From positions 72,360 through 136,359 of the forward strand of contig URKJ01000001.1 in NCBI GenBank assembly GCA_900548385.1: a DNA stretch of 64,000 nt, in the 5' to 3' direction. The notes beneath the pieces are model-generated. The model worked only from the letters and a program-made list of their open reading frames with translations. It did not search any database and was not told the DNA's origin. Origin of the DNA: an uncultured bacterium. GTDB taxonomy: Bacteria; Verrucomicrobiota; Lentisphaeria; Victivallales; UBA1829. A program made the position numbers and the translations under genes. Position 1 is the stretch's first letter; each line of letters begins with the position of its first letter. This document shows positions 1-64,000 of this stretch, in pieces.

Positions 1-147
1 AAAAAGACCTTGTTTTGATTAATGAAATGTTCCGCAGGCAGAATAATGTAGCGATCTTTGCGGAAAAATCAACTGTTTTTCTTTTTTTTCATGAAAAGCG
101 GGTGTATATTATATCATTATAAATTGCATTACAACCGGAGATTTGTT

Positions 148-2013
148 TTGAGCGCTGAATATTTTGATGTTGTCGTGGTGGGCGGCGGCCATGCCGCATG
201 TGAAGCCGCACTGGCTTCCGCAAGAACGGGCGCGTCCACGCTGATGCTTGCGATCAATCTGGACCATATTGCACAGATGAGCTGCAACCCTGCGATCGGC
301 GGGATCGCGAAAGGACACGTCGTCCGTGAGATTGATGCGCTCGGCGGAGCGATGGGACGTGTCACGGATGCCGCGGCGCTCCAGTTCCGTCTCCTGAACC
401 TTGGAAAAGGGCCCGCCGTCTGGTCGCCCCGTGCCCAGTGCGACAAAGTGTGTTACCAGAAAGCGATGAAACGGGAAGTGGAGCTTCAGCCCAATCTTCA
501 GATCCGTCAGGGGACCGCATGTTCGTTTCTGCTGGAAAACGGCAGGATCGCCGGGATTGTCGGAGAACTCGGCGAGGAGTTCCGCGCGAAAGCCGTGGTT
601 CTGGCGACCGGGACGTTTCTGCACGGGAAACTGCATTACGGGCTCCGCAACATGCCCGGAGGACGCGCCGGGGATCCGCCGTCGGTGGAGCTTGCCGTTG
701 CGCTCCGGGAGCAGCTGAACCTGCGGGTCGGACGCCTCAAAACCGGAACGCCGCCGCGCATTCTCGGCAAATCCATTGATTTTTCGCAGATGGATACTCA
801 GGCCTCCGACGACGTGGAGGAGCAGTTTTCCTTTTTCCCGTCCGACTCCGTCCGCCCGCGCGCGGAACACCGCAATGTGCCCTGCCATCTGGTCTATTCC
901 AATCAGAAAACCGCTCAGATCGTCCGTGACAATCTTGATAAGGCTCCGATGTACCGCGGTGTGATTGAGGGGGTCGGCGCACGGTACTGTCCGTCGTTTG
1001 AAGACAAGGTCGTCCGGTTCGCCCATCATGAGCGTCATCTGCTCTATATCGAACCGGAGGGCGAGAATACGGACGAATATTATATCAACGGAATCTCGAC
1101 CAGTCTGCCGCCGGAAATTCAGATTCAGATGCTGCGGACCGTTCCCGGACTGGAGCGGGTGGAGATTGCGCGCTATGCGTATGCGATCGAATATGATTTC
1201 GTCTACCCGGAAGAGTTGTCGCGTTCGCTCGGCGTGAAAAAATATCCCGGTCTGTTTCATGCCGGACAGCTGAACGGGACCAGCGGCTACGAGGAGGCCG
1301 CGGGGCAGGGGCTCGTCGCCGGACTCAATGCCGCCCGCTATGCCGCCGGGCTTGATCCCGTTGAATTCGGACGCGACGAGGCGTATATCGGGGTGATGAT
1401 TGACGACCTGGTGACGAAGGAGATTGTCGAGCCGTACCGTCTGTTCACGAGCCGCGCGGAACACCGGCTTTCCCTCCGTCAGGACAACGCGGATTTCCGG
1501 CTCTGCGAAAAAGCGTATTCGCTGGGGCTTCTTCCGGAAGAAAAATACCGGAACTTCAGGGAATATGCCGCTCTCTGCGATACGGTCGAAATCCGTTGCA
1601 AGACTCAGAAGGAGCGGGGACGCTCTCTGTGGGATCATCTCAAGGATCAGCAGGGGACTTACAATGCGGAAACTCTTCCGTTTGATCTGGCACAGCTCGA
1701 ACTTGATAACGGGAATCCGCTTCACCGCCGTGTGATGCGCCAGCTTGCGATCCGTTCGCACTATGAGGGATATTTGAAGCGGGAAGAGCAGTCCGTCGCA
1801 AAACTGCACGCTCTGGAAGCATGGCGCATTCCGGAAGATTTCGATTACGAAACGGTCAAGGGACTCCGGAACGAATCCCGGATGAAGCTGACGAAAACGC
1901 GCCCGACCAGTCTTGCGCAGGCGGGGCGGATCGACGGTGTGACGCCCTCCGAAATCGCATTGCTGCAGGTGCATATCATGCGCCGCCGCAGAGAGGCGGA
2001 ACGGCATGGCTGA
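148..2013 (+). CDS. mnmG: tRNA uridine 5-carboxymethylaminomethyl modification enzyme MnmG (GidA)
   Basis: ORF 58..2013. FAD-binding DVVVVGGGHAACEAA and MSCNPAIGGIAKGHVVREIDALGG are typical of MnmG. Start placed at TTG 148, preceded by GGAG (137-140); ATG 91 is an alternative. Confidence 0.93.
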   Translation: MSAEYFDVVVVGGGHAACEAALASARTGASTLMLAINLDHIAQMSCNPAIGGIAKGHVVREIDALGGAMGRVTDAAALQFRLLNLGKGPAVWSPRAQCDKVCYQKAMKREVELQPNLQIRQGTACSFLLENGRIAGIVGELGEEFRAKAVVLATGTFLHGKLHYGLRNMPGGRAGDPPSVELAVALREQLNLRVGRLKTGTPPRILGKSIDFSQMDTQASDDVEEQFSFFPSDSVRPRAEHRNVPCHLVYSNQKTAQIVRDNLDKAPMYRGVIEGVGARYCPSFEDKVVRFAHHERHLLYIEPEGENTDEYYINGISTSLPPEIQIQMLRTVPGLERVEIARYAYAIEYDFVYPEELSRSLGVKKYPGLFHAGQLNGTSGYEEAAGQGLVAGLNAARYAAGLDPVEFGRDEAYIGVMIDDLVTKEIVEPYRLFTSRAEHRLSLRQDNADFRLCEKAYSLGLLPEEKYRNFREYAALCDTVEIRCKTQKERGRSLWDHLKDQQGTYNAETLPFDLAQLELDNGNPLHRRVMRQLAIRSHYEGYLKREEQSVAKLHALEAWRIPEDFDYETVKGLRNESRMKLTKTRPTSLAQAGRIDGVTPSEIALLQVHIMRRRREAERHG

Positions 2014-2962
2014 TTCCTCCGACGGTTTTCTGCCGTCCGCAGGCGGTGTCCTGCGGCGTCTCTGCGCGCGGAAACTGGCGCTTGTTTCCCTGATCGTTAC
2101 GCTCGTTTATCTGGGAATGGCGGTTTTTGCGGAGGGATATGCCGCCTGGTGTTCCGCCCGCAATACGGAGCCGGTCTACCAGCTGCGGGACGAATCCGCG
2201 CGGAATCAGGCGCCGTCTGCCGCCCACTGGCTTGGAACGGATTACCTCGGACGCGACGTACTGATCCGGGCGCTGTTTGCGACTCGGACCGCAGTGAAAG
2301 TCGGGCTGATCGCGTCCCTGATCGCTACCCTGTTCGGCGTTACGCTTGGAATCTGCGCCGGGTACTTCGGCGGGACGGCGGACGATATTGTCGTGTGGAT
2401 TTACAGCACGTTTGCTTCCATGCCGTCTCTGTTGTTTATTCTGGCGTTTGCCCTGCTTGTGACCAAAGGTTTTCTGCTGCCGTCGATGAAGAGCGTTTTT
2501 GACTCAATCGCACATGTTCTGCGGGCGGAACCGGGAATGTTGGCGGTTTATCTGGGAATCGGATTGACCGGCTGGGTGTCGCTTTGCCGCGTGGTCCGTG
2601 CGGAGGCGATGCGGATCCGGGAGACGCAGTATGTTCAGGCGGCGCGTACGCTTGGAGCAAGCTCGTTCTCAATCGTTTTCCGGCATGTGCTTCCGAATCT
2701 GATGCACCTGGTTATTATTTACTTCACCATGCAGTTCGCGTTTGCGATCATGACGGAAGTCATTGTCAGCTATCTGGGGCTCGGTGTGCAGTTCGAGCCG
2801 AGCTGGGGCGTGATGATCGCCGACGGGCAGGAGCGGCTGTGGCGCGGCGTCTGGTGGGAAGTCGGTACGGCGACTCTGTTCATGTTCGTGCTGGTTCTCT
2901 GCCTGAACATTCTGGGTGACGCTCTGCGTGACGCGCTGGATCCCTCATTACGCGGCAGCTGA
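2006..2962 (+). CDS. ABC transporter permease, DppC/OppC (binding-protein-dependent transport inner membrane component) family
   Basis: LGTDYLGRDVLIRALFATRTAVKVGLIASLIATLFGVTLGICAGYFGG matches the OppC/DppC N-terminal signature. Multiple hydrophobic spans. Overlaps the mnmG stop by 8 nt. Confidence 0.85.
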   Translation: MADSSDGFLPSAGGVLRRLCARKLALVSLIVTLVYLGMAVFAEGYAAWCSARNTEPVYQLRDESARNQAPSAAHWLGTDYLGRDVLIRALFATRTAVKVGLIASLIATLFGVTLGICAGYFGGTADDIVVWIYSTFASMPSLLFILAFALLVTKGFLLPSMKSVFDSIAHVLRAEPGMLAVYLGIGLTGWVSLCRVVRAEAMRIRETQYVQAARTLGASSFSIVFRHVLPNLMHLVIIYFTMQFAFAIMTEVIVSYLGLGVQFEPSWGVMIADGQERLWRGVWWEVGTATLFMFVLVLCLNILGDALRDALDPSLRGS

Positions 2963-2965
2963 AAA

Positions 2966-3670
2966 TCAGGATTCCGACCGCCGGACCAGTTCCTGAAACA
3001 GAATGCGCGCATGATCCGCCGCATGAAACATGCGTTCCGGATGCCACTGAATCCCCCAGATAAAGGATTTCCCGTTTACCGCGATTGCTTCAATAAGCCC
3101 GTCATCCGCTTTTGTCATGACCGTCGTTCCCGGTGCGGGAAGACGGATCCCCTGATGGTGCAGACTGTTCACTTCCAGAGAGCCTGCCGGGATCAACTTG
3201 TGCAACGGGGTGCCCGGACACAGATTGACCTTGTGGACCGGTTTGTCATGGGGGAGCCGCTGACGGTGCGTAAGCGGTGTCCGGGTTTGTGACGGCAGGT
3301 CCTGCCAGAGTTTGCCGCCGAGCAGGACATTGATCAGCTGTGCACCCCGGCAGATTCCGAGCAGAGGCAGATCCCGTTCCATTGCGTATTGAAAAACGAT
3401 CCGGTCTGTCCGGTCCCGGTGCGGACAGATTTTTCCGCATTCGGGCAGGGGGTGTTCCCCGTACAGTTCCGGGTCGACGTCCTGTCCGCCGGTCAGAAGA
3501 ATGCCGCTGCAGAGGCTGATTGCCCGCTGCAGAACGACGCTGTCATCCGTCAGCGGCAGGATGACGGGAACGCCGCCTGCGTTCTGGACGGCATCCATGT
3601 AATCCGCCCGCATCTGCAGACAGCGGTTTTCTTCCTCATACAGCGGAGTGAGACCGATTACTGGTTTCAT
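2966..3670 (-). CDS. Class I glutamine amidotransferase-like hydrolase (peptidase C26, gamma-glutamyl-GABA hydrolase PuuD-like)
   Basis: Nucleophile elbow GICRGAQLINVLLGG, plus HHQ and IWGIQWHPE (His/Glu of the triad). Confidence 0.85.
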   Translation of the reverse strand: MKPVIGLTPLYEEENRCLQMRADYMDAVQNAGGVPVILPLTDDSVVLQRAISLCSGILLTGGQDVDPELYGEHPLPECGKICPHRDRTDRIVFQYAMERDLPLLGICRGAQLINVLLGGKLWQDLPSQTRTPLTHRQRLPHDKPVHKVNLCPGTPLHKLIPAGSLEVNSLHHQGIRLPAPGTTVMTKADDGLIEAIAVNGKSFIWGIQWHPERMFHAADHARILFQELVRRSES

Positions 3671-3765
3671 CTTGAATCCTTTGAAAAGAAGAGAGGCAAT
3701 AATGCGTGAACATTATTACCTCTCCGGTTCATGCGTCTCTTCCCGTCTGCCGGGAAGAATCCGGC

Positions 3766-6700
3766 TTATCTGGTGGAATACGCCAGATTATAGGAGTTCG
3801 ACCACGAATTGACGTTGTTCGGACTCTTGGCGCGGATTTCCACGAAGTACTCGCCTGCGGCAAGCATACTCTTCGAGCTGTATCCGCTGTCTGTCTTGAT
3901 CAGAGAGACATTACCCGATTTTCCGCCATACTCGCTGGTCATCTTGAGGCTGACTTTTCCGCTGAAGTTGAAATTCAGATCAAGATAGCTTTCCTTATCC
4001 AGAGTGATCTTGTAGAAGTCACTGGGTTCATTATAGCCGACCCAGTCGGAAGTCGTCTGTCCGGCGGTGAGCGCCATGGCGTTTTCCTTGACGTTGTTGC
4101 CGCGGGAAGCGGGGGCGTAGCTCTCGTTGATCGAGAGATTGTAGAACGAGTTCTGATACCCCTTGCCTTTATCTCCGGATTCAACCGAGATATAGTACTC
4201 CTGTCCGGCTTTCAGCAGAACGTCCTTGCCGAAGATGTCGGCTGTTGCGTACTTTGCATCGGGTGTGCCCTTGATCGTTTTGCTCTTGAGCTTTTTGCCG
4301 GTGGTGTCGTACAGCGTCACTTTTATCTTGGATTCCACTTCCGTTATACCGAGTTCGACTGCTCCGTTGAGTGCGGATGTGAACTTGTAGTAGTCCACTT
4401 TGTCTCCGTATCCGACCCATCCGCCGGAGAAGAGACCGTGCCCGTTGACGTCGAGGAGAACCGACTGTGCGGATCCCGTGTCATTGTTCGCGGTTGCCGG
4501 CTGGAAGAGGTTGTCGGAAACGCCGATCGTGTAATCTGCGTTCTGCTTGCCTTTTCCTTTGTCGCCGGATTCCACCACGATGTACACTTTGCCTGAGGGG
4601 CAGAGAGCCGGTTTTTTGAAGATATTGGAATACTGTCCGGCTTTTACCGAAGCGGATGTAATCTTTCTGTAATCCGCATTGTAAACCGTTACCTTGACTT
4701 TGGCATTGGTGGAAACCGAAAGATTCAGGGAACCGGCAATGTCGCTGTTGATGACATAGTAGTCCTGAGCTTCGAGGTATCCCACGAATCCGGAAATGGA
4801 TCCGGTCTTCTGGCTGTCCGTCGTTGTCAGAATGATCTCTTCCGACTGATCGCCGAACCCTTTGTTCGGGGTCCAGTCCGGGAAGTAGGTCGAATCGAAA
4901 TTCAGGACATAGGAAGTCTGGGTATTGAACTTCTTCTTGTCCATGGCTTCCACCTTGATATAATAGAGGTTGGAGGCCAGGAGGTAATCGCTGAGCAAGG
5001 TTCCGCCGCCTGCGTTGACGGTGAACGATTTGAGCTTTTTCCATTTTCCGGACTGGTTGTCGGCATACAGCGTGATCTTGACTTTCTGGGAAAGTCCGGT
5101 GATGGAGAGGTTCAGTCTGCCGTTTTTCTCCACGCCGTCGTAACGGTAATAATGTTCGACATTGCCTTCCGTTCCGATCGTGCTGGTGATCGTTGCGGAA
5201 TAGGATCTGTCCGGCGTCGCGGAGGCGTTTGTATGTCCTTCCGGGTCCATGATTGATGTTCCGCTGCCCGGGTATATGGGATTCGGGACACCGCAATGTA
5301 CGGTCTGGCTGTTGCTGACCGGACTCCGTTTGCCGGAACCGTCGATAGCCGTCACCGTGACGGTGTAGGTACCCGCCGAGACCGGGAGCTCTTTGCCGCC
5401 GATAACGACCGTTGTGTCATTGATGTGCGGCTGAGTATAGAACAGCAGGGGCGCATCCACTCCGTTGGAGAGTGCGATTTCGTAGGTGTAGATTCCGAAC
5501 GGATCGAATACCGGCGACCATTCCAGATTCCACAGCGTTCCGTTGCTGCCTTCGACTTCTTCCGGAGCGTAAAGCTCCACCTGATCCGGAGCATAGTAAT
5601 CGTTCAAAGAGCGGTCCAGATCCTTGTCGGCGAGTTTGAACACATTTGTCTTGGAGTAGACGGTCTCGTTGCCGTAGGAGTCGATTGCGCAAACGCGCCA
5701 GTAAATGTCGGGGACATCGTTGTAGGTTGAGTAATAACCGTTTTTGCCCTGAGCCATTCCGGCGATATAGGCAATGCCGTTGTTGTCGGTGCTGAGCGTG
5801 AAGCTGCTGCCGGTGAACTCCTCGGAAAGGAGGAGATAATCGGAAGCGAAGTCCGCGGAGCTTGCCAGCTCGATCCGGTATTTGACCGCATCCGTGAACG
5901 TCGAATCCATGTCGAACTTGACGCTGATGCTGGTCGGCTGCCGGACCTGTGCACCGTTGCTGACTGTCGGGTCGTCCACCATCTCGTATGAAACGGTGAT
6001 GGTGGTATCCATGTCCGTGAATTCGCCTTTCGGCGGAGTCAGCTTGACGAAGAACGATCCCTGACCCTGAAGATAGCCTTCGTTTCCTGCCCAGTCTTTG
6101 GCTCCGACCCACCAGTTGTAGGTGCCTTCGGAGATGCCGTTGGCGAGGAGAATATCTCTTGTCAGAGTATAATTCGTTGCTCCGCCGACCGTGATGCAGA
6201 TCGCTTTTCCCGGATCGAGGGTCGAACTGGTGCTGAAGTAGAGGTTGTACTCTTTCAGACCGGAGACCGGTTCCCCGGCGGCACCGTTCGGATCGACTGC
6301 TCCGGACCATGTCAGCTGATAATTGTTGCCGGTGAGATCGGTGAGCGTCGTATTGGAGCTCGTAAACACCGGCTTCGTGACGTCGGTCATAGTCGAGAGG
6401 ACTTTGGATGTGACGGGCACATCAGGATAGTTCGTATCTCTGGCAACGATCACATAATCATATTTCGCATTGGGCGACACGGTGAAATTGAATTTCGTGG
6501 CGGAGGCGTCGGCTGTCATGAACGTTTCATAAACACCGCTGCCTGCAACGGCGCGTTTCAGTTCATAACCGGTTGGGATTCCGGAGCCGATGGACCACGA
6601 AATCGTAATGTTCAGCATGTCATTTTCATAAACGGACACGAGCTGTTCGTTTTTGAAAGTGAACGATTCCGGCGGCGGAACATAGCCGTCAAGCGTGAAC

Positions 6701-9700
6701 GTCTTATCGGCTTTCTGTTTGCCGGAGGAGAAGCCTTTTTCGTCAAAGGCTTCAACCGCCCATTCATAGACCGTATCTCCGAGGAGGACTTTGGTCATGG
6801 TGTCGTTCAGGAACGCTTTGACCGTGATGTTGGTCGATGTGTATTCCGGGGTGACTTCAATCCACTCCGTGGTGTTCTGCTGACGGACGTAGAGTTTGTA
6901 CCCTGAAAGCTGATAGGGCGATGAACTCGCTTCCGCCCAGGTGAAGTTGACGGTATAACCGTAATTTTCCACGGTTGCGCTGACATCCATTTCTCCGGTA
7001 GAGAGCAGGATCGTTCCCGGTTCTTCCGCCGTGATGGTCAGAGTCGGGGATTCAAAGACATTGCCGGCATTGTCTTCAACAAGAAGCCGCCAGTAAGTCG
7101 GGCATTCGTTGTTGTCGCCGACAACCGGAATATCCCGGGTGTCGATGGGCGGAGCCGTAACCGTGTAGGAGGACAGACCTTCCAGTTGAGCCGCATAACG
7201 GACATCAACGGTGATCCACTGCTTTTGTCCGCCGCTGGAGATTTTCTGGTACTGAACCGTATAGCTGTAAATGCCGGAAGGCGCGTCGATTTCCGAACTT
7301 TCCGGATCGTAGCCGCAGTTGACGGTCAGAGTCACCGCAAAATTTCTGCCGCCGGACGGATTTTCCACATACAGGTCATTTTTGTTTTCCGGTTCTTCCC
7401 AGGCGATGCTTGCCCCTGCCGGTTTGGTGATGTCTCCCTGCAGATCGCCGGATTTCAGGGCAGCGGATTCATTGCCGGAATAATCACGGGCGGTAATGTA
7501 ATAGCTGATCTTCTGATTCAGGCCGGAAAGACCGCTGATCACCGCTTTGTAATACTGATCCGAGTTCGGAGCAAGACGGATAGACTTATAGGAGGAGTCG
7601 CCTTCTTCTTTGTAGTAGAGCACATAGAATGCAATACCGGAACCGGTATCGTCCGCCAGTTTGCCATACCAGTTCAGGGTGACGGTATTCTTCGCATAAT
7701 TGTTCAGCGTCTGTTCCCCTGTATTCGGATTGGTTTCTTCCACACCGTCTGTTTTGACATAGTAGAAGTGGGGAGTGATTGCGATATTCTGACTGTTCGG
7801 AGTTGCAACCGGCGCTGTTGTATCGCCTCCGACCGTTGTGAAATGATAATTTTCACTCCAGATTTCATCCGCCGGTTCTCCGCCGGTCCCGTTGTTGGAA
7901 ACCGCTTTGACCCTCCAGTAATAATTGTTGCTGAAATCGACGTTGGACAGATAGAATTTATTGGTCGTGACACGGCGTGTCACAACTGTAAAGTTGGTAT
8001 TGTTTCCACTCCAGATCGCTTCCAGTTCCTCATCCGTCAAATTGGAGATGCTCTCGTCGTTGGTTGTAAAGAACTGGATCTCATAATATTGAAGTCCGGA
8101 TTCAAACGTATCACGCATATCATCCCACTGAAGAATGCTGACGGAATCGGCAAGCTGCCCGACCCGGAGATTCATCAGACCGGCAACCTGTGCCGTTTCT
8201 TCCTTGAGTGTGCCGTTTTCGATTTCGATTACATCGGACCATTCACTGGTCGTATAGGAACTGGTCGACGCAACATTTTTCAAACGGAGGCGGACTCTGA
8301 CCGCATCGCCCTGCTGAATATCGCTGAGCGTGTAAGAGGTCGCCAGATAATCCAGCGTGACAACGGTAGAGTTGCTCCAGCTGCCGTCTTTCTTTTTAAT
8401 GCTGTATTCCAGTTCATAACGGTTGGCATCCGTCAGGGCTTTGTTCAGCGCGGTATTCCATTCGACAATGAACTCTTCCGCTTCGGAGTCGATTCTTCCG
8501 GTTACGGTGAGGGTATCAATGCGTTCGGAGGAACCGGAAGCCGTATTGATGATTTCCGTCTGAATATTTTTGATCGTGTAGTCTGCCGGAACGGTGAAGC
8601 TGCTGCTTGTGCAGGGAACCGTGAGCTCGTAGGTTCTGGCTTTGCCTGTTTCATCGGTTACGATATTGCCGTTTCCGTCATACAGATTGTAGGTGATGTG
8701 GAGACTGTAATTGCTGTCATAGTTGAGCTTGTCGCGGTCGATGTCATTGGAGAATGTGTAGGAAATCACATTGCCGTTGATTTCCAGATTGACCGTGTTG
8801 GCAAGCCGTCCCTGATATGCCGTTGCCGATTTCGTTACTTCGACGGAGACCGTATTTCCCTGAACTCTGCCGGTGATACTCGTTCCATCGGTAAAGGTGA
8901 CAACCGGGCTGGAATTCATATTCAGCAGTTTTGCTTCTCCCTTGTAGACTACGGTCAGGTTTTTGCTGCCGCCGGCGACCATGCCGCTGTCAAAGAGCGT
9001 ATAAGTCACACCGCTTGCCGCATCGTTGAGGTCGACGACATAAGTCGTACTTTCTTCGATGAAACTGCCGTTGTAGACTTTTTCGTTGCGGATGTCTCCG
9101 TTGACGGAACCATATTGATTCAGCATGAACGTAACGTTTCTTCTTCCGCCCTGATCGGTGGCGTCTGAAATCAGTTCTCCATTGATCTGTGCGTTACTGT
9201 CAATATAGATTTCATCGGTTCCGGAACCAAGATTGATGTTTCCTGTGATCGTGGCTCCCGCTGCGATTTCAATGTGGTCATTTCCTCCGCGCCAGGTTGT
9301 AAGCGTGTAACCGCGTCCGTTTGCGGAGGATTTGGACGGCTGATAAGAATAATAGCCGGAATAGATGGCGTAGTCGCCCGCTGTTCTTCCGACATTGATG
9401 TCGGAAGAAATGCGGATGTTGGTGGCTCCGGAATCCCGGATCATCAGACCGACTTTAATTGCATTGGTTCCGGTTACGGTAATATCCCCGATAATATCGA
9501 ACGAGGAGGTCTGGACGTTGAAGACGGAATCCACATTATTGACGAATTTGTCAATCTGAGCGCCGATAGCCAACCCGGTTTCAACTGTGAGATTGATATT
9601 CGCCGCCAAAGAACCTGCGTTCAGCGTTTCCGCCTTGATGCCGATCACCGTTGCATAAGCTCTTTCGCCGGCTTCCGCTCCGCTGAGGTTCATTGTGATA

Positions 9701-11256
9701 TTCGAGTCAAACACACCGGTTCCGGAACCGACGGTGATCGTATTTCCCGCATAAATGCCGTAGAAGTTTCCTGTCCAGCTGTCGATCGCCGGAGTCAGGG
9801 AGGAACTGCTGTCCCAGACGACGGAAATATTTCCGGACAGGTAGTTTGAAACGGTGATGGAGTCGCTGAAATAGAGACCGCCGGCGGAAAGGACAACGGC
9901 TGTCCCCGTACCGTCCGCCGGTTGCTGCGCGGAGAAAGAAAGACCCCGGATTGCGGTGTTGATGTCTCCAAGGAAAGAGCCGGTCACACTGAAGTTTTGT
10001 GCGGTCAGGCTGTATGCTTTCAAATCAATGGAGAGGCTTGCTTTCTGATTATCTCCCTTCGCATGAGCGGAAACCGTGATATTCTGGAGGGTCGTGTTGA
10101 CCTCGGCCTCGAACCCTTTTTTCATTTCAATGGCATTGGCTGCCCGGATTCCATAAACGCCGATTTGATTGCCTGTGGCGGATCCTGCCATGGAATCGGA
10201 AGCATAAACAGTTCTCTGCAGAAGCTCACCGGAAATGAGCATCTGTTCTGCGCCGGCAAGATCGTTGAACTGTTCCTGTGTGTATACACGCTTATTGTCC
10301 GGCTCCACACTTGTGCGGGGATAATAAGATCCGCCTACCAACTCGTAATCCTTTTTTTGATTCGGGCTGAGTGCGTTGTATTCCTCTTCAGTGATCCGTC
10401 TGTAATAACGGATTTCGGATGAATCGGAAGACACCAGGCTGGTTTCCGCCCGGATTTCGATACTTTCCGTTTCGACCGTGATGGATCCTTTGGTTGCGCC
10501 GTTTTTCTGGATACCGAAACGTCCATCGGCGACAATACTTCCTGTATCGGCCCACAATCCTTGCAGGGTGATCGTGTTGTTATTGGCTGCGGCGCTCTGG
10601 AAGCAACGGATGATTGCGGTCTGTTTTGCCGTAATGTCTCCGATGAAGTTGTTGTAAAGTTCAACGGAGTTTGCGCGCAGAGTCGCTGTTGTGATTGTAT
10701 TGTCGCTGGAGTTGTTGACCGGCTTGCCATCTTTGTCCCTTAACCCGGTCAGACTGGTCGTATGATGGGTCGAGATCGTGCCGACGAGGTCGGAAACAAC
10801 CCGGAACGTTCCGCCGGAAGACTGGAATGTCCCGAATTCATAGGTCCCGGAGGTGGGGACCCGTTCCGTGCTGGCATTTTGCGAAATGTTATGTGAAAAC
10901 TCCGTATTGATGACGAGGCGGTCGTCTGAATACTGGGAGGTTTCATTGTGTCCGTTCTGCCGCTGGATATCCCCTGTCTGGGCGGAGAGATTCAAGCTGC
11001 CGCCGGAGGTGAATGCGGCAACATACAGAGTGCTGGGCTTATCCTCTTTATCGGTTCCGCTAAAGGAGATATTGCCCTGAGCGTAATTGCCGGCGATCGC
11101 CAACTCTCCGCCGGAAACGGTGATTTGACTGATTCCATCCGTTCTGCCGCCGCCGGAAGTGCTATCGTCCCCCGGAGGAAGCAGGAACACGTTTGTTCCG
11201 CTGATTGTACCTCCTTGCGGAGTAAAATAAATTGAGTAAAGATCGGAATCCGCCAT
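3766..11256 (-). CDS. Giant (2496 aa) surface/adhesin-type protein: beta-helix-like N-terminal region, array of FN3-like modules, four C-terminal PPC-like modules
   Basis: Single uninterrupted ORF. Strong RBS (AGGAGG, 8 nt before ATG 11256). The N-terminal ~700 aa are rich in G/S/T/N repeats (GNISFSG, GNINLGSGTDEIYIDSNAQINGEL), like autotransporter/Pmp passenger beta-helices. The middle has recurring W..(x)D..SG(I/L)..Y modules (e.g. TLNWYGKLADDTGSGIAFYVLYY, LTWSGAVDPNGAAGEPVSGLKEYNLYF), typical of FN3-like domains. The C-terminus has DYYKF-type pre-peptidase C-terminal (PPC) modules. Confidence 0.9.
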   Translation of the reverse strand: MADSDLYSIYFTPQGGTISGTNVFLLPPGDDSTSGGGRTDGISQITVSGGELAIAGNYAQGNISFSGTDKEDKPSTLYVAAFTSGGSLNLSAQTGDIQRQNGHNETSQYSDDRLVINTEFSHNISQNASTERVPTSGTYEFGTFQSSGGTFRVVSDLVGTISTHHTTSLTGLRDKDGKPVNNSSDNTITTATLRANSVELYNNFIGDITAKQTAIIRCFQSAAANNNTITLQGLWADTGSIVADGRFGIQKNGATKGSITVETESIEIRAETSLVSSDSSEIRYYRRITEEEYNALSPNQKKDYELVGGSYYPRTSVEPDNKRVYTQEQFNDLAGAEQMLISGELLQRTVYASDSMAGSATGNQIGVYGIRAANAIEMKKGFEAEVNTTLQNITVSAHAKGDNQKASLSIDLKAYSLTAQNFSVTGSFLGDINTAIRGLSFSAQQPADGTGTAVVLSAGGLYFSDSITVSNYLSGNISVVWDSSSSLTPAIDSWTGNFYGIYAGNTITVGSGTGVFDSNITMNLSGAEAGERAYATVIGIKAETLNAGSLAANINLTVETGLAIGAQIDKFVNNVDSVFNVQTSSFDIIGDITVTGTNAIKVGLMIRDSGATNIRISSDINVGRTAGDYAIYSGYYSYQPSKSSANGRGYTLTTWRGGNDHIEIAAGATITGNINLGSGTDEIYIDSNAQINGELISDATDQGGRRNVTFMLNQYGSVNGDIRNEKVYNGSFIEESTTYVVDLNDAASGVTYTLFDSGMVAGGSKNLTVVYKGEAKLLNMNSSPVVTFTDGTSITGRVQGNTVSVEVTKSATAYQGRLANTVNLEINGNVISYTFSNDIDRDKLNYDSNYSLHITYNLYDGNGNIVTDETGKARTYELTVPCTSSSFTVPADYTIKNIQTEIINTASGSSERIDTLTVTGRIDSEAEEFIVEWNTALNKALTDANRYELEYSIKKKDGSWSNSTVVTLDYLATSYTLSDIQQGDAVRVRLRLKNVASTSSYTTSEWSDVIEIENGTLKEETAQVAGLMNLRVGQLADSVSILQWDDMRDTFESGLQYYEIQFFTTNDESISNLTDEELEAIWSGNNTNFTVVTRRVTTNKFYLSNVDFSNNYYWRVKAVSNNGTGGEPADEIWSENYHFTTVGGDTTAPVATPNSQNIAITPHFYYVKTDGVEETNPNTGEQTLNNYAKNTVTLNWYGKLADDTGSGIAFYVLYYKEEGDSSYKSIRLAPNSDQYYKAVISGLSGLNQKISYYITARDYSGNESAALKSGDLQGDITKPAGASIAWEEPENKNDLYVENPSGGRNFAVTLTVNCGYDPESSEIDAPSGIYSYTVQYQKISSGGQKQWITVDVRYAAQLEGLSSYTVTAPPIDTRDIPVVGDNNECPTYWRLLVEDNAGNVFESPTLTITAEEPGTILLSTGEMDVSATVENYGYTVNFTWAEASSSPYQLSGYKLYVRQQNTTEWIEVTPEYTSTNITVKAFLNDTMTKVLLGDTVYEWAVEAFDEKGFSSGKQKADKTFTLDGYVPPPESFTFKNEQLVSVYENDMLNITISWSIGSGIPTGYELKRAVAGSGVYETFMTADASATKFNFTVSPNAKYDYVIVARDTNYPDVPVTSKVLSTMTDVTKPVFTSSNTTLTDLTGNNYQLTWSGAVDPNGAAGEPVSGLKEYNLYFSTSSTLDPGKAICITVGGATNYTLTRDILLANGISEGTYNWWVGAKDWAGNEGYLQGQGSFFVKLTPPKGEFTDMDTTITVSYEMVDDPTVSNGAQVRQPTSISVKFDMDSTFTDAVKYRIELASSADFASDYLLLSEEFTGSSFTLSTDNNGIAYIAGMAQGKNGYYSTYNDVPDIYWRVCAIDSYGNETVYSKTNVFKLADKDLDRSLNDYYAPDQVELYAPEEVEGSNGTLWNLEWSPVFDPFGIYTYEIALSNGVDAPLLFYTQPHINDTTVVIGGKELPVSAGTYTVTVTAIDGSGKRSPVSNSQTVHCGVPNPIYPGSGTSIMDPEGHTNASATPDRSYSATITSTIGTEGNVEHYYRYDGVEKNGRLNLSITGLSQKVKITLYADNQSGKWKKLKSFTVNAGGGTLLSDYLLASNLYYIKVEAMDKKKFNTQTSYVLNFDSTYFPDWTPNKGFGDQSEEIILTTTDSQKTGSISGFVGYLEAQDYYVINSDIAGSLNLSVSTNAKVKVTVYNADYRKITSASVKAGQYSNIFKKPALCPSGKVYIVVESGDKGKGKQNADYTIGVSDNLFQPATANNDTGSAQSVLLDVNGHGLFSGGWVGYGDKVDYYKFTSALNGAVELGITEVESKIKVTLYDTTGKKLKSKTIKGTPDAKYATADIFGKDVLLKAGQEYYISVESGDKGKGYQNSFYNLSINESYAPASRGNNVKENAMALTAGQTTSDWVGYNEPSDFYKITLDKESYLDLNFNFSGKVSLKMTSEYGGKSGNVSLIKTDSGYSSKSMLAAGEYFVEIRAKSPNNVNSWSNSYNLAYSTR
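3769..5247 (-). repeat. Four tandem PPC-like (pre-peptidase C-terminal type) beta-sandwich modules encoded at the 3' end of the giant gene
   Basis: The last 493 aa contain four ~115-130 aa units. Each has an aromatic motif ((E/D)HYYRY, QDYYVI, VDYYKF, SDFYKI), a K(V/I)K(V/I)T(L/V)Y strand, and a Y(Y/I)(I/V)(K/V/S)VE...Y.(L/I) end. The units are diverged at DNA level. Confidence 0.7.
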
Positions 11257-11692
11257 ATTTGAACCTCCTGTTTAATTGTTCCGTCGGGGAAGAATTACAT
11301 TCCTTTTATTTTCTTCCGATTCAACACGCTCTGTAGGGTTTTATCCGTTTTCGGCAGGAAGAGCGCGTTTATTCCTGCCGCCGTATCAATTATTCTTGTA
11401 TTATACTGTCTGCCGGAATCATTTCGCGAATGTTTTCCGACCGAATTTTATTGCATCAATAAGTATCTGACCCTCCTGAATAAACTCAATCGCTTATTAT
11501 ATACTACAATTTGAAAGAAAAATCAAGTCTTTGTTCCTTTTATTAGTATAAAAAAACAGCTTTTTTTTGAATTTTCTTTTGTCGAGAGCTGTTTCCATTA
11601 AAAAACAGGAGTCTGTTCCGGGATTTCCGGGGCGGACGGGTTGCATTTTTCCGGAAATCCGTTAAAGTATCAGCAGCAACCGGAGATTGAAA

Positions 11693-12100
11693 ATGAGATC
11701 ATGGGATGAATTATATGAAGCCGCATTGGCAAAATTGAGCCCGCGCGCGGTGTCGCCGTTCGTTGAGGCGGGCGGAGTCGCGGCGGCGATCGGAACGGAG
11801 ACGGGGAATATCTATTGCGGAGTCTGCATGGATACCGCGTGTTCGCTCGGAATGTGTGCGGAACGCGCCGCCGTTGCGGCGATGATCACCGCGGGAGAAA
11901 GCAGAATCCGCCGGATCGTCTGTCTGATGGGCGACCGGAAGCCCGGAATGCCCTGCGGAGCCTGCCGGGAACTGCTGATGCAGCTGGACGGGGAGAGCGG
12001 TTCGATTGAAATCCTCTCCGGATATCCGGAAATACAGACCGTGACGCTCGGCGAGCTTTCGCCTGCGTGGTGGGGCAGAGAGCGGTTCAATGGCGAATGA
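11693..12100 (+). CDS. cdd: Cytidine/deoxycytidylate deaminase family protein (cytidine deaminase-like)
   Basis: Zinc-binding motifs CAERAAVAAM and PCGACRELL. ATG 11693 is preceded by GGAG (11682-11685). Confidence 0.85.
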   Translation: MRSWDELYEAALAKLSPRAVSPFVEAGGVAAAIGTETGNIYCGVCMDTACSLGMCAERAAVAAMITAGESRIRRIVCLMGDRKPGMPCGACRELLMQLDGESGSIEILSGYPEIQTVTLGELSPAWWGRERFNGE

Positions 12101-12704
12101 CACTGGAATGTTCCGCAAGGAGGCGGCGCGCCTGATCCGTATGCGGGAAGAGGATTTTGCTCTGCGGCAGTCTCTGCTTGATGCCGGGGAGCTTTTGGAC
12201 GGCTATCATCCCCGGATGGAGGCGATGCACCGGAGTCATGCGGAGTCTCTGCGGGAGATCATCGCCCGGATCGGTTATCCGACTGTGAGGAAAGTCGGTG
12301 CGGATGCGTCGAACGCCGCGTGGCTGATTGTTCAGCATGCGATCGGCGAACCGGATTTCATGCGGGAGATCTGCGCCCGGCTGCGAAGTCTCGCCCCGGA
12401 GGACGCCGATCCGCGCAATGCCGCGTTTCTGGAAGACCGTATCCGGATGTATGAGGGGCGTCCCCAGCTTTACGGAACCCAGTTCGATTTTGATGATTCC
12501 GGCGTGCTGTCGCCCGTGCCGTTTGACGACCGGGAGGCGGTGAACCGTCGCCGCGCCGCGCTTGGAATGAACTCTTTGGAAGAGCGTACGGAGGAGATCC
12601 GCCGTGCACAGGGCGGGGACCGGGTTCTGCCGCCGGAGGAACTGAAACGCTATCGTGCCGCTTACCGCAAATGGCTTGCGGCGACCGGATGGCGGCAGAG
12701 CTGA
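12090..12704 (+). CDS. Conserved hypothetical protein (possibly DUF6624-like)
   Basis: 204-aa ORF with coding-like composition. NAAWLIVQHA segment. Overlaps the cdd end by 11 nt. No catalytic motif recognised. Confidence 0.6.
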   Translation: MANDTGMFRKEAARLIRMREEDFALRQSLLDAGELLDGYHPRMEAMHRSHAESLREIIARIGYPTVRKVGADASNAAWLIVQHAIGEPDFMREICARLRSLAPEDADPRNAAFLEDRIRMYEGRPQLYGTQFDFDDSGVLSPVPFDDREAVNRRRAALGMNSLEERTEEIRRAQGGDRVLPPEELKRYRAAYRKWLAATGWRQS

Positions 12705-12708
12705 ACCG

Positions 12709-13296
12709 TCAGTTCTGCTCTGCCCGCTGTTTTGCTTCGATGGCTTCCCGGAGGGGCTTCCCGTTGATGATCAGTTCTTTCACCGCATAATTGCCGTCCG
12801 GGTAGACCAGAACGAGAAGTTCCGCCTGTTTTGCTTTGCGCAGGAGCTCGTCCGCCGCAGATGCGTTTTTCTCATTGAGAAAATAACGGGTGAACGGGAA
12901 GACAAAGCGATGGGTGCCCCGTTCGAGTCTCTGATTGCCCTGCCATTTTCTGGTGATTCCGTGGTAGCGGATCCGCAGACAGGGACGGTTTGGGGCGTTC
13001 TTTTCCGAGAGCTCCGTTACAGTGGCAAAATTGTCCTTGTCGCGTCCGAGAACCGCATATTTATAAGGACGGAAAGTGAAATCTTCCGTTTCCAGTTCCG
13101 GAGTTTTGATGTCGAGCGTGATGTAGCGTCCGCGGAACGGATCGTATGGATCGACGCCGGCAACCCGGAAGCGGAATTCCTGCGGCGGAACCGCGGGGAA
13201 TTCGTAGGAGCGGATCTTCTGCGCCGGATACCAGAGCGCGGCAAGCAGAAGCGGGATAAGGGCGAGCAGACGGAGTTTTGCGGTCCGGTTCATCAT
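12709..13296 (-). CDS. GDYXXLXY domain-containing membrane-anchored protein
   Basis: N-terminal signal/anchor (LRLLALIPLLLAALW). DPYDPFRGRYITLDI corresponds to the GDYXXLXY-family core. ATGA overlap with the upstream DUF2157 gene, the usual partner of this family. Confidence 0.75.
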   Translation of the reverse strand: MMNRTAKLRLLALIPLLLAALWYPAQKIRSYEFPAVPPQEFRFRVAGVDPYDPFRGRYITLDIKTPELETEDFTFRPYKYAVLGRDKDNFATVTELSEKNAPNRPCLRIRYHGITRKWQGNQRLERGTHRFVFPFTRYFLNEKNASAADELLRKAKQAELLVLVYPDGNYAVKELIINGKPLREAIEAKQRAEQN

Positions 13297-14522
13297 GCGT
13301 GGCCTCCTTTCCGGGTAAAGCGGCGCGACAGCCAGAGGTTCAGGAGCAGGAAGATGATCCCTGCCGTCAGGAATGCGACCGCGCGGTCAAGAATGGTGTA
13401 ATGCCCTCCGAAGAAGTGGACAGCCAACAGTGCGTAAAGCTGGAGTTGACCGAGGTTCAGCAGGAGCAGATCGGCGCGGCGGACGCCGTCGATCAGAAAC
13501 AGGGCTCCGGAAAGGATCAGCAGTCCGGACGCTGTCAGTTCGGTGGTTCCCGGCGAGAGCGAACAGAGGAACGGGAACACCGCGTAGAGGGTCAGCAGCA
13601 GATTCAGCGCATTGACATGCCGGAACAGCTGTACGGAAAGCATTGCCAGAAAGATCGCGCCCGACAGGATGAATTTCCAGTTCGGATCAAAGATTTTCGT
13701 AAGCGAATCCGTACTGAAGATGAGCAGATAAACGGTGACTGTGACGAATCCGCACTGAAGCCACGGATCGCGGAACCAGGCGGCTTTTCCGGTTTGCCGC
13801 AGATTGAATCCGCCGCACAGGAACGCGGCTGCGGCAAGCGGGATCAGGAACTGTATATTTTTTCCCACCGAGCAGAGAAGTGCGATTCCCGCGGGGATCG
13901 CGGCATAACGGATCAGCATGGAGTCGCGTCGCAGATGCGGAACGGCAAAGGGAATCCAGAGAATCGTGCAGACTATCGGAAACCAGTGTTCGCCGCTCCA
14001 GTCCGTGATTGCAAACTGGACCAGGGCAATCGCAACGATCAGGGCGAGGACCCGGCTGTTGAACAGATACATCAGGACGAGGGCGAACGGCAGGTTCAGC
14101 GTCAGGAAATCAAACAGGGAGCCGTCGATGTGATAGATCTGCGAGACCAGAGCGTTGAGTGTGACGATCGCCGCTGTGAGCAGAAGTGCCGCGGCTTCCA
14201 GCCAGACTCCTGTTTTTCCGCGGATCAGTACAAATCCGGCAAACAGCGCCGCGAGAAGGAACGGAATAAAGGTGATCAGGAGTCGCCCTGTTTTGGGAAG
14301 AGCGTCCCAGTTGTGCGCCGTGAACAGGATAATGCTTCCGGCGATCAGCAGAGCGGCGAAGATGCCGAGAACGGTGAACAGGAGTCCCCGCAGGGAGTTT
14401 TCCTTGAGTTCGCCGGAATAATGTTCGCGGAGTCGTTCCGCGGCGGTGCTGTCGATCACTCCCGCATTCTGCAATCGGGGCAGCTCGTTCAGGAACCATT
14501 GAATGGATTTCAGATCTTTCAT
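13293..14522 (-). CDS. DUF2157-type polytopic membrane protein
   Basis: Soluble N-terminal segment WFLNELPRLQNAGVIDSTAAERLREHY, followed by about 10 or more hydrophobic helices. Typical neighbour of GDYXXLXY proteins. Confidence 0.75.
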   Translation of the reverse strand: MKDLKSIQWFLNELPRLQNAGVIDSTAAERLREHYSGELKENSLRGLLFTVLGIFAALLIAGSIILFTAHNWDALPKTGRLLITFIPFLLAALFAGFVLIRGKTGVWLEAAALLLTAAIVTLNALVSQIYHIDGSLFDFLTLNLPFALVLMYLFNSRVLALIVAIALVQFAITDWSGEHWFPIVCTILWIPFAVPHLRRDSMLIRYAAIPAGIALLCSVGKNIQFLIPLAAAAFLCGGFNLRQTGKAAWFRDPWLQCGFVTVTVYLLIFSTDSLTKIFDPNWKFILSGAIFLAMLSVQLFRHVNALNLLLTLYAVFPFLCSLSPGTTELTASGLLILSGALFLIDGVRRADLLLLNLGQLQLYALLAVHFFGGHYTILDRAVAFLTAGIIFLLLNLWLSRRFTRKGGHA

Positions 14523-14543
14523 AGCTTTCCTTTCGTCTTGAGA

Positions 14544-16418
14544 TTAATGGAGAACGGGAGGATAACGGTGTGTGCCGTGGGGCGGATCGCACCGGTCTTC
14601 ATTCGTCGGGATGACTTCGTCCGGTTTTTCCGGATCCGGTTCCCACAGAGGGGTTTCGAGCCAGGTGATGCCGCTCTGACGCCACGCCTGGTCGCTGAGT
14701 TTTTTCAGCATTGTGTGATAGAACCCGAATTTGTTCTGCATGTCCTGCGGGATTTCGTCAAGCGAGTTGACCGTTCCCAGTTTGGGCAGATATTCCACGA
14801 TGAATTCAAACCAGAGATAATCCGCCAGCTGGTTGCGTCCGGGATCTTCCAGCGAGGTCGGTATGATGGCGCTGTTGGTGAAGACCGGCAGGACGATTCC
14901 GGAAAGATGCGGCGGCTGGAGGTCGTTATCCACGGAAAGCGCGCCGAACGGTTTCGCCACGGAATAGGCGTAAATATGCGGCGCGTTGTGCTGGAGACGG
15001 CTCTGTGCGTAATCCAGCCGGTTTTCACCGGATCCGGTTTGAAGATATTCCGTGGTTTCGCCGGATGTTTTCGGCATGAAGCTGTTCCGGAAGATGTCGC
15101 CGAGACGTTTATCCTTGTCCCCGTTGACGCCGAGAGTTCCGGTTACCGTAACTGTTTCCGTTTCGATGTCCATGCGGGACACTGCGCCGGAATAGTAAAG
15201 CGCCTGTTTTTTGAACGGTGCGGAAAGGTAGTCTTCCCAGAGTGAGGTCTGTGTCTGGTCATAGCTGCGCCACCGCCAGTTGTAGTATGCCCAGCTGAGC
15301 GCGGGGAGGGGATTGAGCTTGCGGTCCCTGTCGCCGTTCGGGGTATCGACGATTTCGCCGTCCCGGTTGTAGACCGGATCGAACAGATCGTAATGGTCCA
15401 TGAGTTTGGTTGCGTTGTAACCGGCTTTTTTCAGCTGGTCGTCGATCAGGGAACTTTCTTTCAGAACGTTCCAGGTGTTGCTCTGTGCGTTTTTGATTTC
15501 CACGCCGACCGGCAGGTATTCGCTTTCCTGCCGGAATGTCGCGTCTTCATCGGTGACCAGGTTTCCCCACCAGTTGGAGGCGTCGAAGTTCATGCGCAGG
15601 AGCTCTTTCAGCCAGCACCAGTAATTTGCCTGAATCGCATCATAGATATACCGGGACTGGAGGTATCCGGCAAAATCGTTTCCGGTCGGCGGAACGGTTT
15701 TGACTCTGGGTGAGCCGAGCAGCTGCGCGTTCGGCAGAACGGCGATTCCTTTGGAGGTGTCGCCGCCGTCGTTCAGCAGGATGGTGTCGAGAGTGCCGAG
15801 GTACGGGGCTTTCCAGTTGTAGCCGAACATGTTCCGTCTGATATAATCGGGCGTCATATATTGTTCAAAGACGTTTTTCCGGTTTACGTTGGTCGGATTT
15901 TCCACATAGAGCATTTGATTGCGGACCGCTTCGCCGTATGACTCGTTATAATTGAGTCCGTTGTTTTTTGCGGTCTGCTGTGCCGCTCCGAATCCGATCA
16001 GCGGGACGATGAACAGCGCTCTCTGCTGAATCTGGGAAACGGTATCGGAGGCGATTTCCAGTTCTTTCAGCTGAGTGGCGCGTTTCTGTATGGCGTCTTC
16101 TTCGTTTTCAACATGCAGAAAGCTGTCCGGCGTTTGCTGCATTCCCGTCCCGAACATGGAATCGGAGATCAGAACGGTTGTGGCTTTGACAAGATTCAGT
16201 TCTCCGATCAGGTTCAGCGTATGTCTCTGCCAGTTGGCGCCGGTCAGAGCCGCCGCATCGACGGCGTTCTGGGATTTGACTTTGGCGCGGATTACGTTGG
16301 AAATGTCAAGCAGGAGAAATATCGCCAGCGTCAGGATCAGCAGAGCGATCAGCGCCAGGATCAGAACCTGTCCGCGCTCCCGGTGTTTTCTGTAAAAACG
16401 CGTTTTCATCATGATCAT
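14544..16418 (-). CDS. TadG-like / Tad-domain pseudopilin-like protein (624 aa)
   Basis: N-terminus RERGQVLILALIALLILTLAIFLLLDISNVIRAKVKSQNAVDAAALTGA matches the Tad (putative Flp pilus assembly TadE/G-like) N-terminal domain. Start ATG 16418 forms an ATGA overlap with the upstream gene stop. No vWA MIDAS motif seen. Confidence 0.8.
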   Translation of the reverse strand: MIMMKTRFYRKHRERGQVLILALIALLILTLAIFLLLDISNVIRAKVKSQNAVDAAALTGANWQRHTLNLIGELNLVKATTVLISDSMFGTGMQQTPDSFLHVENEEDAIQKRATQLKELEIASDTVSQIQQRALFIVPLIGFGAAQQTAKNNGLNYNESYGEAVRNQMLYVENPTNVNRKNVFEQYMTPDYIRRNMFGYNWKAPYLGTLDTILLNDGGDTSKGIAVLPNAQLLGSPRVKTVPPTGNDFAGYLQSRYIYDAIQANYWCWLKELLRMNFDASNWWGNLVTDEDATFRQESEYLPVGVEIKNAQSNTWNVLKESSLIDDQLKKAGYNATKLMDHYDLFDPVYNRDGEIVDTPNGDRDRKLNPLPALSWAYYNWRWRSYDQTQTSLWEDYLSAPFKKQALYYSGAVSRMDIETETVTVTGTLGVNGDKDKRLGDIFRNSFMPKTSGETTEYLQTGSGENRLDYAQSRLQHNAPHIYAYSVAKPFGALSVDNDLQPPHLSGIVLPVFTNSAIIPTSLEDPGRNQLADYLWFEFIVEYLPKLGTVNSLDEIPQDMQNKFGFYHTMLKKLSDQAWRQSGITWLETPLWEPDPEKPDEVIPTNEDRCDPPHGTHRYPPVLH

Positions 16419-17050
16419 TCCAGATATGCGGTTGACTGTTTTGCCATTTTCGTTTCTCCGGAGATGTTCATTTTTCCGCCGGTCTGAGGCTGGAATGCTC
16501 CGCGGAAAGGCATGACCCACGGATAATCCCTGAATTCGGAGCGGGCGGTGAACGTGTCGCCCTGATGAGTCAGTCCGGTCTCGAAACTGGTTTTGTATTC
16601 GGAGAGGTCATTATTCTCTCCTTCCCTGTTCCACCAGTATTGATAGCGCAGGCCGTTCTGCCGTTGACGCATATAATCCAAAATGACCAGGCGTTCGTAG
16701 TAAAACTGTTCGATTGCCGTTTTGAAAGGCAGGGAATCGCTGTTTCCGTTGAGCAGATCGACCGGTGCGCGCATCTGTCCGGCGGCGGGAATGACTTTGA
16801 GGCGCGCCTCCCGCTGATAGGCGTCTTCGCGGAAACCGACCGTAGCCGAGCGCGCGGCGCGGAATGCCGCATAGTCCGTGACCATCTGAGCGACTGAATA
16901 GTAGAAGAACTGGAGCAGCCCGAATGTCAGCAGAAGGATCAGGAACATGCAGAGCATGGCTTCCACAATAGAGGAAGCCCGCTCTCCGGACCGGATTTGC
17001 GGGCGCAGTTTCCGCATTGGTTCTCTTTCGCGTGTGACGAAAGCGGTCAC
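16415..17050 (-). CDS. TadE-like pseudopilin
   Basis: GERASSIVEAMLCMFLILLLTFGLLQFFYY matches the TadE-like N-terminal motif (G-x4-E + hydrophobic helix). GTG 17050 overlaps the flp stop (GTGA); ATG 17017 is an alternative start. Confidence 0.8.
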   Translation of the reverse strand: MTAFVTREREPMRKLRPQIRSGERASSIVEAMLCMFLILLLTFGLLQFFYYSVAQMVTDYAAFRAARSATVGFREDAYQREARLKVIPAAGQMRAPVDLLNGNSDSLPFKTAIEQFYYERLVILDYMRQRQNGLRYQYWWNREGENNDLSEYKTSFETGLTHQGDTFTARSEFRDYPWVMPFRGAFQPQTGGKMNISGETKMAKQSTAYLE

Positions 17051-17298
17051 TCGGTGGTAATGCCGCCCTTGTCGAGCTCTTTGAGGGTCTCGACCGAGCC
17101 CTTGTCCACGGCGGAATCGACATCCTTGGAGGTTCCGAGCGTAGCGGCGGCTCCGCCGATCTTTTCCCGGATCGTGTCGCTGAAAATTCCCAGCACAGCA
17201 AGAGCGGCGAGCGCAACGATTACCACAATAATGATATATTCCACGATCGCCTGTCCTTTGCAGCGTTTTTTCATCTGTTTGAGTTTTGCCATGTCCAT
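17047..17298 (-). CDS. flp: Flp family type IVb pilin
   Basis: KGQAIVEYIIIVVIVALAALAVLGIF is the Flp motif (G/xxxxEY followed by a hydrophobic helix). GGAG lies 8 nt upstream of ATG. Confidence 0.85.
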   Translation of the reverse strand: MDMAKLKQMKKRCKGQAIVEYIIIVVIVALAALAVLGIFSDTIREKIGGAAATLGTSKDVDSAVDKGSVETLKELDKGGITTE

Positions 17299-17314
17299 AG
17301 CCGATACTCCTTTC

Positions 17315-17488
17315 TTACACCCACGGCTCCCAGCCGATCAGTGCGGTTATTCTCCATCCGTACTCAAGAAACACCGCCAGCAAAAGAAGCATGACGGCTG
17401 CCACCAAAACAAACATGACGATCAGAATCGCGTATTCCGTGAGGACCTGTCCCCGTTCCGCGCGGTTCTTTTTCATCCATGTCTGCAT
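17315..17488 (-). CDS. Second Flp-like pilin (57 aa)
   Basis: MQTWMKKNRAERGQVLTEYAILIVMFVLVAAVMLLLL carries the G/QVLTEY Flp motif. GGAG RBS. The TTGCGT-17-TATAAT promoter lies immediately upstream. The longer ORF-track start (17611) would run through that promoter. Confidence 0.7.
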   Translation of the reverse strand: MQTWMKKNRAERGQVLTEYAILIVMFVLVAAVMLLLLAVFLEYGWRITALIGWEPWV

Positions 17489-17512
17489 AGGGGTTCTCCG
17501 GTTTTCTGCGGT

Positions 17513-17541
17513 AATTATAGCATGAAAGAGAAGACAACGCA
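17513..17541 (-). promoter_or_regulatory. Sigma70-type promoter for the flp/tad operon
   Basis: Minus strand reads TTGCGT (17541-17536), 17-nt spacer, TATAAT (17518-17513), about 25 nt upstream of ATG 17488. Confidence 0.55.
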
Positions 17542-17605
17542 AGAGGAGTTTCAGAAAAAAATTCATTTTCCCGCAATATTTTTTCTTTTTTCTCCGTTTG
17601 AAAAA

Positions 17606-17633
17606 TTGCAAAAGACGGAAGAGAGGCTATATT
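17606..17633 (+). promoter_or_regulatory. Sigma70-type promoter for the TPR-like gene
   Basis: TTGCAA (17606-17611), 16-nt spacer, TATATT (17628-17633), 52 nt upstream of ATG 17686. Confidence 0.45.
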
Positions 17634-17685
17634 TCCTCACATTCATACGAGAATAACGATGGAAAAATAACAGGAGCATCCGATA

Positions 17686-18360
17686 ATGGCAAAGCAGAAA
17701 AAGGTCATGGAATCAGAAGTCATTGCAGACGGTATTACCAGGGATTGCAATACGTTTGAAGCGTGGTTTATCGAGAATGGGAAAACCGTTGCATGGGCAT
17801 GCGTTGCGATCATTGTGATTGTGGCGGTTGTCTTTACCGTGATCCAGATCCGCAAGAGCGCGGACGCGAAAGCCTATTCCGCTCTTGCTTCCGCCACGAC
17901 CGAACAGCAGATACAGGATGCTCTGAAACAGTATCCGAAAGGAACGGCGGCCGCGGAAGCGCGGTTCCGTCTTGCCGGACTTCTGATCAAGGCGAAAAAC
18001 AACAAAGCCGCCATCGAACAGCTGGCTCTGATCGCCGACGACGCGGATGCCATGCCGTTCACCCGTGCCCGCGCCATTCTGGATGCCGGTTATCTTTATG
18101 AAAACGACGGCAAGACCAAAGACGCTCTTTCCCGTTATGAGAAAGCCGCATCCGATCTTCAGCTGCCCGAAGATGCCCGTCTGGAAGGATATTATGCCGC
18201 CGGACGTATGCAGCTGCTGCTGAAAGATGTTGCCAAAGCGCGTGCCGCATTCAAACAGGCGTCCAATGCCGCGGTCCGTTCGCAGGGCGCGTTTTTCTGG
18301 AGCTCCCAGGCTCAGGCGGCCCTGAACCGTTTGCCAGCGGAAACCGCCGCCGCGAAATAA
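17686..18360 (+). CDS. Membrane-anchored TPR-like protein (YfgM-like architecture)
   Basis: One TM helix (VAWACVAIIVIVAVVFTVI) followed by an Ala-rich helical repeat region (AAAEARFRLAGLLIKAKNNKAAIEQL...). GGAG RBS. Confidence 0.65.
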   Translation: MAKQKKVMESEVIADGITRDCNTFEAWFIENGKTVAWACVAIIVIVAVVFTVIQIRKSADAKAYSALASATTEQQIQDALKQYPKGTAAAEARFRLAGLLIKAKNNKAAIEQLALIADDADAMPFTRARAILDAGYLYENDGKTKDALSRYEKAASDLQLPEDARLEGYYAAGRMQLLLKDVAKARAAFKQASNAAVRSQGAFFWSSQAQAALNRLPAETAAAK

Positions 18361-18363
18361 TCC

Positions 18364-19134
18364 GTGGAGACTATATTGTCAAAGCGCCGGGAGTCGCTGC
18401 TCCGCGCTTTGACGACCCGTCACGGCAGAAAGAACAGCGGTTATTGCCTTGTGGAAGGCTTGCGGTGCGTCAACGAGATTCTGACTCTGCGTCCCGATTT
18501 GATCGAAGTCTGCATTCTCCGTGAAGACATGGCGGACCGGGTCGATGCCCCCGATGACCGTACCGTGGTGCTTCCCCGCGCAAAATTTGATTCTCTCGCC
18601 GCCACGGTGAACTCGCAGGGAGTGCTTGTTCTGGCGGAGCAGCCCGGCTATCTGCCGCTTTCCGGAACGCCAGCCGACCCGTTTGCCCTGGTGCTGGACC
18701 GGATTGCCGATCCGGGAAATTTCGGGACGATCATCCGTACCGCCCGCGCCGTCGGGCTGAATGAAATCTGGATTGTGAAAGGCGGTGTGGATCCGTTCGG
18801 GGACAAAGCGGTCCGGTCTGCTTCCAGTGCCCAGTTCGCGGTAGGGATCCGGCTTGCAGACTCTCTGGACGAAGCTGTTTCCGCGCTCCGGCAGCTTGGC
18901 GTGACCCGGTTTTTCCGGACGGAGCCCGCGGAGGGACACAGTGTCTTTACCGAGCCCGGACTGTTTTCCGGTTCCGCGATCGTGCTTGGTAATGAGGCGA
19001 ACGGAGCCGGTCCGGTTCACGGTTCCCTGCCGCTGAATATTCCGATGCCCGGTTCCGCCGAATCGCTGAACGTGGCACAGGCGGCGACCGTGATTCTGTT
19101 CGAATATGTCCGCCGCATGGGAGGAACGGTATGA
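18364..19134 (+). CDS. TrmH/SpoU family RNA 2'-O-methyltransferase
   Basis: SPOUT motifs DRIADPGNFGTIIRTA, VLGNEANG and ESLNVAQAATVILFE. GTG start. Confidence 0.85.
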   Translation: METILSKRRESLLRALTTRHGRKNSGYCLVEGLRCVNEILTLRPDLIEVCILREDMADRVDAPDDRTVVLPRAKFDSLAATVNSQGVLVLAEQPGYLPLSGTPADPFALVLDRIADPGNFGTIIRTARAVGLNEIWIVKGGVDPFGDKAVRSASSAQFAVGIRLADSLDEAVSALRQLGVTRFFRTEPAEGHSVFTEPGLFSGSAIVLGNEANGAGPVHGSLPLNIPMPGSAESLNVAQAATVILFEYVRRMGGTV

Positions 19135-19937
19135 AAACAATGCAGTTTGTCAAGATGGACGGTGCCGGAAATGATTTTGTCGTTGCCGCCGAATTACCCG
19201 GCAATATGGTGCTTCATACGCCCGATGCAGTCCGTGCAGTTTGCGACCGCCGCCGGGGTATCGGGGCGGATGGTATGCTGATCCTCCGTCCGGTTTCGCC
19301 CGGCGAGCTGACTATGACCTACTATAATTCCGACGGATCTCCGGCGGATCTGTGCGGCAACGGTCTCCGCTGCTGCATGGAGTTCGCCGCTCTTGCCGGG
19401 TTGGCGGGGGATCATGCGGTGTTTCATACCGGGGCGGGGAGGCTGGAGGCGTGGCGGATCGCGCCGGAACAGATCCGGATTCAGATGCCGTCCGCAGAGC
19501 CGTTCCGGGAACTGACCGTGTGCGGATATCCGCTCTTTCTGACATCGACCGGAGTCCCTCATGCCGTGGTGCCGCTGATGAAACGGGGGTTTGAGGAGCT
19601 GGATGCGGTGCGGACCGGACGTTCCATCCGGCTAGCGGAGGAACTGGAGCCCGCAGGGGCAAATGTGGATTTTATCGAAGTTCTTGATCCCGACACTGCA
19701 CGGGTCCGCACTTACGAGCGCGGTGTGGAGGATGAGACGCTTGCGTGCGGGACCGGAGCCGCCGCCGTCGGCGCTTTCCTCTGGCGGAAACATGGCGGAG
19801 ACCGGAAAAAACGCATAATTTGCGTCGGAGGCGATGTTTTGAGTATTGAATTAACCGTAAACGGGAATATTTTAAAAGAGATTCATCTTTCAGGACCCGC
19901 ACGCGCGGTGTTCTCCGGAAACTGGAACTGGAAATAA
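19131..19937 (+). CDS. dapF: Diaminopimelate epimerase
   Basis: FVKMDGAGNDFVV, plus catalytic Cys motifs CGNGLRC and ACGTGAAA. Confidence 0.93.
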   Translation: MKTMQFVKMDGAGNDFVVAAELPGNMVLHTPDAVRAVCDRRRGIGADGMLILRPVSPGELTMTYYNSDGSPADLCGNGLRCCMEFAALAGLAGDHAVFHTGAGRLEAWRIAPEQIRIQMPSAEPFRELTVCGYPLFLTSTGVPHAVVPLMKRGFEELDAVRTGRSIRLAEELEPAGANVDFIEVLDPDTARVRTYERGVEDETLACGTGAAAVGAFLWRKHGGDRKKRIICVGGDVLSIELTVNGNILKEIHLSGPARAVFSGNWNWK

Positions 19938-19967
19938 CAAACATTCAACATATTGGAGATAGACACA

Positions 19968-20834
19968 ATGAGCATCCAAGGACTTTATACCGCACTGATC
20001 ACACCGTTTTCTCATGGAGCCGTGGATTACGGCAAGCTCAAAGAAGTGGTGGAACAGCAGATCGCCGGCGGCGTTGACGGTATTCTGCCGACCGGAACCA
20101 CCGGCGAATCCCCGACTTTGAGCGTCGAAGAACATCTCGACGTGATTGAGAAAGTCATCGAATATGCCAACGGCCGCTGTAAAATCATGGCGGGTACCGG
20201 AGCGAACTGCACCGAAGAGGCGATCCGCCTGACGCATAAAGCCAAGGCGATGGGCGCGGATTCCTGTCTGCAGGTGACGCCGTATTACAACAAGCCGACT
20301 CAGGAAGGACTGTACCGCCATTTCAGCAAAATCGCCGATGACTGCGGGCTTCCGGTCGTTCTTTACAACGTGCCGGGAAGAACGGGAATTCCGATCGCGG
20401 CGGAAACCGTTGCGCGCCTGTCCTCCAATCCGAACATCGTTGCGGTGAAGGAGGCGGGCGGTTCCGTGGAGCGTGTTTCCGAAATCCTGAATCTCTGCGA
20501 CATTACCGTGATGTCCGGTGACGACAGCCTCACGCTTCCGATGATGTCCGTCGGAGCGAAAGGCATCATTTCCGTCGCCTCGAACATTTACCCCGCCGAG
20601 CTGAAAAAGATGGTCGATCTCTGCGCCGCCGGAAACTTTGCGGAGGGGCTCCGGATTCATCGCAGATTCTATAATCTGTTCAAGCACCTGTTCATCGAAT
20701 CGAATCCGATTCCCGTCAAAGCCGCGATGGCGATGATGGGAATGATCGAAGAGGAATACCGTCTGCCGCTCTGCCCGATTTCCGAAAAGAACCGCGCCGT
20801 TCTGAAGGCGACTCTGGACGCACTGAACAAATGA
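19968..20834 (+). CDS. dapA: 4-hydroxy-tetrahydrodipicolinate synthase
   Basis: GLYTALITPF, GTTGESPTLS and VAVKEAGG (Schiff-base Lys region). ATG 19968 with GGAG 9 nt upstream. Confidence 0.93.
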   Translation: MSIQGLYTALITPFSHGAVDYGKLKEVVEQQIAGGVDGILPTGTTGESPTLSVEEHLDVIEKVIEYANGRCKIMAGTGANCTEEAIRLTHKAKAMGADSCLQVTPYYNKPTQEGLYRHFSKIADDCGLPVVLYNVPGRTGIPIAAETVARLSSNPNIVAVKEAGGSVERVSEILNLCDITVMSGDDSLTLPMMSVGAKGIISVASNIYPAELKKMVDLCAAGNFAEGLRIHRRFYNLFKHLFIESNPIPVKAAMAMMGMIEEEYRLPLCPISEKNRAVLKATLDALNK

Positions 20835-22003
20835 AAGTTGCAGTTCTTTCCGGTCTGAGACGGAAAGCGGGGGATCTCAGCGAATTCTTTCTGCTGCGTG
20901 CGATTCACGCTGCAGCGTCGTATCTGAACGCGGAGGCGATGGTCGTTTGCGGTCCCCTCTGCGCCTCCACCGCGGAAAAACTGGATTTTGCGGAAACGGT
21001 GTTCGCATCGGTCAAGCGGAGAAAGCTCGCGATCCGGCTGATCTGGATGAAAGGGGAGGGAGACCCTGCGGATTATTACGATCATTTTCCCGAACCTGTC
21101 GGCGAGACGCTGGACGGATTGCCGGTTCCCGCGTTTCTTGCGCTGTTGGGAGAGGTGCCGGAAATGTCCGCGCCCGAATTCCCGTTCGTGACTGTGGAAT
21201 TGAACGGCGGGCGGATGGAAAACCGTACCGTTCACTCTCTTGCCGTTCCGTCCGAGTGGCGGGGACGGCTGACCGATTATCACGTTCACACGAATCTGGC
21301 TTATTGTTCTGAAAATATGACGGTTCCGTCTGCGTTGCGGCTTGCAAAGATGGCGGGAGTGGGGCGTCTGAATTTCGCGGAACATTCCGGTCAGCTTTAT
21401 TTCGGAAACGATGACTACTGGGCGGGACGTTATGTCATGCGGACGCGCGGAACGCCGGAAGGCGTGCCGGAACAGCTCCGTCTGCCGCTGTACCGCGATT
21501 TGATCGCCAGATATTATGACGGTTCCTTTTCCTACGGTTTCGAGGTCGATGCCGATCCGGAGGGCGTGCCTGCCATTACGCCGGACGCCGTCGCGTTTGC
21601 CCGGATCCGTGTCGGTTCCATTCATCACCTGTTCTGTGCGGAGACTCCTGCCGCGCTGAAAGAGGAGTTTCTGCGGAAAGTGGAAGCTCTGCTGCAGTCC
21701 GGTGTGCGCATTCTGGCGCATCCTTTCCGGATCTTTACAAAGGGATTCGGTATGGCGGAACCGGAGGAACTGTATCTGCCGACCATTGAACTGCTGAAAC
21801 GGTATGGCGCGGCGGCGGAGATCAACTGTCATGCCGGATACCGTCCGAATCCCGCATTTTTTGCGCTGTGCCTGAAACACGGGGTGAAACTTTCCATCGG
21901 GACAGACTCCCATAATCTTTATGAAGTCGGTTTCCTGACGCCGCATTTCGCGATTCTGAAAGCGATTGATGCGTATTCCCGTCTGGATGAAGTCCTGATC
22001 TGA
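20831..22003 (+). CDS. PHP (polymerase/histidinol phosphatase-like) domain protein with unassigned ~140-aa N-terminal domain
   Basis: DYHVHTNLAYCSE and NFAEHSGQ resemble PHP metal-binding motifs; later GTDSH. ATGA overlap with the dapA stop. Confidence 0.65.
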   Translation: MKVAVLSGLRRKAGDLSEFFLLRAIHAAASYLNAEAMVVCGPLCASTAEKLDFAETVFASVKRRKLAIRLIWMKGEGDPADYYDHFPEPVGETLDGLPVPAFLALLGEVPEMSAPEFPFVTVELNGGRMENRTVHSLAVPSEWRGRLTDYHVHTNLAYCSENMTVPSALRLAKMAGVGRLNFAEHSGQLYFGNDDYWAGRYVMRTRGTPEGVPEQLRLPLYRDLIARYYDGSFSYGFEVDADPEGVPAITPDAVAFARIRVGSIHHLFCAETPAALKEEFLRKVEALLQSGVRILAHPFRIFTKGFGMAEPEELYLPTIELLKRYGAAAEINCHAGYRPNPAFFALCLKHGVKLSIGTDSHNLYEVGFLTPHFAILKAIDAYSRLDEVLI

Positions 22004-22016
22004 TTCCGCTTCAGAT

Positions 22017-22988
22017 TCAGATATTGGTCTGTGTGAACAGATACGAGGGGGAGCGGAGCATTCCCGCACAGATGCCGTACGGTGTGACGCGGAATTCATA
22101 GCTTCCGGTCAGCTCCAGCGCGCAGCGGAGAATCATTGCGCCGGAAGCGATGGTCGGTGCCATCTGCCTGTCGATTCCCGGCAGGCCCGTTACCGATTCT
22201 TTGGATCGTGCGACAAGATTTCTGCTGAGCTCGACAAGGGCGGCGGTTTTCTGCGGGATCGCCGCGATTGAGTCCACGGATTCGTAGACGGAGTGTTTGG
22301 TGAGGAGGCTCAGGCAACCGAACGAGAGCGGCCCGACCGCCATAAATTCCGGTTCCACGGCAAGGTTGCTGCGCCACTTCCGGTAATCGGCGGACAGACC
22401 GGACAGTTTTTTCGTAACGTACCGGTGCAGTGCGATCTGCCGGAAGAGGGTCAGATGTCTGCGCCGTTTGAAATGCCGGTCCACTTTGGATACTCCGAGA
22501 TCGAGCTCGACAGCACCGTCGATCGTTGATGCCGTTCCGTAGGAAAAACAGAAATTGCTGTAACCGACATAAGTGACGATAACCGGCAGGTTCGCCATGG
22601 CGTCCGTGACTGCTCCGGCAAAGTTGAGGCGCAGCTCATCGCGTCCGCTCAGCAGACGGGGAAACGTGCCGAATTCCCGTTGACAGCCGAGAAGCAGCAG
22701 ACTGCGGTTCGGGACTTTCCGCAGGGAGGAGGTCGCCGCCACATAGAATGTGCTGACGCCTTCCAGACGCGCGGTTTCGTGAAATTCCCGGAGGGCGTCG
22801 AGCACCCGTTTCATTCCCGCATCGGAGAGCAGACCGTCTTCCGTGCGGTCGAGGGCCATATCGGTAAATGTCGTGAACTGGTTGATCGTTTCAAAAGAGG
22901 TGCCGTTGGGCAGCATCCGGGCAATCAGCATCTGCGCGGTATAGGCTCCGATATAGATTGCGGCGGAAATTGTTTCATTTATTGGCAT
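22017..22988 (-). CDS. Ppx/GppA phosphatase-fold protein with degenerate phosphate-binding motifs
   Basis: VLDALREFHETARLEGVSTFYVAATSSLRKVPN....LSGRDELRLNFAGAV is colinear with Ppx/GppA N-terminal domains. However, the DxGSNS and DIGGGS motifs read IYIGAYT and TYVGYSN. Confidence 0.7.
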   Translation of the reverse strand: MPINETISAAIYIGAYTAQMLIARMLPNGTSFETINQFTTFTDMALDRTEDGLLSDAGMKRVLDALREFHETARLEGVSTFYVAATSSLRKVPNRSLLLLGCQREFGTFPRLLSGRDELRLNFAGAVTDAMANLPVIVTYVGYSNFCFSYGTASTIDGAVELDLGVSKVDRHFKRRRHLTLFRQIALHRYVTKKLSGLSADYRKWRSNLAVEPEFMAVGPLSFGCLSLLTKHSVYESVDSIAAIPQKTAALVELSRNLVARSKESVTGLPGIDRQMAPTIASGAMILRCALELTGSYEFRVTPYGICAGMLRSPSYLFTQTNI

Positions 22989-23142
22989 ATTTTTTCATTC
23001 TTTCGCTTGCTTTTTTTTCTCTTTTCTGCCATTGTATAATGTAGCTCGGAAAATTGATTGTGCAAATGAAAAATTTTCCATTGGAACAGAGACCTTGTAT
23101 TTTGAGCTGAAATAAGGGTCAAAAAAGTTGAAAGTGGTCAAA

Positions 23143-24159
23143 ATGATTATTGTTTTCAAACCGAACAGTCCGGAAACCGAAATCAGAAAAGTTGAAAAAA
23201 TGGTTGCGGACATGGGGTATGAACCGCGTCTGATCAAAGGCGTTGAGCATACCGTTCTCGGTGCGGTGGGTGACGAGAACATGCACATGTCGCTCGAAGC
23301 TCTCAGAAATCTGCCTTGCATCGAAGATGTACACCCGATCCAGAAAAAATATAAACTGGCGAGCCGTGAGTTTCATCCCGACAACTCGGAATTCAAGATC
23401 GGCAAAGAGGTGATCGGCGGAAAGAAATTCCAGATCATTGCCGGTCCCTGTTCCATCGAATCCGCCGAACAGATGGATATTGTCGCTTCCACTTTGACCG
23501 CGGACGGCGTCGGCATTCTGCGCGGCGGAGCGTTCAAGCCCCGTACGTCTCCTTACGATTTTCAGGGACTCGGTCAGGGCGGAATTGATATTCTCAAAGC
23601 GGTCAAGGAAAAATACGACGTCCCGGTCATTACGGAGGTCGTCGGCATTCCGACGATTCAGGCGGTCGCCGAGGTGGCGGACTGCATTCAGATCGGCGCG
23701 CGCAACTGCCAGAATTACAATCTGCTGGAAAACGTCGCCAAGGCGGGACGTCCCGTTCTGCTCAAACGCGGCATGTCCACCACCATCGAAGAGTGGCTGA
23801 ACGCGGCGGAATATCTGTTGGCGAACGGCTGCGCCAATGTGGTTCTTTGTGAACGCGGAATCCGTACGTTCGAGACCGCAACGCGCAACACGCTGGACAT
23901 CAGTGCGGTTGCAGTGGTCAAGAAAGAGTCGCATCTCCCGATCGTGATTGATCCGAGCCATGCGGCGGGTAAACTGGAATATGTGCTTCCGCTTGCGAAA
24001 GCCGCTGCGGCGATCGGTGCGGACGGTCTCATTGTGGAATCCCATCCGCAGCCGGTCAAGGCGCTCAGCGATGCCGCACAACAGATCCCGTGCGCCGATT
24101 TCAAGAAATTCCTGGATGAACTCCGGCCCTTCGTCGAGGCTGCCGGCAGAACGTTATGA
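23143..24159 (+). CDS. aroF: 3-deoxy-7-phosphoheptulonate (DAHP) synthase, type I-beta with N-terminal regulatory ferredoxin-like domain
   Basis: MIIVFKP...regulatory domain, as in Thermotoga-type DAHPS. Also KPRTSPYDFQGLG and DPSHAAG. Start ATG 23143 (TTG 23128 possible). Confidence 0.9.
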   Translation: MIIVFKPNSPETEIRKVEKMVADMGYEPRLIKGVEHTVLGAVGDENMHMSLEALRNLPCIEDVHPIQKKYKLASREFHPDNSEFKIGKEVIGGKKFQIIAGPCSIESAEQMDIVASTLTADGVGILRGGAFKPRTSPYDFQGLGQGGIDILKAVKEKYDVPVITEVVGIPTIQAVAEVADCIQIGARNCQNYNLLENVAKAGRPVLLKRGMSTTIEEWLNAAEYLLANGCANVVLCERGIRTFETATRNTLDISAVAVVKKESHLPIVIDPSHAAGKLEYVLPLAKAAAAIGADGLIVESHPQPVKALSDAAQQIPCADFKKFLDELRPFVEAAGRTL

Positions 24160-24716
24160 GCGATGACCTGAAGGATTTATGGCGTTCACTGGAGCGTCCG
24201 AGAGAGATCTTCAGGTCCCGTGTCATTACTCTGTGCGCGGAGCATTACAAGTGCCTGCGCACAGGGGCTGTTCATGAATTCATCACCTGCCGCTCCTGCG
24301 ACTGGGTCAACGTGGTCGCCGTCACCAGACGGCGGGAACTGCTGCTGATCCGGCAGTTCCGGCACGGTTCGCGCAAAACGGAATGGGAGATTCCCGGCGG
24401 CTGTATTGATCCCTCGGATCCGTCTCCCGAAGCCGCGGGAATCCGGGAGCTGATGGAGGAGACCGGATTTGCCGGAAAAAACGCGCGGATCATCGGACGT
24501 GTCCATCCGAATCCGGCGCTTCAGGGCAATTACTGCCATACCGTCCTGATCGAGGACGCCGAACAGGTCTCGGAACCGCACTTGGAGCCGACGGAATGCA
24601 TCGTGTCCGCCCTGCTTCCGGAGGAGAAGGTGCGGGAGATGATCCGGGGCGGCGTGATTGAGCATGGGCTCGTTCTGAATGCCCTGATGTTTTATTTTAT
24701 GGAGAAACAGAAATGA
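24156..24716 (+). CDS. NUDIX hydrolase (ADP-ribose pyrophosphatase-like)
   Basis: Nudix box GGCIDPSDPSPEAAGIRELMEETGF. ATGA overlap with aroF. Confidence 0.88.
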   Translation: MSDDLKDLWRSLERPREIFRSRVITLCAEHYKCLRTGAVHEFITCRSCDWVNVVAVTRRRELLLIRQFRHGSRKTEWEIPGGCIDPSDPSPEAAGIRELMEETGFAGKNARIIGRVHPNPALQGNYCHTVLIEDAEQVSEPHLEPTECIVSALLPEEKVREMIRGGVIEHGLVLNALMFYFMEKQK

Positions 24717-24976
24717 AGAGTGCTTATGAACTTGCGCTGGAGCGCAGCGGCGGGATCCTGAACGCGGTCCCGGAGGAAATCAAAGAAAAACTCGCGGAGA
24801 TCGAACAGATCCGCAAAGCGAAAGTCGCCGAGGCGGAGCTTTCCGCCCAACAGAGAATCGCACGGGAATCCGATCCGGAAAAAGCCGCTGAAGTCAAAGA
24901 GGCGCTTGTGACGGAGATCGCCGCGATCAACGATAAATACGAACGGGAAAAAGAGAAGATCCGCAACGGGAAATAA
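24713..24976 (+). CDS. Small charged coiled-coil protein, function unknown
   Basis: 87-aa K/E/A-rich ORF. ATGA overlap with the NUDIX gene stop suggests translational coupling. Confidence 0.55.
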   Translation: MKSAYELALERSGGILNAVPEEIKEKLAEIEQIRKAKVAEAELSAQQRIARESDPEKAAEVKEALVTEIAAINDKYEREKEKIRNGK

Positions 24977-25020
24977 CCCCCGTCGGCAGTTGTTCCGCTG
25001 GAAATCAGTTTCGGGAATGT

Positions 25021-25917
25021 TTATTGCGCATTCCCGAAAACTTCCTCCGCGGATGGAATGGAAACGGCGGCTCCTGCCCGGCTTACGGCGATACTGCCCG
25101 CCAGTGCGGCAAGCTCCATTGTGCGTTCCGGAGAAAATCCGCGCAGTTTTGCGGCGAGATAATAACCGGAAAAGGTGTCGCCCGCACTGGTGGTGTCCAC
25201 GACTTTCACGTCCGGGCTCGGTACATGGAAACGGTCCGCGCCTTTGGCATAACAGGCGCCGTCTCCGCCGAGCGTCATAACGATTTCGCTTTCCGGATAG
25301 CGTGCGCTCAGAATATCCAGAACCGCATCCGGCGAACCTTCCGAGCCGGAGAGCTGGGCGGCTTCGATCTCATTGACGAACAGCACATCGGCAAGTTCCA
25401 ACGGGTAATCCGCGACTTCCGGACCGCAGGGAGCCGGATTGATCGCGATCAGGAGTCCGCGTGCTTTTGCCTCCCGCATCAGAAACGGGATTTCATTGAT
25501 CTCATTCTGCAGCAGAAGCCAGCTTCCATGGCTCTGTTGATCAAGAACGTTGCGGATTTCCTCCCGTGTGACCGCCCGGTTCGCTCCGGGATAAAGCAGA
25601 ATACAGTTCTGACCGTTCCGGTCGACTTGAATGATCGCGTGTCCGGTCGGCTGTTCTCCGTGGATCAGAAACCGGGTATCGACTCCGGCGAGCCGCAGAG
25701 TCTCTTCCAGAAACGCTCCGTCTGCCCCGATTTTTCCCGCGTGCGCGGTCCGGACGCCGGCACGGGCGAGCGCGACGGACTGGTTCAGCCCTTTTCCGCC
25801 GGCAAATTGTGCGTAATCCGCGCAGGCGAGCGTTTCCGCCGGGCGAACGAAGTGCGGAACCTGATAGACATGGTCAATGTTCAGCGATCCGAAATTCAGT
25901 ACTTGAATATTCTGCAT
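25021..25917 (-). CDS. rbsK: Ribokinase (PfkB family)
   Basis: GSLNIDHVY, GGKGLNQSVALARAG and DTTSAGDTFSG (PfkB signature 2). Confidence 0.88.
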   Translation of the reverse strand: MQNIQVLNFGSLNIDHVYQVPHFVRPAETLACADYAQFAGGKGLNQSVALARAGVRTAHAGKIGADGAFLEETLRLAGVDTRFLIHGEQPTGHAIIQVDRNGQNCILLYPGANRAVTREEIRNVLDQQSHGSWLLLQNEINEIPFLMREAKARGLLIAINPAPCGPEVADYPLELADVLFVNEIEAAQLSGSEGSPDAVLDILSARYPESEIVMTLGGDGACYAKGADRFHVPSPDVKVVDTTSAGDTFSGYYLAAKLRGFSPERTMELAALAGSIAVSRAGAAVSIPSAEEVFGNAQ

Positions 25918-25923
25918 GTGCGC

Positions 25924-26274
25924 TCAGTATTTAACGATGACGGCGAGCACTTCCAGCGTGTCCGTGCCGATGTTTTTCAGGTAATGACTTTCCCCGCCGC
26001 GGCAGATGCTGGCGTCGCCGGGATTGAGGACTTCCGTTTTGCCGTTATCGAGCGTTTCCGCCGTTCCCGTCAGTACAAAGAACAGTTCTTCTTCGTTTTC
26101 GTGCGTGTGCTCTCCGATGGAACAGCCGGGTTCCAGCACGAGTTTGGAATACATGCGGGTATTGGATTTCATTTCTTCGCCCGGTTTCCAGATGGCGGAA
26201 AAGAGGACTTCGCCATTGCCGCCGCGCGCGTTTTTACGGATTTCGCCGACGAATTCATCCGGTCTCTTGATCAT
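25924..26274 (-). CDS. Cupin domain protein
   Basis: GEHTHENEEELFFVLTG ... NPGD....GESHYLKN (cupin motifs 1 and 2). Confidence 0.8.
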   Translation of the reverse strand: MIKRPDEFVGEIRKNARGGNGEVLFSAIWKPGEEMKSNTRMYSKLVLEPGCSIGEHTHENEEELFFVLTGTAETLDNGKTEVLNPGDASICRGGESHYLKNIGTDTLEVLAVIVKY

Positions 26275-26278
26275 GATG

Positions 26279-28363
26279 TTATGCTCCTTTGATTCTGCCG
26301 AACATATTGCCGAATTTCTTGGCGTTCAGCGATTCGGTGAACGATGATATTTTGGTGAGAGTGCTGCACGGATCCGTGGTCGGGTCCATGCAGTCCCCGT
26401 CGAGAGTGAGAAGCGGAAGACCGACATTGTCGAGCTCTTCGCGCAGGTGCTTGGCGAAACAGCTGTCGGAAAGTGAGCAGCGCCCGAAACCGTGATTGTA
26501 AAGAATGCAGCCGTTGAGCTGAGCTTTTTTCGCGGTTTCCAGAATGTAATGGACCCGGAGTTTCGGATCAAGATAACCGACTGTCAGCAGTTTGCGTGCG
26601 AGCGAGCGGTAAGGATCGGCGGGGTCCAGCCTGTCCCAGTCCACAAAGTTCACTTCTTCAAAAACGATCGGCGCGTTGCAGACCGTTTCGATATAATCGA
26701 GCACTTTTGTGTCGTAGAACGGCGGGAGGTGCAGCCAGAGCAGGCGGTGCGTATCTTCGATCCTGTAATGTTTTTCCGCCCATTCCTTTTTCCGGCAGAG
26801 TTCGTCATGGAACTGCTTCTGGATGTCGATCAGTTCCTGACGTCCCCAGAGCTGGGAGAAGAGAACGGCACTGTAAACGCCTTCGGCTCCGCGGATCAGC
26901 GGGGGACTCGTCCAGCGCAGTTCGTTGCAGCGTTTTGAAAGCTCCGCCGCCTGATTGGAGAGTTCGCAGGCTTCCGCGAGGCGCGCCGGATCCATTTTCA
27001 TGCCGAGCGCTTTTTCCATCAGATAGACCGCTTCCTGAAGTCCCTCGGCGATCTGATCGACGGAATAGGGATCGTCCGCGTTGATCGGCGTGTGAAGAGA
27101 GTAGAAACGGTCGGTGAAATTGTATTGGCGGGCGAGGTCCTGAAAGATCCGTTCCCCCTGCTGGCACGGCTGGGAGGTGGAAACTCCGAATGCGGGCTGC
27201 GGGAGCTCGGTGCCTTCCTGGACGCGCAGGAAGGAACAGGTTTCGCCGGCGAATCCCTTGTAGGCGGCGATGTCGAGTGCTTTTTTGGTGCGTTTGTAGT
27301 TCCGGGCAAAGAGTGCGGCGTAGGTTTCCAGAGTCAGCATCTTGACGCCGAGAGCATTGAGGATCTCGGTCGGAAAGAAGAGGTTCCGCCAGACCATCGG
27401 GCCGCCTTTGCTCTTGGAGAAGAATTCCCGCCGCGTGTTGTTGGCGCGCATGGAAACCGATTTCATCGGCGTTGGCTCGTACTGGACTCTGTCCATGCTG
27501 AGCGAACCTTTGAGCTGGGTATATTTCCGTGCGAGACAGGCGGCTCCGAGTGCCCCCATCACCTGATGAAATTCGGGAATGATGATGTTGTTGCCGGTGA
27601 TTTCTTTCAGATAATAGGCGACCGCCCGGTTGGAGGCGACACCGCCCTGAAACACGATGTCGCCTTTGTAATTGAAGAGCAGCTGACCGACGCCGGAAAT
27701 GATGGTCCGTGCCTGTGCGCGGCATGCGCCGCCGATGACCTGTCCGAGCGGCATACGGTTTTTGAACTTGTTGATGGAAGTCGCGCTGAGAACGGCGCAG
27801 ACCGAGGAAAATTCGAGATCGGTGTCATAATTGACCTTGTCCGCCATCTCTTCGACGGGAATTCCGAGTTTGAGAGCGACACTGTCGAGGAACGCGCCCG
27901 TTCCGGCGGCGCAGATGCCGCTCATCTTCGAGGTCCACATTCCCATCTTTTCGTTGTAGATCATCGCTTTGCTGTCTTGACCGCCGACGTCGAGGATCGC
28001 TTTGACATGCGGATGATAGTGCAGGGCTCCGGCGACGTGGGCGGAGACTTCGCTGACCTGGAAATCGTAATTGATGAAGCGTTTCATGCCTTCGACGATC
28101 TGGCTTCCGGTGACGACGGTGCAGTGAATGTCCTCCGGTTTCATCCCGGCGTCGGCGAGAAACGAAAGCACGGTTTTCTTGAGCGCTCCGAGATTGCAGT
28201 TGCCGCATTCCGAACACTTGCTGGAACAGGTGACGCGGCCGGATTCGACCGGCTTCGTGCGCTGATAGGTCACATGTTCGACTTTTCCGTCTTCTGTCAT
28301 GATGACGGCTTTGAACGTGGTGGAACCGATGTCGATTCCCAGATAACGGTTTTGGTTTGCCAT
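26279..28363 (-). CDS. Fusion protein: BcrAD/BadFG-type ATPase (2-hydroxyacyl-CoA dehydratase activase-like) plus 2-hydroxyacyl-CoA dehydratase (HgdA/B-like) domain
   Basis: N-terminal half: YLGIDIGSTTFKAV, DVGGQDSK, ICAAGTGAFLD, FQGGVASN (ASKHA activase motifs). C-terminal ~380 aa are Cys-containing and dehydratase-component-like. An extra CSSKCSECGNC insert is present. Confidence 0.8.
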   Translation of the reverse strand: MANQNRYLGIDIGSTTFKAVIMTEDGKVEHVTYQRTKPVESGRVTCSSKCSECGNCNLGALKKTVLSFLADAGMKPEDIHCTVVTGSQIVEGMKRFINYDFQVSEVSAHVAGALHYHPHVKAILDVGGQDSKAMIYNEKMGMWTSKMSGICAAGTGAFLDSVALKLGIPVEEMADKVNYDTDLEFSSVCAVLSATSINKFKNRMPLGQVIGGACRAQARTIISGVGQLLFNYKGDIVFQGGVASNRAVAYYLKEITGNNIIIPEFHQVMGALGAACLARKYTQLKGSLSMDRVQYEPTPMKSVSMRANNTRREFFSKSKGGPMVWRNLFFPTEILNALGVKMLTLETYAALFARNYKRTKKALDIAAYKGFAGETCSFLRVQEGTELPQPAFGVSTSQPCQQGERIFQDLARQYNFTDRFYSLHTPINADDPYSVDQIAEGLQEAVYLMEKALGMKMDPARLAEACELSNQAAELSKRCNELRWTSPPLIRGAEGVYSAVLFSQLWGRQELIDIQKQFHDELCRKKEWAEKHYRIEDTHRLLWLHLPPFYDTKVLDYIETVCNAPIVFEEVNFVDWDRLDPADPYRSLARKLLTVGYLDPKLRVHYILETAKKAQLNGCILYNHGFGRCSLSDSCFAKHLREELDNVGLPLLTLDGDCMDPTTDPCSTLTKISSFTESLNAKKFGNMFGRIKGA

Positions 28364-28455
28364 AGTGCTTATATCCTGCTGTAAAAACGATAAAACTCTT
28401 TCATTTTAAGAATATATCTCAAAAAGATTTTTTTTCAACCTGTTTTCCAAAATAT

Positions 28456-29295
28456 TCAGTCCTGCGAATTTTTTATTTTTTGAAAACATTCCGCAATCGT
28501 GCGGAACTGCTCCAACGTGACGCGTTCCGCACGGATGTCTTCGGACAGCCCCGCCGCTTTATACGCCGCTTCCACGTTGTCGCGTCCGAACACGGCGGCA
28601 AGCTGTTTGATCATTTTCTTGCGGCGCTGAGAGAAACCGAGACGCACCACCTGGGAAAACAGAGTCCGGAATGCGCATGACGGCATGTCCGCCCGTTTCC
28701 GCATCCGCAGAACGCAGGAATCCACTTCCGGTTTCGGGTGGAACAGCTGCGGCGGAACCATGCGGAGCGGCGTGACTTCGTAAGCGAGCTGAGCCCGAAC
28801 CGAAAGCGCGCCGTATTCTTCCTCCCCGGCTTGCGCAGCAAGACGCATCGCGACTTCTTTCTGAAGCATGATGATCATTTCTTCCGGCGGATTTTCGACT
28901 TCCAGCAGTTTGGCGACAACCACCGTTCCCGCCGAATAGGGCAGGTTGGAGACGAGACGGAACGGCACGCCCGCTCCGTACAGCGTGCTGAAATCCACTT
29001 TGCAGGCGTCGCCCTCCACGAGACGCAGGCCTTTCGGAACGAGGACCGAGCGGAGCCATTCGCAGATGCGGTGATCGAATTCCACCGCGGTGACTTCGGC
29101 GCCGAGGTCAAGCATTCGCTGGGTCAATGCGCCGAAACCGGGACCGACTTCGACGATCTTCTCCCCTTGCGCCGCTCCGGCCTCTTTGACGATCCAGTCG
29201 AGAAAGTTTTCATCGACCAGAAAGTTCTGTCCGAGTTTGCGGCTGGGTTCGAGTCCGATGGCGGCGAGCAGGGCGGTCAGTTCGCTTTTTTTCAT
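28456..29295 (-). CDS. rsmA: 16S rRNA (adenine1518/1519-N6)-dimethyltransferase
   Basis: LGQNFLVDENFL and VEVGPGFGALT (SAM site). Start set at MKKSELT (ATG 29295), because the longer ORF-track start overlaps the upstream zinc-ribbon gene. Confidence 0.9.
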   Translation of the reverse strand: MKKSELTALLAAIGLEPSRKLGQNFLVDENFLDWIVKEAGAAQGEKIVEVGPGFGALTQRMLDLGAEVTAVEFDHRICEWLRSVLVPKGLRLVEGDACKVDFSTLYGAGVPFRLVSNLPYSAGTVVVAKLLEVENPPEEMIIMLQKEVAMRLAAQAGEEEYGALSVRAQLAYEVTPLRMVPPQLFHPKPEVDSCVLRMRKRADMPSCAFRTLFSQVVRLGFSQRRKKMIKQLAAVFGRDNVEAAYKAAGLSEDIRAERVTLEQFRTIAECFQKIKNSQD

Positions 29296-29302
29296 GGTCG
29301 CC

Positions 29303-29539
29303 TCAGTGATGATGTCCGCATCCGCCGTGTCCGCATCCGCAACCGCCGCTTTTGGCGGACGGGCAGAACGCCTGCGACGGGCATCCGCCGCTCTCTTTGA
29401 CCGCTGCCGCAAACCTGGAAAGTTTCTTTGCGGTCTCCTTTTCCCCGCATACGGGACAGGACGGTTTGGCGGAGGCGTTTGGTACCAGCTGTTCGAATTC
29501 TTTGCCGCATTTCCGGCAGACATATTCAAAGATGGGCAT
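29303..29539 (-). CDS. FmdB-family zinc-ribbon protein with Cys/Gly/His-rich tail
   Basis: MPIFEYVCRKCGKEFE...CPVCG (two CxxC pairs). C-terminus GGCGCGHGGCGHHH. Confidence 0.8.
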   Translation of the reverse strand: MPIFEYVCRKCGKEFEQLVPNASAKPSCPVCGEKETAKKLSRFAAAVKESGGCPSQAFCPSAKSGGCGCGHGGCGHHH

Positions 29540-29619
29540 GATCCGGTTTTCCTTATTCTGAATTTTTTACTGAATTTGAATACAGAAGTAATTTACACTC
29601 TCAATCCGGCTCTTACAAG

Positions 29620-30453
29620 TTACTCCGGCAAATTCTTTGCGCGGTATTGCGTTGGTGTGAGCCCCGTATATTTTTTGAAGATGCGGAAAAAGAAAAATTC
29701 GTTCTCGAATCCGGTCCGGAGCGCGATCTCCTTGATCGGATCCTGTGTACGGAGCAGAAGCATTTTCGCCTTGCTGATCCGCCGGATGGAGAGGTATTGT
29801 TTCGGGGGGACGCCCATCGCCCGGCGGAACTGGGCGGAGAATTCGGGACCGGAGAGAGAGGTCATGGCGCGCAGTTCCGCGATTTCAAGCGGCCGTTCCA
29901 GATTATTGTCGATATAGTCGGTGATATGGGAGAACCGGTCGCTGCTGAAACGCAGACCGTGCCCGTCGGCAAGTTTTTCCAGCAGAATAGTCAGAACGGA
30001 GATGACCTTATGTTTCACCTCGAAGACTTCGGAGATGGTCCGTGCAGAGGAGAATCCGCGGACGATTTCCCGGAAGAGCGGACGGAGCGTTCCGGTGGCG
30101 ACCGGCAGGCGGAACGGCTCGCCGAGTCCCTGGATATGTCCCAGTTCATCGGAAAAAAAGTGTATCCAGTAATGGGTGGATGGGGTAATGCTCCGGACGA
30201 GGAAAGGTGCATAGGGCGGGATCAGATAAAGATTGTCCGGGACGATCGCGTATTCCTCGTAAGTGTATTGCAGGCGGAAATCGCCTTTGACGGGCAGGTA
30301 AATGCGCCAGAACGGGTCCCCGACCGCCTGAACGTGTTCCGGCCATTCCGTGATTTCGGTGCTGAATCCGGAGATCAGCAGCTCAAGATCAAGCCTGCTG
30401 ATAAAACCGAGATACGGATGCCGGATGCGGTGATAATAATGGTGTCGTGACAT
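29620..30453 (-). CDS. AraC family transcriptional regulator
   Basis: C-terminal double HTH (FSAQFRRAMGVPPKQYLSIRRISKAKMLLLRTQDPIKEIALRTGFENEFFFFRIFKKYTGLTPTQYR). Cupin-like N-terminal sensor domain. GGAG RBS. Confidence 0.87.
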   Translation of the reverse strand: MSRHHYYHRIRHPYLGFISRLDLELLISGFSTEITEWPEHVQAVGDPFWRIYLPVKGDFRLQYTYEEYAIVPDNLYLIPPYAPFLVRSITPSTHYWIHFFSDELGHIQGLGEPFRLPVATGTLRPLFREIVRGFSSARTISEVFEVKHKVISVLTILLEKLADGHGLRFSSDRFSHITDYIDNNLERPLEIAELRAMTSLSGPEFSAQFRRAMGVPPKQYLSIRRISKAKMLLLRTQDPIKEIALRTGFENEFFFFRIFKKYTGLTPTQYRAKNLPE

Positions 30454-30507
30454 GAAAAAATCTCCGTTTTCTGAAAAAAAGTATATAATATTATTACAAT
30501 AACTGCA

Positions 30508-30536
30508 TTTACAAAAAGATGCAAATGATGTATAAT
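30508..30536 (+). promoter_or_regulatory. Sigma70-type promoter of H-X9-DG/CAZyme cassette 1
   Basis: TTTACA (30508-30513), 17-nt spacer, TATAAT (30531-30536), 39 nt upstream of ATG 30576. Confidence 0.6.
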
Positions 30537-30575
30537 GAATGCAATGTTAATTTTAAACAAAAAATGGAGGTTTGT

Positions 30576-31316
30576 ATGATCAAATGTCGGTTTACCATTC
30601 TGGAGCTCCTCGTCGTAATCGCCGTGATTTCCATTCTGGCGGCTCTGCTGCTGCCCGCTTTGAATTCGGCGCGGGAAACGGCGAGGGGGGCGCGATGCCT
30701 CAGCAACATCAAACAGGTCAATACCGCTCTGACTGCGTACACGGTTGATTTTACGTTTTATCCATGGCCGTTCCGGACTGCGGAGAATATCGGTATGGAA
30801 CAGCGGATCATCGAGGCCGGGTATATGAAACCGCTTCGCCGGGGAGCTCAGACCTACAAGGACCGTTTTGAGGTGCAGTGCGATTCCCTCCGGGATCTTG
30901 TCTGCGCGGAAGGTTCCACCTATCCCGTGAGTTCCTATATTCCGAATTACAGCAACACTTACGGAGGTGTGCTGACTGCCGGAAGTCATGGCATTACCGG
31001 AGACGAGGAGTATCCGGAACTGACACTTGCCAGACCGGAAAAGGTGAAAGCCCCGTCGCGGAAAGTCGTATTTGCGGAACGGAAAAATTCCGGCGGACAT
31101 CTTCATTATATTATGGATTGCCGGAATCTTTATGATCCATCCCATACGGGAAGCGAGGAAAGACTCGGTCCCGTCCACCGGCAGAATGCGTCGTTTGCTT
31201 TCGCTGACGGTCATGCCGCATCCTGGAACGTCGTTACGCAGTTGAGTCATGGCGGAGACGTGTACGGTTACGGACTCCGTCTGTGGAAAAAATATTTCAA
31301 CATCTCGGAACCTTGA
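30576..31316 (+). CDS. Prepilin-type N-terminal domain protein of the H-X9-DG family (DUF1559-like pseudopilin)
   Basis: [35 protein letters not shown]-terminus. C-terminal [12 protein letters not shown] (H-X9-DG). GGAGG RBS before ATG 30576. Confidence 0.87.
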
Positions 31317-31335
31317 TAACCGGAAGGAAAATGAA

Positions 31336-34300
31336 ATGATGAATTGCCGTTATTGGATCTTTGCCGGAAGTATTGCCGCCGCTCTGCTGTCCGCCGCGGA
31401 AAAACTGCCGGTTCCTGCTGGGAAAGCCGGACTGCCGGAAACGGTCTCCGCCGGAAAAGCGGAAGTGTTGAACCCTGAAATCCGGGGGACGTCACTGGTT
31501 GCCGGAACAAAACAGCTTCAGCTGCTGAACAATTTTCAGATCGGGATCAGCGACAGCGGGATTCCGATTGCAAATTCCGGTCCCGTCTGTCTGGTGAAAG
31601 AGCTTGACAGCGGGAAAGAGCACTGGCTCGGACTCCGGGCGCAGCCGGGGATGTTTACCGTCAAACGGGAGGGAAACCGCTTTCTTTATATACAGCGGGC
31701 GAAGCTCGAAAATGACACATGGGAACTGGCACGTCAGGAAACGGAGTTTCTGCCGGACGGCCTTGTCCGGGTGACTTTCCGCTGGAATCCGCCCGATCCG
31801 GCGAAATATTCGTTCCGCAGTTTCGGATTCTTTCTGGATATTCCGTATTCCGCCGGTTCCGGGAAAAAGGTCGTCTGCGACGGAAAGGCGTACACGCTTC
31901 CCGGAAAGGCGGTCAACAGCGTTCTGCACGCAGGAGGGACCAAAGCGCACCGTCTGGAGTTTTTTCCGGACGAACCCGCACGCTGTTTCACCGTTTTCAC
32001 AAAGGAAAAGGAGTCGAACGGCATTTCCTGCTACGCCGTTAAAAATGCGATTTCGTTCCGTTTGCAGGAGAGCGGAGACAGCCGGGAACTGACGTTTTAT
32101 CTCGACATCCGCCGCGGCGTGCGCGCTTCCCGTTCGGAGTCCCTGCGCGGCGGAGTGGATTTCCGCGCGGTGGAGAATCTGACGATGCCCGATGATTCCA
32201 GCCGCAATCTCATCGTGAATCCCTCGTTCGAGCAGGGAATGACGGGGTATCACCTTTTTCGGCATTCCGGCTACAACTACTCCAGGGAAAAGTGGGAAAC
32301 GGAACTCTATGCGCTGGATGACCGCGTGAGCCGGTTCGGCGGAACGTCTCTGCGCATGACCACGTTTTTCGCACAGAAAAAAGGGGACGATTACCGGAAT
32401 CTGAGCTCTTCCGGCAATCTTTCCACACACCATACCGCCGTGGCTCCGGGCGTCTATACCCTGAGCTTTTACATCAAGGGGACGCATCCCGGCGAACAGA
32501 CGTTCAACGCATGGGTTTCCCCCTACAACTACGGGCCGTACAATCATTGGCTTGCGGTGAAAGGCGGCGTTGTGAGCGTTCCCGTGACGACGGAGTGGAC
32601 GCGTCACACCGCGACATTCCGGATCGATTCCATGATGCCGTTGAACGTGCGCTTCAACGCGGTCGGCTCCCGGCGGCGCGGATTCGTCTGGGTCGACGGC
32701 ATTCAGGTGGAGAAAGGGGATCGGGCGACCGCGTTTGACGTGAAGCCCGTCGAAGCGCGCCTTGTGACTTCAGATCCGGAAAACTTCCTCTCCGCCAAAG
32801 CCCGGATCGGTGCGAAACTGAAACTGACGGTTCCGCCGGATGCGTCGGGAAAAGGTGTGACGACGATCCGCAACTTTTACGGAGAAACCGTGTTCCGGCA
32901 GGATTTCCGGTTCCGTGCCGACCGTTCGGGCAGGGCGGAGGTCGCGCTGGATCTGGACCGGAATCATCCCGGCAAGGGTATTCTCATGCTCCGCACCGAT
33001 TACGAACTTGCGGACGGACGCAAATGTTACGATCTGCACCGTCTGACGATTCTTGATTTTCTTGAAAACAAACATCCGCACCGTTTTCTGTTCAGTGACA
33101 ATTACGGCGATCTTTACGAGAATCCGTTGCTGTACCGGATTCTGGAGCGTTGGAAAAAGGTCGGATTCGGTGCGAAAGCGCAGATATTCACGCCCGATCC
33201 GCTGATTCATGACACGTTTGCGAAATTCGGGATTCCCATTACCGAAGTGATCCTTGTCCGCAAACTGTGGAACAGTCCCGACGGGCGTGCGCACTGGGGC
33301 GTTTCCTCCCGTTTTCAGATGCGGGACCGTCTGACTCCCGACGATCCGTCGCTGCTGTTCCGGGATTTTTTTCTGGATGCCGGCGGCGAGGTCACGCCGG
33401 AGTATCTGGCAAAGGTGCGCAATGCCTGCCGGAAGATCGCGGAACGTTATCCGAAGATCATCCGCTGGCAGTTCTCCAATGAAATGGGTGCCGGATTCCC
33501 GCGCGAATGGTGGTCGCGGGAGGGATCGGCGGAGAAACGCGCCGAACGGTTCGCTCTGATCGTGAAAGCGTTTGCCGACGGTATCCGCGCCGGAAATCCG
33601 GCGGCGCAGGTCAGCGCGGACTGCCCATGGAACATGAACCCCGATGGCGGCATTGCCGAAACGGAAGCCCTGCTGAAAGCCGCAAACCGGATCGGGCTCC
33701 GTCTGGACCGTCTGGCGACGCACACTTACCGTGCCACGCCGGAAAGTCCGGATCTGGATGCGGATACCGCGCTTTATCTGAAACGCGCGGCGGAAGCCGG
33801 GTATACGAAAGAACCGCTGTTCTGGAGCGAGATGATGCACTGGGGACCCTATACCGTTCCTGCGTGGGGAGTCGTCTCGGCAGACTGGATGGGGACCCCG
33901 AAGACGTGGTACGGCGGCCCCGTCAGTTACGATATGGGATGGAATGAAAAAGTTTCCGCCGCATGGCGCGCCCGTTCGTGGCTTGTGGGACTCAAATATT
34001 CCGATCGCGTGAAAACCGCCTGTTCCAGTTCGGATATGAACAATTTCATCATGGATCTGGACCTGACGCCGTTTGCATCGCAGGTGATACCGAACACGCT
34101 TGGAAACCTACTTGGCGATTCGACGTTCCGGAAAGACATCCGCTTTGCCGCATATATCCGCGCCTATGTGTTTGAGGATGCGCAGAAACGTCCGGTGGCG
34201 GCGGTATGGTGTCATCTGCCGGAACTTGACGAAGGACGGCAGGACGCTCCGGTCGCGGAGGCGGATTTCGGGTCCGCGCTGGAGTCCGTGATTGATCTGA

Positions 34301-35361
34301 TGAACAATGAACGCGCGTTTGCGCCGGGCAGACTCCGTTTTCCCGTCACGCCGTTCCCGCTGTTCTTCCGGGGAAAGCCGGGAACGCTCGATGCTGTGAT
34401 CCGTGCGTTGGAAAATGCGGTGATCGTGGCGGGAAAAGGCGTTTCGCGTCTTCAGGTTTCGGCGAATCCTTCCACGCCGGAGACGGTGACGCTGAATATG
34501 AAAAATCTGCTCTCGTCCGCGTTCACCGGAACGGCGGGGGAAAAACCGTTTACCGTTCCCGGATCGCAGTCAGCGTCGGTGACGCTGCCGCTGCCGGAAA
34601 AGTTGTCGTACAGCCGGATCGCGGAGGAGAAACTTCCGCTTGTCATCAAGGGGACGGCGTCAAACGAACGGATGACGGTCGATCTTTCGTTCCGCGGGAT
34701 TCTCTGCAGACGGGTCGGGGACGATGTGACGCCGGCGGACATCCGCTGGGATTCGCTTCCCGCCGTCCGTCTGGCGCCTGCCGCGAACATGCCGGAGCTG
34801 ACCGGAGGCGTTTACCGGATGGCGTGGAATTCCAAAGGGCTCTTTCTGCGCGTCGAAGTCCGGGACCCGGTGTTTTCCCATATTGAGTTTCCGAAACCGG
34901 CGGCCCGCTGGGCGAACGATTCGCTGCAGCTCTACTTTGATACATACGCCGATGCCCGCGCGCGTCAGACGCGCGGTTCCGATGACAACGATTATGAGTA
35001 TATGCTGTTTCCGGATTCCGCCGGAATCTCCTGTTCGGTCTACCGCGCCCGGATGGTGGACTGGCAGCTCGGACTCGGCACCTCGCAGGCGAAAGCCGGC
35101 ACGTTTGCCGCTGATATTCCGTCCACGTTCCGGCGGTCCGCCAACGGCTATGTGTATGACGTTTTCTTCCCGGCGAAAGATCTGCTCCCGGTGCAGTTCC
35201 GGAAAGGGTATGTATTCGGATTCGGCATTTATCTGAACAATGCTGATGATCCGGCGGAGAAAAGTCATAAACGCCGCATCTCCGCTCTGACCAATGCCGC
35301 GGGAGGCGGAACCTGTTACAACGCTCCGCATCTCTGGCCGGCGGTTCTGCTGTGGGAATAA
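31336..35361 (+). CDS. Secreted multi-domain CAZyme-like protein (1341 aa): CBM-like jelly roll, TIM-barrel glycoside-hydrolase-like region, C-terminal CBM9-like module
   Basis: Signal peptide MMNCRYWIFAGSIAAALLSAAE. NLIVNPSFEQG...GFVWVDGIQVEKG (CBM4_9-like boundaries). WQFSNEMG (clan GH-A style Asn-Glu). C-terminus NDSLQLYFD...GFGIYLNNADD resembles CBM9/DOMON-like modules. Confidence 0.8.
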   Translation: MMNCRYWIFAGSIAAALLSAAEKLPVPAGKAGLPETVSAGKAEVLNPEIRGTSLVAGTKQLQLLNNFQIGISDSGIPIANSGPVCLVKELDSGKEHWLGLRAQPGMFTVKREGNRFLYIQRAKLENDTWELARQETEFLPDGLVRVTFRWNPPDPAKYSFRSFGFFLDIPYSAGSGKKVVCDGKAYTLPGKAVNSVLHAGGTKAHRLEFFPDEPARCFTVFTKEKESNGISCYAVKNAISFRLQESGDSRELTFYLDIRRGVRASRSESLRGGVDFRAVENLTMPDDSSRNLIVNPSFEQGMTGYHLFRHSGYNYSREKWETELYALDDRVSRFGGTSLRMTTFFAQKKGDDYRNLSSSGNLSTHHTAVAPGVYTLSFYIKGTHPGEQTFNAWVSPYNYGPYNHWLAVKGGVVSVPVTTEWTRHTATFRIDSMMPLNVRFNAVGSRRRGFVWVDGIQVEKGDRATAFDVKPVEARLVTSDPENFLSAKARIGAKLKLTVPPDASGKGVTTIRNFYGETVFRQDFRFRADRSGRAEVALDLDRNHPGKGILMLRTDYELADGRKCYDLHRLTILDFLENKHPHRFLFSDNYGDLYENPLLYRILERWKKVGFGAKAQIFTPDPLIHDTFAKFGIPITEVILVRKLWNSPDGRAHWGVSSRFQMRDRLTPDDPSLLFRDFFLDAGGEVTPEYLAKVRNACRKIAERYPKIIRWQFSNEMGAGFPREWWSREGSAEKRAERFALIVKAFADGIRAGNPAAQVSADCPWNMNPDGGIAETEALLKAANRIGLRLDRLATHTYRATPESPDLDADTALYLKRAAEAGYTKEPLFWSEMMHWGPYTVPAWGVVSADWMGTPKTWYGGPVSYDMGWNEKVSAAWRARSWLVGLKYSDRVKTACSSSDMNNFIMDLDLTPFASQVIPNTLGNLLGDSTFRKDIRFAAYIRAYVFEDAQKRPVAAVWCHLPELDEGRQDAPVAEADFGSALESVIDLMNNERAFAPGRLRFPVTPFPLFFRGKPGTLDAVIRALENAVIVAGKGVSRLQVSANPSTPETVTLNMKNLLSSAFTGTAGEKPFTVPGSQSASVTLPLPEKLSYSRIAEEKLPLVIKGTASNERMTVDLSFRGILCRRVGDDVTPADIRWDSLPAVRLAPAANMPELTGGVYRMAWNSKGLFLRVEVRDPVFSHIEFPKPAARWANDSLQLYFDTYADARARQTRGSDDNDYEYMLFPDSAGISCSVYRARMVDWQLGLGTSQAKAGTFAADIPSTFRRSANGYVYDVFFPAKDLLPVQFRKGYVFGFGIYLNNADDPAEKSHKRRISALTNAAGGGTCYNAPHLWPAVLLWE

Positions 35362-35410
35362 GAAGAACGGGAAGTGCGCCGCTCCGTTGGGAAACGGCGC
35401 GCTTTCCGTA

Positions 35411-36307
35411 TCAGAGGGAAACGGCGATCAGTCCCGCGACGATCAGGATGATGCCGATCAGTTTCGCCTGGCTGCATGGTTCCTTGAGGATGAACACACC
35501 CGCCAGAACGCCGAGGGGAAGACTCATCTGGCGGAATGCCTGAATGTAGCTGACATTGGTGACGAATCCCATCGCCAGCAGGATCAGCGCATATGCGGAG
35601 GAGCTGAACACTCCGGTGATGAACGGCCATGGTGTTTTCAGAAACAGACGGCGGAATTCCGCCCGTTCCCGTTTCTGCGTCAGGACGAAGAGTCCGAGCG
35701 ATGCCGCGAGTCCCGCTTCAATGAGGAAAAGATAGAACAGCGAGCGGGAGATTCGCGATGCTCCGGTTGTCTGTTCCAACAGCTTTGCCGCCTGACTGTC
35801 GAAGATCGTGTAGCCTGTCGTTCCGATTGCGATCAGAATCACGAAAAACAGTACACGGGAGCAGTAGGTGCGCCAGTGGAAATCGCGGAACCGGTTCAGC
35901 GGCAGGAGCAGACAGCCGAACGAGATCACCGCCATTCCGCACAGTGCGAGCGGACCGGGCGTTTTGCCCAGTCCGAACAGAAGTGTCACGCCGGCGACCA
36001 TCAGCACCGGCAGGGCGCGGCCGAGCGGATAGACGAGGGAAATGTCGCCGCAGCGGTATCCGTAGGCGAGACCGAGGACATACACCATTTCCGTAAGAAC
36101 GCTCAAGCCGAACAGACACCAGAATCTGCCCGGAAGAGCGGCGCAGTCGATGCCGGAATGCAGAAAGAATCCCAGCCAGATCAGCGCACCGGTTGAGCTG
36201 GCAAGCATATAGAATGCGCCGGACGGATTGCTCTTCTTGCTCAGGAAGTTCCATCCGGCATGAAGAAAGACCGAGATGAAAACCAGACAGAATGCGGAGA
36301 GTGTCAT
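35411..36307 (-). CDS. EamA/DMT superfamily transporter
   Basis: About 10 predicted TM helices in two similar halves. N-terminus FISVFLHAGWNFLSKK. ATGA-type 4-nt overlap with the upstream gene. Confidence 0.82.
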   Translation of the reverse strand: MTLSAFCLVFISVFLHAGWNFLSKKSNPSGAFYMLASSTGALIWLGFFLHSGIDCAALPGRFWCLFGLSVLTEMVYVLGLAYGYRCGDISLVYPLGRALPVLMVAGVTLLFGLGKTPGPLALCGMAVISFGCLLLPLNRFRDFHWRTYCSRVLFFVILIAIGTTGYTIFDSQAAKLLEQTTGASRISRSLFYLFLIEAGLAASLGLFVLTQKRERAEFRRLFLKTPWPFITGVFSSSAYALILLAMGFVTNVSYIQAFRQMSLPLGVLAGVFILKEPCSQAKLIGIILIVAGLIAVSL

Positions 36308-37659
36308 TTCTCCACATCTCCGAACGAGTTCCTGCGGTACGTTTCAACGCGGTTGCCGAGGGCGTCAAGCGCGGTTTTCGCATTCGCGTTCCCTGCGATG
36401 ATCTCCTGCATCAGCGCTCCTTCCACGGCACAGAGACGGGTCTGCGCGGGGAAATAATCCTGAATCAGAAACGAGACGTATTTTACCAGTCGGAATCCGC
36501 CGACGACATGCGGAATCTTGTTTCCCATGATTTCCACCGCCGCGCAGGTTCCGGCTTTCATGGCGGCGATCAGGTCGGCAAGTTCGTCGGACTCCGCGAG
36601 AACGACCGTGAAATTGCGGAACGCCAGCTGGTCGCGGTCGGTTCCGTGGGAGTCGCTGACTCCGGCGACGGGGAACCGGTTTCCTTTGGCGGTCTCTTCG
36701 TAATAACGGGCGATCTGGCAGTTGTTGGACCGCCACTGATAATCGTAAAAACCGCCGATTACCTCGAAAATATCGAACTTTTTCCGCCGGAACATGGCGT
36801 CGGTGATCCATTCGCCGATCACATAGCGGTTCTGCTGCCAGTAGGGGTGACAGAACATGGCGAGTCCGTTTCCTTCCCGGATCCGGTCAAACGCCCATTC
36901 GCTTGCGGCGACGGGAAAGGGCGTTTCCCCGTCCGGGATCAGTTCCGGAGGCAGGGATCGGCTGATCTCCTCCACTTCGCGCCGGTACCGTTCCGGTTCG
37001 TTTTTCGCCAGGTCGTTGACGCTGAACGTGCCGCCGAAATTGATGATGTGGACCGGATTGTCCGGGGTATGCACCTCTTCGCCGGGAAACAGACGGAAGC
37101 CGTTCCTGAGGTCTTTCCAGAACTTCATCGTATGCAGGGAGGGGGCATATTTCCCGTGATCGGTGACGGCGATAAAGTCGAATCCCTCTTCCCGGTAGCG
37201 TGCCGCGACGTATTCCGGCGCTTCCATGCCGTCGGAGCAGAGAGAATGCAGATGAATGTCGCCTTTGTAGGGGCGCAGTTTCATCAGGTCGGGATAAAGG
37301 GAGTAGAGATTGAAGCGGATGGCATTCATGTCCCGTGCGACCCAGGCGGAGGAGGCGCGGCGCGCGGGAAGATCGTGCAGATCAAGTATGAGGCTGTGTT
37401 CCTGTTCTCCGGCGAAGAAGATGCGCAGAATCAGCGAGCCGTCCCGGAGTTCGGCGGAGCGGATCGCTCTGCTTGCCTCTTCCGTTTGCTTGCCGTCTTC
37501 GGGAGCGAACTGACCGCTCACCGGCAGGCAGCGGATCGTGATTTTATCCAATTCCGGCAGTTCCGCATGGGGAACGCGCGGGGTGATGCGGATTTCCGAT
37601 TCCTGATCGGCGGGGACAATGCGGGGAAAAACATCGAAATAATCCTGAAAGCTCTTCAT
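36304..37659 (-). CDS. PHP-domain (CehA/McbA-like) metal-dependent hydrolase with N-terminal beta-sandwich region
   Basis: GDIHLHSLCSDG and AVTDHG resemble PHP motifs. Start ATG 37659 with GGAG RBS. Confidence 0.65.
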   Translation of the reverse strand: MKSFQDYFDVFPRIVPADQESEIRITPRVPHAELPELDKITIRCLPVSGQFAPEDGKQTEEASRAIRSAELRDGSLILRIFFAGEQEHSLILDLHDLPARRASSAWVARDMNAIRFNLYSLYPDLMKLRPYKGDIHLHSLCSDGMEAPEYVAARYREEGFDFIAVTDHGKYAPSLHTMKFWKDLRNGFRLFPGEEVHTPDNPVHIINFGGTFSVNDLAKNEPERYRREVEEISRSLPPELIPDGETPFPVAASEWAFDRIREGNGLAMFCHPYWQQNRYVIGEWITDAMFRRKKFDIFEVIGGFYDYQWRSNNCQIARYYEETAKGNRFPVAGVSDSHGTDRDQLAFRNFTVVLAESDELADLIAAMKAGTCAAVEIMGNKIPHVVGGFRLVKYVSFLIQDYFPAQTRLCAVEGALMQEIIAGNANAKTALDALGNRVETYRRNSFGDVEK

Positions 37660-37787
37660 TTTTGCTCCTTTTTTTGAAATGTCGCTTTCAATAAACACGA
37701 TAGATGCTACTGTACAGTCTGTATGGCGAATTTCAACAGGAACAACAAAAATAAATGATGTCGCTTTTTTACGACATGGGAGGCTAT

Positions 37788-38531
37788 ATGAACATTATCG
37801 ACCAGTTGAACAATCTGGGATTGAACGGCAGACAGGCGCGGGTGTATCTGTCGATTCTGCAGCTCGGCCCCGCTTCGGCGATTGAGATAGCCAAGCACTC
37901 CGGATTCAAACACCCGACCGTGTACGATGTGCTGGATGTACTGAAGGAACGGCGTCTGGTTACGGAAAGCACGATCAACGGACGCAAGGTGTTTGCTCCG
38001 GAGGATCCGTCGTCGCTGCTGCAGATGGAGGAGGAACGCCGGATCATGCTGGAGTCGATCCTGCCTGATCTGCGGGATCTTTATCTCGGCGGGACTCACC
38101 GGACGCGGATTCATTTTTATGAGGGAAGAGCGGGAGTGATGGCGATCCGGACCGAACTGCTCAATGTCCGTTCGAAAGAGTATTTTTATTTCGGTTCCGT
38201 GCAGGAGATGCTGAAACTTTCCTCGCCGGAGGAGGAAGAGGAGTTCGTGAGGGAACGGATGCGGCGGGGAATCTGGTCGTGGTCGATCCGCAACCGGATG
38301 CGCGAGGTCCCGTTTGAATATATGAAACCCGGCGAACACAATTTCCGGCATGTTCGCTACTTTCCGCGTCCGATGAGCGACAGCGTTTCCGGCCTGTATA
38401 TTTATGACGACAAAATCGCGATCGGCTCCGCTCTCAAGGAGAACTATTCGATCATCATCGAGAGCCGCGAACTGTTCACGCTGATGAAAGCGCTCTGGCA
38501 ATGTATCTGGGACATTGCGGAGGAGCCGTGA
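37788..38531 (+). CDS. TrmB family transcriptional regulator
   Basis: LGLNGRQARVYLSILQLGPASAIEIAKHSGFKHPTVYDVLDVLKERRLV (TrmB winged helix). GGGAGG RBS before ATG 37788. Confidence 0.8.
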   Translation: MNIIDQLNNLGLNGRQARVYLSILQLGPASAIEIAKHSGFKHPTVYDVLDVLKERRLVTESTINGRKVFAPEDPSSLLQMEEERRIMLESILPDLRDLYLGGTHRTRIHFYEGRAGVMAIRTELLNVRSKEYFYFGSVQEMLKLSSPEEEEEFVRERMRRGIWSWSIRNRMREVPFEYMKPGEHNFRHVRYFPRPMSDSVSGLYIYDDKIAIGSALKENYSIIIESRELFTLMKALWQCIWDIAEEP

Positions 38532-38535
38532 GCGG

Positions 38536-39396
38536 TCAGCGCTTGCTGAACTGTCTGCGGTAAAGTTCGGGCGAGGCGCCCATCCGCAGTTTGAACCGCC
38601 GGCTGAAATGATAGGGATCGTTGTAACCGAACTGACGGGCGATCGTGCGGATGGAAAAATCCGTGGAGAGCAGCCGGTCGGCGGCGCTGCGCAGCTTGCA
38701 TTCTTCCAGATAGGCTTTCGGAAGCATTCCCGTGTGCGCGAGGAACCGCCGCCGCAGAACTTCACTGGAAAGCGAGGCCAGTTCGGCAAGCTCTTCCACG
38801 GTCCACCAGCGCTGGAGATCGTTCTGGATCAGCTGCAGAAGTTCTTCCATCTGACTGCTCCGGGAACGTTCGCGGTTGCTGAAATAGAGCTCGGTCAGCA
38901 GATTCTGCAGCTGAATGTTCGCATGGATCTGTGCGTCCCGGCTGGGATCCGCGATCTGTTCGATGATCGGACAGAGACGGCGGACCGTTCCGAGTTCATA
39001 GGCACCGGAAACAAGAATGCCGGATGCCGCCATCATGTCGGCGACGGGACCGCAGAAACGGATGGAGTCTTCCACATACGGCAGTCCGTTTCCGCCGTAC
39101 CGGTTGCGGATTCCCGGAGTAATGACCACGAGCGTTCCGGGAGTGAGTTCCTGTTCGTCCTGCTGCTCGATCCACAGCCTGCCGCCGCCTTCGATAAGGT
39201 GTGAGATGGAATAAAATTCAAATTTCCGTTCGGGACAACGCGCAAAGCCGTCCGGAGCGCTGCGCACGGCAAATGAAGCATTGATGATCCAGAGCCCGTA
39301 CCGCCGGTTGAATTCCGGCATTTGCGCCACGAGTCTGTGTATCGGCGGCGAAGCGGAGATGATGATTTTGTCATTACTCATACGTTTTTTATCCAT
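38536..39396 (-). CDS. AraC family transcriptional regulator
   Basis: C-terminal HTH pair (WTVEELAELASLSSEVLRRRFLAHTGMLPKAYL ... IRTIARQFGYNDPYHFSRRFKLRMGASPELYR). Start uncertain (ATG 39396, 39381 or 39450). Confidence 0.8.
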   Translation of the reverse strand: MDKKRMSNDKIIISASPPIHRLVAQMPEFNRRYGLWIINASFAVRSAPDGFARCPERKFEFYSISHLIEGGGRLWIEQQDEQELTPGTLVVITPGIRNRYGGNGLPYVEDSIRFCGPVADMMAASGILVSGAYELGTVRRLCPIIEQIADPSRDAQIHANIQLQNLLTELYFSNRERSRSSQMEELLQLIQNDLQRWWTVEELAELASLSSEVLRRRFLAHTGMLPKAYLEECKLRSAADRLLSTDFSIRTIARQFGYNDPYHFSRRFKLRMGASPELYRRQFSKR

Positions 39397-39483
39397 TCCA
39401 TTTCTTTTCTTATCGTGTATAATATATCGCAAACAGGGTCTTCCTGTCAAGTTTTTTTCAAAAAATCAAAGGAGTTTTTCAGA

Positions 39484-40620
39484 ATGAGCGGAAAACAGAT
39501 CGGTGTGGCGGTGATCGGAAACGGACAGCGTGCGAAACATGTCGTTTCGAATCTTCTCCGTGACTCGGAACGAATGGTGAAAATCGTGTCGGTCTATGAT
39601 CCCGATGTCGAAGTGTCGAAAACGTGTATGAAGTTCTGGCAGTCCCCTGATGCGAAAATCTGCGGAAGCTGCGAAGAAGCGGTCAACACGCCCGGCGTTG
39701 ACTGGGTCATGGTCTTTTCGCCGAACGCACACCACAAGGAAGGCATTCTTACCGGATTTGCGGCGGGAAAGCACGTCTTTTCGGAAAAGCCGCTTGCAAC
39801 GACGATTGATGACTGCCGTGCAATTTACGAGGCTCATCAGAAGAGCGGTCTCCTCTTTGCAACCGGATTCGTTCTGCGGTATGCTCCGATTTACCGCCGG
39901 ATCAAGGAAATCCTGGATTCCGGCGTGCTCGGTTCGATCATTGCGATCGACGCCAACGAGAACATCACTCCCGAACACGGCGGCTACATCATGTGCAACT
40001 GGCGCCGCCATACATCCGAGGCGGGACCGCACATTCTGGAAAAATGCTGTCACGACCTGGACCTGCTTCTCTGGTTTATCGGATCGCTGCCGTCCCGCGT
40101 CGCTTCTTTCGGCGGACGCAATTTCTTTACTTCCGCGAATGCGAAACTGATGGAGAAATACGGGAAAAAGACTTTCTGCACCTGGCCTGATCCCCATGCG
40201 ACGGAAACACCGTTCACGGAAGATACCGATCTGATGGACAACAGCGTTTCCGTCGCGGAATTCCGCAACGGCGTCCGCATGACGTTCACCGCCACGATGA
40301 GCAACGCGATGCCGGAACGCCGGATGCTGTTTTCCTGTTCGGAAGGGACGCTGTCGATGGATCTCTATTCCCTGCTTATCCGCTATAAACGTCTCGGTTC
40401 CGACGAGATTACGGAAATCTCGTTCCGCGGAGACGGGCATGGCGGCGGCGACTCTTTCATCATGAAAGAGCTTTATGAGACGATGTGCACCGGAAGCCTG
40501 CCGAAATGCAGCGGCAATGAAGGATTGCAGAGCGCCGTGTTTGCCTTGGCAATGGATGAGGCGGCACGCAAAGGCTCCGTGGTTGATCTGGAACCTGTCT
40601 GGAGCTCGCTCGGACGCTGA
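39484..40620 (+). CDS. Gfo/Idh/MocA family oxidoreductase
   Basis: Rossmann N-terminus IGVAVIGNGQRAKHV. EKPLATT motif. Confidence 0.88.
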   Translation: MSGKQIGVAVIGNGQRAKHVVSNLLRDSERMVKIVSVYDPDVEVSKTCMKFWQSPDAKICGSCEEAVNTPGVDWVMVFSPNAHHKEGILTGFAAGKHVFSEKPLATTIDDCRAIYEAHQKSGLLFATGFVLRYAPIYRRIKEILDSGVLGSIIAIDANENITPEHGGYIMCNWRRHTSEAGPHILEKCCHDLDLLLWFIGSLPSRVASFGGRNFFTSANAKLMEKYGKKTFCTWPDPHATETPFTEDTDLMDNSVSVAEFRNGVRMTFTATMSNAMPERRMLFSCSEGTLSMDLYSLLIRYKRLGSDEITEISFRGDGHGGGDSFIMKELYETMCTGSLPKCSGNEGLQSAVFALAMDEAARKGSVVDLEPVWSSLGR

Positions 40621-40639
40621 TTCTTTGTTTGAAACGCAG

Positions 40640-40681
40640 AAAGCGGACTGTTTCCGGAATTGGAAAACAGTCCGCTTTTTT
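40640..40681. terminator. Bidirectional rho-independent terminator between convergent genes
   Basis: GCGGACTGTTTCC (40643-40655) pairs with GGAAAACAGTCCGC (40663-40676). Flanked by an A-run upstream and a T-run downstream. Confidence 0.75.
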
Positions 40682-40706
40682 ACGTTATCAATTACAGGAA
40701 AACCGG

Positions 40707-41183
40707 TCAGGCTTCCGCGCGGGAAAGAATTTCAAGACAGTTTTTCGGATCGGGAGACGCAAGGAACGCGGCTTTGAGACGGCCGTCATAGAAGAGCGAT
40801 CCGATGGAGGCAAGGATTTTCAGATGGGTGGCGCGCTGCTGTCCGCCTGCCACGACCATAAACACCAGTTTGACCGGCTGGTTGTCGGGTGACTGGTAAT
40901 CGGCGATGCCGTCGGGGCAGACTGCGAGCGCCATGCTGGGTGTGTCGATATTGTCAAGGCGGACATGCGGGACGGCGATGCCGTTTCCGATCCCGGTGCT
41001 CATCAGGCTTTCCCGGTGAAAGATTCCCCATGCCAGATCGTCGTGCGGAACCATGCCGTCAACCTGCGCCAGCCGGTCGATCAGAGTGTTGAGCACTTCG
41101 TCTTTTGTCAGGTTTCCGTGCAGAACGAGAATCCGATCGCTGAGGAGCGGACCGATGGGGATTTGTTTCGTGTCACGAGCCAT
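40707..41183 (-). CDS. ptsN: PTS EIIA (PtsN / nitrogen-regulatory EIIA-Ntr-like) protein
   Basis: GIGNGIAVPHVRL (phosphorylatable His motif). ~158 aa. Confidence 0.82.
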   Translation of the reverse strand: MARDTKQIPIGPLLSDRILVLHGNLTKDEVLNTLIDRLAQVDGMVPHDDLAWGIFHRESLMSTGIGNGIAVPHVRLDNIDTPSMALAVCPDGIADYQSPDNQPVKLVFMVVAGGQQRATHLKILASIGSLFYDGRLKAAFLASPDPKNCLEILSRAEA

Positions 41184-41361
41184 TATAGTTTTCTTTTCTC
41201 CGGTAATCTTGAGTTTTCTGAAATTTACCATGATTTTTGATATTTTCAAGCCTTGTGCCGTCTTTTCCGCTTGACAATTTCAAAAAATGGTATACGTTAG
41301 TTCCATCCCCCCATTATTTACGGTATGTGAAACGAAAAACCAAAACCTGAGGAGTGGGAAA

Positions 41362-41676
41362 ATGGCTGAAGTCATGCATTTTACAGAAGAGGAATTTGAA
41401 GCGAAAACTTCAAAAGGAGTTGTTCTTGTTGATTTCTGGGCGGAATGGTGCGGACCCTGCAGAATGCTCGGACCCGTGCTGGACCAGGTCGCGAACGAAG
41501 TCGACGGAAAAGCGATTGTCGTTAAAATGAACGTGGATGAGGTTCCTGCGCTGGCGAAGAAATTTGCCGTCCGCACGATCCCCGCGCTGTTCATTCTCAA
41601 AGACGGCGAGATCGTCAAACAGTTTACCGGAGTGCAGGATAAAGCAAAACTGGTAAAGGAAATCGAAAGTGTATGA
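41362..41676 (+). CDS. trxA: Thioredoxin
   Basis: VLVDFWAEWCGPCRMLGP active site. GAGG RBS before ATG 41362. Confidence 0.95.
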   Translation: MAEVMHFTEEEFEAKTSKGVVLVDFWAEWCGPCRMLGPVLDQVANEVDGKAIVVKMNVDEVPALAKKFAVRTIPALFILKDGEIVKQFTGVQDKAKLVKEIESV

Positions 41677-43034
41677 GTCTTTCGCTTCCCGCTGAAACCG
41701 CGGAATTCTTGCGCGGGAGAACCGTGCTTTGCGGATTCAGCGGCGGATCGGACAGTCTCTGTCTTCTTTTGGCGCTGAACGAATGTTCGGCGCCTTTTCA
41801 TTTTCAGCTTTATGCGGTCCATTTCAATCATGGTTTGCGCGGAGCCGAGAGCGATGCCGATGAAGCGTGGTGCAGGGAAAAATGCAGTCGGCTTTCCATT
41901 CCGTTCCGTTCGATTGCACTGGATGTTCCCGGCGCCCGGAAAGCGGGCGAAAGCGAGGAGACCGCCGCACGGCGGTTGCGTCTGGCCGGGTGGAAACGGC
42001 TGACGGAAGAGATTCCCGGAGCGGTCGTCGCTCTCGGTCATCATGCGGACGACCGCACGGAAAATCTGCTGCTGCGTCTGTTCCGCGGTTCCAATGTTTC
42101 CGGGTTGACCTCCATGCGGAGCCGCTGGCTTGTGGACGGTGTGACGTTCGTGCGTCCGCTTCTCTCTTTTACCCGCGCGGAGCTTGAGGCGGAACTCCGG
42201 GAGCGCGGCGAGTCGTGGCGGACGGATTCCACGAACAACAACGCGTGTTGCGGCCGTAATTTTCTGCGTTTGGAACTGATCCCGTCGCTGACGGAGCGTT
42301 TTCCGTTCGCTCCCGGTGGAATGCGCCGTTCGATTGCCGCGCTGGAACAGGATGCGGATTGTCTGGAACAGGAAGCGCGTGCGGTCTACGGTTCCGGAAA
42401 CGTGAAAACGCCGTCGGACTGGGCGGCGCTTCATCCGGCGCTCCGCTGTCGTGTTCTCCGCTGTTTTCTGGAGGAACATCGCGGGGGGATCATTCCGGAT
42501 GCGGCGCTTCTGGAACGGTTCGCCGGAGCGGTGGCGTCTCCGCCGGAAAATGGCGAATGCATACGGATCCCCGTATCCGGCGGCGGTGAGATTCTCGTGG
42601 AGCGGGAGAGGGTGCTGTTCCGGACGGAAACGGCGTTTTTGCCGGAACTCTGGGATTTGCAGGATCGGACGGAGTGCAGATTCGGGGAGTTTCTGCTGAC
42701 GGCGGATCGGACAGAGACCGCCGGGCTTCCGCAGCCGGATTCCCGGACGGTGTTTTTTTCGGCGGAACTTCCGAGGGTTCTGGAGGTTTCCGCCCGGCGG
42801 GACGGCGACAGGATGGTGCCGTTCGGCCGTCATCATTCCGTGCCATTGAAAAAATTGTATTCGGAGGCGGGGATCCGTTCGTATGAACGGGATTCCGTGC
42901 CTGTTTTGCGGACGCTTGAGGGAACGGTCCTGTGGATTCCCGGCGTCCGGCGTTCGGCGTTTTTCCCTGTGCCGTCCGGAGGGGGAAGCGTATGGAGAAT
43001 CCGGGCGGAACGGGTCATTCCGGAAAGGAGTTGA
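41673..43034 (+). CDS. tilS: tRNA(Ile)-lysidine synthase
   Basis: PP-loop CGFSGGSDSLCLL. ATGA overlap with trxA. Confidence 0.9.
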   Translation: MSLSLPAETAEFLRGRTVLCGFSGGSDSLCLLLALNECSAPFHFQLYAVHFNHGLRGAESDADEAWCREKCSRLSIPFRSIALDVPGARKAGESEETAARRLRLAGWKRLTEEIPGAVVALGHHADDRTENLLLRLFRGSNVSGLTSMRSRWLVDGVTFVRPLLSFTRAELEAELRERGESWRTDSTNNNACCGRNFLRLELIPSLTERFPFAPGGMRRSIAALEQDADCLEQEARAVYGSGNVKTPSDWAALHPALRCRVLRCFLEEHRGGIIPDAALLERFAGAVASPPENGECIRIPVSGGGEILVERERVLFRTETAFLPELWDLQDRTECRFGEFLLTADRTETAGLPQPDSRTVFFSAELPRVLEVSARRDGDRMVPFGRHHSVPLKKLYSEAGIRSYERDSVPVLRTLEGTVLWIPGVRRSAFFPVPSGGGSVWRIRAERVIPERS

Positions 43035-43036
43035 AA

Positions 43037-43849
43037 ATGAAAAGTGCATTGCGTCCGTGGGAGGAATATTTGCCGCCGTTTCATGTTTGCGGAAAACTCT
43101 GGCATGTCGGCGGGAAAAGTTCTCCGTCTTATCTGTTCGATACCGGGGACGGACTGCTGCTTTTGGATACCGGATACCCGAAAACGGCGTATCTGCTGAT
43201 TCAGAATATTCATGAGCTCGGTTTCGATCCGCGGAAGATCCGCTGGATTCTTCATTCCCATGGTCATATTGATCACATGGGGGCGACCCGTGCGCTTGTC
43301 GAACTGACCGGAGCGAAGACGTATATCGGCGCCGGGGACCGGGAGATCGTCAACGGGTCCGTGGATCTCTCCTGGGCGCGGGAACTCAACACGGAGTTCG
43401 TGGAGCCGTTTGAGCCGGATGTTCTGATCCGGGACGGCGATGTGCTGACGTTCGGAGCTCTCTCGTTCCGCTGTCTTTCGACTCCGGGGCATACGCCGGG
43501 AGTGATCTCTTATTTTTTTGAACTGGAGGAAGACGGCGTCGTTTACCGGGCGGGAATGCACGGCGGAGTCGGGTTCAACTCCATGGCGGGGGAATTCCTG
43601 CGCCGTTACGGACTCTCGACGGAGTGCCGGACTCAGTTCCTTGCCGGACTCGACCGTTTGAAACGGGAGCCCGTGGACGTTTTTGTCGGCAATCATCTCG
43701 GCAACAACCGTTCTCTGGAGAAAGTCGCCCGGCGGGAAGCCGCTCCGGATGGCCCGAATCCGTTTATTGATCCGGAAGAATGGCTTCGCTTCCTGAACAG
43801 CAAGGAAGCGGATTTCCGCCGTTTTCTGGAAGAAGAAAATAAAAAATAA
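43037..43849 (+). CDS. MBL-fold metallo-hydrolase
   Basis: HSHGHIDHMG (HxHxDH). Start 2 nt after the tilS stop. Confidence 0.85.
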   Translation: MKSALRPWEEYLPPFHVCGKLWHVGGKSSPSYLFDTGDGLLLLDTGYPKTAYLLIQNIHELGFDPRKIRWILHSHGHIDHMGATRALVELTGAKTYIGAGDREIVNGSVDLSWARELNTEFVEPFEPDVLIRDGDVLTFGALSFRCLSTPGHTPGVISYFFELEEDGVVYRAGMHGGVGFNSMAGEFLRRYGLSTECRTQFLAGLDRLKREPVDVFVGNHLGNNRSLEKVARREAAPDGPNPFIDPEEWLRFLNSKEADFRRFLEEENKK

Positions 43850-43858
43850 GTTTTTGCT

Positions 43859-43884
43859 GTAACCTTTTCCGGTTGTATGCGTTT
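43859..43884 (+). promoter_or_regulatory. ECF-sigma-like promoter motif TGTAAC-N16-CGTT upstream of GG-leader gene 1
   Basis: TGTAAC 43859-43864 and CGTT 43881-43884. About 40 nt (CTGTAACCTTT..CCG.T.TA..GCGTTT.CA.GGTG.AA) are shared with the upstream region of the second GG-leader gene (61646-61672, minus). Confidence 0.45.
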
Positions 43885-43947
43885 TCATGGTGAAAACGGT
43901 TGCAGAACAGCTGAAACCGGTAAAAAAAATGAAATGGAGTGTGCGTT

Positions 43948-44235
43948 ATGAAAACAATCTGTGAACTGAGTGATTCCGAGCTTGAAAACGTGGTCGGCGG
44001 TCTGCATTACTATGTGGACAAGAGCAATCCGGTACAGGGAAAAAACGGTCGGCTCTGCTACAATATTTATTCAAGTTCGGTGGAGGCTTCCGGAGATTGG
44101 CAGAACCTGTTCAAAGGAAAAGGCGCAAAGGATATGTCGATCAGCATGTCAATGTCTCACAAGGTGATCCCTGTGGATCAATATGATGCGTTCCGTGAAC
44201 GTGCGGCGGGCAAGCACACGTTCCACGAGTGCTGA
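43948..44235 (+). CDS. Small secreted-type protein with double-glycine (bacteriocin-type) leader
   Basis: MKTICELSDSELENVVGG|LHYY... fits the LSxxELxxVxGG leader consensus. GGAG lies 8 nt before ATG 43948. Hairpin terminator follows directly. Confidence 0.6.
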   Translation: MKTICELSDSELENVVGGLHYYVDKSNPVQGKNGRLCYNIYSSSVEASGDWQNLFKGKGAKDMSISMSMSHKVIPVDQYDAFRERAAGKHTFHEC

Positions 44236-44244
44236 TTGCGCGAT

Positions 44245-44273
44245 CCGGAGCCGGAGATCCGGCTCCGGTTTTT
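44245..44273. terminator. Rho-independent terminator (shared by convergent genes)
   Basis: CCGGAGCCGG-AGAT-CCGGCTCCGG followed by TTTTT. Confidence 0.8.
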
Positions 44274-44277
44274 CTGT

Positions 44278-47200
44278 TTATTCCGGAATCCAGAATCCGA
44301 AATTGTGGCGGAACTGGTGATTGAATCTGGTTCCGCTCCAGGTTTTTTGAAGACGGCGCCTTTTGCCGTCGTTGTCGTTGACCGAAATATCAAACGATAC
44401 CGGAGTGCCCGGAGCCTGACGCAGTTCCCGCCACGGGATTTCCAGTACGGCGGCGTAACCGTTTTCCGTGTCCGTGAGTTTCCAGCGGATGGAGGAGAGG
44501 TCGACGTCGCCGCTTTTGTCCAGACGTGCCGGTTTGCCCTCCGCGCCGGCGGTCATATACAGCCGGAAGGTGTCTTTCCGGTATTCTTTCCGTTCCATAT
44601 CCGCGAGCGGGGCGCGGTCGAAATACAGCTCAATGCAGTCGCCGTTCCAGAATTCCGGAGGAGAATATCTGCCGCGTTTCACGTCGCGCACCTGAATGTT
44701 CAGCCGGAACATTTTACTGTCTCCGGAAGCCTGAAAGGATGCGGAAAACGGATCGTCGTTCTCCGCTTTTCCGGTAGTGACCTGCGTAATTTGCGCGGTT
44801 TCTCCGGAGCGCAGGAAACGTTGAGCTTCCACGGGAACGGAAACGGTCCGTGTGACTTTTCCGTCGTAGATCATCAGTTTGACCGTTCCGCCGGGCAGGA
44901 CGGAGCCTTTCGTTTCGACCGGGATCAGCAGAACGGCGGTTTTTCCCGCCGGAAGCCGCAGGGAGGCGGAGCCCGGTTTTGCCGCTTTTGCCGAGGGCGC
45001 GGAGAGCAGCCGTACTTTCAGTTCCTGTGCTTCCAGCGTGCTGCGGAATTCCAGCGCAAGGACCGGCTTTCCCTGTTCCGCGAACCAGCGGGCACGGGTG
45101 ATTTCATATCCGTTTTCCGGTACGATCCTGCTTTCATTCAGCATTTTCCGCAAGGCGTCGAGCCCCTGCCTGCCGCGGATATACATCGGGGTGTTGGTCA
45201 GCGGCATGGCGGGAACCGCTTTTACCGGGTTGCCGAATACGTCGAACAGGTCTACAGTTTGAGGATTGGAGAACGTGATTGAGAATTTCCGGTTCGGCGT
45301 GTAATTCCAGACCGCCGCCATCGGCTGCTTTCCGGGGATTGTGTACAGATATGCCGTGGTTCCGAGCGGCGTATTGAGTTTGCCTGCGGGAACCGCGCGT
45401 TCCATCAGACGGGCGAACGCATTGGCGGCAACGTAAATATCGGTGGGAATCAGGCGCCTCTGAACGCGTTCCCTGATATAGCCGTAACCGGGATTGCGGT
45501 CGCCCCGGTAGCTTGTTTCACAGGGCAGAAGCGTTTCCTGTTTCACTCCTTCCCCGAGGTCGAGCAGAACGCGGCGGATGAAACTTTGCGCGGAAACGAT
45601 TCCATTGGTTACGGCGTCTGCATTGTGCCGCTGCACCGTGTAATAAAGTTCCGTGTTCCAGAGCGGCAGACCTTTGCGGTATTTGGCGATGATCCGCTTG
45701 ATGTCCCGGACTGCCTCGTGTGCGGGATAAGGCGAATGTTCCTCGCGGGAAGAGTAGGGGTGAAAGGAAACGATGTCTGTGTACTGATAGCCGCCGAGTT
45801 TGCCGAACCGCTCCAGAAAATCTCCCATCTGCCCGCCGAGGTCGCCGGTGACGTTCGGGGCGATGACGCGGATCGCCGGGTCAATTTTCCGGCACTCTTC
45901 AAATGCGATCTTTGCAAGTTTGACATAATCCTCCGGCGAGGTCGTCAGGTTGGCTTCATTCAGGATTTCCCAGTACCGGATACGGCCTTTGAAATGGGAA
46001 ACCGTCGCGCGGACATAGTTCCGCCAGTCGTCAAGATTCGGCATGATCGCCGGTTTGCCGTGCATTTTAAAGGTGGAGCTCAGCGTGCCGCGCCGCTGTG
46101 CCCATTCCGGCAGATAACGTTCCAGCAGAACGTTGCCGAGAACACCGAGCAGAACATTGCCGTACCCGAGCCGCTGATTCACAAAACGGTCGGCGAGGCG
46201 GAAATCGAATTTCCCCTGTTCCGGCTCCACGGTCGCCCACTCGAAAATCCGGTATACACCGTTGCCGATCCGGTTGATCCGGTAGCCCTGATTGCGGTTG
46301 ATCCGGTGATAATCCGCTTCATCCGACTCCAGCAGCTGAAAGAACGCTTTTCCGCCGTTGATGTTCGGACAGCCGAAATGGAATCCCTCTTCGACTCCGA
46401 GTACAAAATCGCGGTCCGGGTGAAACGGTTCCGGCGTGTATTTGCCGGAGAACGCATAGAGAAACGGCAGCACCCGTTCCTGTTTGCCGTTGAGCATAAA
46501 AACCGCTTCCGTTGAGTATACGCCGTAAGGACGCATCGGAACGGTGAACGTTTTCGACGCTGTTCTGCCTGCCGGAACGGTCAGTTCCGCCGGACGTTCC
46601 GTCAGAGCTTTTCCGGTATAGTCGTCACGGTCGCGGAAAAGAAACTTCACGGTTCTGTCGTTCTTTCCGTAATTGATTCCGGTGAGGGTGAAGGTCAGCG
46701 GCTGTTCGCCGTCGATATGCAGATGGCGCGGAGCCGTGAGCGTGAATTCCATATCGCTTTTCAGCGAGAACGGCGTTGCCTGTGTGCCGGGTTCCACCTG
46801 AAGCGCGTCGAACCAGACGGTCGCATCGCTGTCTTCGCCCCACAGGAAATCAAGAAGGTACGATTTATGACCGTTCGGCGGCAGAAACGTGTAGGTATAG
46901 CGTTTCCAATCGGTCGAGAGCGTGACGGTTCGGGACGGATTGAACCAGTCCCGTGCGGCTCTGCCGTTCTTTTCCGCCGGGATGATGGAGATCGGCAGAT
47001 AGCGGAGTTTGACCGGCTTGGAACTTTTCGCATAGAAACTGAGCGTGTACGGCTTGCCGGGCGTTACGCTGAAGTCCGGTGAACGCAGAACGGCGGGAGT
47101 CGCGTCCGGATTGTCGAAACGCAGACTCTGTCTGCCGTGGACCCTGGTGTTTTGATCCGGTACGGGCGGCAGATATTTTACTTCTTCCGGCTGCATCGGG

Positions 47201-47319
47201 CGCGCGTAGCGCAGTTTTGCATAATCCGCGCCGCCGAGTTCAAAACTGGCGTCGGGAAGGAGGTTTCCCGCCGCGAGCAGTACGGGCAATGCAAGAAAGG
47301 GATAAAAAAGATGTTTCAT
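44278..47319 (-). CDS. Secreted multi-domain CAZyme-like protein (1013 aa): N-terminal CBM-like module, TIM-barrel GH-like core, C-terminal CBM9-like module
   Basis: Signal peptide MKHLFYPFLALPVLLAAGN. LLPDASFELGG...VWFDALQVEPG (CBM4_9-like). WEILNEANL (Asn-Glu acid/base style motif). C-terminus NGDCIELYFD...ISVNDNDG (CBM9-like). Confidence 0.8.
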   Translation of the reverse strand: MKHLFYPFLALPVLLAAGNLLPDASFELGGADYAKLRYARPMQPEEVKYLPPVPDQNTRVHGRQSLRFDNPDATPAVLRSPDFSVTPGKPYTLSFYAKSSKPVKLRYLPISIIPAEKNGRAARDWFNPSRTVTLSTDWKRYTYTFLPPNGHKSYLLDFLWGEDSDATVWFDALQVEPGTQATPFSLKSDMEFTLTAPRHLHIDGEQPLTFTLTGINYGKNDRTVKFLFRDRDDYTGKALTERPAELTVPAGRTASKTFTVPMRPYGVYSTEAVFMLNGKQERVLPFLYAFSGKYTPEPFHPDRDFVLGVEEGFHFGCPNINGGKAFFQLLESDEADYHRINRNQGYRINRIGNGVYRIFEWATVEPEQGKFDFRLADRFVNQRLGYGNVLLGVLGNVLLERYLPEWAQRRGTLSSTFKMHGKPAIMPNLDDWRNYVRATVSHFKGRIRYWEILNEANLTTSPEDYVKLAKIAFEECRKIDPAIRVIAPNVTGDLGGQMGDFLERFGKLGGYQYTDIVSFHPYSSREEHSPYPAHEAVRDIKRIIAKYRKGLPLWNTELYYTVQRHNADAVTNGIVSAQSFIRRVLLDLGEGVKQETLLPCETSYRGDRNPGYGYIRERVQRRLIPTDIYVAANAFARLMERAVPAGKLNTPLGTTAYLYTIPGKQPMAAVWNYTPNRKFSITFSNPQTVDLFDVFGNPVKAVPAMPLTNTPMYIRGRQGLDALRKMLNESRIVPENGYEITRARWFAEQGKPVLALEFRSTLEAQELKVRLLSAPSAKAAKPGSASLRLPAGKTAVLLIPVETKGSVLPGGTVKLMIYDGKVTRTVSVPVEAQRFLRSGETAQITQVTTGKAENDDPFSASFQASGDSKMFRLNIQVRDVKRGRYSPPEFWNGDCIELYFDRAPLADMERKEYRKDTFRLYMTAGAEGKPARLDKSGDVDLSSIRWKLTDTENGYAAVLEIPWRELRQAPGTPVSFDISVNDNDGKRRRLQKTWSGTRFNHQFRHNFGFWIPE

Positions 47320-48203
47320 TTCAGCTCCTTGAGTTCTGCTGTTTTGATGTCAAGCCACTGCAGGGGTGCGTTCAGTTCCACTTTGAGTGCCATCATTCCG
47401 CGGTAAAGCGTTTCTTCGGGCGCGGTGAAGCGGATCGAATATTCCTGCCATCCGGTTTCGAGACGGATTTTCTTCATGCGGTACCAGTGCTTTTTCCCGC
47501 CGGGGACCCAGCCGTCGATGAAGAAAGCCGCCGGGATTGCGGCAGAGGCTTTGAGCCACAGCGAGATCTGATATTCCCTGCCGGGAAGAACAGGGAACGC
47601 CACGGATTGGATCGCGGCCTTTTTGCCGTTTTCCGGACGGAAGCGAAGAGCTTTTCCGCCGTCGATATGGTCTTCCGCTCCGGTATATTCAAATTTGTAA
47701 TTCGTATTCCGGGTGTTCCATTGCGGTCCCCAAAATGGAGTGAAACGGCTGTCGGGTTCCTGCTTGAATACTGCGGACGGATGAAATGCGGTCAGCCGGA
47801 TGTTGCGGACCATGACGGCGGCAGGCGATTTGCTTTCCGCAAAAATGTTGATCCGCGCGGGACCGTCCTCCGGCTGATAGAGAAAACCGTTCATCGTGCG
47901 CGGGGAACCATTCGGGGCGAAATCACTGAACTGCCGTCCGTATTCTTTCCGGTTCTGCGGAAACAGGCTGAGTGTGATCCGTGTTCCGGCGGGTGTGTTG
48001 TGCTCGAGAGAGAGCAGATAGTACCCTTTTTTCAGCGGAAGCTGCTGCGTGACTGCGCTCCATTTACCCGGAGTGACGTTGATTTGCACTCCGTTGTTCT
48101 TGACTTCCGCGCAGGAGCGTCCGAACTGATGCGGATTTTCCGGCAGAAGATTCTGCGCGGAAATCGGGAGAGCGAGGGCGAGAAGGAGGGGTGTCGTTTT
48201 CAT
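47316..48203 (-). CDS. Secreted protein with two jelly-roll (CBM-like) halves
   Basis: Signal peptide MKTTPLLLALALPISAQN followed by LLPENP... Two ~130-aa beta-rich halves ending in VRNIRLTAF and LDIKTAELKELK. ATGA overlap with the downstream 1013-aa gene. Confidence 0.65.
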   Translation of the reverse strand: MKTTPLLLALALPISAQNLLPENPHQFGRSCAEVKNNGVQINVTPGKWSAVTQQLPLKKGYYLLSLEHNTPAGTRITLSLFPQNRKEYGRQFSDFAPNGSPRTMNGFLYQPEDGPARINIFAESKSPAAVMVRNIRLTAFHPSAVFKQEPDSRFTPFWGPQWNTRNTNYKFEYTGAEDHIDGGKALRFRPENGKKAAIQSVAFPVLPGREYQISLWLKASAAIPAAFFIDGWVPGGKKHWYRMKKIRLETGWQEYSIRFTAPEETLYRGMMALKVELNAPLQWLDIKTAELKELK

Positions 48204-48222
48204 AAAACAGCCTTTCTTATTT

Positions 48223-48969
48223 TTATTTTGCAAGATTCAGATCGAATGACCACCCGCCGGCGCCCCTGATGGTTACCCAGCTGAGCCGCATGGAGCTGCT
48301 GCGGGATGTGACGTTTCCGCTTGTTTGCAGAAAATTGGTCCTTCCGTTATGAGTAAACAGGTCTTTCCGGAGGATTTCTGGAGCGATAGTATCCGAACCG
48401 CAGTTGAATTTCGTCTGCATGATAGGATCGTAGCATGCGATCGCATTTCTCCAGGAGACATACTCCGGTGTCATGCTTGCCATCAGTGCGACACCGCTGG
48501 AAAGTGCCGTGATCCGGGAACCTTTCACCTGTTCTCCGCCGCTCTCATTCTGCGCTATGACATACCAGCTGAATCCGGGGGTATTATTAGGAACAGAACC
48601 TAAAAGAGTCTGATAGGAGGAATAGTACTTGGTGTTCGCATTGACCGGAGGGACAATATCATGGGTCGGGCAGAAGAGTACGCCTTTCTGTGCCGTTTCG
48701 TATTCCGCAATGCCGAGATAACGGTGGAAATAATCCCGGAAATATTGATTGCTGGCGTTCCAGACCGGCGGCAGCATATCGTCGGAGTCGCCGACATAAT
48801 TCGCGATGGCGGTGCCGATCTGTTTCATGTTGCCCATGCACAGGGCTTCCCGCGCTTTGTTTCTTGCCGAGTTCAGCGCCGGAAGAAGCATGCCGGCAAG
48901 GATTGCGATAATCGCAATTACTATGAGGAGTTCTATGAGGGTGAATTTGTTTCTCTCCGGTCTTTCCAT
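48223..48969 (-). CDS. Prepilin-type N-terminal domain protein of the H-X9-DG family (variant H-X9-SG)
   Basis: [42 protein letters not shown]-terminal [12 protein letters not shown]. Confidence 0.87.
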
Positions 48970-49022
48970 AATTGTGTTCCTTTCTCGTTTTCAGTTTTTC
49001 CGACTCTTTGTCGCTGTTTTTA

Positions 49023-49051
49023 ATTATAGCAAATTTTCCATGAAAAAACAA
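49023..49051 (-). promoter_or_regulatory. Sigma70-type promoter of H-X9-DG/CAZyme cassette 2
   Basis: Minus strand reads TTGTTT (49051-49046), 17 nt, TATAAT (49028-49023). Confidence 0.45.
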
Positions 49052-49148
49052 GAGGGAAAGGTGTTTTTTTGAGAAACATTTATGATACAGCTTGAAACAT
49101 TTGAAACAACGGTTATTGTATACGGAGAAAAACACAGGGAGAACGGAG

Positions 49149-50141
49149 ATGAAGGCAACGGTCCGGACGATTGCAAAAGAGGCGGGAGTTTCCCCGGCAA
49201 CGGTGTCGCGTGTATTCAGCGGAGCGGCGAAAGTGTCGCCGCAGGTTCGGCAGCGCGTATTGAACGCGGCGGCGCAGGCGGGATACGATTCCGGGGAGAA
49301 AAAGAATGTGGCGGTGATCATACCGGAAAACAGCGGGCTTTCCGGATACGGGGGGATGATTCTGGAATCCCTGTTCCTTGAGCTGAACAGTCACGGTTTC
49401 CGGGCGCTGGCGATCACTGCGGACGATATTGCGCTTCTGGATGAAACGGTTGTTGCCGGTGCGATTTCCGTGATCTACCGGCATGGACTGGAGAAGATGT
49501 GGAACAAGAAGCGCGCGGTTCCGTTGATCTGCATCAACAGCTATGGTTATCCGATCGACGGCGTTTACGAGGTGAGTTCCAATGATGGACAGGGAATCAC
49601 TGCCGCGATGAATTTGCTGTATGAGAAAGGACACCGCCGGATCGGGATGATGACGAATATTTTTGATATGTCGAATTCCCGCAATTCAGCGATCCGCGCC
49701 CGCACGTTTGACTCTTTTATCAAAAGCCATTCCGACTGTTCCGGCATTTTCCGCAACTGCATGTTGTCAGCCGGCTTTCTGGATACGGTTATGGAATTTG
49801 TCCGCTTCGGGGTGACGGCGATCATTGCCGCCGGGGAGAGTCTGGCGGCTCCGGTCAATCATATTCTGAGTACCTGCGGGATCCGCGTGCCGGAGGATAT
49901 TTCTCTGATCGGGTTTGAATCCCGGCATGTCTCCGAGTATCTCCATCCGCCGGTAACGTGTCTGGAACAGCGCATGGGACGGCTGGCGGAGCTGGCCGTG
50001 GAGCTGCTGGCGAAACAGCTCCGCGGCGAACACAATCTGAAAAACGAACGTGTCGATTACAATCTGTTCATTCGCGACAGTGTGGGTGCTCCTCCGCTTA
50101 TTCCAGTTTCAGAACGGTTATATTCCGGCTCCGGCTGCTGA
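49149..50141 (+). CDS. LacI family transcriptional regulator
   Basis: MKATVRTIAKEAGVSPATVSRVFSG HTH plus a periplasmic-binding-fold body. GGAG RBS before ATG 49149. Confidence 0.9.
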   Translation: MKATVRTIAKEAGVSPATVSRVFSGAAKVSPQVRQRVLNAAAQAGYDSGEKKNVAVIIPENSGLSGYGGMILESLFLELNSHGFRALAITADDIALLDETVVAGAISVIYRHGLEKMWNKKRAVPLICINSYGYPIDGVYEVSSNDGQGITAAMNLLYEKGHRRIGMMTNIFDMSNSRNSAIRARTFDSFIKSHSDCSGIFRNCMLSAGFLDTVMEFVRFGVTAIIAAGESLAAPVNHILSTCGIRVPEDISLIGFESRHVSEYLHPPVTCLEQRMGRLAELAVELLAKQLRGEHNLKNERVDYNLFIRDSVGAPPLIPVSERLYSGSGC

Positions 50142-51417
50142 GCTTGACGGTCCGGCGGAACGTTCCGGAGTCCGTGGAAATCTCCGCCTCGTAATCGCCG
50201 TAGAATCCATGGAACAGATTCATTGCGCCGTCGCGGTAATCCAGTTCGGTTTCGGTGTGCCATTCCTGCCTGATGAGCCGTTCCAGAGTTTTGAACGCGG
50301 GTTTCGGTGAAAAGTCGTAGTTGACGAGTCCGGCGCGGAGGCTGTTTTCGCCCTGTTCGCTGCCGAGCGGCGCATAAGCCGCCGTTCCGTCAACAAGATT
50401 CCACCAGGTGATCGCGTCGACTGCCGGATGACTGAACCACAGACGGTACAGTTTTTCCGTAACGAGTTCCTGAAATGCGTCGCCGTCGCCGAGATCCCGG
50501 CGGCTGATAATGCTGACTTCGGAAAAGTTGACGGGGATTCCGAGCTTGCCGTAAAGATCGAGACAGGCAAACAGGATGCGCGGGTTCATGAAACTGTTGT
50601 GCTCGCCGTGCAGCAGACTGTCGAACATGTGATATTGCAGACCGAGTCCGCCGACGCGGCAGCCGTGGTCCAGAAGCGAGCGGACCAGCAGATAAACGGG
50701 CGAATAGTCGCCGTGAAGATTCCACCAGCGGCGGTCGTCGTTGTACAACAGGGTCGAGGTCGGAAAATGACGGTCGGCGAGACGGAACGCTTCGTGGACG
50801 TGATTGTCCGGATACGCGGGCGTCAGTTTCCGGAACTGCGGTGCGCGCGATTGCGCTTCGTTCACACAGTCCCAGAGGAAAATCTTGTCACCGTACCGCT
50901 CCGCGATCTCCGCAAACCGGCGGTCGAGGCGCCGCATCAGTTCCGGCGTTGTTTCGGGAAGCCATGCCGGAGCGAAATTGTGCCAACAGAGCGGGTGCCC
51001 TTTCGGCGTGATGCCGTTGCGGCGACAGAAATCAAGGACGTCGTCGGTTGGCGGACGACGGTAGATCGGAACGCTTCCGGATTCAAAACGCAGTTTGCCG
51101 TCTTCCGGTTCCAGATCGGACCAGTAGAACGGAATGACCGCTTCGTTGAACAGGGAAGCGAACGTTTCTTCGTATTGGCGGTTCTGCTCCTCTTCCGGGA
51201 ACTGGCCGAGCATGAACGCATTGCAGCCGAACAGGAATTCATGCGTTTTCTGTTTCAGTCGGATTCGCGCATTTCCGACCGGTTTTCCGTCCGGAGTTTC
51301 CAGATGGAGCTGTCCGAATCCCTTGCGGTACATTTCGGTTCCCTGTCTGATACGGAATTCCACTTCCGCATCTTCCCGGAGCAGGTGTTTTGTGAGTGCG
51401 CTTGCGAGTTCGTTCAT
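50098..51417 (-). CDS. Glycoside hydrolase family 10-like protein (no signal peptide)
   Basis: LWDCVNEAQS (GH10 WDVVNE acid/base), GLGLQYHMF (GxQxH) and NFSEVSI (ITELD-equivalent nucleophile region). N-terminus MNELASALTKHLL is not signal-like. Confidence 0.75.
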   Translation of the reverse strand: MNELASALTKHLLREDAEVEFRIRQGTEMYRKGFGQLHLETPDGKPVGNARIRLKQKTHEFLFGCNAFMLGQFPEEEQNRQYEETFASLFNEAVIPFYWSDLEPEDGKLRFESGSVPIYRRPPTDDVLDFCRRNGITPKGHPLCWHNFAPAWLPETTPELMRRLDRRFAEIAERYGDKIFLWDCVNEAQSRAPQFRKLTPAYPDNHVHEAFRLADRHFPTSTLLYNDDRRWWNLHGDYSPVYLLVRSLLDHGCRVGGLGLQYHMFDSLLHGEHNSFMNPRILFACLDLYGKLGIPVNFSEVSIISRRDLGDGDAFQELVTEKLYRLWFSHPAVDAITWWNLVDGTAAYAPLGSEQGENSLRAGLVNYDFSPKPAFKTLERLIRQEWHTETELDYRDGAMNLFHGFYGDYEAEISTDSGTFRRTVKLSSRSRNITVLKLE

Positions 51418-51428
51418 GTCGTCATTCC

Positions 51429-52181
51429 TTATTTGATGAGTTGTTCTGCAACGCGGTCCAGCATCCGGTGCAGAGTGTCGATACGGTCCTGTGTGGCGCG
51501 TATTGCGGGGATGTAGCCGCCGAGAGCGCCGAGAAACGTTTCTTTCCCGGAAAACACGGGGCGCGCCGCCGCGTAAAATCCGCTCTCTTTTTCCGCTTTG
51601 ATGCAGAGATTCCGCTGCCGGATCTCCGCCAGCGCGCGATCAAGTCCTTTTTCAGAAAGTTCCGGCCACGCTTTGTGATTGACGGGATTTGCGGCAAGGA
51701 ACATCGCCCGTTCGTATTCCGGCGCAAACGCCAGCAGAACGCGGGTCGTGACACGGGAATAGTTGAACCGGCGTTCATTTTCGATCAGCGCCGGATTGAC
51801 CGAGATCACGGAGTTGCCGGAAACGGAGGCTATGATCATGCGTTCCCCGTTGAACAGCGTGGTGAGGATGAACGATTCTCCGGTCTGTTCCGCCGCGTCC
51901 CGGAGCAGGCGGACCGCCATCGGCCGGATCTGTCCGGCGAATGCCCCCGCTTTGGAAAGCATGGCGCATTTTTCGCCGGCGGCATAGATACCGCGTGCGC
52001 TCCGCCGGATATAGCCGCAGAATTCGAGCGTCTGCATCATATTCCGAGCCGTGGTTTTCCGCATTCCGAACCGTTCGGCGATTTCCGCCAGCCCCGTTCC
52101 TTCCGAGATCATGGAACATTCCAGAACGTATTCCAGAATCGCGAACGCGTTGGCAACGGATTGTATGGACGGTTTATTCAT
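51429..52181 (-). CDS. IclR family transcriptional regulator
   Basis: SVANAFAILEYVLE...GLAEIAERFGMRKTTARNMMQTLEFCGYIRR winged helix, plus an IclR effector domain. Confidence 0.85.
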   Translation of the reverse strand: MNKPSIQSVANAFAILEYVLECSMISEGTGLAEIAERFGMRKTTARNMMQTLEFCGYIRRSARGIYAAGEKCAMLSKAGAFAGQIRPMAVRLLRDAAEQTGESFILTTLFNGERMIIASVSGNSVISVNPALIENERRFNYSRVTTRVLLAFAPEYERAMFLAANPVNHKAWPELSEKGLDRALAEIRQRNLCIKAEKESGFYAAARPVFSGKETFLGALGGYIPAIRATQDRIDTLHRMLDRVAEQLIK

Positions 52182-52232
52182 TATAAAAATATCCTATTCA
52201 TTATTATTGAATATTCCGTTATTAATATAAAT

Positions 52233-52301
52233 CTGTTTTTCCGGTTGTCAAGAATTTTTTTCAAAAAAAGAGCGTTCCGGGGGCTTGACAAAACGGTGAT
52301 C
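52233..52301. repeat. Copy A of a ~68-nt intergenic element (inverted repeat TTGTCAAG ... CTTGACAA)
   Basis: CTGTTTTTCCGGTTGTCAAGAATTTTTTTCAAAAAAAGAGCGTTCCGGGGGCTTGACAAAACGGTGATC. Near-identical copy at 58323-58389 (differences: one T in each of two T-runs, one G/C). Confidence 0.85.
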
Positions 52302-52313
52302 TTGTTTTATAAT
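52285..52313 (+). promoter_or_regulatory. Consensus sigma70 promoter (TTGACA-17-TATAAT) for the GntR/LacI-hybrid regulator operon
   Basis: TTGACA 52285-52290, 17-nt spacer, TATAAT 52308-52313. The -35 box is the right arm of the repeated element. Confidence 0.7.
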
Positions 52314-52342
52314 ATAACCATTATACACCTTTATACATAATT

Positions 52343-53458
52343 TTGGAGGTTTTTGTTTTGGGAGAAGGATTGACCAAACAGGAGCGGATTTTTCAGACAC
52401 TGGTGCTGGAAATCGAAAAAGGGATCTGGCCTGTGGATTCACTGCTTCCTTCGGGTGCCAGGCTGGCGGAACGTTTTGATGTGGCTCCGCTGACGGTACG
52501 CAGGGTTCTTCTGGAATTGCAGAATCAGCATTATATCCGGACCGTGAACGGGGTCGGGAGTTTCGTCCTGTCGCGTCCGCAGGAGGACGAACCGAAAATT
52601 CTGGTGGTGACTACGCCGACTTTTACACAGGAAAGCTGTTTGCTGTATATCATTTCCGGAATCATGGAAAGCTGTCAGGAACGGAAAGTGAAGGTCGATT
52701 TTCTGCTGGAGAGTTTTCTGCGCGGCGACGACCGGATCGCTTTTGCCCGGAATTTGCGCAGAAAAAATTATCTGGGGGTGATTTTCACCCGCTGTCTTTT
52801 TGTCGGGGATGAACCGGAATTTGCGGCGCTCCGGGAACTGAATATTCCGGTTTTGCTGCCTCATGCGACACCGGAAGACAGGAAAATGACCGGTTTCGCC
52901 ACATTGTTTACAGATGAAGCCGCCGCATGGGAAGATGCTTTAGTTTATTTACGGGAGCTGGGACACCGGCGGATCGCACAGCTGATGCGTCCACTGCATA
53001 CCGGCAGATTCCGGTCGCGGACCTGGGTGCAGCATCAGAATCTGCTGAAAAAACTGGGACTGGATGCTTCTCCGGATCTGTTTTGCATCCTGAACGATTA
53101 CAATTCTCCGGATTTTGTTCCGCTGCTGACCGGATTGCTTCAGAAGCCGGAACGGCCTACGGCGATACTGGGCTTTTCGGACTTCTTTGCGCTTCGTGCC
53201 TGTGATGAATTGGCACGTCTGCGGATCGGGGTTCCGGACGAGCTGTCGGTGATGGGATTTTGCGGTTACCCAGGAGGCGAGTCCAGAGCGTGTCCGCTGT
53301 CCACAATGGATTTCATGTACGGCAGAATCGGGGATCAGGCTGTGCGGACTCTGCTCCATGCTTCGGAATGGTTCGGCGGCGGAAAAAAGGTGCCGCTGCT
53401 GAAAACTCCATACCGGCTGGTCGAACGGAGTACAACGGGTTTATGCCACGGAACGTGA
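52343..53458 (+). CDS. GntR-type HTH fused to LacI/periplasmic-binding-fold sensor (transcriptional regulator)
   Basis: IFQTLVLEIEKGIWPVDSLLPSGARLAERFDVAPLTVRRVLLELQNQHYIRTVNGVGSFV (GntR wHTH), followed by a sugar-binding-like domain (ILGFSDFFALRA). TTG start uncertain. Confidence 0.78.
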   Translation: MEVFVLGEGLTKQERIFQTLVLEIEKGIWPVDSLLPSGARLAERFDVAPLTVRRVLLELQNQHYIRTVNGVGSFVLSRPQEDEPKILVVTTPTFTQESCLLYIISGIMESCQERKVKVDFLLESFLRGDDRIAFARNLRRKNYLGVIFTRCLFVGDEPEFAALRELNIPVLLPHATPEDRKMTGFATLFTDEAAAWEDALVYLRELGHRRIAQLMRPLHTGRFRSRTWVQHQNLLKKLGLDASPDLFCILNDYNSPDFVPLLTGLLQKPERPTAILGFSDFFALRACDELARLRIGVPDELSVMGFCGYPGGESRACPLSTMDFMYGRIGDQAVRTLLHASEWFGGGKKVPLLKTPYRLVERSTTGLCHGT

Positions 53459-53529
53459 CTGCATGAAATGCTGATCGCAGAAACGAATTCGTATAAGAAA
53501 CGAAACATATGCAAAAGGAGATATGAATT

Positions 53530-54390
53530 ATGAAACGAAACTCATTCAAGGGCAGGCGGAGGCGAAAGAATGATCTTCCTCTGAAATTCCAGACTTACTT
53601 TTCCATGATAGAGCTTTTACTAGTTATTTCAATTATTGCAATATTGGCGTCTCTTCTGCTTCCCGTTCTGAACCGCGCCCGCGATTCCGCTCAGCAGTCC
53701 GCCTGCCGTTCCAACCTGAAACAGCTCGGCGCGGCGCTGGCCGGCTATACGGTTGATTCCGACGACTATTTTCATTTTTCCAAAACAGAGAGGAACAGTT
53801 CCTATCTGTACAAGACCTGGACGATGCTGTATGTTCAGAATGCCTATACTTCGGCAAAGCTGTTTCTGTGCGGAAGCCGCATCCCGGACAGTGAAACAAA
53901 GAGAAATTACAGGACGCGTTTAAAGACTTTCACCGCGACGACGGACAAGGGGTGGCCATGGCATTTTCCTGATTACGGTTACAATCATCTGCTGGGGAGC
54001 GATCATGCCGGAGTGCGCTGTTCACAAGGGCATACGGGGGTGCTGGATGCAGGGGTGAGAGTTGGACAGGTCCGGCGTCCATCGGGGATTCTGGCATTCG
54101 GAGAGTCACGCGAGGCGTTGACAGATGCAGCCCTTGCCAATCCTGCCGGTTATTTTATCGTTCATTCGAGATACAGTTTGAATACAAAATGCCATCATGG
54201 CTACACTTCCGGCAATCTGTTTCCCGTTCATGGCGTGATCTGCAATACGGTTTTCGTCGACGGACATACCGCTGCGTACCGGGCGCAGATTCCAGGTATT
54301 GAGGGAGGACGTTCCCTGTATGAGCAGCAGAGACTCGGCAACTGGTATATGGGAAAAACGGAAAACAACAGTTTTTATCCGTTGGAATAA
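53530..54390 (+). CDS. Prepilin-type N-terminal domain protein of the H-X9-DG family
   Basis: [31 protein letters not shown]-terminal [12 protein letters not shown]. Confidence 0.85.
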
Positions 54391-54435
54391 CAATAGATTT
54401 CATTCCGTAAGATAACCATTTGAAAGGAGAATTGT

Positions 54436-56958
54436 ATGAGAAAAAAAAGATGGGGGCACCTCTTTGTCCTATTTGGATTTCTGAGCGTGCTCACGGCGGC
54501 GGAGAAAGAGTTTGATACCGGGGATGCGGTCCGTGGATCGGCGCCTGGAAATCTTTTTCTGGAATCGGAAAAATTGCTGTTTTCGCTTCGTCTTCCGCCA
54601 GGGGAAACACTGTATACCGTGACCGACGTTTACGGAAAAGTTCATGCATCCGGGACTTGGATCGGCGCGGATACCGCCGAGCTGCCGCGTCTGCCGCGCG
54701 GGTTGTATGAGATTGTCCTGAACAATAAAAATGCGGTCTTTACCCGGAACGTCACGTTTTCCGTTCTGCCGCCGCCGGCAAAAGTCGAGGATACGGTGCA
54801 GATATTCGGGTTCGATTCGGCGATCGACTGCTCCGACGGGGCGGACAGCGGGAGCGCTGAACTCCGTATCCGTCCCTCGCGGGAATGTCTGCTTGCCGCC
54901 GCCGTCCGCACGGGAATGCGCACGGTCCGGGTGCGGACGGGATGGCGTCAGTTGGTGAAAGACCGGTATGATGTGCTGCATCTGAAAAGCAAGCGGGCGA
55001 TTGCCGAATTGATGAAATCATACGGCATTGATTCCGCGGGCTGTATTGAAGGACCTAAAAACGATCCCTGGCGGAGAAGCGGAACGAAAATACCGCGCCG
55101 CGCTCAGATGAATGATAAATTCACGTCTCCGGATGATCTGTTTGATGCTTACCGGTACTGTAAAACGCTTGCCGCGACGATCGGCGGTGACGCTCTCCGT
55201 TATTGTGAATACCTCAACGAGCCTGATCTCAAGGGAGATCCGACGTGGGAAGTCGCCGCTCATTTCAAAGCCGCAGCACTGGGATTCCGGGCGGGCGACC
55301 CGAAGATGCGTATTATGACGCCGAGTTTCTGTCAGGAGGATCCCGTGATGCTGGACATCTTTCTCGGCAGCGATACCCGGTATTATTTTGATGTGTTCAA
55401 TATGCACTGTTACTGGGATTTGCTGGCGCACGGACGCTATTTCGGTACATTCCGCGATGCCATGCGCCGTGCCGGATGCGGCGACCGTGCAATCTTCGTA
55501 TCCGAAAACGGCGACGGCATGACTGCGATGAAGAAGAATCCGCGTTTTTCCGTCCGCGCGAAAAAATACCGCGAACTCTCACGGAAACAGGAGTTCGCAC
55601 AGGCGGAATGGCTTGCCAAAACCAGCCTTTCCATGCAGCGGCTTGGAATCTCCGTCAATATGATTTTCTATCTGACAACCCGTTTCGAGGGGGAGGCTCT
55701 GGACTGGGGACACTTCCGGACCGACCATTCGGCGCGTCCGTCGTTGACGGTGCAGGCGAATCTCGCTCATCATCTCATGCCGTGCCGGTATCTGGGCGTG
55801 TATAATCCGGCTCCCGGATTGCGGGGGATGCTTTATGCCCGTCTGGACGGGCTTCAGACTCTGCTGTTTTGGTCGGAGAATGATTTTGACAAGAAGGGAA
55901 AGGTAAGCCACTATGTCATTCCTGCTCCGAAGAAGCTTCGCACGTTTTCCCTGCCGGCACCCGATGGGGACTATCCGTTGTATGATATGTATGGATCAAC
56001 GCGTCCGGCGGTCCGTGTGAGCAATGGTAGAGCGTCCGCGGAGGTGTCTTCCATGCCGACGATCCTGACCGGAGTTTCCGGGTTGTCGCCGCAGGAACCT
56101 GCGCCGCCGCGTCCGCGGTTCACTGCCGATACGGATCCGGCGCTTGATATGGGAATTGTTGCCCGGATCATTCCCGGAGACGGTCTGGAACCGGATTCCG
56201 CCGGACATTTTGCGGAGCAGACAAAAAAGCGTGCGCAGTGCCGGATTGAACTTTATAATTTCGACGACAAGCCGAAATCCGGAACTCTGACCCTCTCCGG
56301 CTGCCGGATCATCAATGCTCCGGGAAAAGTGACTTTGCCGCCGGAATCGGCGGTCATGCTGGCGTTCGAGGTCGAACCGGAACAGAAAGGGGACTTTCAG
56401 TCTGTTCTGGAAGTCGGCGGCAAATTCGGCGGCAAGCGCATATCGCGGGCGTTCATGCCTGTCCGGTATGTGTTTGATCCTGCGGCGTTTGATATGATCC
56501 CATGTCCGGAACTGCTGGTGCCGGAACGCTGGCGTCCGATCTCGTCCAGTCCGATGCGGATCTTTTCGCCGGAACCGGGTGTGATCGCATTCCGGGTTGA
56601 TAAATTTCTCAACAACAATCGCTGGACGGCTCCTTCCACACTGCTGAAACCGGGTGAGTTCAACCTGGCGGATACCATCGGCATTGCGTTTGAGACGAGG
56701 ACGCTGGGAAAGGTCGTGTCGCCGAATCGCAACGTGGCGCTGCTTCGTCAAAAGGTGAAAGAACAGGGGAATGCCCGTACTTCCCTCTATCGAATTCCGC
56801 AAAACCAGGAATGGCACGAGTGCCGGGTTTTCTGGAATGCGGACCGGAAATGGCTTGAAAAGACCACGCAGATTCGGTTCGGTGGCAGTTCCAGCAAAAG
56901 CGAGTGGGTCGAATTCCAATATCGGAATATCCGTTTCCTCAAATTGAAAGGAAAATAA
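54436..56958 (+). CDS. Secreted glycoside-hydrolase-like protein (840 aa; TIM-barrel-like core plus C-terminal beta-sandwich modules)
   Basis: Signal peptide MRKKRWGHLFVLFGFLSVLTAAE. CEYLNEPDL (Asn-Glu motif). FVSENGD candidate nucleophile region. C-terminal EFQYRNIRFLKL. Confidence 0.72.
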   Translation: MRKKRWGHLFVLFGFLSVLTAAEKEFDTGDAVRGSAPGNLFLESEKLLFSLRLPPGETLYTVTDVYGKVHASGTWIGADTAELPRLPRGLYEIVLNNKNAVFTRNVTFSVLPPPAKVEDTVQIFGFDSAIDCSDGADSGSAELRIRPSRECLLAAAVRTGMRTVRVRTGWRQLVKDRYDVLHLKSKRAIAELMKSYGIDSAGCIEGPKNDPWRRSGTKIPRRAQMNDKFTSPDDLFDAYRYCKTLAATIGGDALRYCEYLNEPDLKGDPTWEVAAHFKAAALGFRAGDPKMRIMTPSFCQEDPVMLDIFLGSDTRYYFDVFNMHCYWDLLAHGRYFGTFRDAMRRAGCGDRAIFVSENGDGMTAMKKNPRFSVRAKKYRELSRKQEFAQAEWLAKTSLSMQRLGISVNMIFYLTTRFEGEALDWGHFRTDHSARPSLTVQANLAHHLMPCRYLGVYNPAPGLRGMLYARLDGLQTLLFWSENDFDKKGKVSHYVIPAPKKLRTFSLPAPDGDYPLYDMYGSTRPAVRVSNGRASAEVSSMPTILTGVSGLSPQEPAPPRPRFTADTDPALDMGIVARIIPGDGLEPDSAGHFAEQTKKRAQCRIELYNFDDKPKSGTLTLSGCRIINAPGKVTLPPESAVMLAFEVEPEQKGDFQSVLEVGGKFGGKRISRAFMPVRYVFDPAAFDMIPCPELLVPERWRPISSSPMRIFSPEPGVIAFRVDKFLNNNRWTAPSTLLKPGEFNLADTIGIAFETRTLGKVVSPNRNVALLRQKVKEQGNARTSLYRIPQNQEWHECRVFWNADRKWLEKTTQIRFGGSSSKSEWVEFQYRNIRFLKLKGK

Positions 56959-56961
56959 AGA

Positions 56962-58281
56962 ATGCGGAAAATCGTTCAAATACTTGTCGGCATTGTCGTT
57001 CTTCTGACGGCTGTCGCGGAATCGGCGGAACCTGCGGACTGTTCTTTGCGTGACGGACTGCCGTTTTTTGTGGAAAAGCTCCGTAACGGAAAACCGGTGA
57101 CGGTTGTCTATTTCGGCGGCAGTATAACATATGACCGGCGTGGTTGGCGCGTGCTTGTTTCCGACTGGTTGAACCGTAAACATCCGAATGTGAAATTCCG
57201 TCATGTCAATGCCGCTGTCGGCGGGACTGGATCGGATGTCGGATTTTTCCGGCTGGAAAAAGACGTTCTGGCGCACAGTCCGGATCTGGTCTTTGTGGAG
57301 TTTGCGGTAAATGACCGCAACAAAGCGGCTCTCTATACACAGCGCTGCATGGAGGGGATCGTCCGGAAGATCCGGAGTCGTCTGCCGAATTGTGATATCT
57401 GTTTTGTCTATACTGCCACGGCGCAGGATTTGAAGAATTTTGCCGGCGGAACCTGGATGAGATCCGTTGAAGCGATGGAAAAGGTTGCGGAACATTACCG
57501 TCTGCCGAGTGTGTTCCTGGCTGCCGATGCGCTGCGGCTGTACAAAAAGGGAAAATTGCGGCTTCAAACGGATTCCCGGCTGGAATTGCGTCGGGGCGAT
57601 GGAAAACGGTTAGGTCTGAATCTGATGGAGACCAACGGGGCTGAATTCGGCATTGCCCTGCCGGTGCGGGTTGACAGGGAAGGGTGTATGGTTTTCAGCC
57701 GGGACGGCGTGCATCCTCTTTTTGATACGGGACATCAGCTGTATTTCAACGTTCTCCGTCGTGCGCTGTCAGCGCTTCCGCCGCAATCTTCCGCTCCCCG
57801 GTCTCTTCCGGAACCGCTGGATGAGGACAACCTTGCAGCAATGAAAACAGTGCTTCCCGATCCGCGGAATATTACCGGTGGCATTGCGGAAAAACTGTCG
57901 GAACGTTCCGTTCCCGGACGCATTTATCAGAATGAAATATGGAAACTGCCGGCAGGAAGCGAAATGCTGCTGGAGTTCAACGGCTCCATGCTGCTGTTGA
58001 ATACTCTGCGCGGTCCTGATTGCGGTTGGGTGGAGTTTTCTGTGGATGGCGGCAAGCCTGTGCGCGTTCTCAACTTCACACCGATTTCCTCCGGTTATAC
58101 TCCGTCGAATATCATGCTCCCGGCGGGAACTGCCGGACGTCATCAGCTGAGACTCCGGGTATTGAATGAGAGTGTAAACAAGAAAAAGATTCTTCGTCCC
58201 AACCTCCGATCCAGCATGGACAAGACTCCGGAACGGTTCCGGGAAACAAATTTTTATCTGCGTTTTATTCTAGTCCGCTGA
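56962..58281 (+). CDS. SGNH/GDSL-type hydrolase (esterase) with C-terminal beta-sandwich domain
   Basis: Signal peptide. Block I VVYFGGSITYD, FVEFAVNDRN, block V SRDGVHP. Confidence 0.82.
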   Translation: MRKIVQILVGIVVLLTAVAESAEPADCSLRDGLPFFVEKLRNGKPVTVVYFGGSITYDRRGWRVLVSDWLNRKHPNVKFRHVNAAVGGTGSDVGFFRLEKDVLAHSPDLVFVEFAVNDRNKAALYTQRCMEGIVRKIRSRLPNCDICFVYTATAQDLKNFAGGTWMRSVEAMEKVAEHYRLPSVFLAADALRLYKKGKLRLQTDSRLELRRGDGKRLGLNLMETNGAEFGIALPVRVDREGCMVFSRDGVHPLFDTGHQLYFNVLRRALSALPPQSSAPRSLPEPLDEDNLAAMKTVLPDPRNITGGIAEKLSERSVPGRIYQNEIWKLPAGSEMLLEFNGSMLLLNTLRGPDCGWVEFSVDGGKPVRVLNFTPISSGYTPSNIMLPAGTAGRHQLRLRVLNESVNKKKILRPNLRSSMDKTPERFRETNFYLRFILVR

Positions 58282-58287
58282 AAAACA

Positions 58288-58322
58288 CTCCGCCGGATGA
58301 TCCTGTCCGGCGGAGCGTTTTC
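58288..58322 (+). terminator. Rho-independent terminator after the SGNH gene
   Basis: CTCCGCCGGA (58288-58297) pairs with TCCGGCGGAG (58306-58315), followed by CGTTTTCCTGTTTT. Confidence 0.7.
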
Positions 58323-58389
58323 CTGTTTTCCGCTTGTCAAGAATTTTTTCAAAAAAAGAGCGTTCCGGGGGCTTGACAAAACGGTGATC
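58323..58389. repeat. Copy B of the ~68-nt intergenic element (inverted repeat TTGTCAAG ... CTTGACAA)
   Basis: CTGTTTTCCGCTTGTCAAGAATTTTTTCAAAAAAAGAGCGTTCCGGGGGCTTGACAAAACGGTGATC. See copy A at 52233-52301. Confidence 0.85.
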
Positions 58390-58549
58390 CGGCAAATTTG
58401 GCACACACAAGCAGTGTTTTAATTAATTCGCTGTTTTGTCGTTTCTCATTTGAATTTTTCATCGTTGAGCAATATTGTACTTCCTGATTGAAAGCTGCAA
58501 ATCATTTGGTTTCTGATTAATGGAAAGCAACACAGGGAGATTCCGTTTT

Positions 58550-61204
58550 ATGACTGATATCAGAAATACACCGCCGCCGTTTCCGCAGGGCGAACCGCGA
58601 TTCGTTGAAGCATTGCGCAGAAAACCGGAGTTCCGTCCGTACTGGAACCGGAACCTGGAACCTCGGAAAGACGAGGCGGATTTCCGCAAAGGGCTTGATT
58701 TCCGCGCGGAATTTCCCGATCCGGAAGAACTGCTCGTCACCGCAACGGAGGAAATGCTCCGTTTTCTTCGGGAAGCCGATATTTTCGTTCCCGGTGCAAC
58801 GTCGATCATTACACGCAAAGCCGGGAATCTCGAAGGGGAAAGTTTCCGCATCGTCGTCGAACGGGATCAAATCACTATTGAAGCCGGTGATACCGAAGGA
58901 ATCCGCCGCGGAGTTTACTACTTGGAGGATCTTCTCGCTGGAAGCCGCGCCCCTTTTCTGAAACTTGGAGAAACCCGTCGTGATCCGTGGCTGAAAAACC
59001 GCATTTCCCGCTGTTTCTTCGGTCCGATCAAACGCCCGCCGTTCAACCGCGACGAACTGATGGATGAAATCGACTATTATCCGGAAGAGTACCTGAACCG
59101 TCTTGCCAGGGAAGGGGTCAACGGCTTGTGGCTGACGATTGTTTTCCGGGAAATCTGCACGACATCTTTTTATCCCCGCAACCCGGATGCGGAAAGGCGT
59201 CTCGAAAAACTTCGCCGCTCCGTCAGGAAATGCCGACGCTACGGAATTAAAATATGGGTTTTCTGCATTGAGCCTGCCTGCTGGGGGGCAGCCAATCCCT
59301 GTCCGGAAGGGCATCCGGAACTCAAAGGGCCTCCTTCCTATGTCGGGCCGAGTTTCTGCCCGGATTCGGACGCGGCAAAACAATATTTATACGAATGCAC
59401 AAACAGTCTTTTTGCCGCGGTTCCGGATCTCGGCGGGCTCATCACAATCTCTCACGGGGAGCGTCCGACCTCCTGTTTGAGCACGCTTTCGGTTTATGGT
59501 CACAAGAAAAATCCATGCGAAGGCAAGTGTGATCTTTCCATCGGGGAAATCCTGAGCAGGGTTCTGCTTCCCATGGCGGACGGTATGCATGCGGCAAATC
59601 CGAACGCCGAACTCATCAGCTGGCTTTACATGCCTTACCGCGATCAGCTCTCCGGCTGGATTTATGAAATGCCCGAACGGCTTACAAAGGACGTAATTCT
59701 CGCTTTCAATTTTGAATCGGGATGCAACAAGGAACAGCTTGGTAAAGTGCGGAGCGGCGGTGATTACTGGCTCTCATGCGTCGGACCGAGCGATCGTTTC
59801 GGACGCATGGCGGCGGCAGCGCGCGGCAGGTGCGAAATGGCGGCAAAACTGCAGGTCTGCTGTTCCCACGAAGTCGCCACGATCCCGTTCCTTCCCGTTC
59901 CCGGACTCATTTACCGGAAATACAGAGAAATGAAAAAACTCGGCGTCAGGCACGTCATTCAATGCTGGTATTTCGGAAACTATCCCGGACTCATGAACAA
60001 GGCGGCGGGACTTCTCGCGTTTGAAGATTTCACGCGCCCGGAAAAGGAATTTCTTGAAGAACTCGCATTCAGCGAATGGGGTGCACATGCGGAGGACATG
60101 GCTGAAATATGGAACGACTTCGCGGAGGCTTACTCCAATTATCCGCTTGATATCCAGTTCCAGTATTACGGACCGATGCACGACGGTCCGGTCTGGCCCC
60201 TGCATTTGAAACAGGTTATGAAACAGCTTCCCCGGACATGGAAGCCGGACTATGCTCCCGCAGGCGATGCCGTCGGTGAATGCATGTTCAACCATGAACT
60301 TCCGGAGACCATGCTTCTTACGCGGAAAATTGCGGACGGCTGGCACAAAGGCATGGAAAAACTCAATACATTCGTCCGTGAATATCTGGATCGTTCCGAA
60401 CGGATGCTTGACGCTTCGCTGTATGAGGCGCTTGACATTCAGTTCCGTTCCGGAGCCAATATTCTCGAATTTTTCACGCTCAGAAACCGTCTGATGGATT
60501 CGCCCCCGGATGCGGAAAAACTTCTGGACCGGCTGGAAGCCATCGTGAAAGAGGAGATCGAAAACAGCCTCCGTCTGGCGGAGCTCTGCGAGGCGGATTC
60601 CCGTCTCGGCTATCATTCCGAGGCGGAAGTCTATAAATATTTTCCGGAAAAACTGCGCTGGCGCGTTGCGGTTCTGCAGGATATTCTTGCGGAAGATTTT
60701 GCCGGATGCCGGATCAAACTCCGGGAAGGAGCTCCGGCAGGGGACTTCCTGCGGAAGCAGGAGAAAATTCATACGGCAGGTTCCGTTTACCATGCCGGCA
60801 ATATCTCATGGAGTATGACGGCGGATATTGAAAATGTCGTATTTGATATTGAATGCCGCCGTAATGACAGCCGCGGAGAAAATGGAAAGATTTCCTTGTT
60901 TCTCATGGATCGCAAAGGGGAACGTACTCCCTGGCGTATTTGCATTGATAATAATGACACCGTGTTTGGTTCCTGGGACGCGGTGCATGTCGAATCGAAA
61001 GAGGAGAACGGCTGCAGAAAAATCGCAGCGGTGTTCCCGCGTGCAATGATCGGCAACAATGAATTCTATTTCGGAATTGAGCATTGCTGGAACGATGCGC
61101 AGGGAGTTCATTCGGAACATTATCCGGCGGGAAATTATCCGGATGAACAGCGTCTGAATCTCGGAACGTTCTCCCCGGACCGGATGGTTCTGGTCCGGAT
61201 TTAA
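58550..61204 (+). CDS. Large glycoside-hydrolase-like protein without signal peptide (884 aa), with C-terminal CBM9-like module
   Basis: N-terminal alpha/beta module ending DTEGIRRGVYYLEDLL (like the N-domains of GH20/GH67-type enzymes). TIM-barrel-like GVNGLWLTIVFRE...IKIWVFCIEP. C-terminus FYFGIEHCWND...RLNLGTFSPDRMVLV. Start ATG 58550 or 58520. Confidence 0.65.
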   Translation: MTDIRNTPPPFPQGEPRFVEALRRKPEFRPYWNRNLEPRKDEADFRKGLDFRAEFPDPEELLVTATEEMLRFLREADIFVPGATSIITRKAGNLEGESFRIVVERDQITIEAGDTEGIRRGVYYLEDLLAGSRAPFLKLGETRRDPWLKNRISRCFFGPIKRPPFNRDELMDEIDYYPEEYLNRLAREGVNGLWLTIVFREICTTSFYPRNPDAERRLEKLRRSVRKCRRYGIKIWVFCIEPACWGAANPCPEGHPELKGPPSYVGPSFCPDSDAAKQYLYECTNSLFAAVPDLGGLITISHGERPTSCLSTLSVYGHKKNPCEGKCDLSIGEILSRVLLPMADGMHAANPNAELISWLYMPYRDQLSGWIYEMPERLTKDVILAFNFESGCNKEQLGKVRSGGDYWLSCVGPSDRFGRMAAAARGRCEMAAKLQVCCSHEVATIPFLPVPGLIYRKYREMKKLGVRHVIQCWYFGNYPGLMNKAAGLLAFEDFTRPEKEFLEELAFSEWGAHAEDMAEIWNDFAEAYSNYPLDIQFQYYGPMHDGPVWPLHLKQVMKQLPRTWKPDYAPAGDAVGECMFNHELPETMLLTRKIADGWHKGMEKLNTFVREYLDRSERMLDASLYEALDIQFRSGANILEFFTLRNRLMDSPPDAEKLLDRLEAIVKEEIENSLRLAELCEADSRLGYHSEAEVYKYFPEKLRWRVAVLQDILAEDFAGCRIKLREGAPAGDFLRKQEKIHTAGSVYHAGNISWSMTADIENVVFDIECRRNDSRGENGKISLFLMDRKGERTPWRICIDNNDTVFGSWDAVHVESKEENGCRKIAAVFPRAMIGNNEFYFGIEHCWNDAQGVHSEHYPAGNYPDEQRLNLGTFSPDRMVLVRI

Positions 61205-61211
61205 AAATCGT

Positions 61212-61251
61212 GATGCTGTCCGCGGCTTGTCTGATGAGCCCGGACAGCATC
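61212..61251. terminator. Hairpin terminator between convergent genes
   Basis: GATGCTGTCCG (61212-61222) pairs with CGGACAGCATC (61241-61251). On the minus strand the hairpin is followed by ACGATTTTT. Confidence 0.6.
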
Positions 61252-61277
61252 ATGACTGAACCTGTTTTCTGTTTCCG

Positions 61278-61610
61278 TTATCCCAGCAGGGCTTTGGCCT
61301 TGTCAGGTGAAAAATTGACCCATTGACCGTTGTTGTCCAGAATATCAATGGAAGTCACTTCCGCTTTGGAGAACTGCCTGCGGAGTGTTGTTTCCGAAGA
61401 TGTTCCCATGAAAGAAACATCGTGTCCCATCACGGCCCGGACCAGCGGATCACTGGAATGAATCCTGACGCGGAGCCCCTGTGCTCCGCTTTTCCCCGTA
61501 AAAACCTGCAGATTATTCTGCTGGATGAAGTTCTGGTTGAACACTCCGCCGACAACCGTGTCGAGGTCTTCCTTGCCGAGTTCCTGAATCTTGTCATTGA
61601 ATTCTTTCAT
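61278..61610 (-). CDS. Small secreted-type protein with double-glycine (bacteriocin-type) leader, apparent paralog of 43948..44235
   Basis: MKEFNDKIQELGKEDLDTVVGG|VFNQ... fits the LxxxDLxxVxGG consensus. AAAGGAA RBS. Core shares GK(N/S)G...I(Y/H)SS...D(M/V)S...Q(Y/F) landmarks with the other GG protein. Confidence 0.6.
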   Translation of the reverse strand: MKEFNDKIQELGKEDLDTVVGGVFNQNFIQQNNLQVFTGKSGAQGLRVRIHSSDPLVRAVMGHDVSFMGTSSETTLRRQFSKAEVTSIDILDNNGQWVNFSPDKAKALLG

Positions 61611-61645
61611 TTTGCATTCCTTTCAGTTAATTGTTACACCTTGTA

Positions 61646-61671
61646 AACGCAGTATACGGTGAAAGGTTACA
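61646..61671 (-). promoter_or_regulatory. ECF-sigma-like promoter motif TGTAAC-N16-CGTT upstream of GG-leader gene 2
   Basis: Minus strand reads TGTAAC (61671-61666), 16 nt, CGTT (61649-61646). The flanks are conserved with 43858-43900. Confidence 0.45.
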
Positions 61672-61895
61672 GGGGAAAAGTTTTTTTTAACGGGAAACGA
61701 CAGAGGATGATCAAGACAACCAACTTGCCGCTCAAGGAGCTTTGAACCCGGTTTTCCGGTCATCGCTGCCCAAGTTATCCCTGAATTCTTATTTCCTGTT
61801 TTTTCCCGTGAAAGGATCAAACAATTCCGGCTGTGCTGGCTTGGTCCGCTGAATTTTTCCTTGTGACGCCCGCATAATATATATTGTATATATCT

Positions 61896-64000
61896 CTAAG
61901 GAGTGCTCCGCGTCAGATGGTAAGCCATGACGCCGCCGGGAAAAAGGTCGGTCGCGATGCGGAAACGGAGTGTTCCGTTCCGGAAAGAGGTTTTGACGTC
62001 GCCGAGCTCCGCTCCGTTGCAGGAGAGTGCGCGCACCCGGAACGGATGTCCGCCGGTTTTCAGCGCGATTTCCGCACTGCCGCGCCGGACAAGACGGGGG
62101 AGGCTGCCCGCTTTTCGCATGATCCTCCGGGACGCGTCGTCGAACCGGGTTCCGCTGTTTTCTGTGTTGGTCAGCTGCAGAAGCAGAATCGAGGCACTGT
62201 CCGCAAGAGGTTTGTTGTCCAGCGAGATCGCGGCAACCGTCTGAAAACAGCTTGCATTTTGAACATGCAGGATTTTTCCGTTCAATGCTCCTCCGGGAAG
62301 TGTCAGCGATTCCGTTTTCGGGGAGACCGCGGCGAATGTGCCGTTTTCGGCGGAAAGGCGCAGTTCTCCGGTGTCGCTGACGATCGTTCCTGTCCGGCGG
62401 ATGGACGGCGAGGGTTCCGGATAATCCGGAACTGCTGTCCCGCGGACGTAACTGCCGATCTGGGAAACGAGTCCGGCCTCCTGAGATGCGGCGGAAAATT
62501 CCGCATTGCTTCCCGCCTCGTCCGGGGAAACGCCGAATGCGTATTGGTTCCGTGCCGGGGCGATGTCTCCGCGCAGGAACAGCGCAGCCGCGAGACGGTC
62601 GGAGAGCAGCGCCAACGGATCGTTGACGGCATCGAACGTGCGGATCCGGAACGGTGCTGTCATATAGGCGCGTTCGTGACTCCAGGCGAACCGGAACAGC
62701 CCGTCCCAGTTCTGAAGAGCGGCATACGAGTACATCAGCGGAACGCTTTCCGCGCGGAAGATGTTCGGATAGGTGAAGTTGTATTCGGTCACAATGAACG
62801 GTTTTCCCCAAAGACGCGTCGCCATCATCCGGCGGGGGACGATTGCATTAAGCCGGATGGAAGAGCCTTGCGAGTGACGGATCGGATATTGCCATGCTTT
62901 CTCCGGGAACTTCGGATGATCGAAATATTCGTGATTGTCCACGAGGTCCAAATGATTGCGCACCAGAGTCATGTTGCGCTTGTTGCGGTAATTGAGATCG
63001 GTCAGAAGCGGCTTGAGTTTCAGGTCTTCTTTCAGAAAACGCATTTGTTCGCGGATTGTCCGGAGTTGGAGATCGTTCAGAAAACGGCGGTAGTGGCAGT
63101 CCGGTGATTCGCCCGTCTTGGCGGGATTCTCCGTGCTCCAGACGTGATAACGGCGGCGGTAGAGCGGATTGTCAAACGTCAGTTCGTTTTCGTTTACGAG
63201 ATTGAGACAGAAGAGCGCCGGGTCTTGTCCCCATGCGATCCCTGTATACGGGTTGACATGCGTCATCCAGTTGCGGGCGAACTGTTTCCAGTTTTCCATT
63301 GCGCGGGGGCTGACGGCGATCAGTTTTTTCATGGTGTCGTTTTCCGGCGACAGTTCCGGGATGTTGTCGCCTTTGCGGAAACGCCGGTTCGTGTAAAGGT
63401 CGGTCGTCATGTAAATGCCGCTCTGCTTCAAGCGGTGGAACAGATAATCGAGTTTGTCCAGATTCTGTTTGTTCAGCTCTGTGGAGACCGGGGAAGCGGG
63501 ATCGGAAAGCAGAGTGTCATGATGGTGAAAGCGAACCGCATTGTAACCGCAGCGGACAAGTTCCGCGACAAGTTCGTCCGCCTCGTTCCGTTCGAGATAG
63601 TTCGAGGAGAAGCAGAGATTGACTCCGTGCAGACGCAGCCGTTTTTCCGGCGCCCGCTCAAAAGTCAGCGTACCGTCTTCCGCCGCCCGGACTGCACCGT
63701 ATTTTCCCGCCGGAGCGTCCTGCAGAAAGCTGAAATCAAGCGCGCTTCCCGGCAGAGTGGATCGGGGGCATTCGAGCCGGACCCAGTCTTTGCCCGCGCG
63801 GATTACATCGGGGCGACTCCGTTTGACCGGAAGCTGAACGGAGCGGTCCGCCAGGGAGACGGCAGCGATCATCCATGCCGCACTGTCGGAAGCCATGCGG
63901 AAAGAGAGCGTTTCGGGATCGCCGGATTCAAGCGGAAACGCCGAAATATACAATCCGACTTCTGCCGCCGAGTTTGCGGCGGACCAGAGCACACGCGCGT
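61896..64000 (-). CDS. Glycoside-hydrolase-like protein (clan GH-A/GH5-like TIM barrel), 5' end outside window
   Basis: RLHGVNLCFSSNYL...GYNAVRFHHHD and KPFIVTEYNF (candidate nucleophile Glu). The reading frame stays open to the window edge, so the N-terminus is missing. Confidence 0.72.
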   Translation of the reverse strand, partial: ARVLWSAANSAAEVGLYISAFPLESGDPETLSFRMASDSAAWMIAAVSLADRSVQLPVKRSRPDVIRAGKDWVRLECPRSTLPGSALDFSFLQDAPAGKYGAVRAAEDGTLTFERAPEKRLRLHGVNLCFSSNYLERNEADELVAELVRCGYNAVRFHHHDTLLSDPASPVSTELNKQNLDKLDYLFHRLKQSGIYMTTDLYTNRRFRKGDNIPELSPENDTMKKLIAVSPRAMENWKQFARNWMTHVNPYTGIAWGQDPALFCLNLVNENELTFDNPLYRRRYHVWSTENPAKTGESPDCHYRRFLNDLQLRTIREQMRFLKEDLKLKPLLTDLNYRNKRNMTLVRNHLDLVDNHEYFDHPKFPEKAWQYPIRHSQGSSIRLNAIVPRRMMATRLWGKPFIVTEYNFTYPNIFRAESVPLMYSYAALQNWDGLFRFAWSHERAYMTAPFRIRTFDAVNDPLALLSDRLAAALFLRGDIAPARNQYAFGVSPDEAGSNAEFSAASQEAGLVSQIGSYVRGTAVPDYPEPSPSIRRTGTIVSDTGELRLSAENGTFAAVSPKTESLTLPGGALNGKILHVQNASCFQTVAAISLDNKPLADSASILLLQLTNTENSGTRFDDASRRIMRKAGSLPRLVRRGSAEIALKTGGHPFRVRALSCNGAELGDVKTSFRNGTLRFRIATDLFPGGVMAYHLTRSTP

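Follow-up and report, generated by a model that had tools for sequence, protein, structure and literature searches.

A probable four-gene, sugar-switched operon encoding a regulator, a pilin-like protein, an exported GH39-like glycosidase and an exported acetyl esterase

Why does a gene for a pilin-like protein stand among the genes of glycan-degrading enzymes? The question arises in a 64,000-nucleotide stretch of DNA (the window) from an uncultured Victivallales bacterium. Here, a probable four-gene sugar-switched operon encodes a regulator, a pilin-like protein, an exported GH39-like glycosidase and an exported acetyl esterase. The initial annotation had remarked that the pilin-like gene lies within the enzyme operon and away from secretion machinery, and this holds, the nearest secretin matches being about 80 kb off. 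Every feature that it had named on the plus strand was found where it had been placed (Table 1).

Table 1. Features of the operon and its flanks, in window coordinates
Feature	Position	Strand	Details
65-bp promoter module, copy A	52237..52301	+	T7-C-A7 tract, inverted repeat TTGTCAAG...CTTGACAA, -35 box
Promoter, sigma-70-type, TTGACA-17-TATAAT	52285..52313	+	12/12 match; 45 nt 5' of the likely start codon (52358)
AraR-type regulator	52343..53458	+	GntR wHTH, residues 13-75; LacI/GalR-type sugar-binding domain, residues 202-365
H-X9-DG prepilin-like protein, 286 aa	53530..54390	+	F24 = +1, E28 = +5, H234-X9-D244-G245-H246
GH39-like clan GH-A glycosidase, 840 aa, five-domain, predicted Sec-exported	54436..56958	+	Profile and model
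Putative acid/base E262 in N-E-P (N261-E262-P263, within CEYLNEPDL)	nt 55216-55224	+	Glutamate aligned to PslG
Putative nucleophile E357	nt 55504-55506	+	Glutamate aligned to PslG
SGNH carbohydrate esterase, CE17-like, 439 aa, predicted Sec-exported, two-domain	56962..58281	+	PF13472
Intrinsic terminator hairpin and T-rich tail	58282..58321	+	58288-58315: 12-bp stem, 8 G-C pairs
65-bp module, copy B	58326..58389	+	-35 box present; no usable -10 (ATTTGG)

The four plus-strand genes are separated by gaps of 71, 45 and 3 nt in the ORF listing. The promoter had been called perfect and does match at all 12 positions; by our estimate, an exact match would occur by chance about 0.003 times per 8.5 kb. 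The hairpin terminator noted earlier, which is also inverted repeat I6 (arms 58282-58297 and 58306-58321, 94% complementary), is the sole strong one. Between the four genes, a search for a convincing terminator or plus-strand promoter found none. The regulator-pilin-GH-esterase order is kept in a sister species, and pilin-GH-esterase in a relative whose GH is 41% identical. An AraR-type regulator and an H-X9-DG pilin also stand beside a GH homolog that is 33% identical. The lone consensus promoter and lone strong terminator, the short gaps and the conserved order argue for a single transcript. On the minus strand, a divergent 11/12 promoter (52251-52224) points toward an IclR-GH10 gene pair. 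The two copies of the 65-bp module are identical at 63 of 65 positions and are the only ones in the 4.5-Mb genome. Both positions are conserved in the sister species, whose species-specific variants are common to its two copies. The modules bracket the cassette, and copy B marks the end of synteny with that species.

The proposed fusion of a GntR winged helix-turn-helix with a sugar-binding fold was borne out by two Pfam matches above cut-off (GntR PF00392, 34.5 bits; Peripla_BP_3 PF13377, 59.3 bits). In NCBIfam, HutC-type models match the N-terminal part and CytR/LacI/RbsR-type models the C-terminal part. These domain matches strongly support a repressor-like regulator of the AraR type that has a sugar-binding domain. 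The true start is more probably the TTG at 52358 (366 aa), since GGAGG lies 8 nt upstream and the sister-species gene call begins at the same place. The regulator is 93% identical to that of the sister species, with a dN/dS of 0.09. The genome encodes 63 such GntR/LacI hybrids, 41 of them adjoining a pilin-like gene.

The 840-aa protein had been described as GH-like with a signal peptide. It has no Pfam match above cut-off, including none to PF01229, and its family comprises 488 clusters. An alignment-based AF2 model (pLDDT 89.6) has an N-terminal beta-sandwich (residues ~24-115), a (beta/alpha)8 barrel (~120-455) and three more beta-sandwich domains. The best Foldseek matches of the model are the GH39 structures 5JVK (BcGH39) and PslG (TM 0.71-0.72), and a family profile finds the same two in the PDB (E 1.6e-31 and 1e-16, respectively). 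R165, N261, E262, H324, Y326 and E357 are invariant across 83 homologs, and the two glutamates among them align with the two of PslG. Both the GH fold and the catalytic pair are therefore seen in profile and model, which strongly support an exported retaining glycosidase of a GH39-like branch of clan GH-A.

The fourth protein, predicted earlier to be a signal-peptide SGNH esterase, has the FGGSIT (S54) and DGVHP (D248, H251) motifs as well as G88 and N117, followed by a C-terminal beta-sandwich "lid" domain. Lipase_GDSL_2 (PF13472) matches above cut-off with 45.3 bits. Against 6HFZ/6HH9, the single sequence gives an E-value of 4e-14 and a family profile 6e-40 over both domains. These matches strongly support an SGNH O-acetyl esterase that is exported and has the CE17 build of a catalytic and a lid domain. 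The pairing of a GH with an esterase had been taken to indicate a decorated glycan; this is reasonable, as the esterase is of the carbohydrate-esterase type. The hints to the substrate diverge: the neighbours, two GH10 genes, point to xylan, and the nearest characterised esterase is active on mannan.

The pilin-like protein consists of a basic leader of 23 residues with Tyr at -1, a hydrophobic alpha1 helix and a ~220-aa head, and the prepilin-like motifs quoted for it are present. Its N-terminus matches GspG, PilA and ComGC models of NCBIfam below cut-off, and its profile matches the alpha1 helix of PDB pilins over residues 1-58. In Pfam and NCBIfam, the copy scores below cut-off for DUF1559 (PF07596, 13.8 bits against 23.3), N_methyl and GspG, and the TIGR04294 matches in the genome (E <= 0.001) do not include it. 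Jackhmmer links it to 213 paralogs. F+1 and E+5 are invariant across paralogs with an overall identity of only ~27%. The head has relatives in only 2 clusters among 5.8 billion proteins, and a sequence search of the PDB detected none. On a dN/dS of 0.15 (0.11 and 0.18 for its enzyme neighbours), the gene is functional and under purifying selection. Beside the orthologous GH/esterase pair of L001, the pilin is not detectably orthologous. Together with the near-orphan head, this is easier to square with gene swapping than with a fixed glycan- or enzyme-specific partnership.

The arrangement recurs throughout the genome in roughly ninety units, with 211 pilin-like genes among 3329 genes. A pilin gene lies immediately upstream of 31 of the 59 GH-A-like enzymes, as compared with 180 of all 3329 genes. 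When homologous loci of the GH were compared across relatives, only 6 of 19 (that of the window included) had a pilin motif within 1.5 kb upstream, and none outside the order did. This count weighs against the glycan-capture reading that we prefer below. By their predicted products, components of retractile-pilus machinery are present elsewhere in the genome: 3 A24 peptidases, about 10 secretins, PilB-like ATPases and 6 PilT-family ATPases.

We tentatively read the locus, with somewhat less than even confidence, as a self-contained sugar-responsive operon against an O-acetylated glycan, in which the pilin-like subunit serves in glycan capture. The esterase would strip the acetyl groups that block the glycosidase, and the released sugar may bind the regulator and relieve repression, with the TTATACA-CCT-TTATACA repeat, which lies 3' of the -10 box and 5' of the ribosome-binding site, as a candidate operator. 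The H-X9-DG protein would be a type IV pilin-like subunit, whose near-invariant alpha1 helix may plug into the common pilus machinery encoded elsewhere. Its operon-specific head would provide substrate-specific capture, the role of SusD-type or solute-binding proteins in other glycan loci, and could keep the target glycan on the cell surface, or pass it inward, for the co-expressed enzymes. The glycan-capture slot being otherwise empty supports this reading: the cassette has no transporter or binding-protein gene, TonB-dependent receptors are lacking in the genome as well as in all listed genomes of the family and the order, and the genome has only 9 SBP_bac_1 matches. The genome-wide association of pilin genes with exported proteins, GH-A enzymes and AraR-type regulators and the presence of pilus machinery also speak for it. 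A precedent in the PVC group is seen in Planctomycetes, in which gold-labelled dextran attaches to pili-like fibres and dextran enters the periplasm (PMC5394234). The signs of gene swapping, the Tyr at -1 and the diverging hints to the substrate weigh against it.

A less likely reading, still worth serious thought, is that the protein is a type II secretion-style pseudopilin co-made with the two Sec-exported enzymes, whose passage across the outer membrane via a secretin it would drive or target, or which it would anchor on the surface. The resemblance of the N-terminus to GspG, PilA and ComGC is consistent with this, and secretins and GspE-like ATPases are plentiful in the genome. The genes that follow pilin genes overwhelmingly encode large signal-peptide proteins: 94 of 107 strict H-X9-DG genes have a same-strand gene within 200 nt downstream, and in 80 of these 94 cases the downstream gene encodes a protein with a signal-peptide-like start. 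CBM-like modules, a trait of extracellular enzymes, are present in many of these proteins (39 of the 56 CBM9-like module proteins are downstream of a pilin gene). However, cargo-specific pseudopilins are not known from characterised type II systems, and the L001 pilin speaks against a conserved pilin-enzyme interface. The mature length of ~240 aa compares with ~135 aa for GspG, any machinery is remote from the gene, and Gly is missing at -1.

This last feature makes cleavage by a classical prepilin peptidase doubtful, and the protein may instead stay uncut as a bitopic inner-membrane protein. Its periplasmic domain would then be a scaffold, a chaperone or an oligosaccharide hand-over point for periplasmic enzymes. 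Tyr at -1 is shared with the sister species, and among 211 paralogs this position is Gly in only 15 (7%) and Arg or Lys in 45%. In a classic signal anchor, a basic leader precedes a hydrophobic helix, as it does here, and both enzymes have Sec-type signal peptides only, so that their default location is the periplasm. Yet the invariance of F+1 and E+5 is expected only if cleavage exposes the N-terminus for filament assembly, and the three A24 homologs may have altered specificity; we regard an uncut anchor as improbable. A very improbable alternative is a pilin gene functionally unconnected to the enzymes, placed by cassette duplication and recombination at shared promoter modules and merely under a sugar-inducible promoter, for example for cell-surface variation: the bracketing modules that end synteny, the 11 of 12 low-copy intergenic direct-repeat pairs that bracket pilin-containing units genome-wide and the heads exchangeable between orthologous enzyme pairs would suit it, but the ten-fold enrichment directly 5' of GH-A enzymes, the fixed regulator-pilin-enzyme order, selection equal to that on the neighbours and a layout that recurs at 33-41% GH identity speak against it.

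The operon offers a clue, open to testing, to what is done by the huge and uncharacterised H-X9-DG/DUF1559 family (TIGR04294, PF07596 "SBP_bac_10") of the PVC group, the function of which is recorded as unknown (PMC10632474). The protein shares with this family the prepilin-type N-terminus, a mature length of ~240 aa, the C-terminal H-X9-DG-H motif and extensive paralogy, with 211 copies in this genome. It differs in falling below the PF07596 cut-off and in having Tyr rather than Gly at -1. Our literature search found no paper that ties the family to a regulator/pilin/exported-CAZyme context. With GspG-K pseudopilins, PilA and ComGC, it shares the alpha1 helix with F+1 and E+5, whereas its gene is outside a machinery operon, Gly is not at -1, copies number hundreds instead of about five, and the head lacks a PDB relative by sequence.

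AraR of Bacillus subtilis, a member of the AraR subfamily within the GntR regulators, joins a GntR wHTH to a LacI/GalR-type effector domain. By its domain matches, the regulator has the same chimeric build and would likewise control glycan-utilisation genes. Unlike AraR, it is encoded at the head of the operon under its presumed control, and there are 63 paralogs in one genome. The glycosidase shares with BcGH39 (Bacteroides cellulosilyticus, 5JVK) and PslG (Pseudomonas aeruginosa, 5BX9) the (beta/alpha)8 barrel with a beta-sandwich, the N-E-P acid/base and the T-E nucleophile. It differs in an identity of only 14-17%, a family of its own, and the additional N-terminal and two C-terminal beta-sandwich domains. 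The esterase was compared with the CE17 acetyl-mannan esterase RiCE17/RiCEX (Roseburia intestinalis, 6HFZ, 6HH9) by using the RiCE17 residue mapping (preprint 10.1101/788067). Common to both are the SGNH and C-terminal lid build, the Ser54/Asp248/His251 triad and the Gly/Asn oxyanion residues. However, the esterase carries a signal peptide, whereas RiCEX acts after uptake, and an insert of ~58 residues separates its blocks III and V. The substrate-stacking Trp326 of RiCE17 falls in an insertion and is not conserved, so 2-O-acetyl-mannose specificity cannot be assumed.

As a whole, the locus resembles the SusC/SusD-type PULs of Bacteroidota. In both, a genome has many compact substrate-dedicated loci, each of which unites a regulator that senses sugar, exported enzymes for glycan breakdown and one non-catalytic protein peculiar to the locus. 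Here, however, the SusC/SusD pair is missing from a genome without TonB-dependent receptors, the locus-specific non-catalytic protein is type IV pilin-like, and a cytoplasmic AraR-type regulator takes the place of the hybrid two-component or ECF/anti-sigma sensor.

There is a solid case, built on sequence, that the third cassette is a single sugar-regulated transcription unit predicted to encode two exported enzymes, a GH39-like glycosidase and a CE17-like O-acetyl esterase. An ORF scan recovered the four plus-strand genes of the initial annotation at the same places. They are separated by gaps of 71, 45, and 3 nt. All of the quoted peptide motifs (the pilin N-terminus, H-X9-DG, CEYLNEPDL, FGGSIT, and DGVHP) were located in the sequence. 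The proposed TTGACA-17-TATAAT promoter matches at 12/12 positions, and the proposed hairpin, which has a 12-bp stem with 8 G-C pairs, is the sole strong terminator in the scanned region. A scan of the gap between the regulator and the pilin-like gene detected no plus-strand promoter-like sites. The regulator probably starts at the TTG codon at 52358, because GGAGG lies 8 nt upstream and the gene call in the sister species, a near relative that keeps the cassette order, begins there.

Features of the third cassette and its two borders, in window positions
Feature	Position	Strand	Source
65-bp module, copy A	52237-52301		
Promoter	52285-52313		promoter scan
Regulator	52343-53458	+	ORF scan
Pilin-like gene	53530-54390	+	ORF scan
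840-aa protein gene	54436-56958	+	ORF scan
SGNH esterase gene	56962-58281	+	ORF scan
Hairpin terminator	58288-58315		
65-bp module, copy B	58326-58389		

The regulator had been described as a GntR winged helix-turn-helix fused to a sugar-binding fold. Both parts score over their Pfam cut-offs: PF00392 at residues 13-75 (34.5 bits against 27) and PF13377 (Peripla_BP_3) at residues 202-365 (59.3 against 26.5). In NCBIfam, HutC/TreR-type models match the N-terminal part and CytR/LacI/RbsR-type models match the C-terminal part. Judged by this domain composition, the protein is an AraR-type chimera of the GntR family, which is a known kind of regulator. The genome contains 63 AraR-type hybrids, 41 of which adjoin a pilin-like gene (local iterative search). 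A direct repeat, TTATACA-CCT-TTATACA (52323-52339), lies downstream of the -10 box, ahead of the regulator's ribosome-binding site, and is a candidate operator for this AraR-type regulator. The stretch from the regulator-pilin spacer into the first codons of the pilin gene (53483-53492 and 53494-53549) contains the perfect palindrome ACGAATTCGT, as well as a GAAACGAAAC motif that is repeated.

The 840-aa protein is not matched by curated models. PF01229 (GH39) was not found, the only Pfam match, PF00150 (GH5), reached 19.6 bits against a cut-off of 23.5, and neither NCBIfam nor a single-sequence search of the PDB gave a match. A word-indexed protein search retrieved only three proteins (the query and two relatives, at 88% and 41%), and an exhaustive HMMER search retrieved 488 clusters, most of them with the full 800-1000-aa build. 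In 83 aligned family members, R165, N261, E262, H324, Y326, and E357 are invariant. As a sequence pattern, this is the signature of clan GH-A. The family profile matches two GH39 structures in the PDB, 5JVK (E 1.6e-31) and PslG (E 1e-16). E262 aligns with WNEP and E357 with TE of PslG, that is, with E139 and E250 of the chain, which we take to be E165 and E276 in full-length numbering. An alignment-based AF2 model has a pLDDT of 89.6 and a pTM of 0.92; the alignment was needed, as single-sequence AF2 gave a pLDDT of 32. The top Foldseek matches of the model are 5JVK (E 1e-18, TM 0.71) and PslG (TM 0.70-0.72), and GH39 xylosidases and other GH-A families are ranked below these. The GH-like identity first given to the protein is thereby narrowed by AF2 and Foldseek to a (beta/alpha)8 barrel nearest to GH39 structures. 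The catalytic acid pair that had been named as a check on this identity is also present, with E262 as the acid/base in N-E-P after strand 4 and E357 as the nucleophile after strand 7. On the basis of the invariant residues, the PDB profile matches, the confident model, and the Foldseek ranking, the 840-aa protein is a predicted Sec-exported, five-domain, GH39-like retaining glycosidase of an under-annotated subfamily, its activity also being predicted. The five-domain GH39-related family, with 488 clusters and no curated model, represents an under-annotated enzyme group.

At E < 1e-5, the catalytic-domain profile of the 840-aa protein finds 59 genomic paralogs, among them the large enzymes of both cassette 1 and cassette 2. 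A C-terminal sorting module common to pilin-linked enzymes is ruled out here, the 840-aa protein having no CBM9-like module (no HMM match; hhalign probability 3%). CBM9-like modules are found in 56 proteins of the genome, at the extreme C-terminus in 35; examples are encoded in the window at 44278-47319 (minus strand) and 31249-35361 (plus strand). For 39 of the 56 proteins, the gene has a pilin-like gene upstream in its gene run. Many large proteins whose genes directly follow pilin genes (e.g., C22:11162-14401 and C3:20402-23428) carry a recurring motif of approximately D..A.DG.GGWTDQG.NDLR, followed by a TIM-barrel-like region. These proteins look like a further expanded paralog family.

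The fourth gene product, annotated as an SGNH esterase, scores over the Pfam cut-off for Lipase_GDSL_2. With the single sequence as query, its nearest PDB relative is 6HFZ/6HH9 (E 4e-14). This structure is the two-domain acetyl-mannan esterase RiCEX, which is CE17 in later naming (10.1101/788067). S54, G88, N117, D248, and H251 align with S41, G81, N110, D190, and H193 of 6HFZ, so that the Ser-Asp-His triad and the Gly/Asn oxyanion set are complete relative to 6HFZ. Across 40 homologs, these catalytic and oxyanion residues vary little or not at all. The family profile, made from these 40 full-length homologs out of more than 2500 matches, mostly from PVC bacteria, covers both domains of 6HFZ with a whole-sequence E of 6e-40. 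The second aligned stretch (6HFZ residues 188-353, E 8e-08) is by sequence the CBM35-like C-terminal lid domain. E324-T325-W326 of 6HFZ form part of an inserted segment when aligned to the family profile, and the stacking Trp326 and also Glu324 are not conserved. Because the stacking Trp326 is not conserved, the mannan specificity of RiCEX is not transferred to the cassette esterase. The PVC-wide CE17-like family, with its more than 2500 matches, is another under-annotated enzyme group.

In the proposed scheme, the esterase would strip the acetyl groups that block the glycosidase, and the released sugar would lift repression by the regulator. Pointers to xylan are found among the neighbors, namely a GH10 that has no signal peptide and, in cassette 2, the GH10/CBM enzyme. 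There are other pointers as well: the nearest characterized esterase is mannan-active, and homologous GH genes elsewhere pair with GH36 or GH78. The substrate is therefore left as "an O-acetylated plant-type heteroglycan".

The 286-aa pilin-like protein has a prepilin motif from residue 24 (F/[ST]/[LM]/I/E at +1 to +5, then a hydrophobic helix), with F24 and E28, and a C-terminal H234-X9-D244-G245-H246 motif. Its alpha1 helix matches PDB pilins, and comparison of the N-terminus with GspG, PilA, and ComGC gave matches in the alpha1 helix only, below cut-off. The Pfam N_methyl model gave E 0.31, PF07596 gave 13.8 bits against a cut-off of 23.3, and the gene is absent from the TIGR04294 and PF07596 matches of the genome at E <= 0.001. 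The protein is tied to the H-X9-DG/DUF1559 family through paralogs only (BLAST E 1e-9; jackhmmer). In 28 paralogs, F1, E5, two Cys, and H...D-G-H are invariant at an overall identity of 27%, and the profile of these paralogs matches only the pilin alpha1 helix in the PDB (residues 1-58). Among 5.8 billion proteins, relatives of the pilin head were found in its own cluster and a sister cluster only. The DUF1559/H-X9-DG family is among the largest paralog families of PVC bacteria, and the genome has 211 pilin-like copies. Planctopirus limnophila has 68 DUF1559 copies, two of which are essential, and their function is recorded as unknown (PMC10632474).

Compared with the sister species, dN/dS is 0.15 for the pilin, 0.09 for the regulator, 0.11 for the GH, and 0.18 for the esterase. 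The pilin gene is under purifying selection. Diversifying selection on the pilin head was not supported: dN/dS is 0.15 in the head, and the leader plus helix has 0.14. The residue at -1 is Tyr (53596-53598), as in the sister species. In the 211 paralogs of the genome, this residue is Gly in 15 and Arg or Lys in 95. A canonical-looking pseudopilin beside a secretin/ATPase operon on another contig (C33:38780-39316) has Gly at -1. Gly(-1) was rejected as a sign of "true" pilins near machinery, since 2/15 Gly(-1) genes and 17/196 others lie within 15 kb of machinery.

The cassette arrangement recurs in relatives and across the genome. The sister species keeps the order LacI, GH10, IclR, regulator, pilin, GH, and esterase at 84% nucleotide identity. 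The pilin/GH/esterase triplet is retained in a relative with 41% GH identity. In a 33%-identity relative, a GH36 gene comes after an AraR-type regulator, an H-X9-DG protein, and the GH homolog, and another GH homolog has a GH78 gene downstream. The GH family is found in 36 of 151 genomes of the class. Of 19 GH loci, the window's own included, 6 carry a pilin motif in the 1.5 kb upstream, all of them in members of the same taxonomic order. Among strict H-X9-DG genes in the genome, 94/107 have a same-strand follower within 200 nt, and 80 of these followers are signal-peptide-like. A pilin gene is immediately upstream of 31/59 GH-A enzymes, compared with 180/3329 genes overall. The literature on H-X9-DG/DUF1559 and on prepilins of Lentisphaerae, Kiritimatiellales, and Victivallales yielded no account of a regulator/pilin/enzyme arrangement. 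The design of regulator, private pilin, and exported enzyme is recurrent and is described in no paper found; the enzymes and the regulator are of known kinds.

A 65-bp module is found at the cassette start and again just past the terminator. The two copies are 63/65 identical, and no further copies were found elsewhere in the genome. The module contains a T7-C-A7 tract, an inverted repeat TTGTCAAG...CTTGACAA, and the -35 box. The sister species has copies at L002:4804-4868 and 10917-10955 of its locus, and in each of the two species the substitutions specific to that species occur in both copies. Synteny between the two species stops at 58382, inside copy B. Copy B of the sister species has a perfect -10 and drives another GntR/pilin (253-aa)/GH42 cassette. 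Copy B of the window has no -10 and is followed by a gene (58520-61204, plus strand) for an 894-aa protein that lacks a signal peptide and is matched by nothing in Pfam, NCBIfam, or, by sequence, the PDB. Across the genome, 12 pairs of low-copy intergenic direct repeats lie 1.5-20 kb apart, and 11 of these pairs bracket a pilin-containing unit, most of the repeats being promoter regions; a hand estimate from 9/10 independent loci and a background of ~0.25 gives a probability of ~3e-5. We read the 65-bp-type modules as shared promoter regions whose homology may also support the gain, loss, and exchange of cassettes. Alternatively, the boundary modules would be a shared operator.

The T7-C-A7 tract was rejected as a cassette-specific signal: it is a generic intergenic promoter-upstream element, with 73 overlapping pattern matches at ~35 sites. 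An IclR regulator and a signal-less GH10 (50098-52181, minus strand) form a divergent pair with their own 11/12 promoter (52251-52224); the left arm of the 65-bp module's inverted repeat serves as the -35 box of this promoter. At least 8 contig ends carry ATCGGCTAAAAAATCTAGTCCACATTTTTTTCAAAAAAA or its reverse complement (C21:1-60, C41:1-60, C60:1-60, and C70:1-60; the ends of C22, C23, C34, and C47). This sequence is probably the edge of an assembly-breaking multi-copy element.

Searches of the genome gave 3 A24 peptidase homologs, 13 secretin matches, 14 T2SSE matches, and 6 PilT-family matches over cut-off in three tandem pairs. As initially noted for the pseudopilin-like gene, all of these pilus and secretion matches are distant from the cassette. 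No TonB-dependent receptor (PF00593) was found in the 99%-complete genome, in which controls match, or among the genomes listed of the same genus, family, or order. Such receptors are found in 75/121 sampled genomes of the phylum. SBP_bac_1 has only 9 matches in the genome. We prefer glycan capture as the role of the pilin because the cassette has no other substrate-binding or transport part, the order is without TonB-dependent receptors, retraction ATPases are present, and there is a precedent with dextran in Planctomycetes. In that precedent, pili-like fibers bind dextran, which then enters the periplasm (PMC5394234). A role of the pilin in export or tethering is nearly as likely. A model in which the pilin is an uncleaved membrane anchor is kept alive because the cassette pilin has no Gly at -1. 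Any model of fixed partnership is weakened by the occurrence of a non-orthologous pilin beside orthologous enzymes: in a relative's locus with the orthologous GH/esterase pair, the preceding pilin is not among the top matches of the cassette pilin.

A broader and, in our judgment, unlikely extension of glycan capture is that the ~200 H-X9-DG pilin-like proteins are exchangeable subunits or tips, each specific for a glycan, of retractile type IV-like fibers. The fibers would catch polysaccharide and pull it via secretins into the periplasm, where it would be digested by the Sec-exported enzymes of the same operon. Such pilus-based uptake would functionally replace SusC/SusD import in an order without TonB-dependent receptors, and H-X9-DG proteins would be the molecular identity of the dextran-binding fibers of Planctomycetes. 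Recombination at the shared promoter modules of ~50-180 bp would let cassettes be gained, lost, and swapped.

The cassette is a small, clean example for asking the role of the pilin: it has four genes under one promoter, one regulator, and two enzymes for which a fold has been assigned and the catalytic residues named. Unlike the Bacteroidota-type PUL, its genome has no adjacent SusC (TonB-dependent)/SusD pair. Glycan-utilization loci otherwise follow two general designs, Sus-like in Bacteroidota and built around ABC transporters in Gram-positive bacteria. Should the pilin capture or import glycan, or serve to export the enzymes, the cassette would represent a third.

What the first reader, a model, noticed from the sequence alone, without database searches (positions are those of the whole stretch)
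61278..61671. Double-glycine-leader protein 2: paralog of the first, same conserved upstream element, bracketing the CAZyme region
Seen:
- The 110-aa ORF on the minus strand starts MKEFNDKIQELGKEDLDTVVGG|VFNQ.
- Its core shares colinear landmarks with protein 1: (V/F)(Q/T)GK(N/S)G, I(Y/H)SS, D(M/V)S(I/F) and Q(Y/F)xxA.
- Its upstream region aligns with that of gene 1 over about 40 nt. Gene 1 reads CTGTAACCTTTTCCGGTTGTATGCGTTTTCATGGTGAAAAC. Gene 2 reads CTGTAACCTTTCACCGTATACTGCGTTTACAAGGTGTAACA.
- The AAC-to-CGT spacing is identical (16 nt) in both.
- The two genes point inward from either end of the 44-61.6 kb carbohydrate-utilisation block.

Inference: the two genes form a co-regulated family, either a shared ECF-sigma regulon or a shared operator. 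The conservation extends past the -10 box, so a repressor site or a 5'-leader RNA element is also possible.
Basis: partly seen in the sequence, partly recalled or inferred. Interest (0 to 1): 0.65.

Follow-up and report, generated by a model that had tools for sequence, protein, structure and literature searches.

The report
ECF-promoter-driven double-glycine secreted small protein
This is a real gene for a small protein with an export tag, switched on from a promoter read by a specialised sigma factor encoded elsewhere in this gut Victivallales genome; it is an interesting but mechanistically familiar variant of a bacteriocin-type secretion system, and it shares only the tag and the promoter, not its body, with the "first" gene.

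Summary
The ORF (61278-61610, minus strand, 110 aa), its canonical double-glycine leader, and the shared upstream element TGTAACC-N14-GCGTTT are all real. That element occurs exactly twice in 64 kb, once before each of the only two GG-leader ORFs.

**Not supported:** paralogy of the two mature cores. BLASTP, shuffling tests and hhalign are all at chance level. The genes share a promoter and leader module only.

**Supported:** the ECF-sigma regulon reading.
- In related Lentisphaeria, orthologues of both genes lie in tandem between an ECF sigma gene and an NHLP-type export cassette (HlyD-like adaptor, C39-peptidase ABC transporter, second ABC transporter).
- Each transcription unit there starts with the same motif.
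- The window's own species encodes the orthologous sigma (61% identity) on another contig. The same motif follows it directly, ahead of a conserved 71-aa partner protein.
- The motif sits at a fixed spacing after sigma orthologues in about 20 PVC-group loci.
- It is conserved in sister-species GG2 loci while the spacer and flanks diverge.

**Other results:** there is no structured 5' leader RNA. The mature 88-aa protein is basic, hydrophilic and confidently predicted as a globular alpha/beta fold with no PDB match. Its function is unknown. I could not locate the exporter in the window genome.

The parts
61278..61610 (-). Gene 2 (GG2): 110-aa precursor. The leader is codons 1-22 (61545-61610). 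The mature 88-aa protein is 61281-61544. The stop codon is 61278-61280.
   Evidence: ORF list and translation. There are 13 close and about 16 distant GG-leader homologues. dN/dS is 0.14-0.16 against sister species.
61645..61671 (-). ECF-type promoter TGTAACC-N14-GCGTTT. The -35 box TGTAACC is 61665-61671. The -10 box GCGTTT is 61645-61650.
   Evidence: Exact match; 0 in 100 shuffles. Fixed-spacing consensus from 21 instances. The boxes are invariant while the spacer varies in sister species.
61681..61688 (-). A-tract just upstream of the -35 box, possibly an UP-like element. Conserved sequence begins here.
   Evidence: Read. A-tracts at the same place in other instances. Alignability with sister species starts here.
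61611..61644 (-). Short unstructured 5'UTR with the ribosome-binding site GAAAGGAA (about 61617-61624).
   Evidence: Sequence. MFE 0 kcal/mol, z = +1.26. No Rfam match.
61201..61257 (-). Intrinsic terminator of gene 2: a long G+C-rich hairpin followed by UUUUU.
   Evidence: Fold -34.1 kcal/mol, z = -5.0, 0 of 200 shuffles fold as well. Mostly conserved in sister species.
43948..44235 (+). Gene 1 (GG1): 95-aa precursor with an 18-aa GG leader (43948-44001). The mature 77-aa protein has two conserved Cys and a C-terminal HTFHEC.
43858..43884 (+). The same ECF-type promoter, upstream of gene 1.
   Evidence: Conserved in the orthologous loci L059 and L113.
44245..44278 (+). Intrinsic terminator of gene 1.
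   Evidence: 10-bp stem with 9 GC pairs plus a T-run.

Best explanation
**What it is.** Gene 2 is a stand-alone transcription unit: ECF-type promoter, 34-nt unstructured 5'UTR, 110-codon ORF, intrinsic terminator.

**Proposed mechanism, step by step.**
1. It is transcribed by RNA polymerase carrying a dedicated ECF sigma factor. That sigma (168 aa, MEI3040437.1 / P0166) is encoded elsewhere in the same Victivallales genome. Basis: inferred from comparative genomics.
2. The 22-residue double-glycine leader targets the precursor to a C39-peptidase ABC exporter of the NHLP-bacteriocin type, working with a HlyD-like adaptor and a second ABC subunit. The exporter cuts after Gly22. Basis: adjacency shown in relatives; the exporter of the window genome was not located.
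3. The product released outside the cell is a basic (pI 9.5), hydrophilic, 9.7-kDa protein with a compact alpha/beta fold. Basis: sequence properties and a predicted structure.

**Relation to gene 1.** Gene 1 is a second substrate of the same regulon and exporter. It shares the promoter and leader module but has an unrelated mature part. In a relative, this module is 99% identical at the DNA level between the two genes and the identity ends at the GG codons. Leader and promoter therefore move or homogenise as a cassette between different cargo genes.

**Extracellular role.** It is not established. My best guess (about 40%) is a bacteriocin-like agent of interbacterial competition.
For: **The gene is real and encodes a GG-leader protein.**
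- ORF and translation.
- Purifying selection, dN/dS 0.14-0.16.
- About 16 GG-leader family representatives of 100-116 aa, all with LDxIVGG followed by (A/V)FNQ.

**The GG2 family sits next to the exporter in relatives.**
- L001-L006 and L016: ECF sigma, then a GG1 and/or GG2 orthologue, then a 432-aa protein, a C39 ABC transporter and a second ABC transporter.
- The L004 GG2 orthologue matches the window gene at 37.6% identity, E = 3e-18.
- L064 and L066 (GG2 at 42% and 36% identity) show the same arrangement.
- The L016 exporter proteins pass the curated NCBIfam cut-offs for the NHLP cassette: TIGR03794 185.3 against 156.2, TIGR03796 855.4 against 853.3, and TIGR03797 712.9 against 709.4.
- That cassette was described by Haft et al. 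2010, including in Victivallis vadensis.

**The motif is a promoter tied to this sigma.**
- It occurs only twice in the window, both times before GG-leader genes.
- No sigma-70-like promoter is found upstream of either gene.
- The same motif follows the sigma gene in the window's own species, in L063.
- It follows sigma orthologues of 44-99% identity in about 20 loci, always at a fixed spacing.
- In a metagenome-wide scan for the 18-base pattern, 20 of 54 hits lie before GG1, GG2 or the sigma's small partner gene. At least 7 more lie before unrelated ECF sigma or anti-sigma genes.
- In sister species the -35 and -10 boxes are invariant, the spacer has 5 changes in 10 nt, and DNA upstream of the A-tract is unalignable.

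**Leader and promoter behave as a module.**
- L004 carries an 83-nt direct repeat, 99% identical, covering the ribosome-binding site plus the whole leader coding sequence and ending at the GG codons.

**The mature protein.**
- AlphaFold2 with a 16-sequence alignment gives pLDDT 80-94 for the mature part and below 50 for the leader.
- Physical properties.
Against: - No C39 exporter or ECF sigma lies in the 64-kb window or within 10 kb of the sigma gene in this species. Export in this genome is therefore inferred, not shown.
- Curated leader models are not passed. TIGR01847 scores 15.3 against a cut-off of 15.7, and only for gene 1. NF038167 scores 21.1 against 32.
- No immunity-like gene is co-transcribed with gene 2.
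- The mature protein is hydrophilic and globular (GRAVY -0.32, no hydrophobic segment). It is unlike membrane-active class II bacteriocins or microcins, which weakens the bacteriocin guess.
- One 72%-identical homologue (L058) has no recognisable motif upstream.
- The same -35/-10 pattern also serves unrelated ECF sigmas in other phyla. Assigning it to this particular sigma rests on adjacency, not on an experiment.
Confidence: 0.7

Rival explanations
1. Genes 1 and 2 are true paralogues, meaning duplicates of one ancestral gene, whose cores have diverged beyond easy recognition.
For: - The two genes are of similar size and share the leader type and the promoter.
- Their orthologues are tandem neighbours in L004 and L017.
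Against: - BLASTP gives E = 3.7.
- Smith-Waterman and global alignment scores fall inside the shuffle distributions; 27-31% of shuffles score at least as well.
- Profile-profile probability is 0.3-1.2%.
- The GG1 family has two invariant Cys and an HTFHEC tail, which are absent from GG2. GG2 has the (A/V)FNQ start and a G-W-V-F-S C-terminal motif, which are absent from GG1.
- The L004 repeat stops exactly at the cleavage site. That fits module sharing rather than whole-gene duplication.
Confidence: 0.2
2. The shared element is mainly an operator for a DNA-binding repressor, or the start of a regulatory 5' leader RNA, rather than a sigma-specific promoter.
For: - Similarity between the two window copies continues a few bases past the -10 box (GGTG.AA).
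- The GG2 5'UTR is well conserved among sister species.
Against: - Across 21 instances, only the TGTAAC(C/T)TT and (G/C)CGT(T/A)..CA blocks are conserved, at a fixed spacing. This is the ECF pattern.
- The element lacks dyad symmetry (sequences).
- The 5'UTRs do not fold better than shuffles.
- There is no Rfam family match.
- The element is physically tied to an ECF sigma gene in about 20 loci.
Confidence: 0.07
3. The GG-like N-terminus is coincidental. The product is a small cytoplasmic protein and is not exported.
For: - No exporter lies nearby in this genome.
- Curated leader HMM thresholds are not reached.
Against: - The leader pattern is conserved in every family member, while the residues after GG define a new conserved N-terminus.
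- Family members sit immediately upstream of C39 exporters in at least 5 independent lineages.
- The AlphaFold2 model leaves the leader disordered and outside the fold.
Confidence: 0.03

Closest known systems
NHLP/Nif11-type bacteriocin export system (TIGR03794 / TIGR03796 / TIGR03797; Haft, Basu and Mitchell 2010, PMC2887384)
   Same: - In relatives, the GG1 and GG2 genes lie directly upstream of this three-gene cassette, with scores above the curated cut-offs.
- Cleavage is at a Gly-Gly motif.
- Precursor genes can lie far from the transporter.
- The cassette is already known from Victivallis vadensis.
   Different: - The leaders here are short (18-22 aa) and are not related to nitrile hydratase or Nif11. 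The Nif11 model scores 12.2 bits against a cut-off of 32.3, and there is no NHLP hit.
- The cargo is a 77-88 aa protein predicted to fold, not a short modified core peptide.
- No modification enzymes lie nearby.
- The system is coupled to an ECF sigma factor.
Class II microcins and class II bacteriocins (for example colicin V with CvaAB). Comparison from my own knowledge.
   Same: - A double-glycine leader.
- A mature product under 10 kDa.
- Export by a C39 ABC transporter plus a HlyD-family adaptor.
- Several unrelated cargo genes sharing one leader type.
   Different: - No adjacent immunity gene.
- The mature protein is hydrophilic and globular rather than glycine-rich or hydrophobic.
- Control is by an ECF sigma rather than by quorum-sensing, iron or SOS circuits.
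- Antimicrobial activity is untested.
PCAT1 and its 90-aa substrate CtA of Clostridium thermocellum. Comparison from my own knowledge.
   Same: A precursor of about 90-110 aa with a GG leader of about 22-24 aa. It is handled by a peptidase-containing ABC transporter, and the function of the cargo is unknown.
   Different: The host there is Gram-positive, with no adaptor or second ABC subunit and no known ECF control.
ECF sigma regulons of secretion systems: HrpL in Pseudomonas syringae, and BtrS with its secreted anti-sigma BtrA in Bordetella (PMC7498569)
   Same: - A dedicated ECF sigma drives genes for secreted substrates, including genes far from the secretion locus. The Bordetella gene bteA lies 2.5 Mb away yet is BtrS-dependent.
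- Sigma orthologues in Kiritimatiellae sit next to T3SS-like genes.
   Different: - Here the linked exporter is a C39 ABC (type I-like) system, not a T3SS.
- The promoter consensus is TGTAACC-N14-GCGT(T/A).

Membership tests
Double-glycine-leader substrates of C39-peptidase ABC exporters | An N-terminal leader of 15-25 aa ending in GG, with hydrophobic residues at -4, -7, -12 and -15 and acidic residues around -8. | tested here: met
   The leader is MKEFNDKIQELGKEDLDTVVGG, with V-4, L-7, L-12, I-15 and D-8/E-9. The pattern is conserved in all 16 aligned family members.
Double-glycine-leader substrates of C39-peptidase ABC exporters | A match to curated leader models above their cut-offs. | tested here: not met
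   For GG2, NF038167 scores 21.1 bits against a cut-off of 32. For GG1, TIGR01847 scores 15.3 against 15.7. These models are short and the scores are near threshold.
Double-glycine-leader substrates of C39-peptidase ABC exporters | A cognate C39 ABC exporter encoded with the gene or elsewhere in the genome. | tested here: inconclusive
   The exporter is adjacent in the relatives L001-L006, L016, L017, L019, L064 and L066. It is absent from the window and from the sigma locus of this species. The rest of the 4.56-Mb genome could not be searched.
Double-glycine-leader substrates of C39-peptidase ABC exporters | Cleavage after GG and export, demonstrated experimentally. | not testable with these tools
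   This needs biochemistry or a secretome analysis.
NHLP / Nif11 precursor peptides (TIGR03793, TIGR03798) | A long leader homologous to nitrile hydratase alpha subunit or to Nif11. | tested here: not met
   There is no TIGR03793 hit. TIGR03798 scores E = 0.17 and 12.2 bits against a cut-off of 32.3, for GG1 only.
NHLP-type export cassette (in relatives) | The three genes TIGR03794, TIGR03796 and TIGR03797 lie together and score above their curated cut-offs. | tested here: met
   L016 scores 185.3 against 156.2, 855.4 against 853.3, and 712.9 against 709.4.
Class II microcin / class II bacteriocin | An adjacent dedicated immunity gene, usually a small membrane protein. | tested here: not met
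   Gene 2 is monocistronic between its promoter and terminator. Its neighbours are genes of 884-1025 aa.
Class II microcin / class II bacteriocin | A small mature product (under 10 kDa) that is membrane-active or receptor-targeting, with antimicrobial activity. | tested here: inconclusive
   The size criterion is met at 9.7 kDa. However, the protein is hydrophilic (GRAVY -0.32, maximum 19-residue hydropathy 0.37) and predicted to be globular. Activity cannot be tested here.
ECF-sigma-dependent promoter | A -35 box containing AAC and a -10 box containing CGT, about 16 nt apart. | tested here: met
   TGTAAC-C-N14-G-CGT is present in both window copies and in 21 of 21 collected instances at a fixed spacing.
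ECF-sigma-dependent promoter | A cognate ECF sigma in the same genome, physically linked to the motif. | tested here: met
   P0166 has Sigma70_r2 and r4_2 domains. It occurs on the 4,556,201-bp contig and in GCA_964311375.1, which also hold the window's genes. The motif starts about 20 nt after its stop codon.
ECF-sigma-dependent promoter | Conservation in orthologous loci beyond the neutral expectation. | tested here: met
   The boxes are invariant at dS of about 0.4, while the spacer and upstream DNA diverge. The exception is L058, which has no motif.
ECF-sigma-dependent promoter | A mapped transcription start and demonstrated dependence on the sigma. | not testable with these tools
   This needs 5'-RACE, RNA-seq or a reporter assay.

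The most novel reading that the evidence does not exclude
The conserved small protein encoded after the motif next to the sigma gene may be a secreted anti-sigma factor whose export route tracks the linked secretion system. In the window's species it is 71 aa: MKPDKPVPDIDNLMEKAFQLPPPPIPDF...ELSMDDLDMLAAAG|KNAF....
- In Kiritimatiellae loci with T3SS-like genes, the shared LMxxAFxLPxPxxP motif is at the C-terminus, behind a long N-terminal extension.
- In all six GG-substrate or PCAT-type loci where the protein was found, the motif is N-terminal. It is followed by an internal leader-like [DE][DE]LDxLAAAG that closely resembles the GG2 leader (ELGKEDLDTVVGG).
- If the C39 exporter cleaves or exports this protein, exporter activity would free the sigma and switch on the substrate genes, including the two orphan genes in this window.

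That would be FlgM/BtrA-style secretion-coupled control, transplanted onto a type I/PCAT exporter.
Probability: 0.25. Interest if true: 0.75.

Novelty: new variant of a known kind. Interest (0 to 1): 0.45.

Why it matters
- It links three well-known parts in an arrangement I did not find described: a double-glycine leader, an NHLP-type C39 ABC exporter and an ECF sigma promoter. My searches turned up no description of an ECF sigma dedicated to PCAT substrates.
- It occurs in Victivallales, a poorly studied gut lineage.
- It yields a simple, testable promoter consensus for a PVC-group ECF sigma clade. That clade appears to be attached to different secretion systems: T3SS-like, pilus/T2SS-like and PCAT.
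- It defines a rare family of about 100-aa exported proteins. Only about 16 GG-leader representatives were found among 1.84 billion proteins, and the predicted fold has no PDB match.
- It shows how leader and promoter cassettes are shared among unrelated cargo genes. This is a caution against calling such genes paralogues from leader similarity.

Tried and rejected
- **Upstream 698-aa ORF as the exporter.** I checked whether the ORF at 61896-63992 is the C39 exporter. Its sequence is not ABC-like, it gave no tblastn match to the L004 exporter proteins, and its full-length form has no Pfam hit on record.
- **Sigma or exporter inside the window.** A tblastn of the L004 sigma, adaptor, PCAT, second ABC and partner proteins against the window found none.
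- **Locating the window genome's sigma from 'longest contig'.** Using the homologue list failed, because that column describes only the cluster representative. It was solved with the listing of cluster members.
- **Locating the window genome's exporter.** This was not possible.
- **Structure search for a functional clue.** The second was good (pLDDT 78; mature part 80-94). Neither gave a significant PDB match; the best E-values were 0.29 and 0.47.
- **Giant Ig-repeat proteins at the top of the representative search** (P0138 at E = 8e-41, P0140). I judged these to be summed weak matches of a Big_2-like 'SSDPLVATVSG' repeat to residues of about 40-85. They are not homologues of the family, and the motif is not conserved in other GG2 members.
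- **Weak Pfam hits.** PrpR_N and Lactococcin are below their cut-offs and were ignored.
- **PF28158.** It is attached to some homologues in precomputed data, but it is not in the local Pfam copy, so its name and scope are unknown.
- **A looser motif.** The pattern GTAAC[CT]-N13-15-[GCT]CGT[TA] is expected about once by chance in the window. Only the strict pattern plus its position carries weight.
Full report
**1. The observation**

The minus-strand ORF 61278-61610 encodes 110 aa beginning MKEFNDKIQELGKEDLDTVVGG|VFNQ. Hydrophobic residues at -4, -7, -12 and -15 and acidic residues at -8/-9 give the classic double-glycine leader pattern.

'Gene 1' is 43948-44235 on the plus strand. It is 95 aa and starts MKTICELSDSELENVVGG|LHYY. 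A regex scan of all six frames found no other small ORF with such a leader in the 64 kb.

TGTAACC-N14-GCGTTT matches exactly twice (43858-43884 plus strand; 61645-61671 minus strand) and never in 100 shuffles. With up to 3 mismatches the pattern is not enriched: 21 matches against 13.7 expected. AAC and CGT are 16 nt apart in both copies.

Each gene is a monocistronic unit.
- No sigma-70-like promoter lies upstream of either gene.
- Gene 1 ends in a 10-bp G+C-rich hairpin plus a T-run.
- Gene 2 ends in a long hairpin plus U5, at -34.1 kcal/mol and z = -5.0.

The genes are convergent around a block that includes GH10/CBM-like, LacI, IclR and GntR family and GDSL-lipase genes.

**2. The cores are not demonstrably paralogous**

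- BLASTP of the two proteins finds nothing (E = 3.7).
- With the leaders removed, the local alignment score is 24 against 22.4 +/- 4.1 for shuffles, and 31% of shuffles score at least as well. The global score is likewise inside the shuffle distribution.
- hhalign of a 5-sequence GG1 profile against 11- and 16-sequence GG2 profiles gives probabilities of 0.3% and 1.2%.
- The families have different invariant features. GG1 has HYYVDKS, two Cys and a C-terminal HTFHEC. GG2 has an (A/V)FNQ start, TGKSGAQGL and a G-W-V-F-S...LL C-terminus.

**3. What the two genes do share, and where it comes from**

The window belongs to a gut Victivallales MAG. The window's exact proteins occur on GCA_037064665.1 (a 4,556,201-bp contig) and in GCA_964311375.1.

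A 59%-identical GG1 homologue (P0017) lies in a conserved locus, L001-L006:
- an ECF sigma (173 aa),
- GG1,
- a 109-aa protein,
- a 432-aa protein,
- a C39-peptidase ABC transporter (728 aa),
- a second ABC transporter (861 aa).

The 109-aa protein is a GG2 orthologue: tblastn to the window gives 37.6% identity and E = 3e-18. So in that relative the two 'bracketing' genes are adjacent, between a sigma gene and an exporter.

The exporter proteins of the equivalent locus L016 pass NCBIfam's curated cut-offs for the NHLP bacteriocin cassette, TIGR03794/03796/03797. Haft et al. 2010 described this cassette, including in Victivallis vadensis.

More distant GG2 members sit in the same place. P0139 (42% identity, L064) and P0147 (36% identity, L066) lie directly upstream of an adaptor, a C39 ABC transporter and a second ABC transporter. 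In L064 a periplasmic-binding-protein gene and the ECF sigma gene follow.

In L004 an 83-nt direct repeat, 99% identical, covers the ribosome-binding site plus the entire leader coding sequence of GG1 and GG2. It ends at the GG codons. Leader and promoter thus behave as a shared module in front of unrelated cargo.

**4. The motif is the promoter of that sigma**

- In L004, L016, L017, L018, L019 and L064 the motif precedes the GG transcription units. It also precedes a further small gene at the far end of the exporter cluster.
- A search of species-representative genomes with the sigma protein gave 42 loci.
- In about 20 of them, from Lentisphaeria and Kiritimatiellae with 44-99% sigma identity, TGTAAC(C/T) followed at a fixed distance by (G/C)CGT(T/A) lies right after the sigma stop codon.
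- The consensus of 21 instances is TGTAACcTTtt-N10-gCGT(t/a)ttCa.
- The window's own species has the orthologous sigma. P0166 (168 aa, named 'RNA polymerase sigma factor [Victivallales bacterium]', MEI3040437.1) occurs on the 4,556,201-bp contig. It also occurs in GCA_964311375.1, on a different contig from gene 2.
- About 20 nt after its stop codon comes GCTGTAACCTTTCCGTTTCCGGTGCGTTTTCA, and then a 71-aa ORF.
- No exporter lies within 10 kb of it.

A scan of the metagenome collection for the 18 specified bases common to the three sites of this species gave 54 hits:
- 9 before GG2 orthologues,
- 1 before a GG1 orthologue,
- 10 before the 69-71-aa partner gene,
- at least 7 before unrelated ECF sigma or zinc-anti-sigma genes of other phyla,
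- 3 before an Hcp-like gene,
- the rest without pattern.

In sister species GG2 is 85-88% identical, dS is about 0.40-0.47 and dN/dS is 0.14-0.16. There the -35 and -10 boxes are invariant, the 10-nt spacer has 5 changes, and DNA upstream of the A-tract cannot be aligned. One 72% homologue on an AT-rich contig (L058) lacks the motif.

**5. Alternatives for the sequence past the -10 box**

Across instances, conservation extends through ..TTCA, about where an ECF-dependent transcript would start. A purine-rich GnAGAAAC follows in the Victivallales copies. The 5'UTRs are not structured: gene 2 has an MFE of 0 kcal/mol and gene 1 has z = -0.66. No Rfam family matches. An operator or an RNA element is not needed to explain the data.

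**6. The protein**

The exhaustive profile search found only 29 representatives with E of 0.001 or better among 1.84 billion proteins. About 16 of these are GG-leader proteins of 100-116 aa. The high-scoring giant proteins are Ig-repeat proteins matched by many weak repeats, and I discount them.

With the 16-sequence alignment, AlphaFold2 gives pLDDT 77.7 overall. The leader is below 50 and the mature part is 80-94, with the order helix, two strands, helix, strand, helix, two strands, helix. Foldseek against the PDB finds nothing significant (best E = 0.47).

The mature protein is 9.7 kDa with pI 9.5 and GRAVY -0.32. It has no hydrophobic segment and no Cys. Mature GG1 is 8.7 kDa with pI 8.6 and two Cys. 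Neither looks like a membrane-active class II bacteriocin, and no immunity-like gene is co-transcribed.

**7. Mechanism (shown versus inferred)**

- Shown: the gene structure, purifying selection, the leader pattern, promoter conservation, and the physical linkage of the motif to the sigma gene. The linkage of the family to an NHLP-type exporter is shown in relatives.
- Inferred: sigma-dependent transcription, cleavage after Gly22, and export by a C39 ABC system in this genome.
- Unknown: the extracellular role.

I lean towards interbacterial antagonism for three reasons.
- The genes are associated with a bacteriocin export cassette.
- Several unrelated cargos sit behind one leader.
- Cargo content varies between species: L016 has GG2 only, L017 has GG1 and GG2, and L019 has two GG2 copies.

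The cargo also diverges faster than the sigma (38% against 61% identity). My confidence in this role is only about 40%.

**8. The CAZyme 'bracket'**

The convergent pairing of GG2 with the 894-aa gene is kept in sister species, and the GG1 context is kept in L059. In more distant relatives the genes are together at the exporter. The two units are separately terminated. I therefore read the bracket as a product of genome rearrangement, not a functional unit.

In this species the layout is sigma, motif, partner. In relatives it is sigma, motif, GG genes and exporter, motif, partner. This is what a deletion or relocation between the two promoter copies would leave. That is inference only.

**9. 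Novelty**

All the parts are known kinds. The combination is a new variant as far as my literature searches show. It consists of a PVC-clade ECF sigma with a fixed promoter, short-leader folded cargo on an NHLP-type exporter, and orphan cargo genes elsewhere in the genome. The closest regulatory analogues are HrpL and BtrS/BtrA, which control T3SS substrates, including distant genes.

Noticed in passing
L063 10585-10800 (window's species); L016 16812-17021; L017 14841-15050; L019 18744-18983; L039 10638-; L042 3533-: A conserved 69-118 aa protein with an N-terminal LMxxAFxLPxPxxP motif followed by an internal, GG-leader-like [DE][DE]LDxLAAAG. It is always preceded by the same ECF motif and matches no Pfam or NCBIfam family. 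In the T3SS-linked Kiritimatiellae loci the small ORF right after the sigma carries the same motif at its C-terminus and lacks LAAAG. It is a candidate secreted anti-sigma factor.
   Followed up: partly
L020-L044 (Kiritimatiellae and Lentisphaeria MAG contigs): Orthologues of the same ECF sigma (44-57% identity) are attached to different secretion machineries. Most loci have secretin and T3SS-like export-apparatus genes. L030, L033 and L034 have a GspF-like protein plus a prepilin-like protein. L037 has an adaptor and a C39 ABC transporter directly, with no GG gene in between.
   Followed up: partly
L004 5984-6066 and 6397-6479: An 83-nt direct repeat, 99% identical, covers the ribosome-binding site and the whole leader coding sequence of two otherwise unrelated genes. 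It ends exactly at the GG codons. This suggests recent gene conversion or cassette exchange of the leader module.
   Followed up: yes
L015 about 18235-18515, compared with L013 and window about 52343-58281: In one strain (SRR22402325) the gene table goes from the IclR-family gene straight to the 884-aa gene. The GntR-family, 286-aa, 840-aa and GDSL-lipase genes present in the window are missing, so the carbohydrate block between the two GG genes varies between strains.
   Followed up: no
L078 3707, L082 10225, L110 4231-4258: The same 18-base ECF-like pattern lies 47 nt upstream of a 159-aa protein resembling Hcp, the T6SS tube protein (my recognition; no family search was run), in three unrelated metagenome contigs.
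   Followed up: no
window 61380-61470 (GG2 residues about 47-77): The segment IHSSDPLVRAVMGHDVSFMGTSS resembles the core of the Big_2-like repeats (..TSSDPLVATVSGSTVTIVGSG..) of giant surface proteins. This inflated the E-values of P0138 and P0140 in the profile search. The segment is not conserved in distant GG2 members, so the resemblance is probably convergent.
   Followed up: partly
homologues P0002, P0003, P0005, P0010, P0012: Precomputed annotation attaches Pfam PF28158 to these GG2 homologues. That accession is absent from the Pfam copy available here, so the family may already have a (DUF-type?) entry whose name I could not read.
   Followed up: partly
window 3766-11256 (minus strand): A very long ORF (2496 aa) lies near the start of the window. 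It was not examined.
   Followed up: no
L016 15538-16686; L064 9332-10480: A 382-aa periplasmic-binding-protein-like gene (Peripla_BP_6) is conserved immediately after the second ABC transporter of the exporter cluster in two distant lineages. This is unusual for an NHLP-type cassette, and its role is unknown.
   Followed up: no
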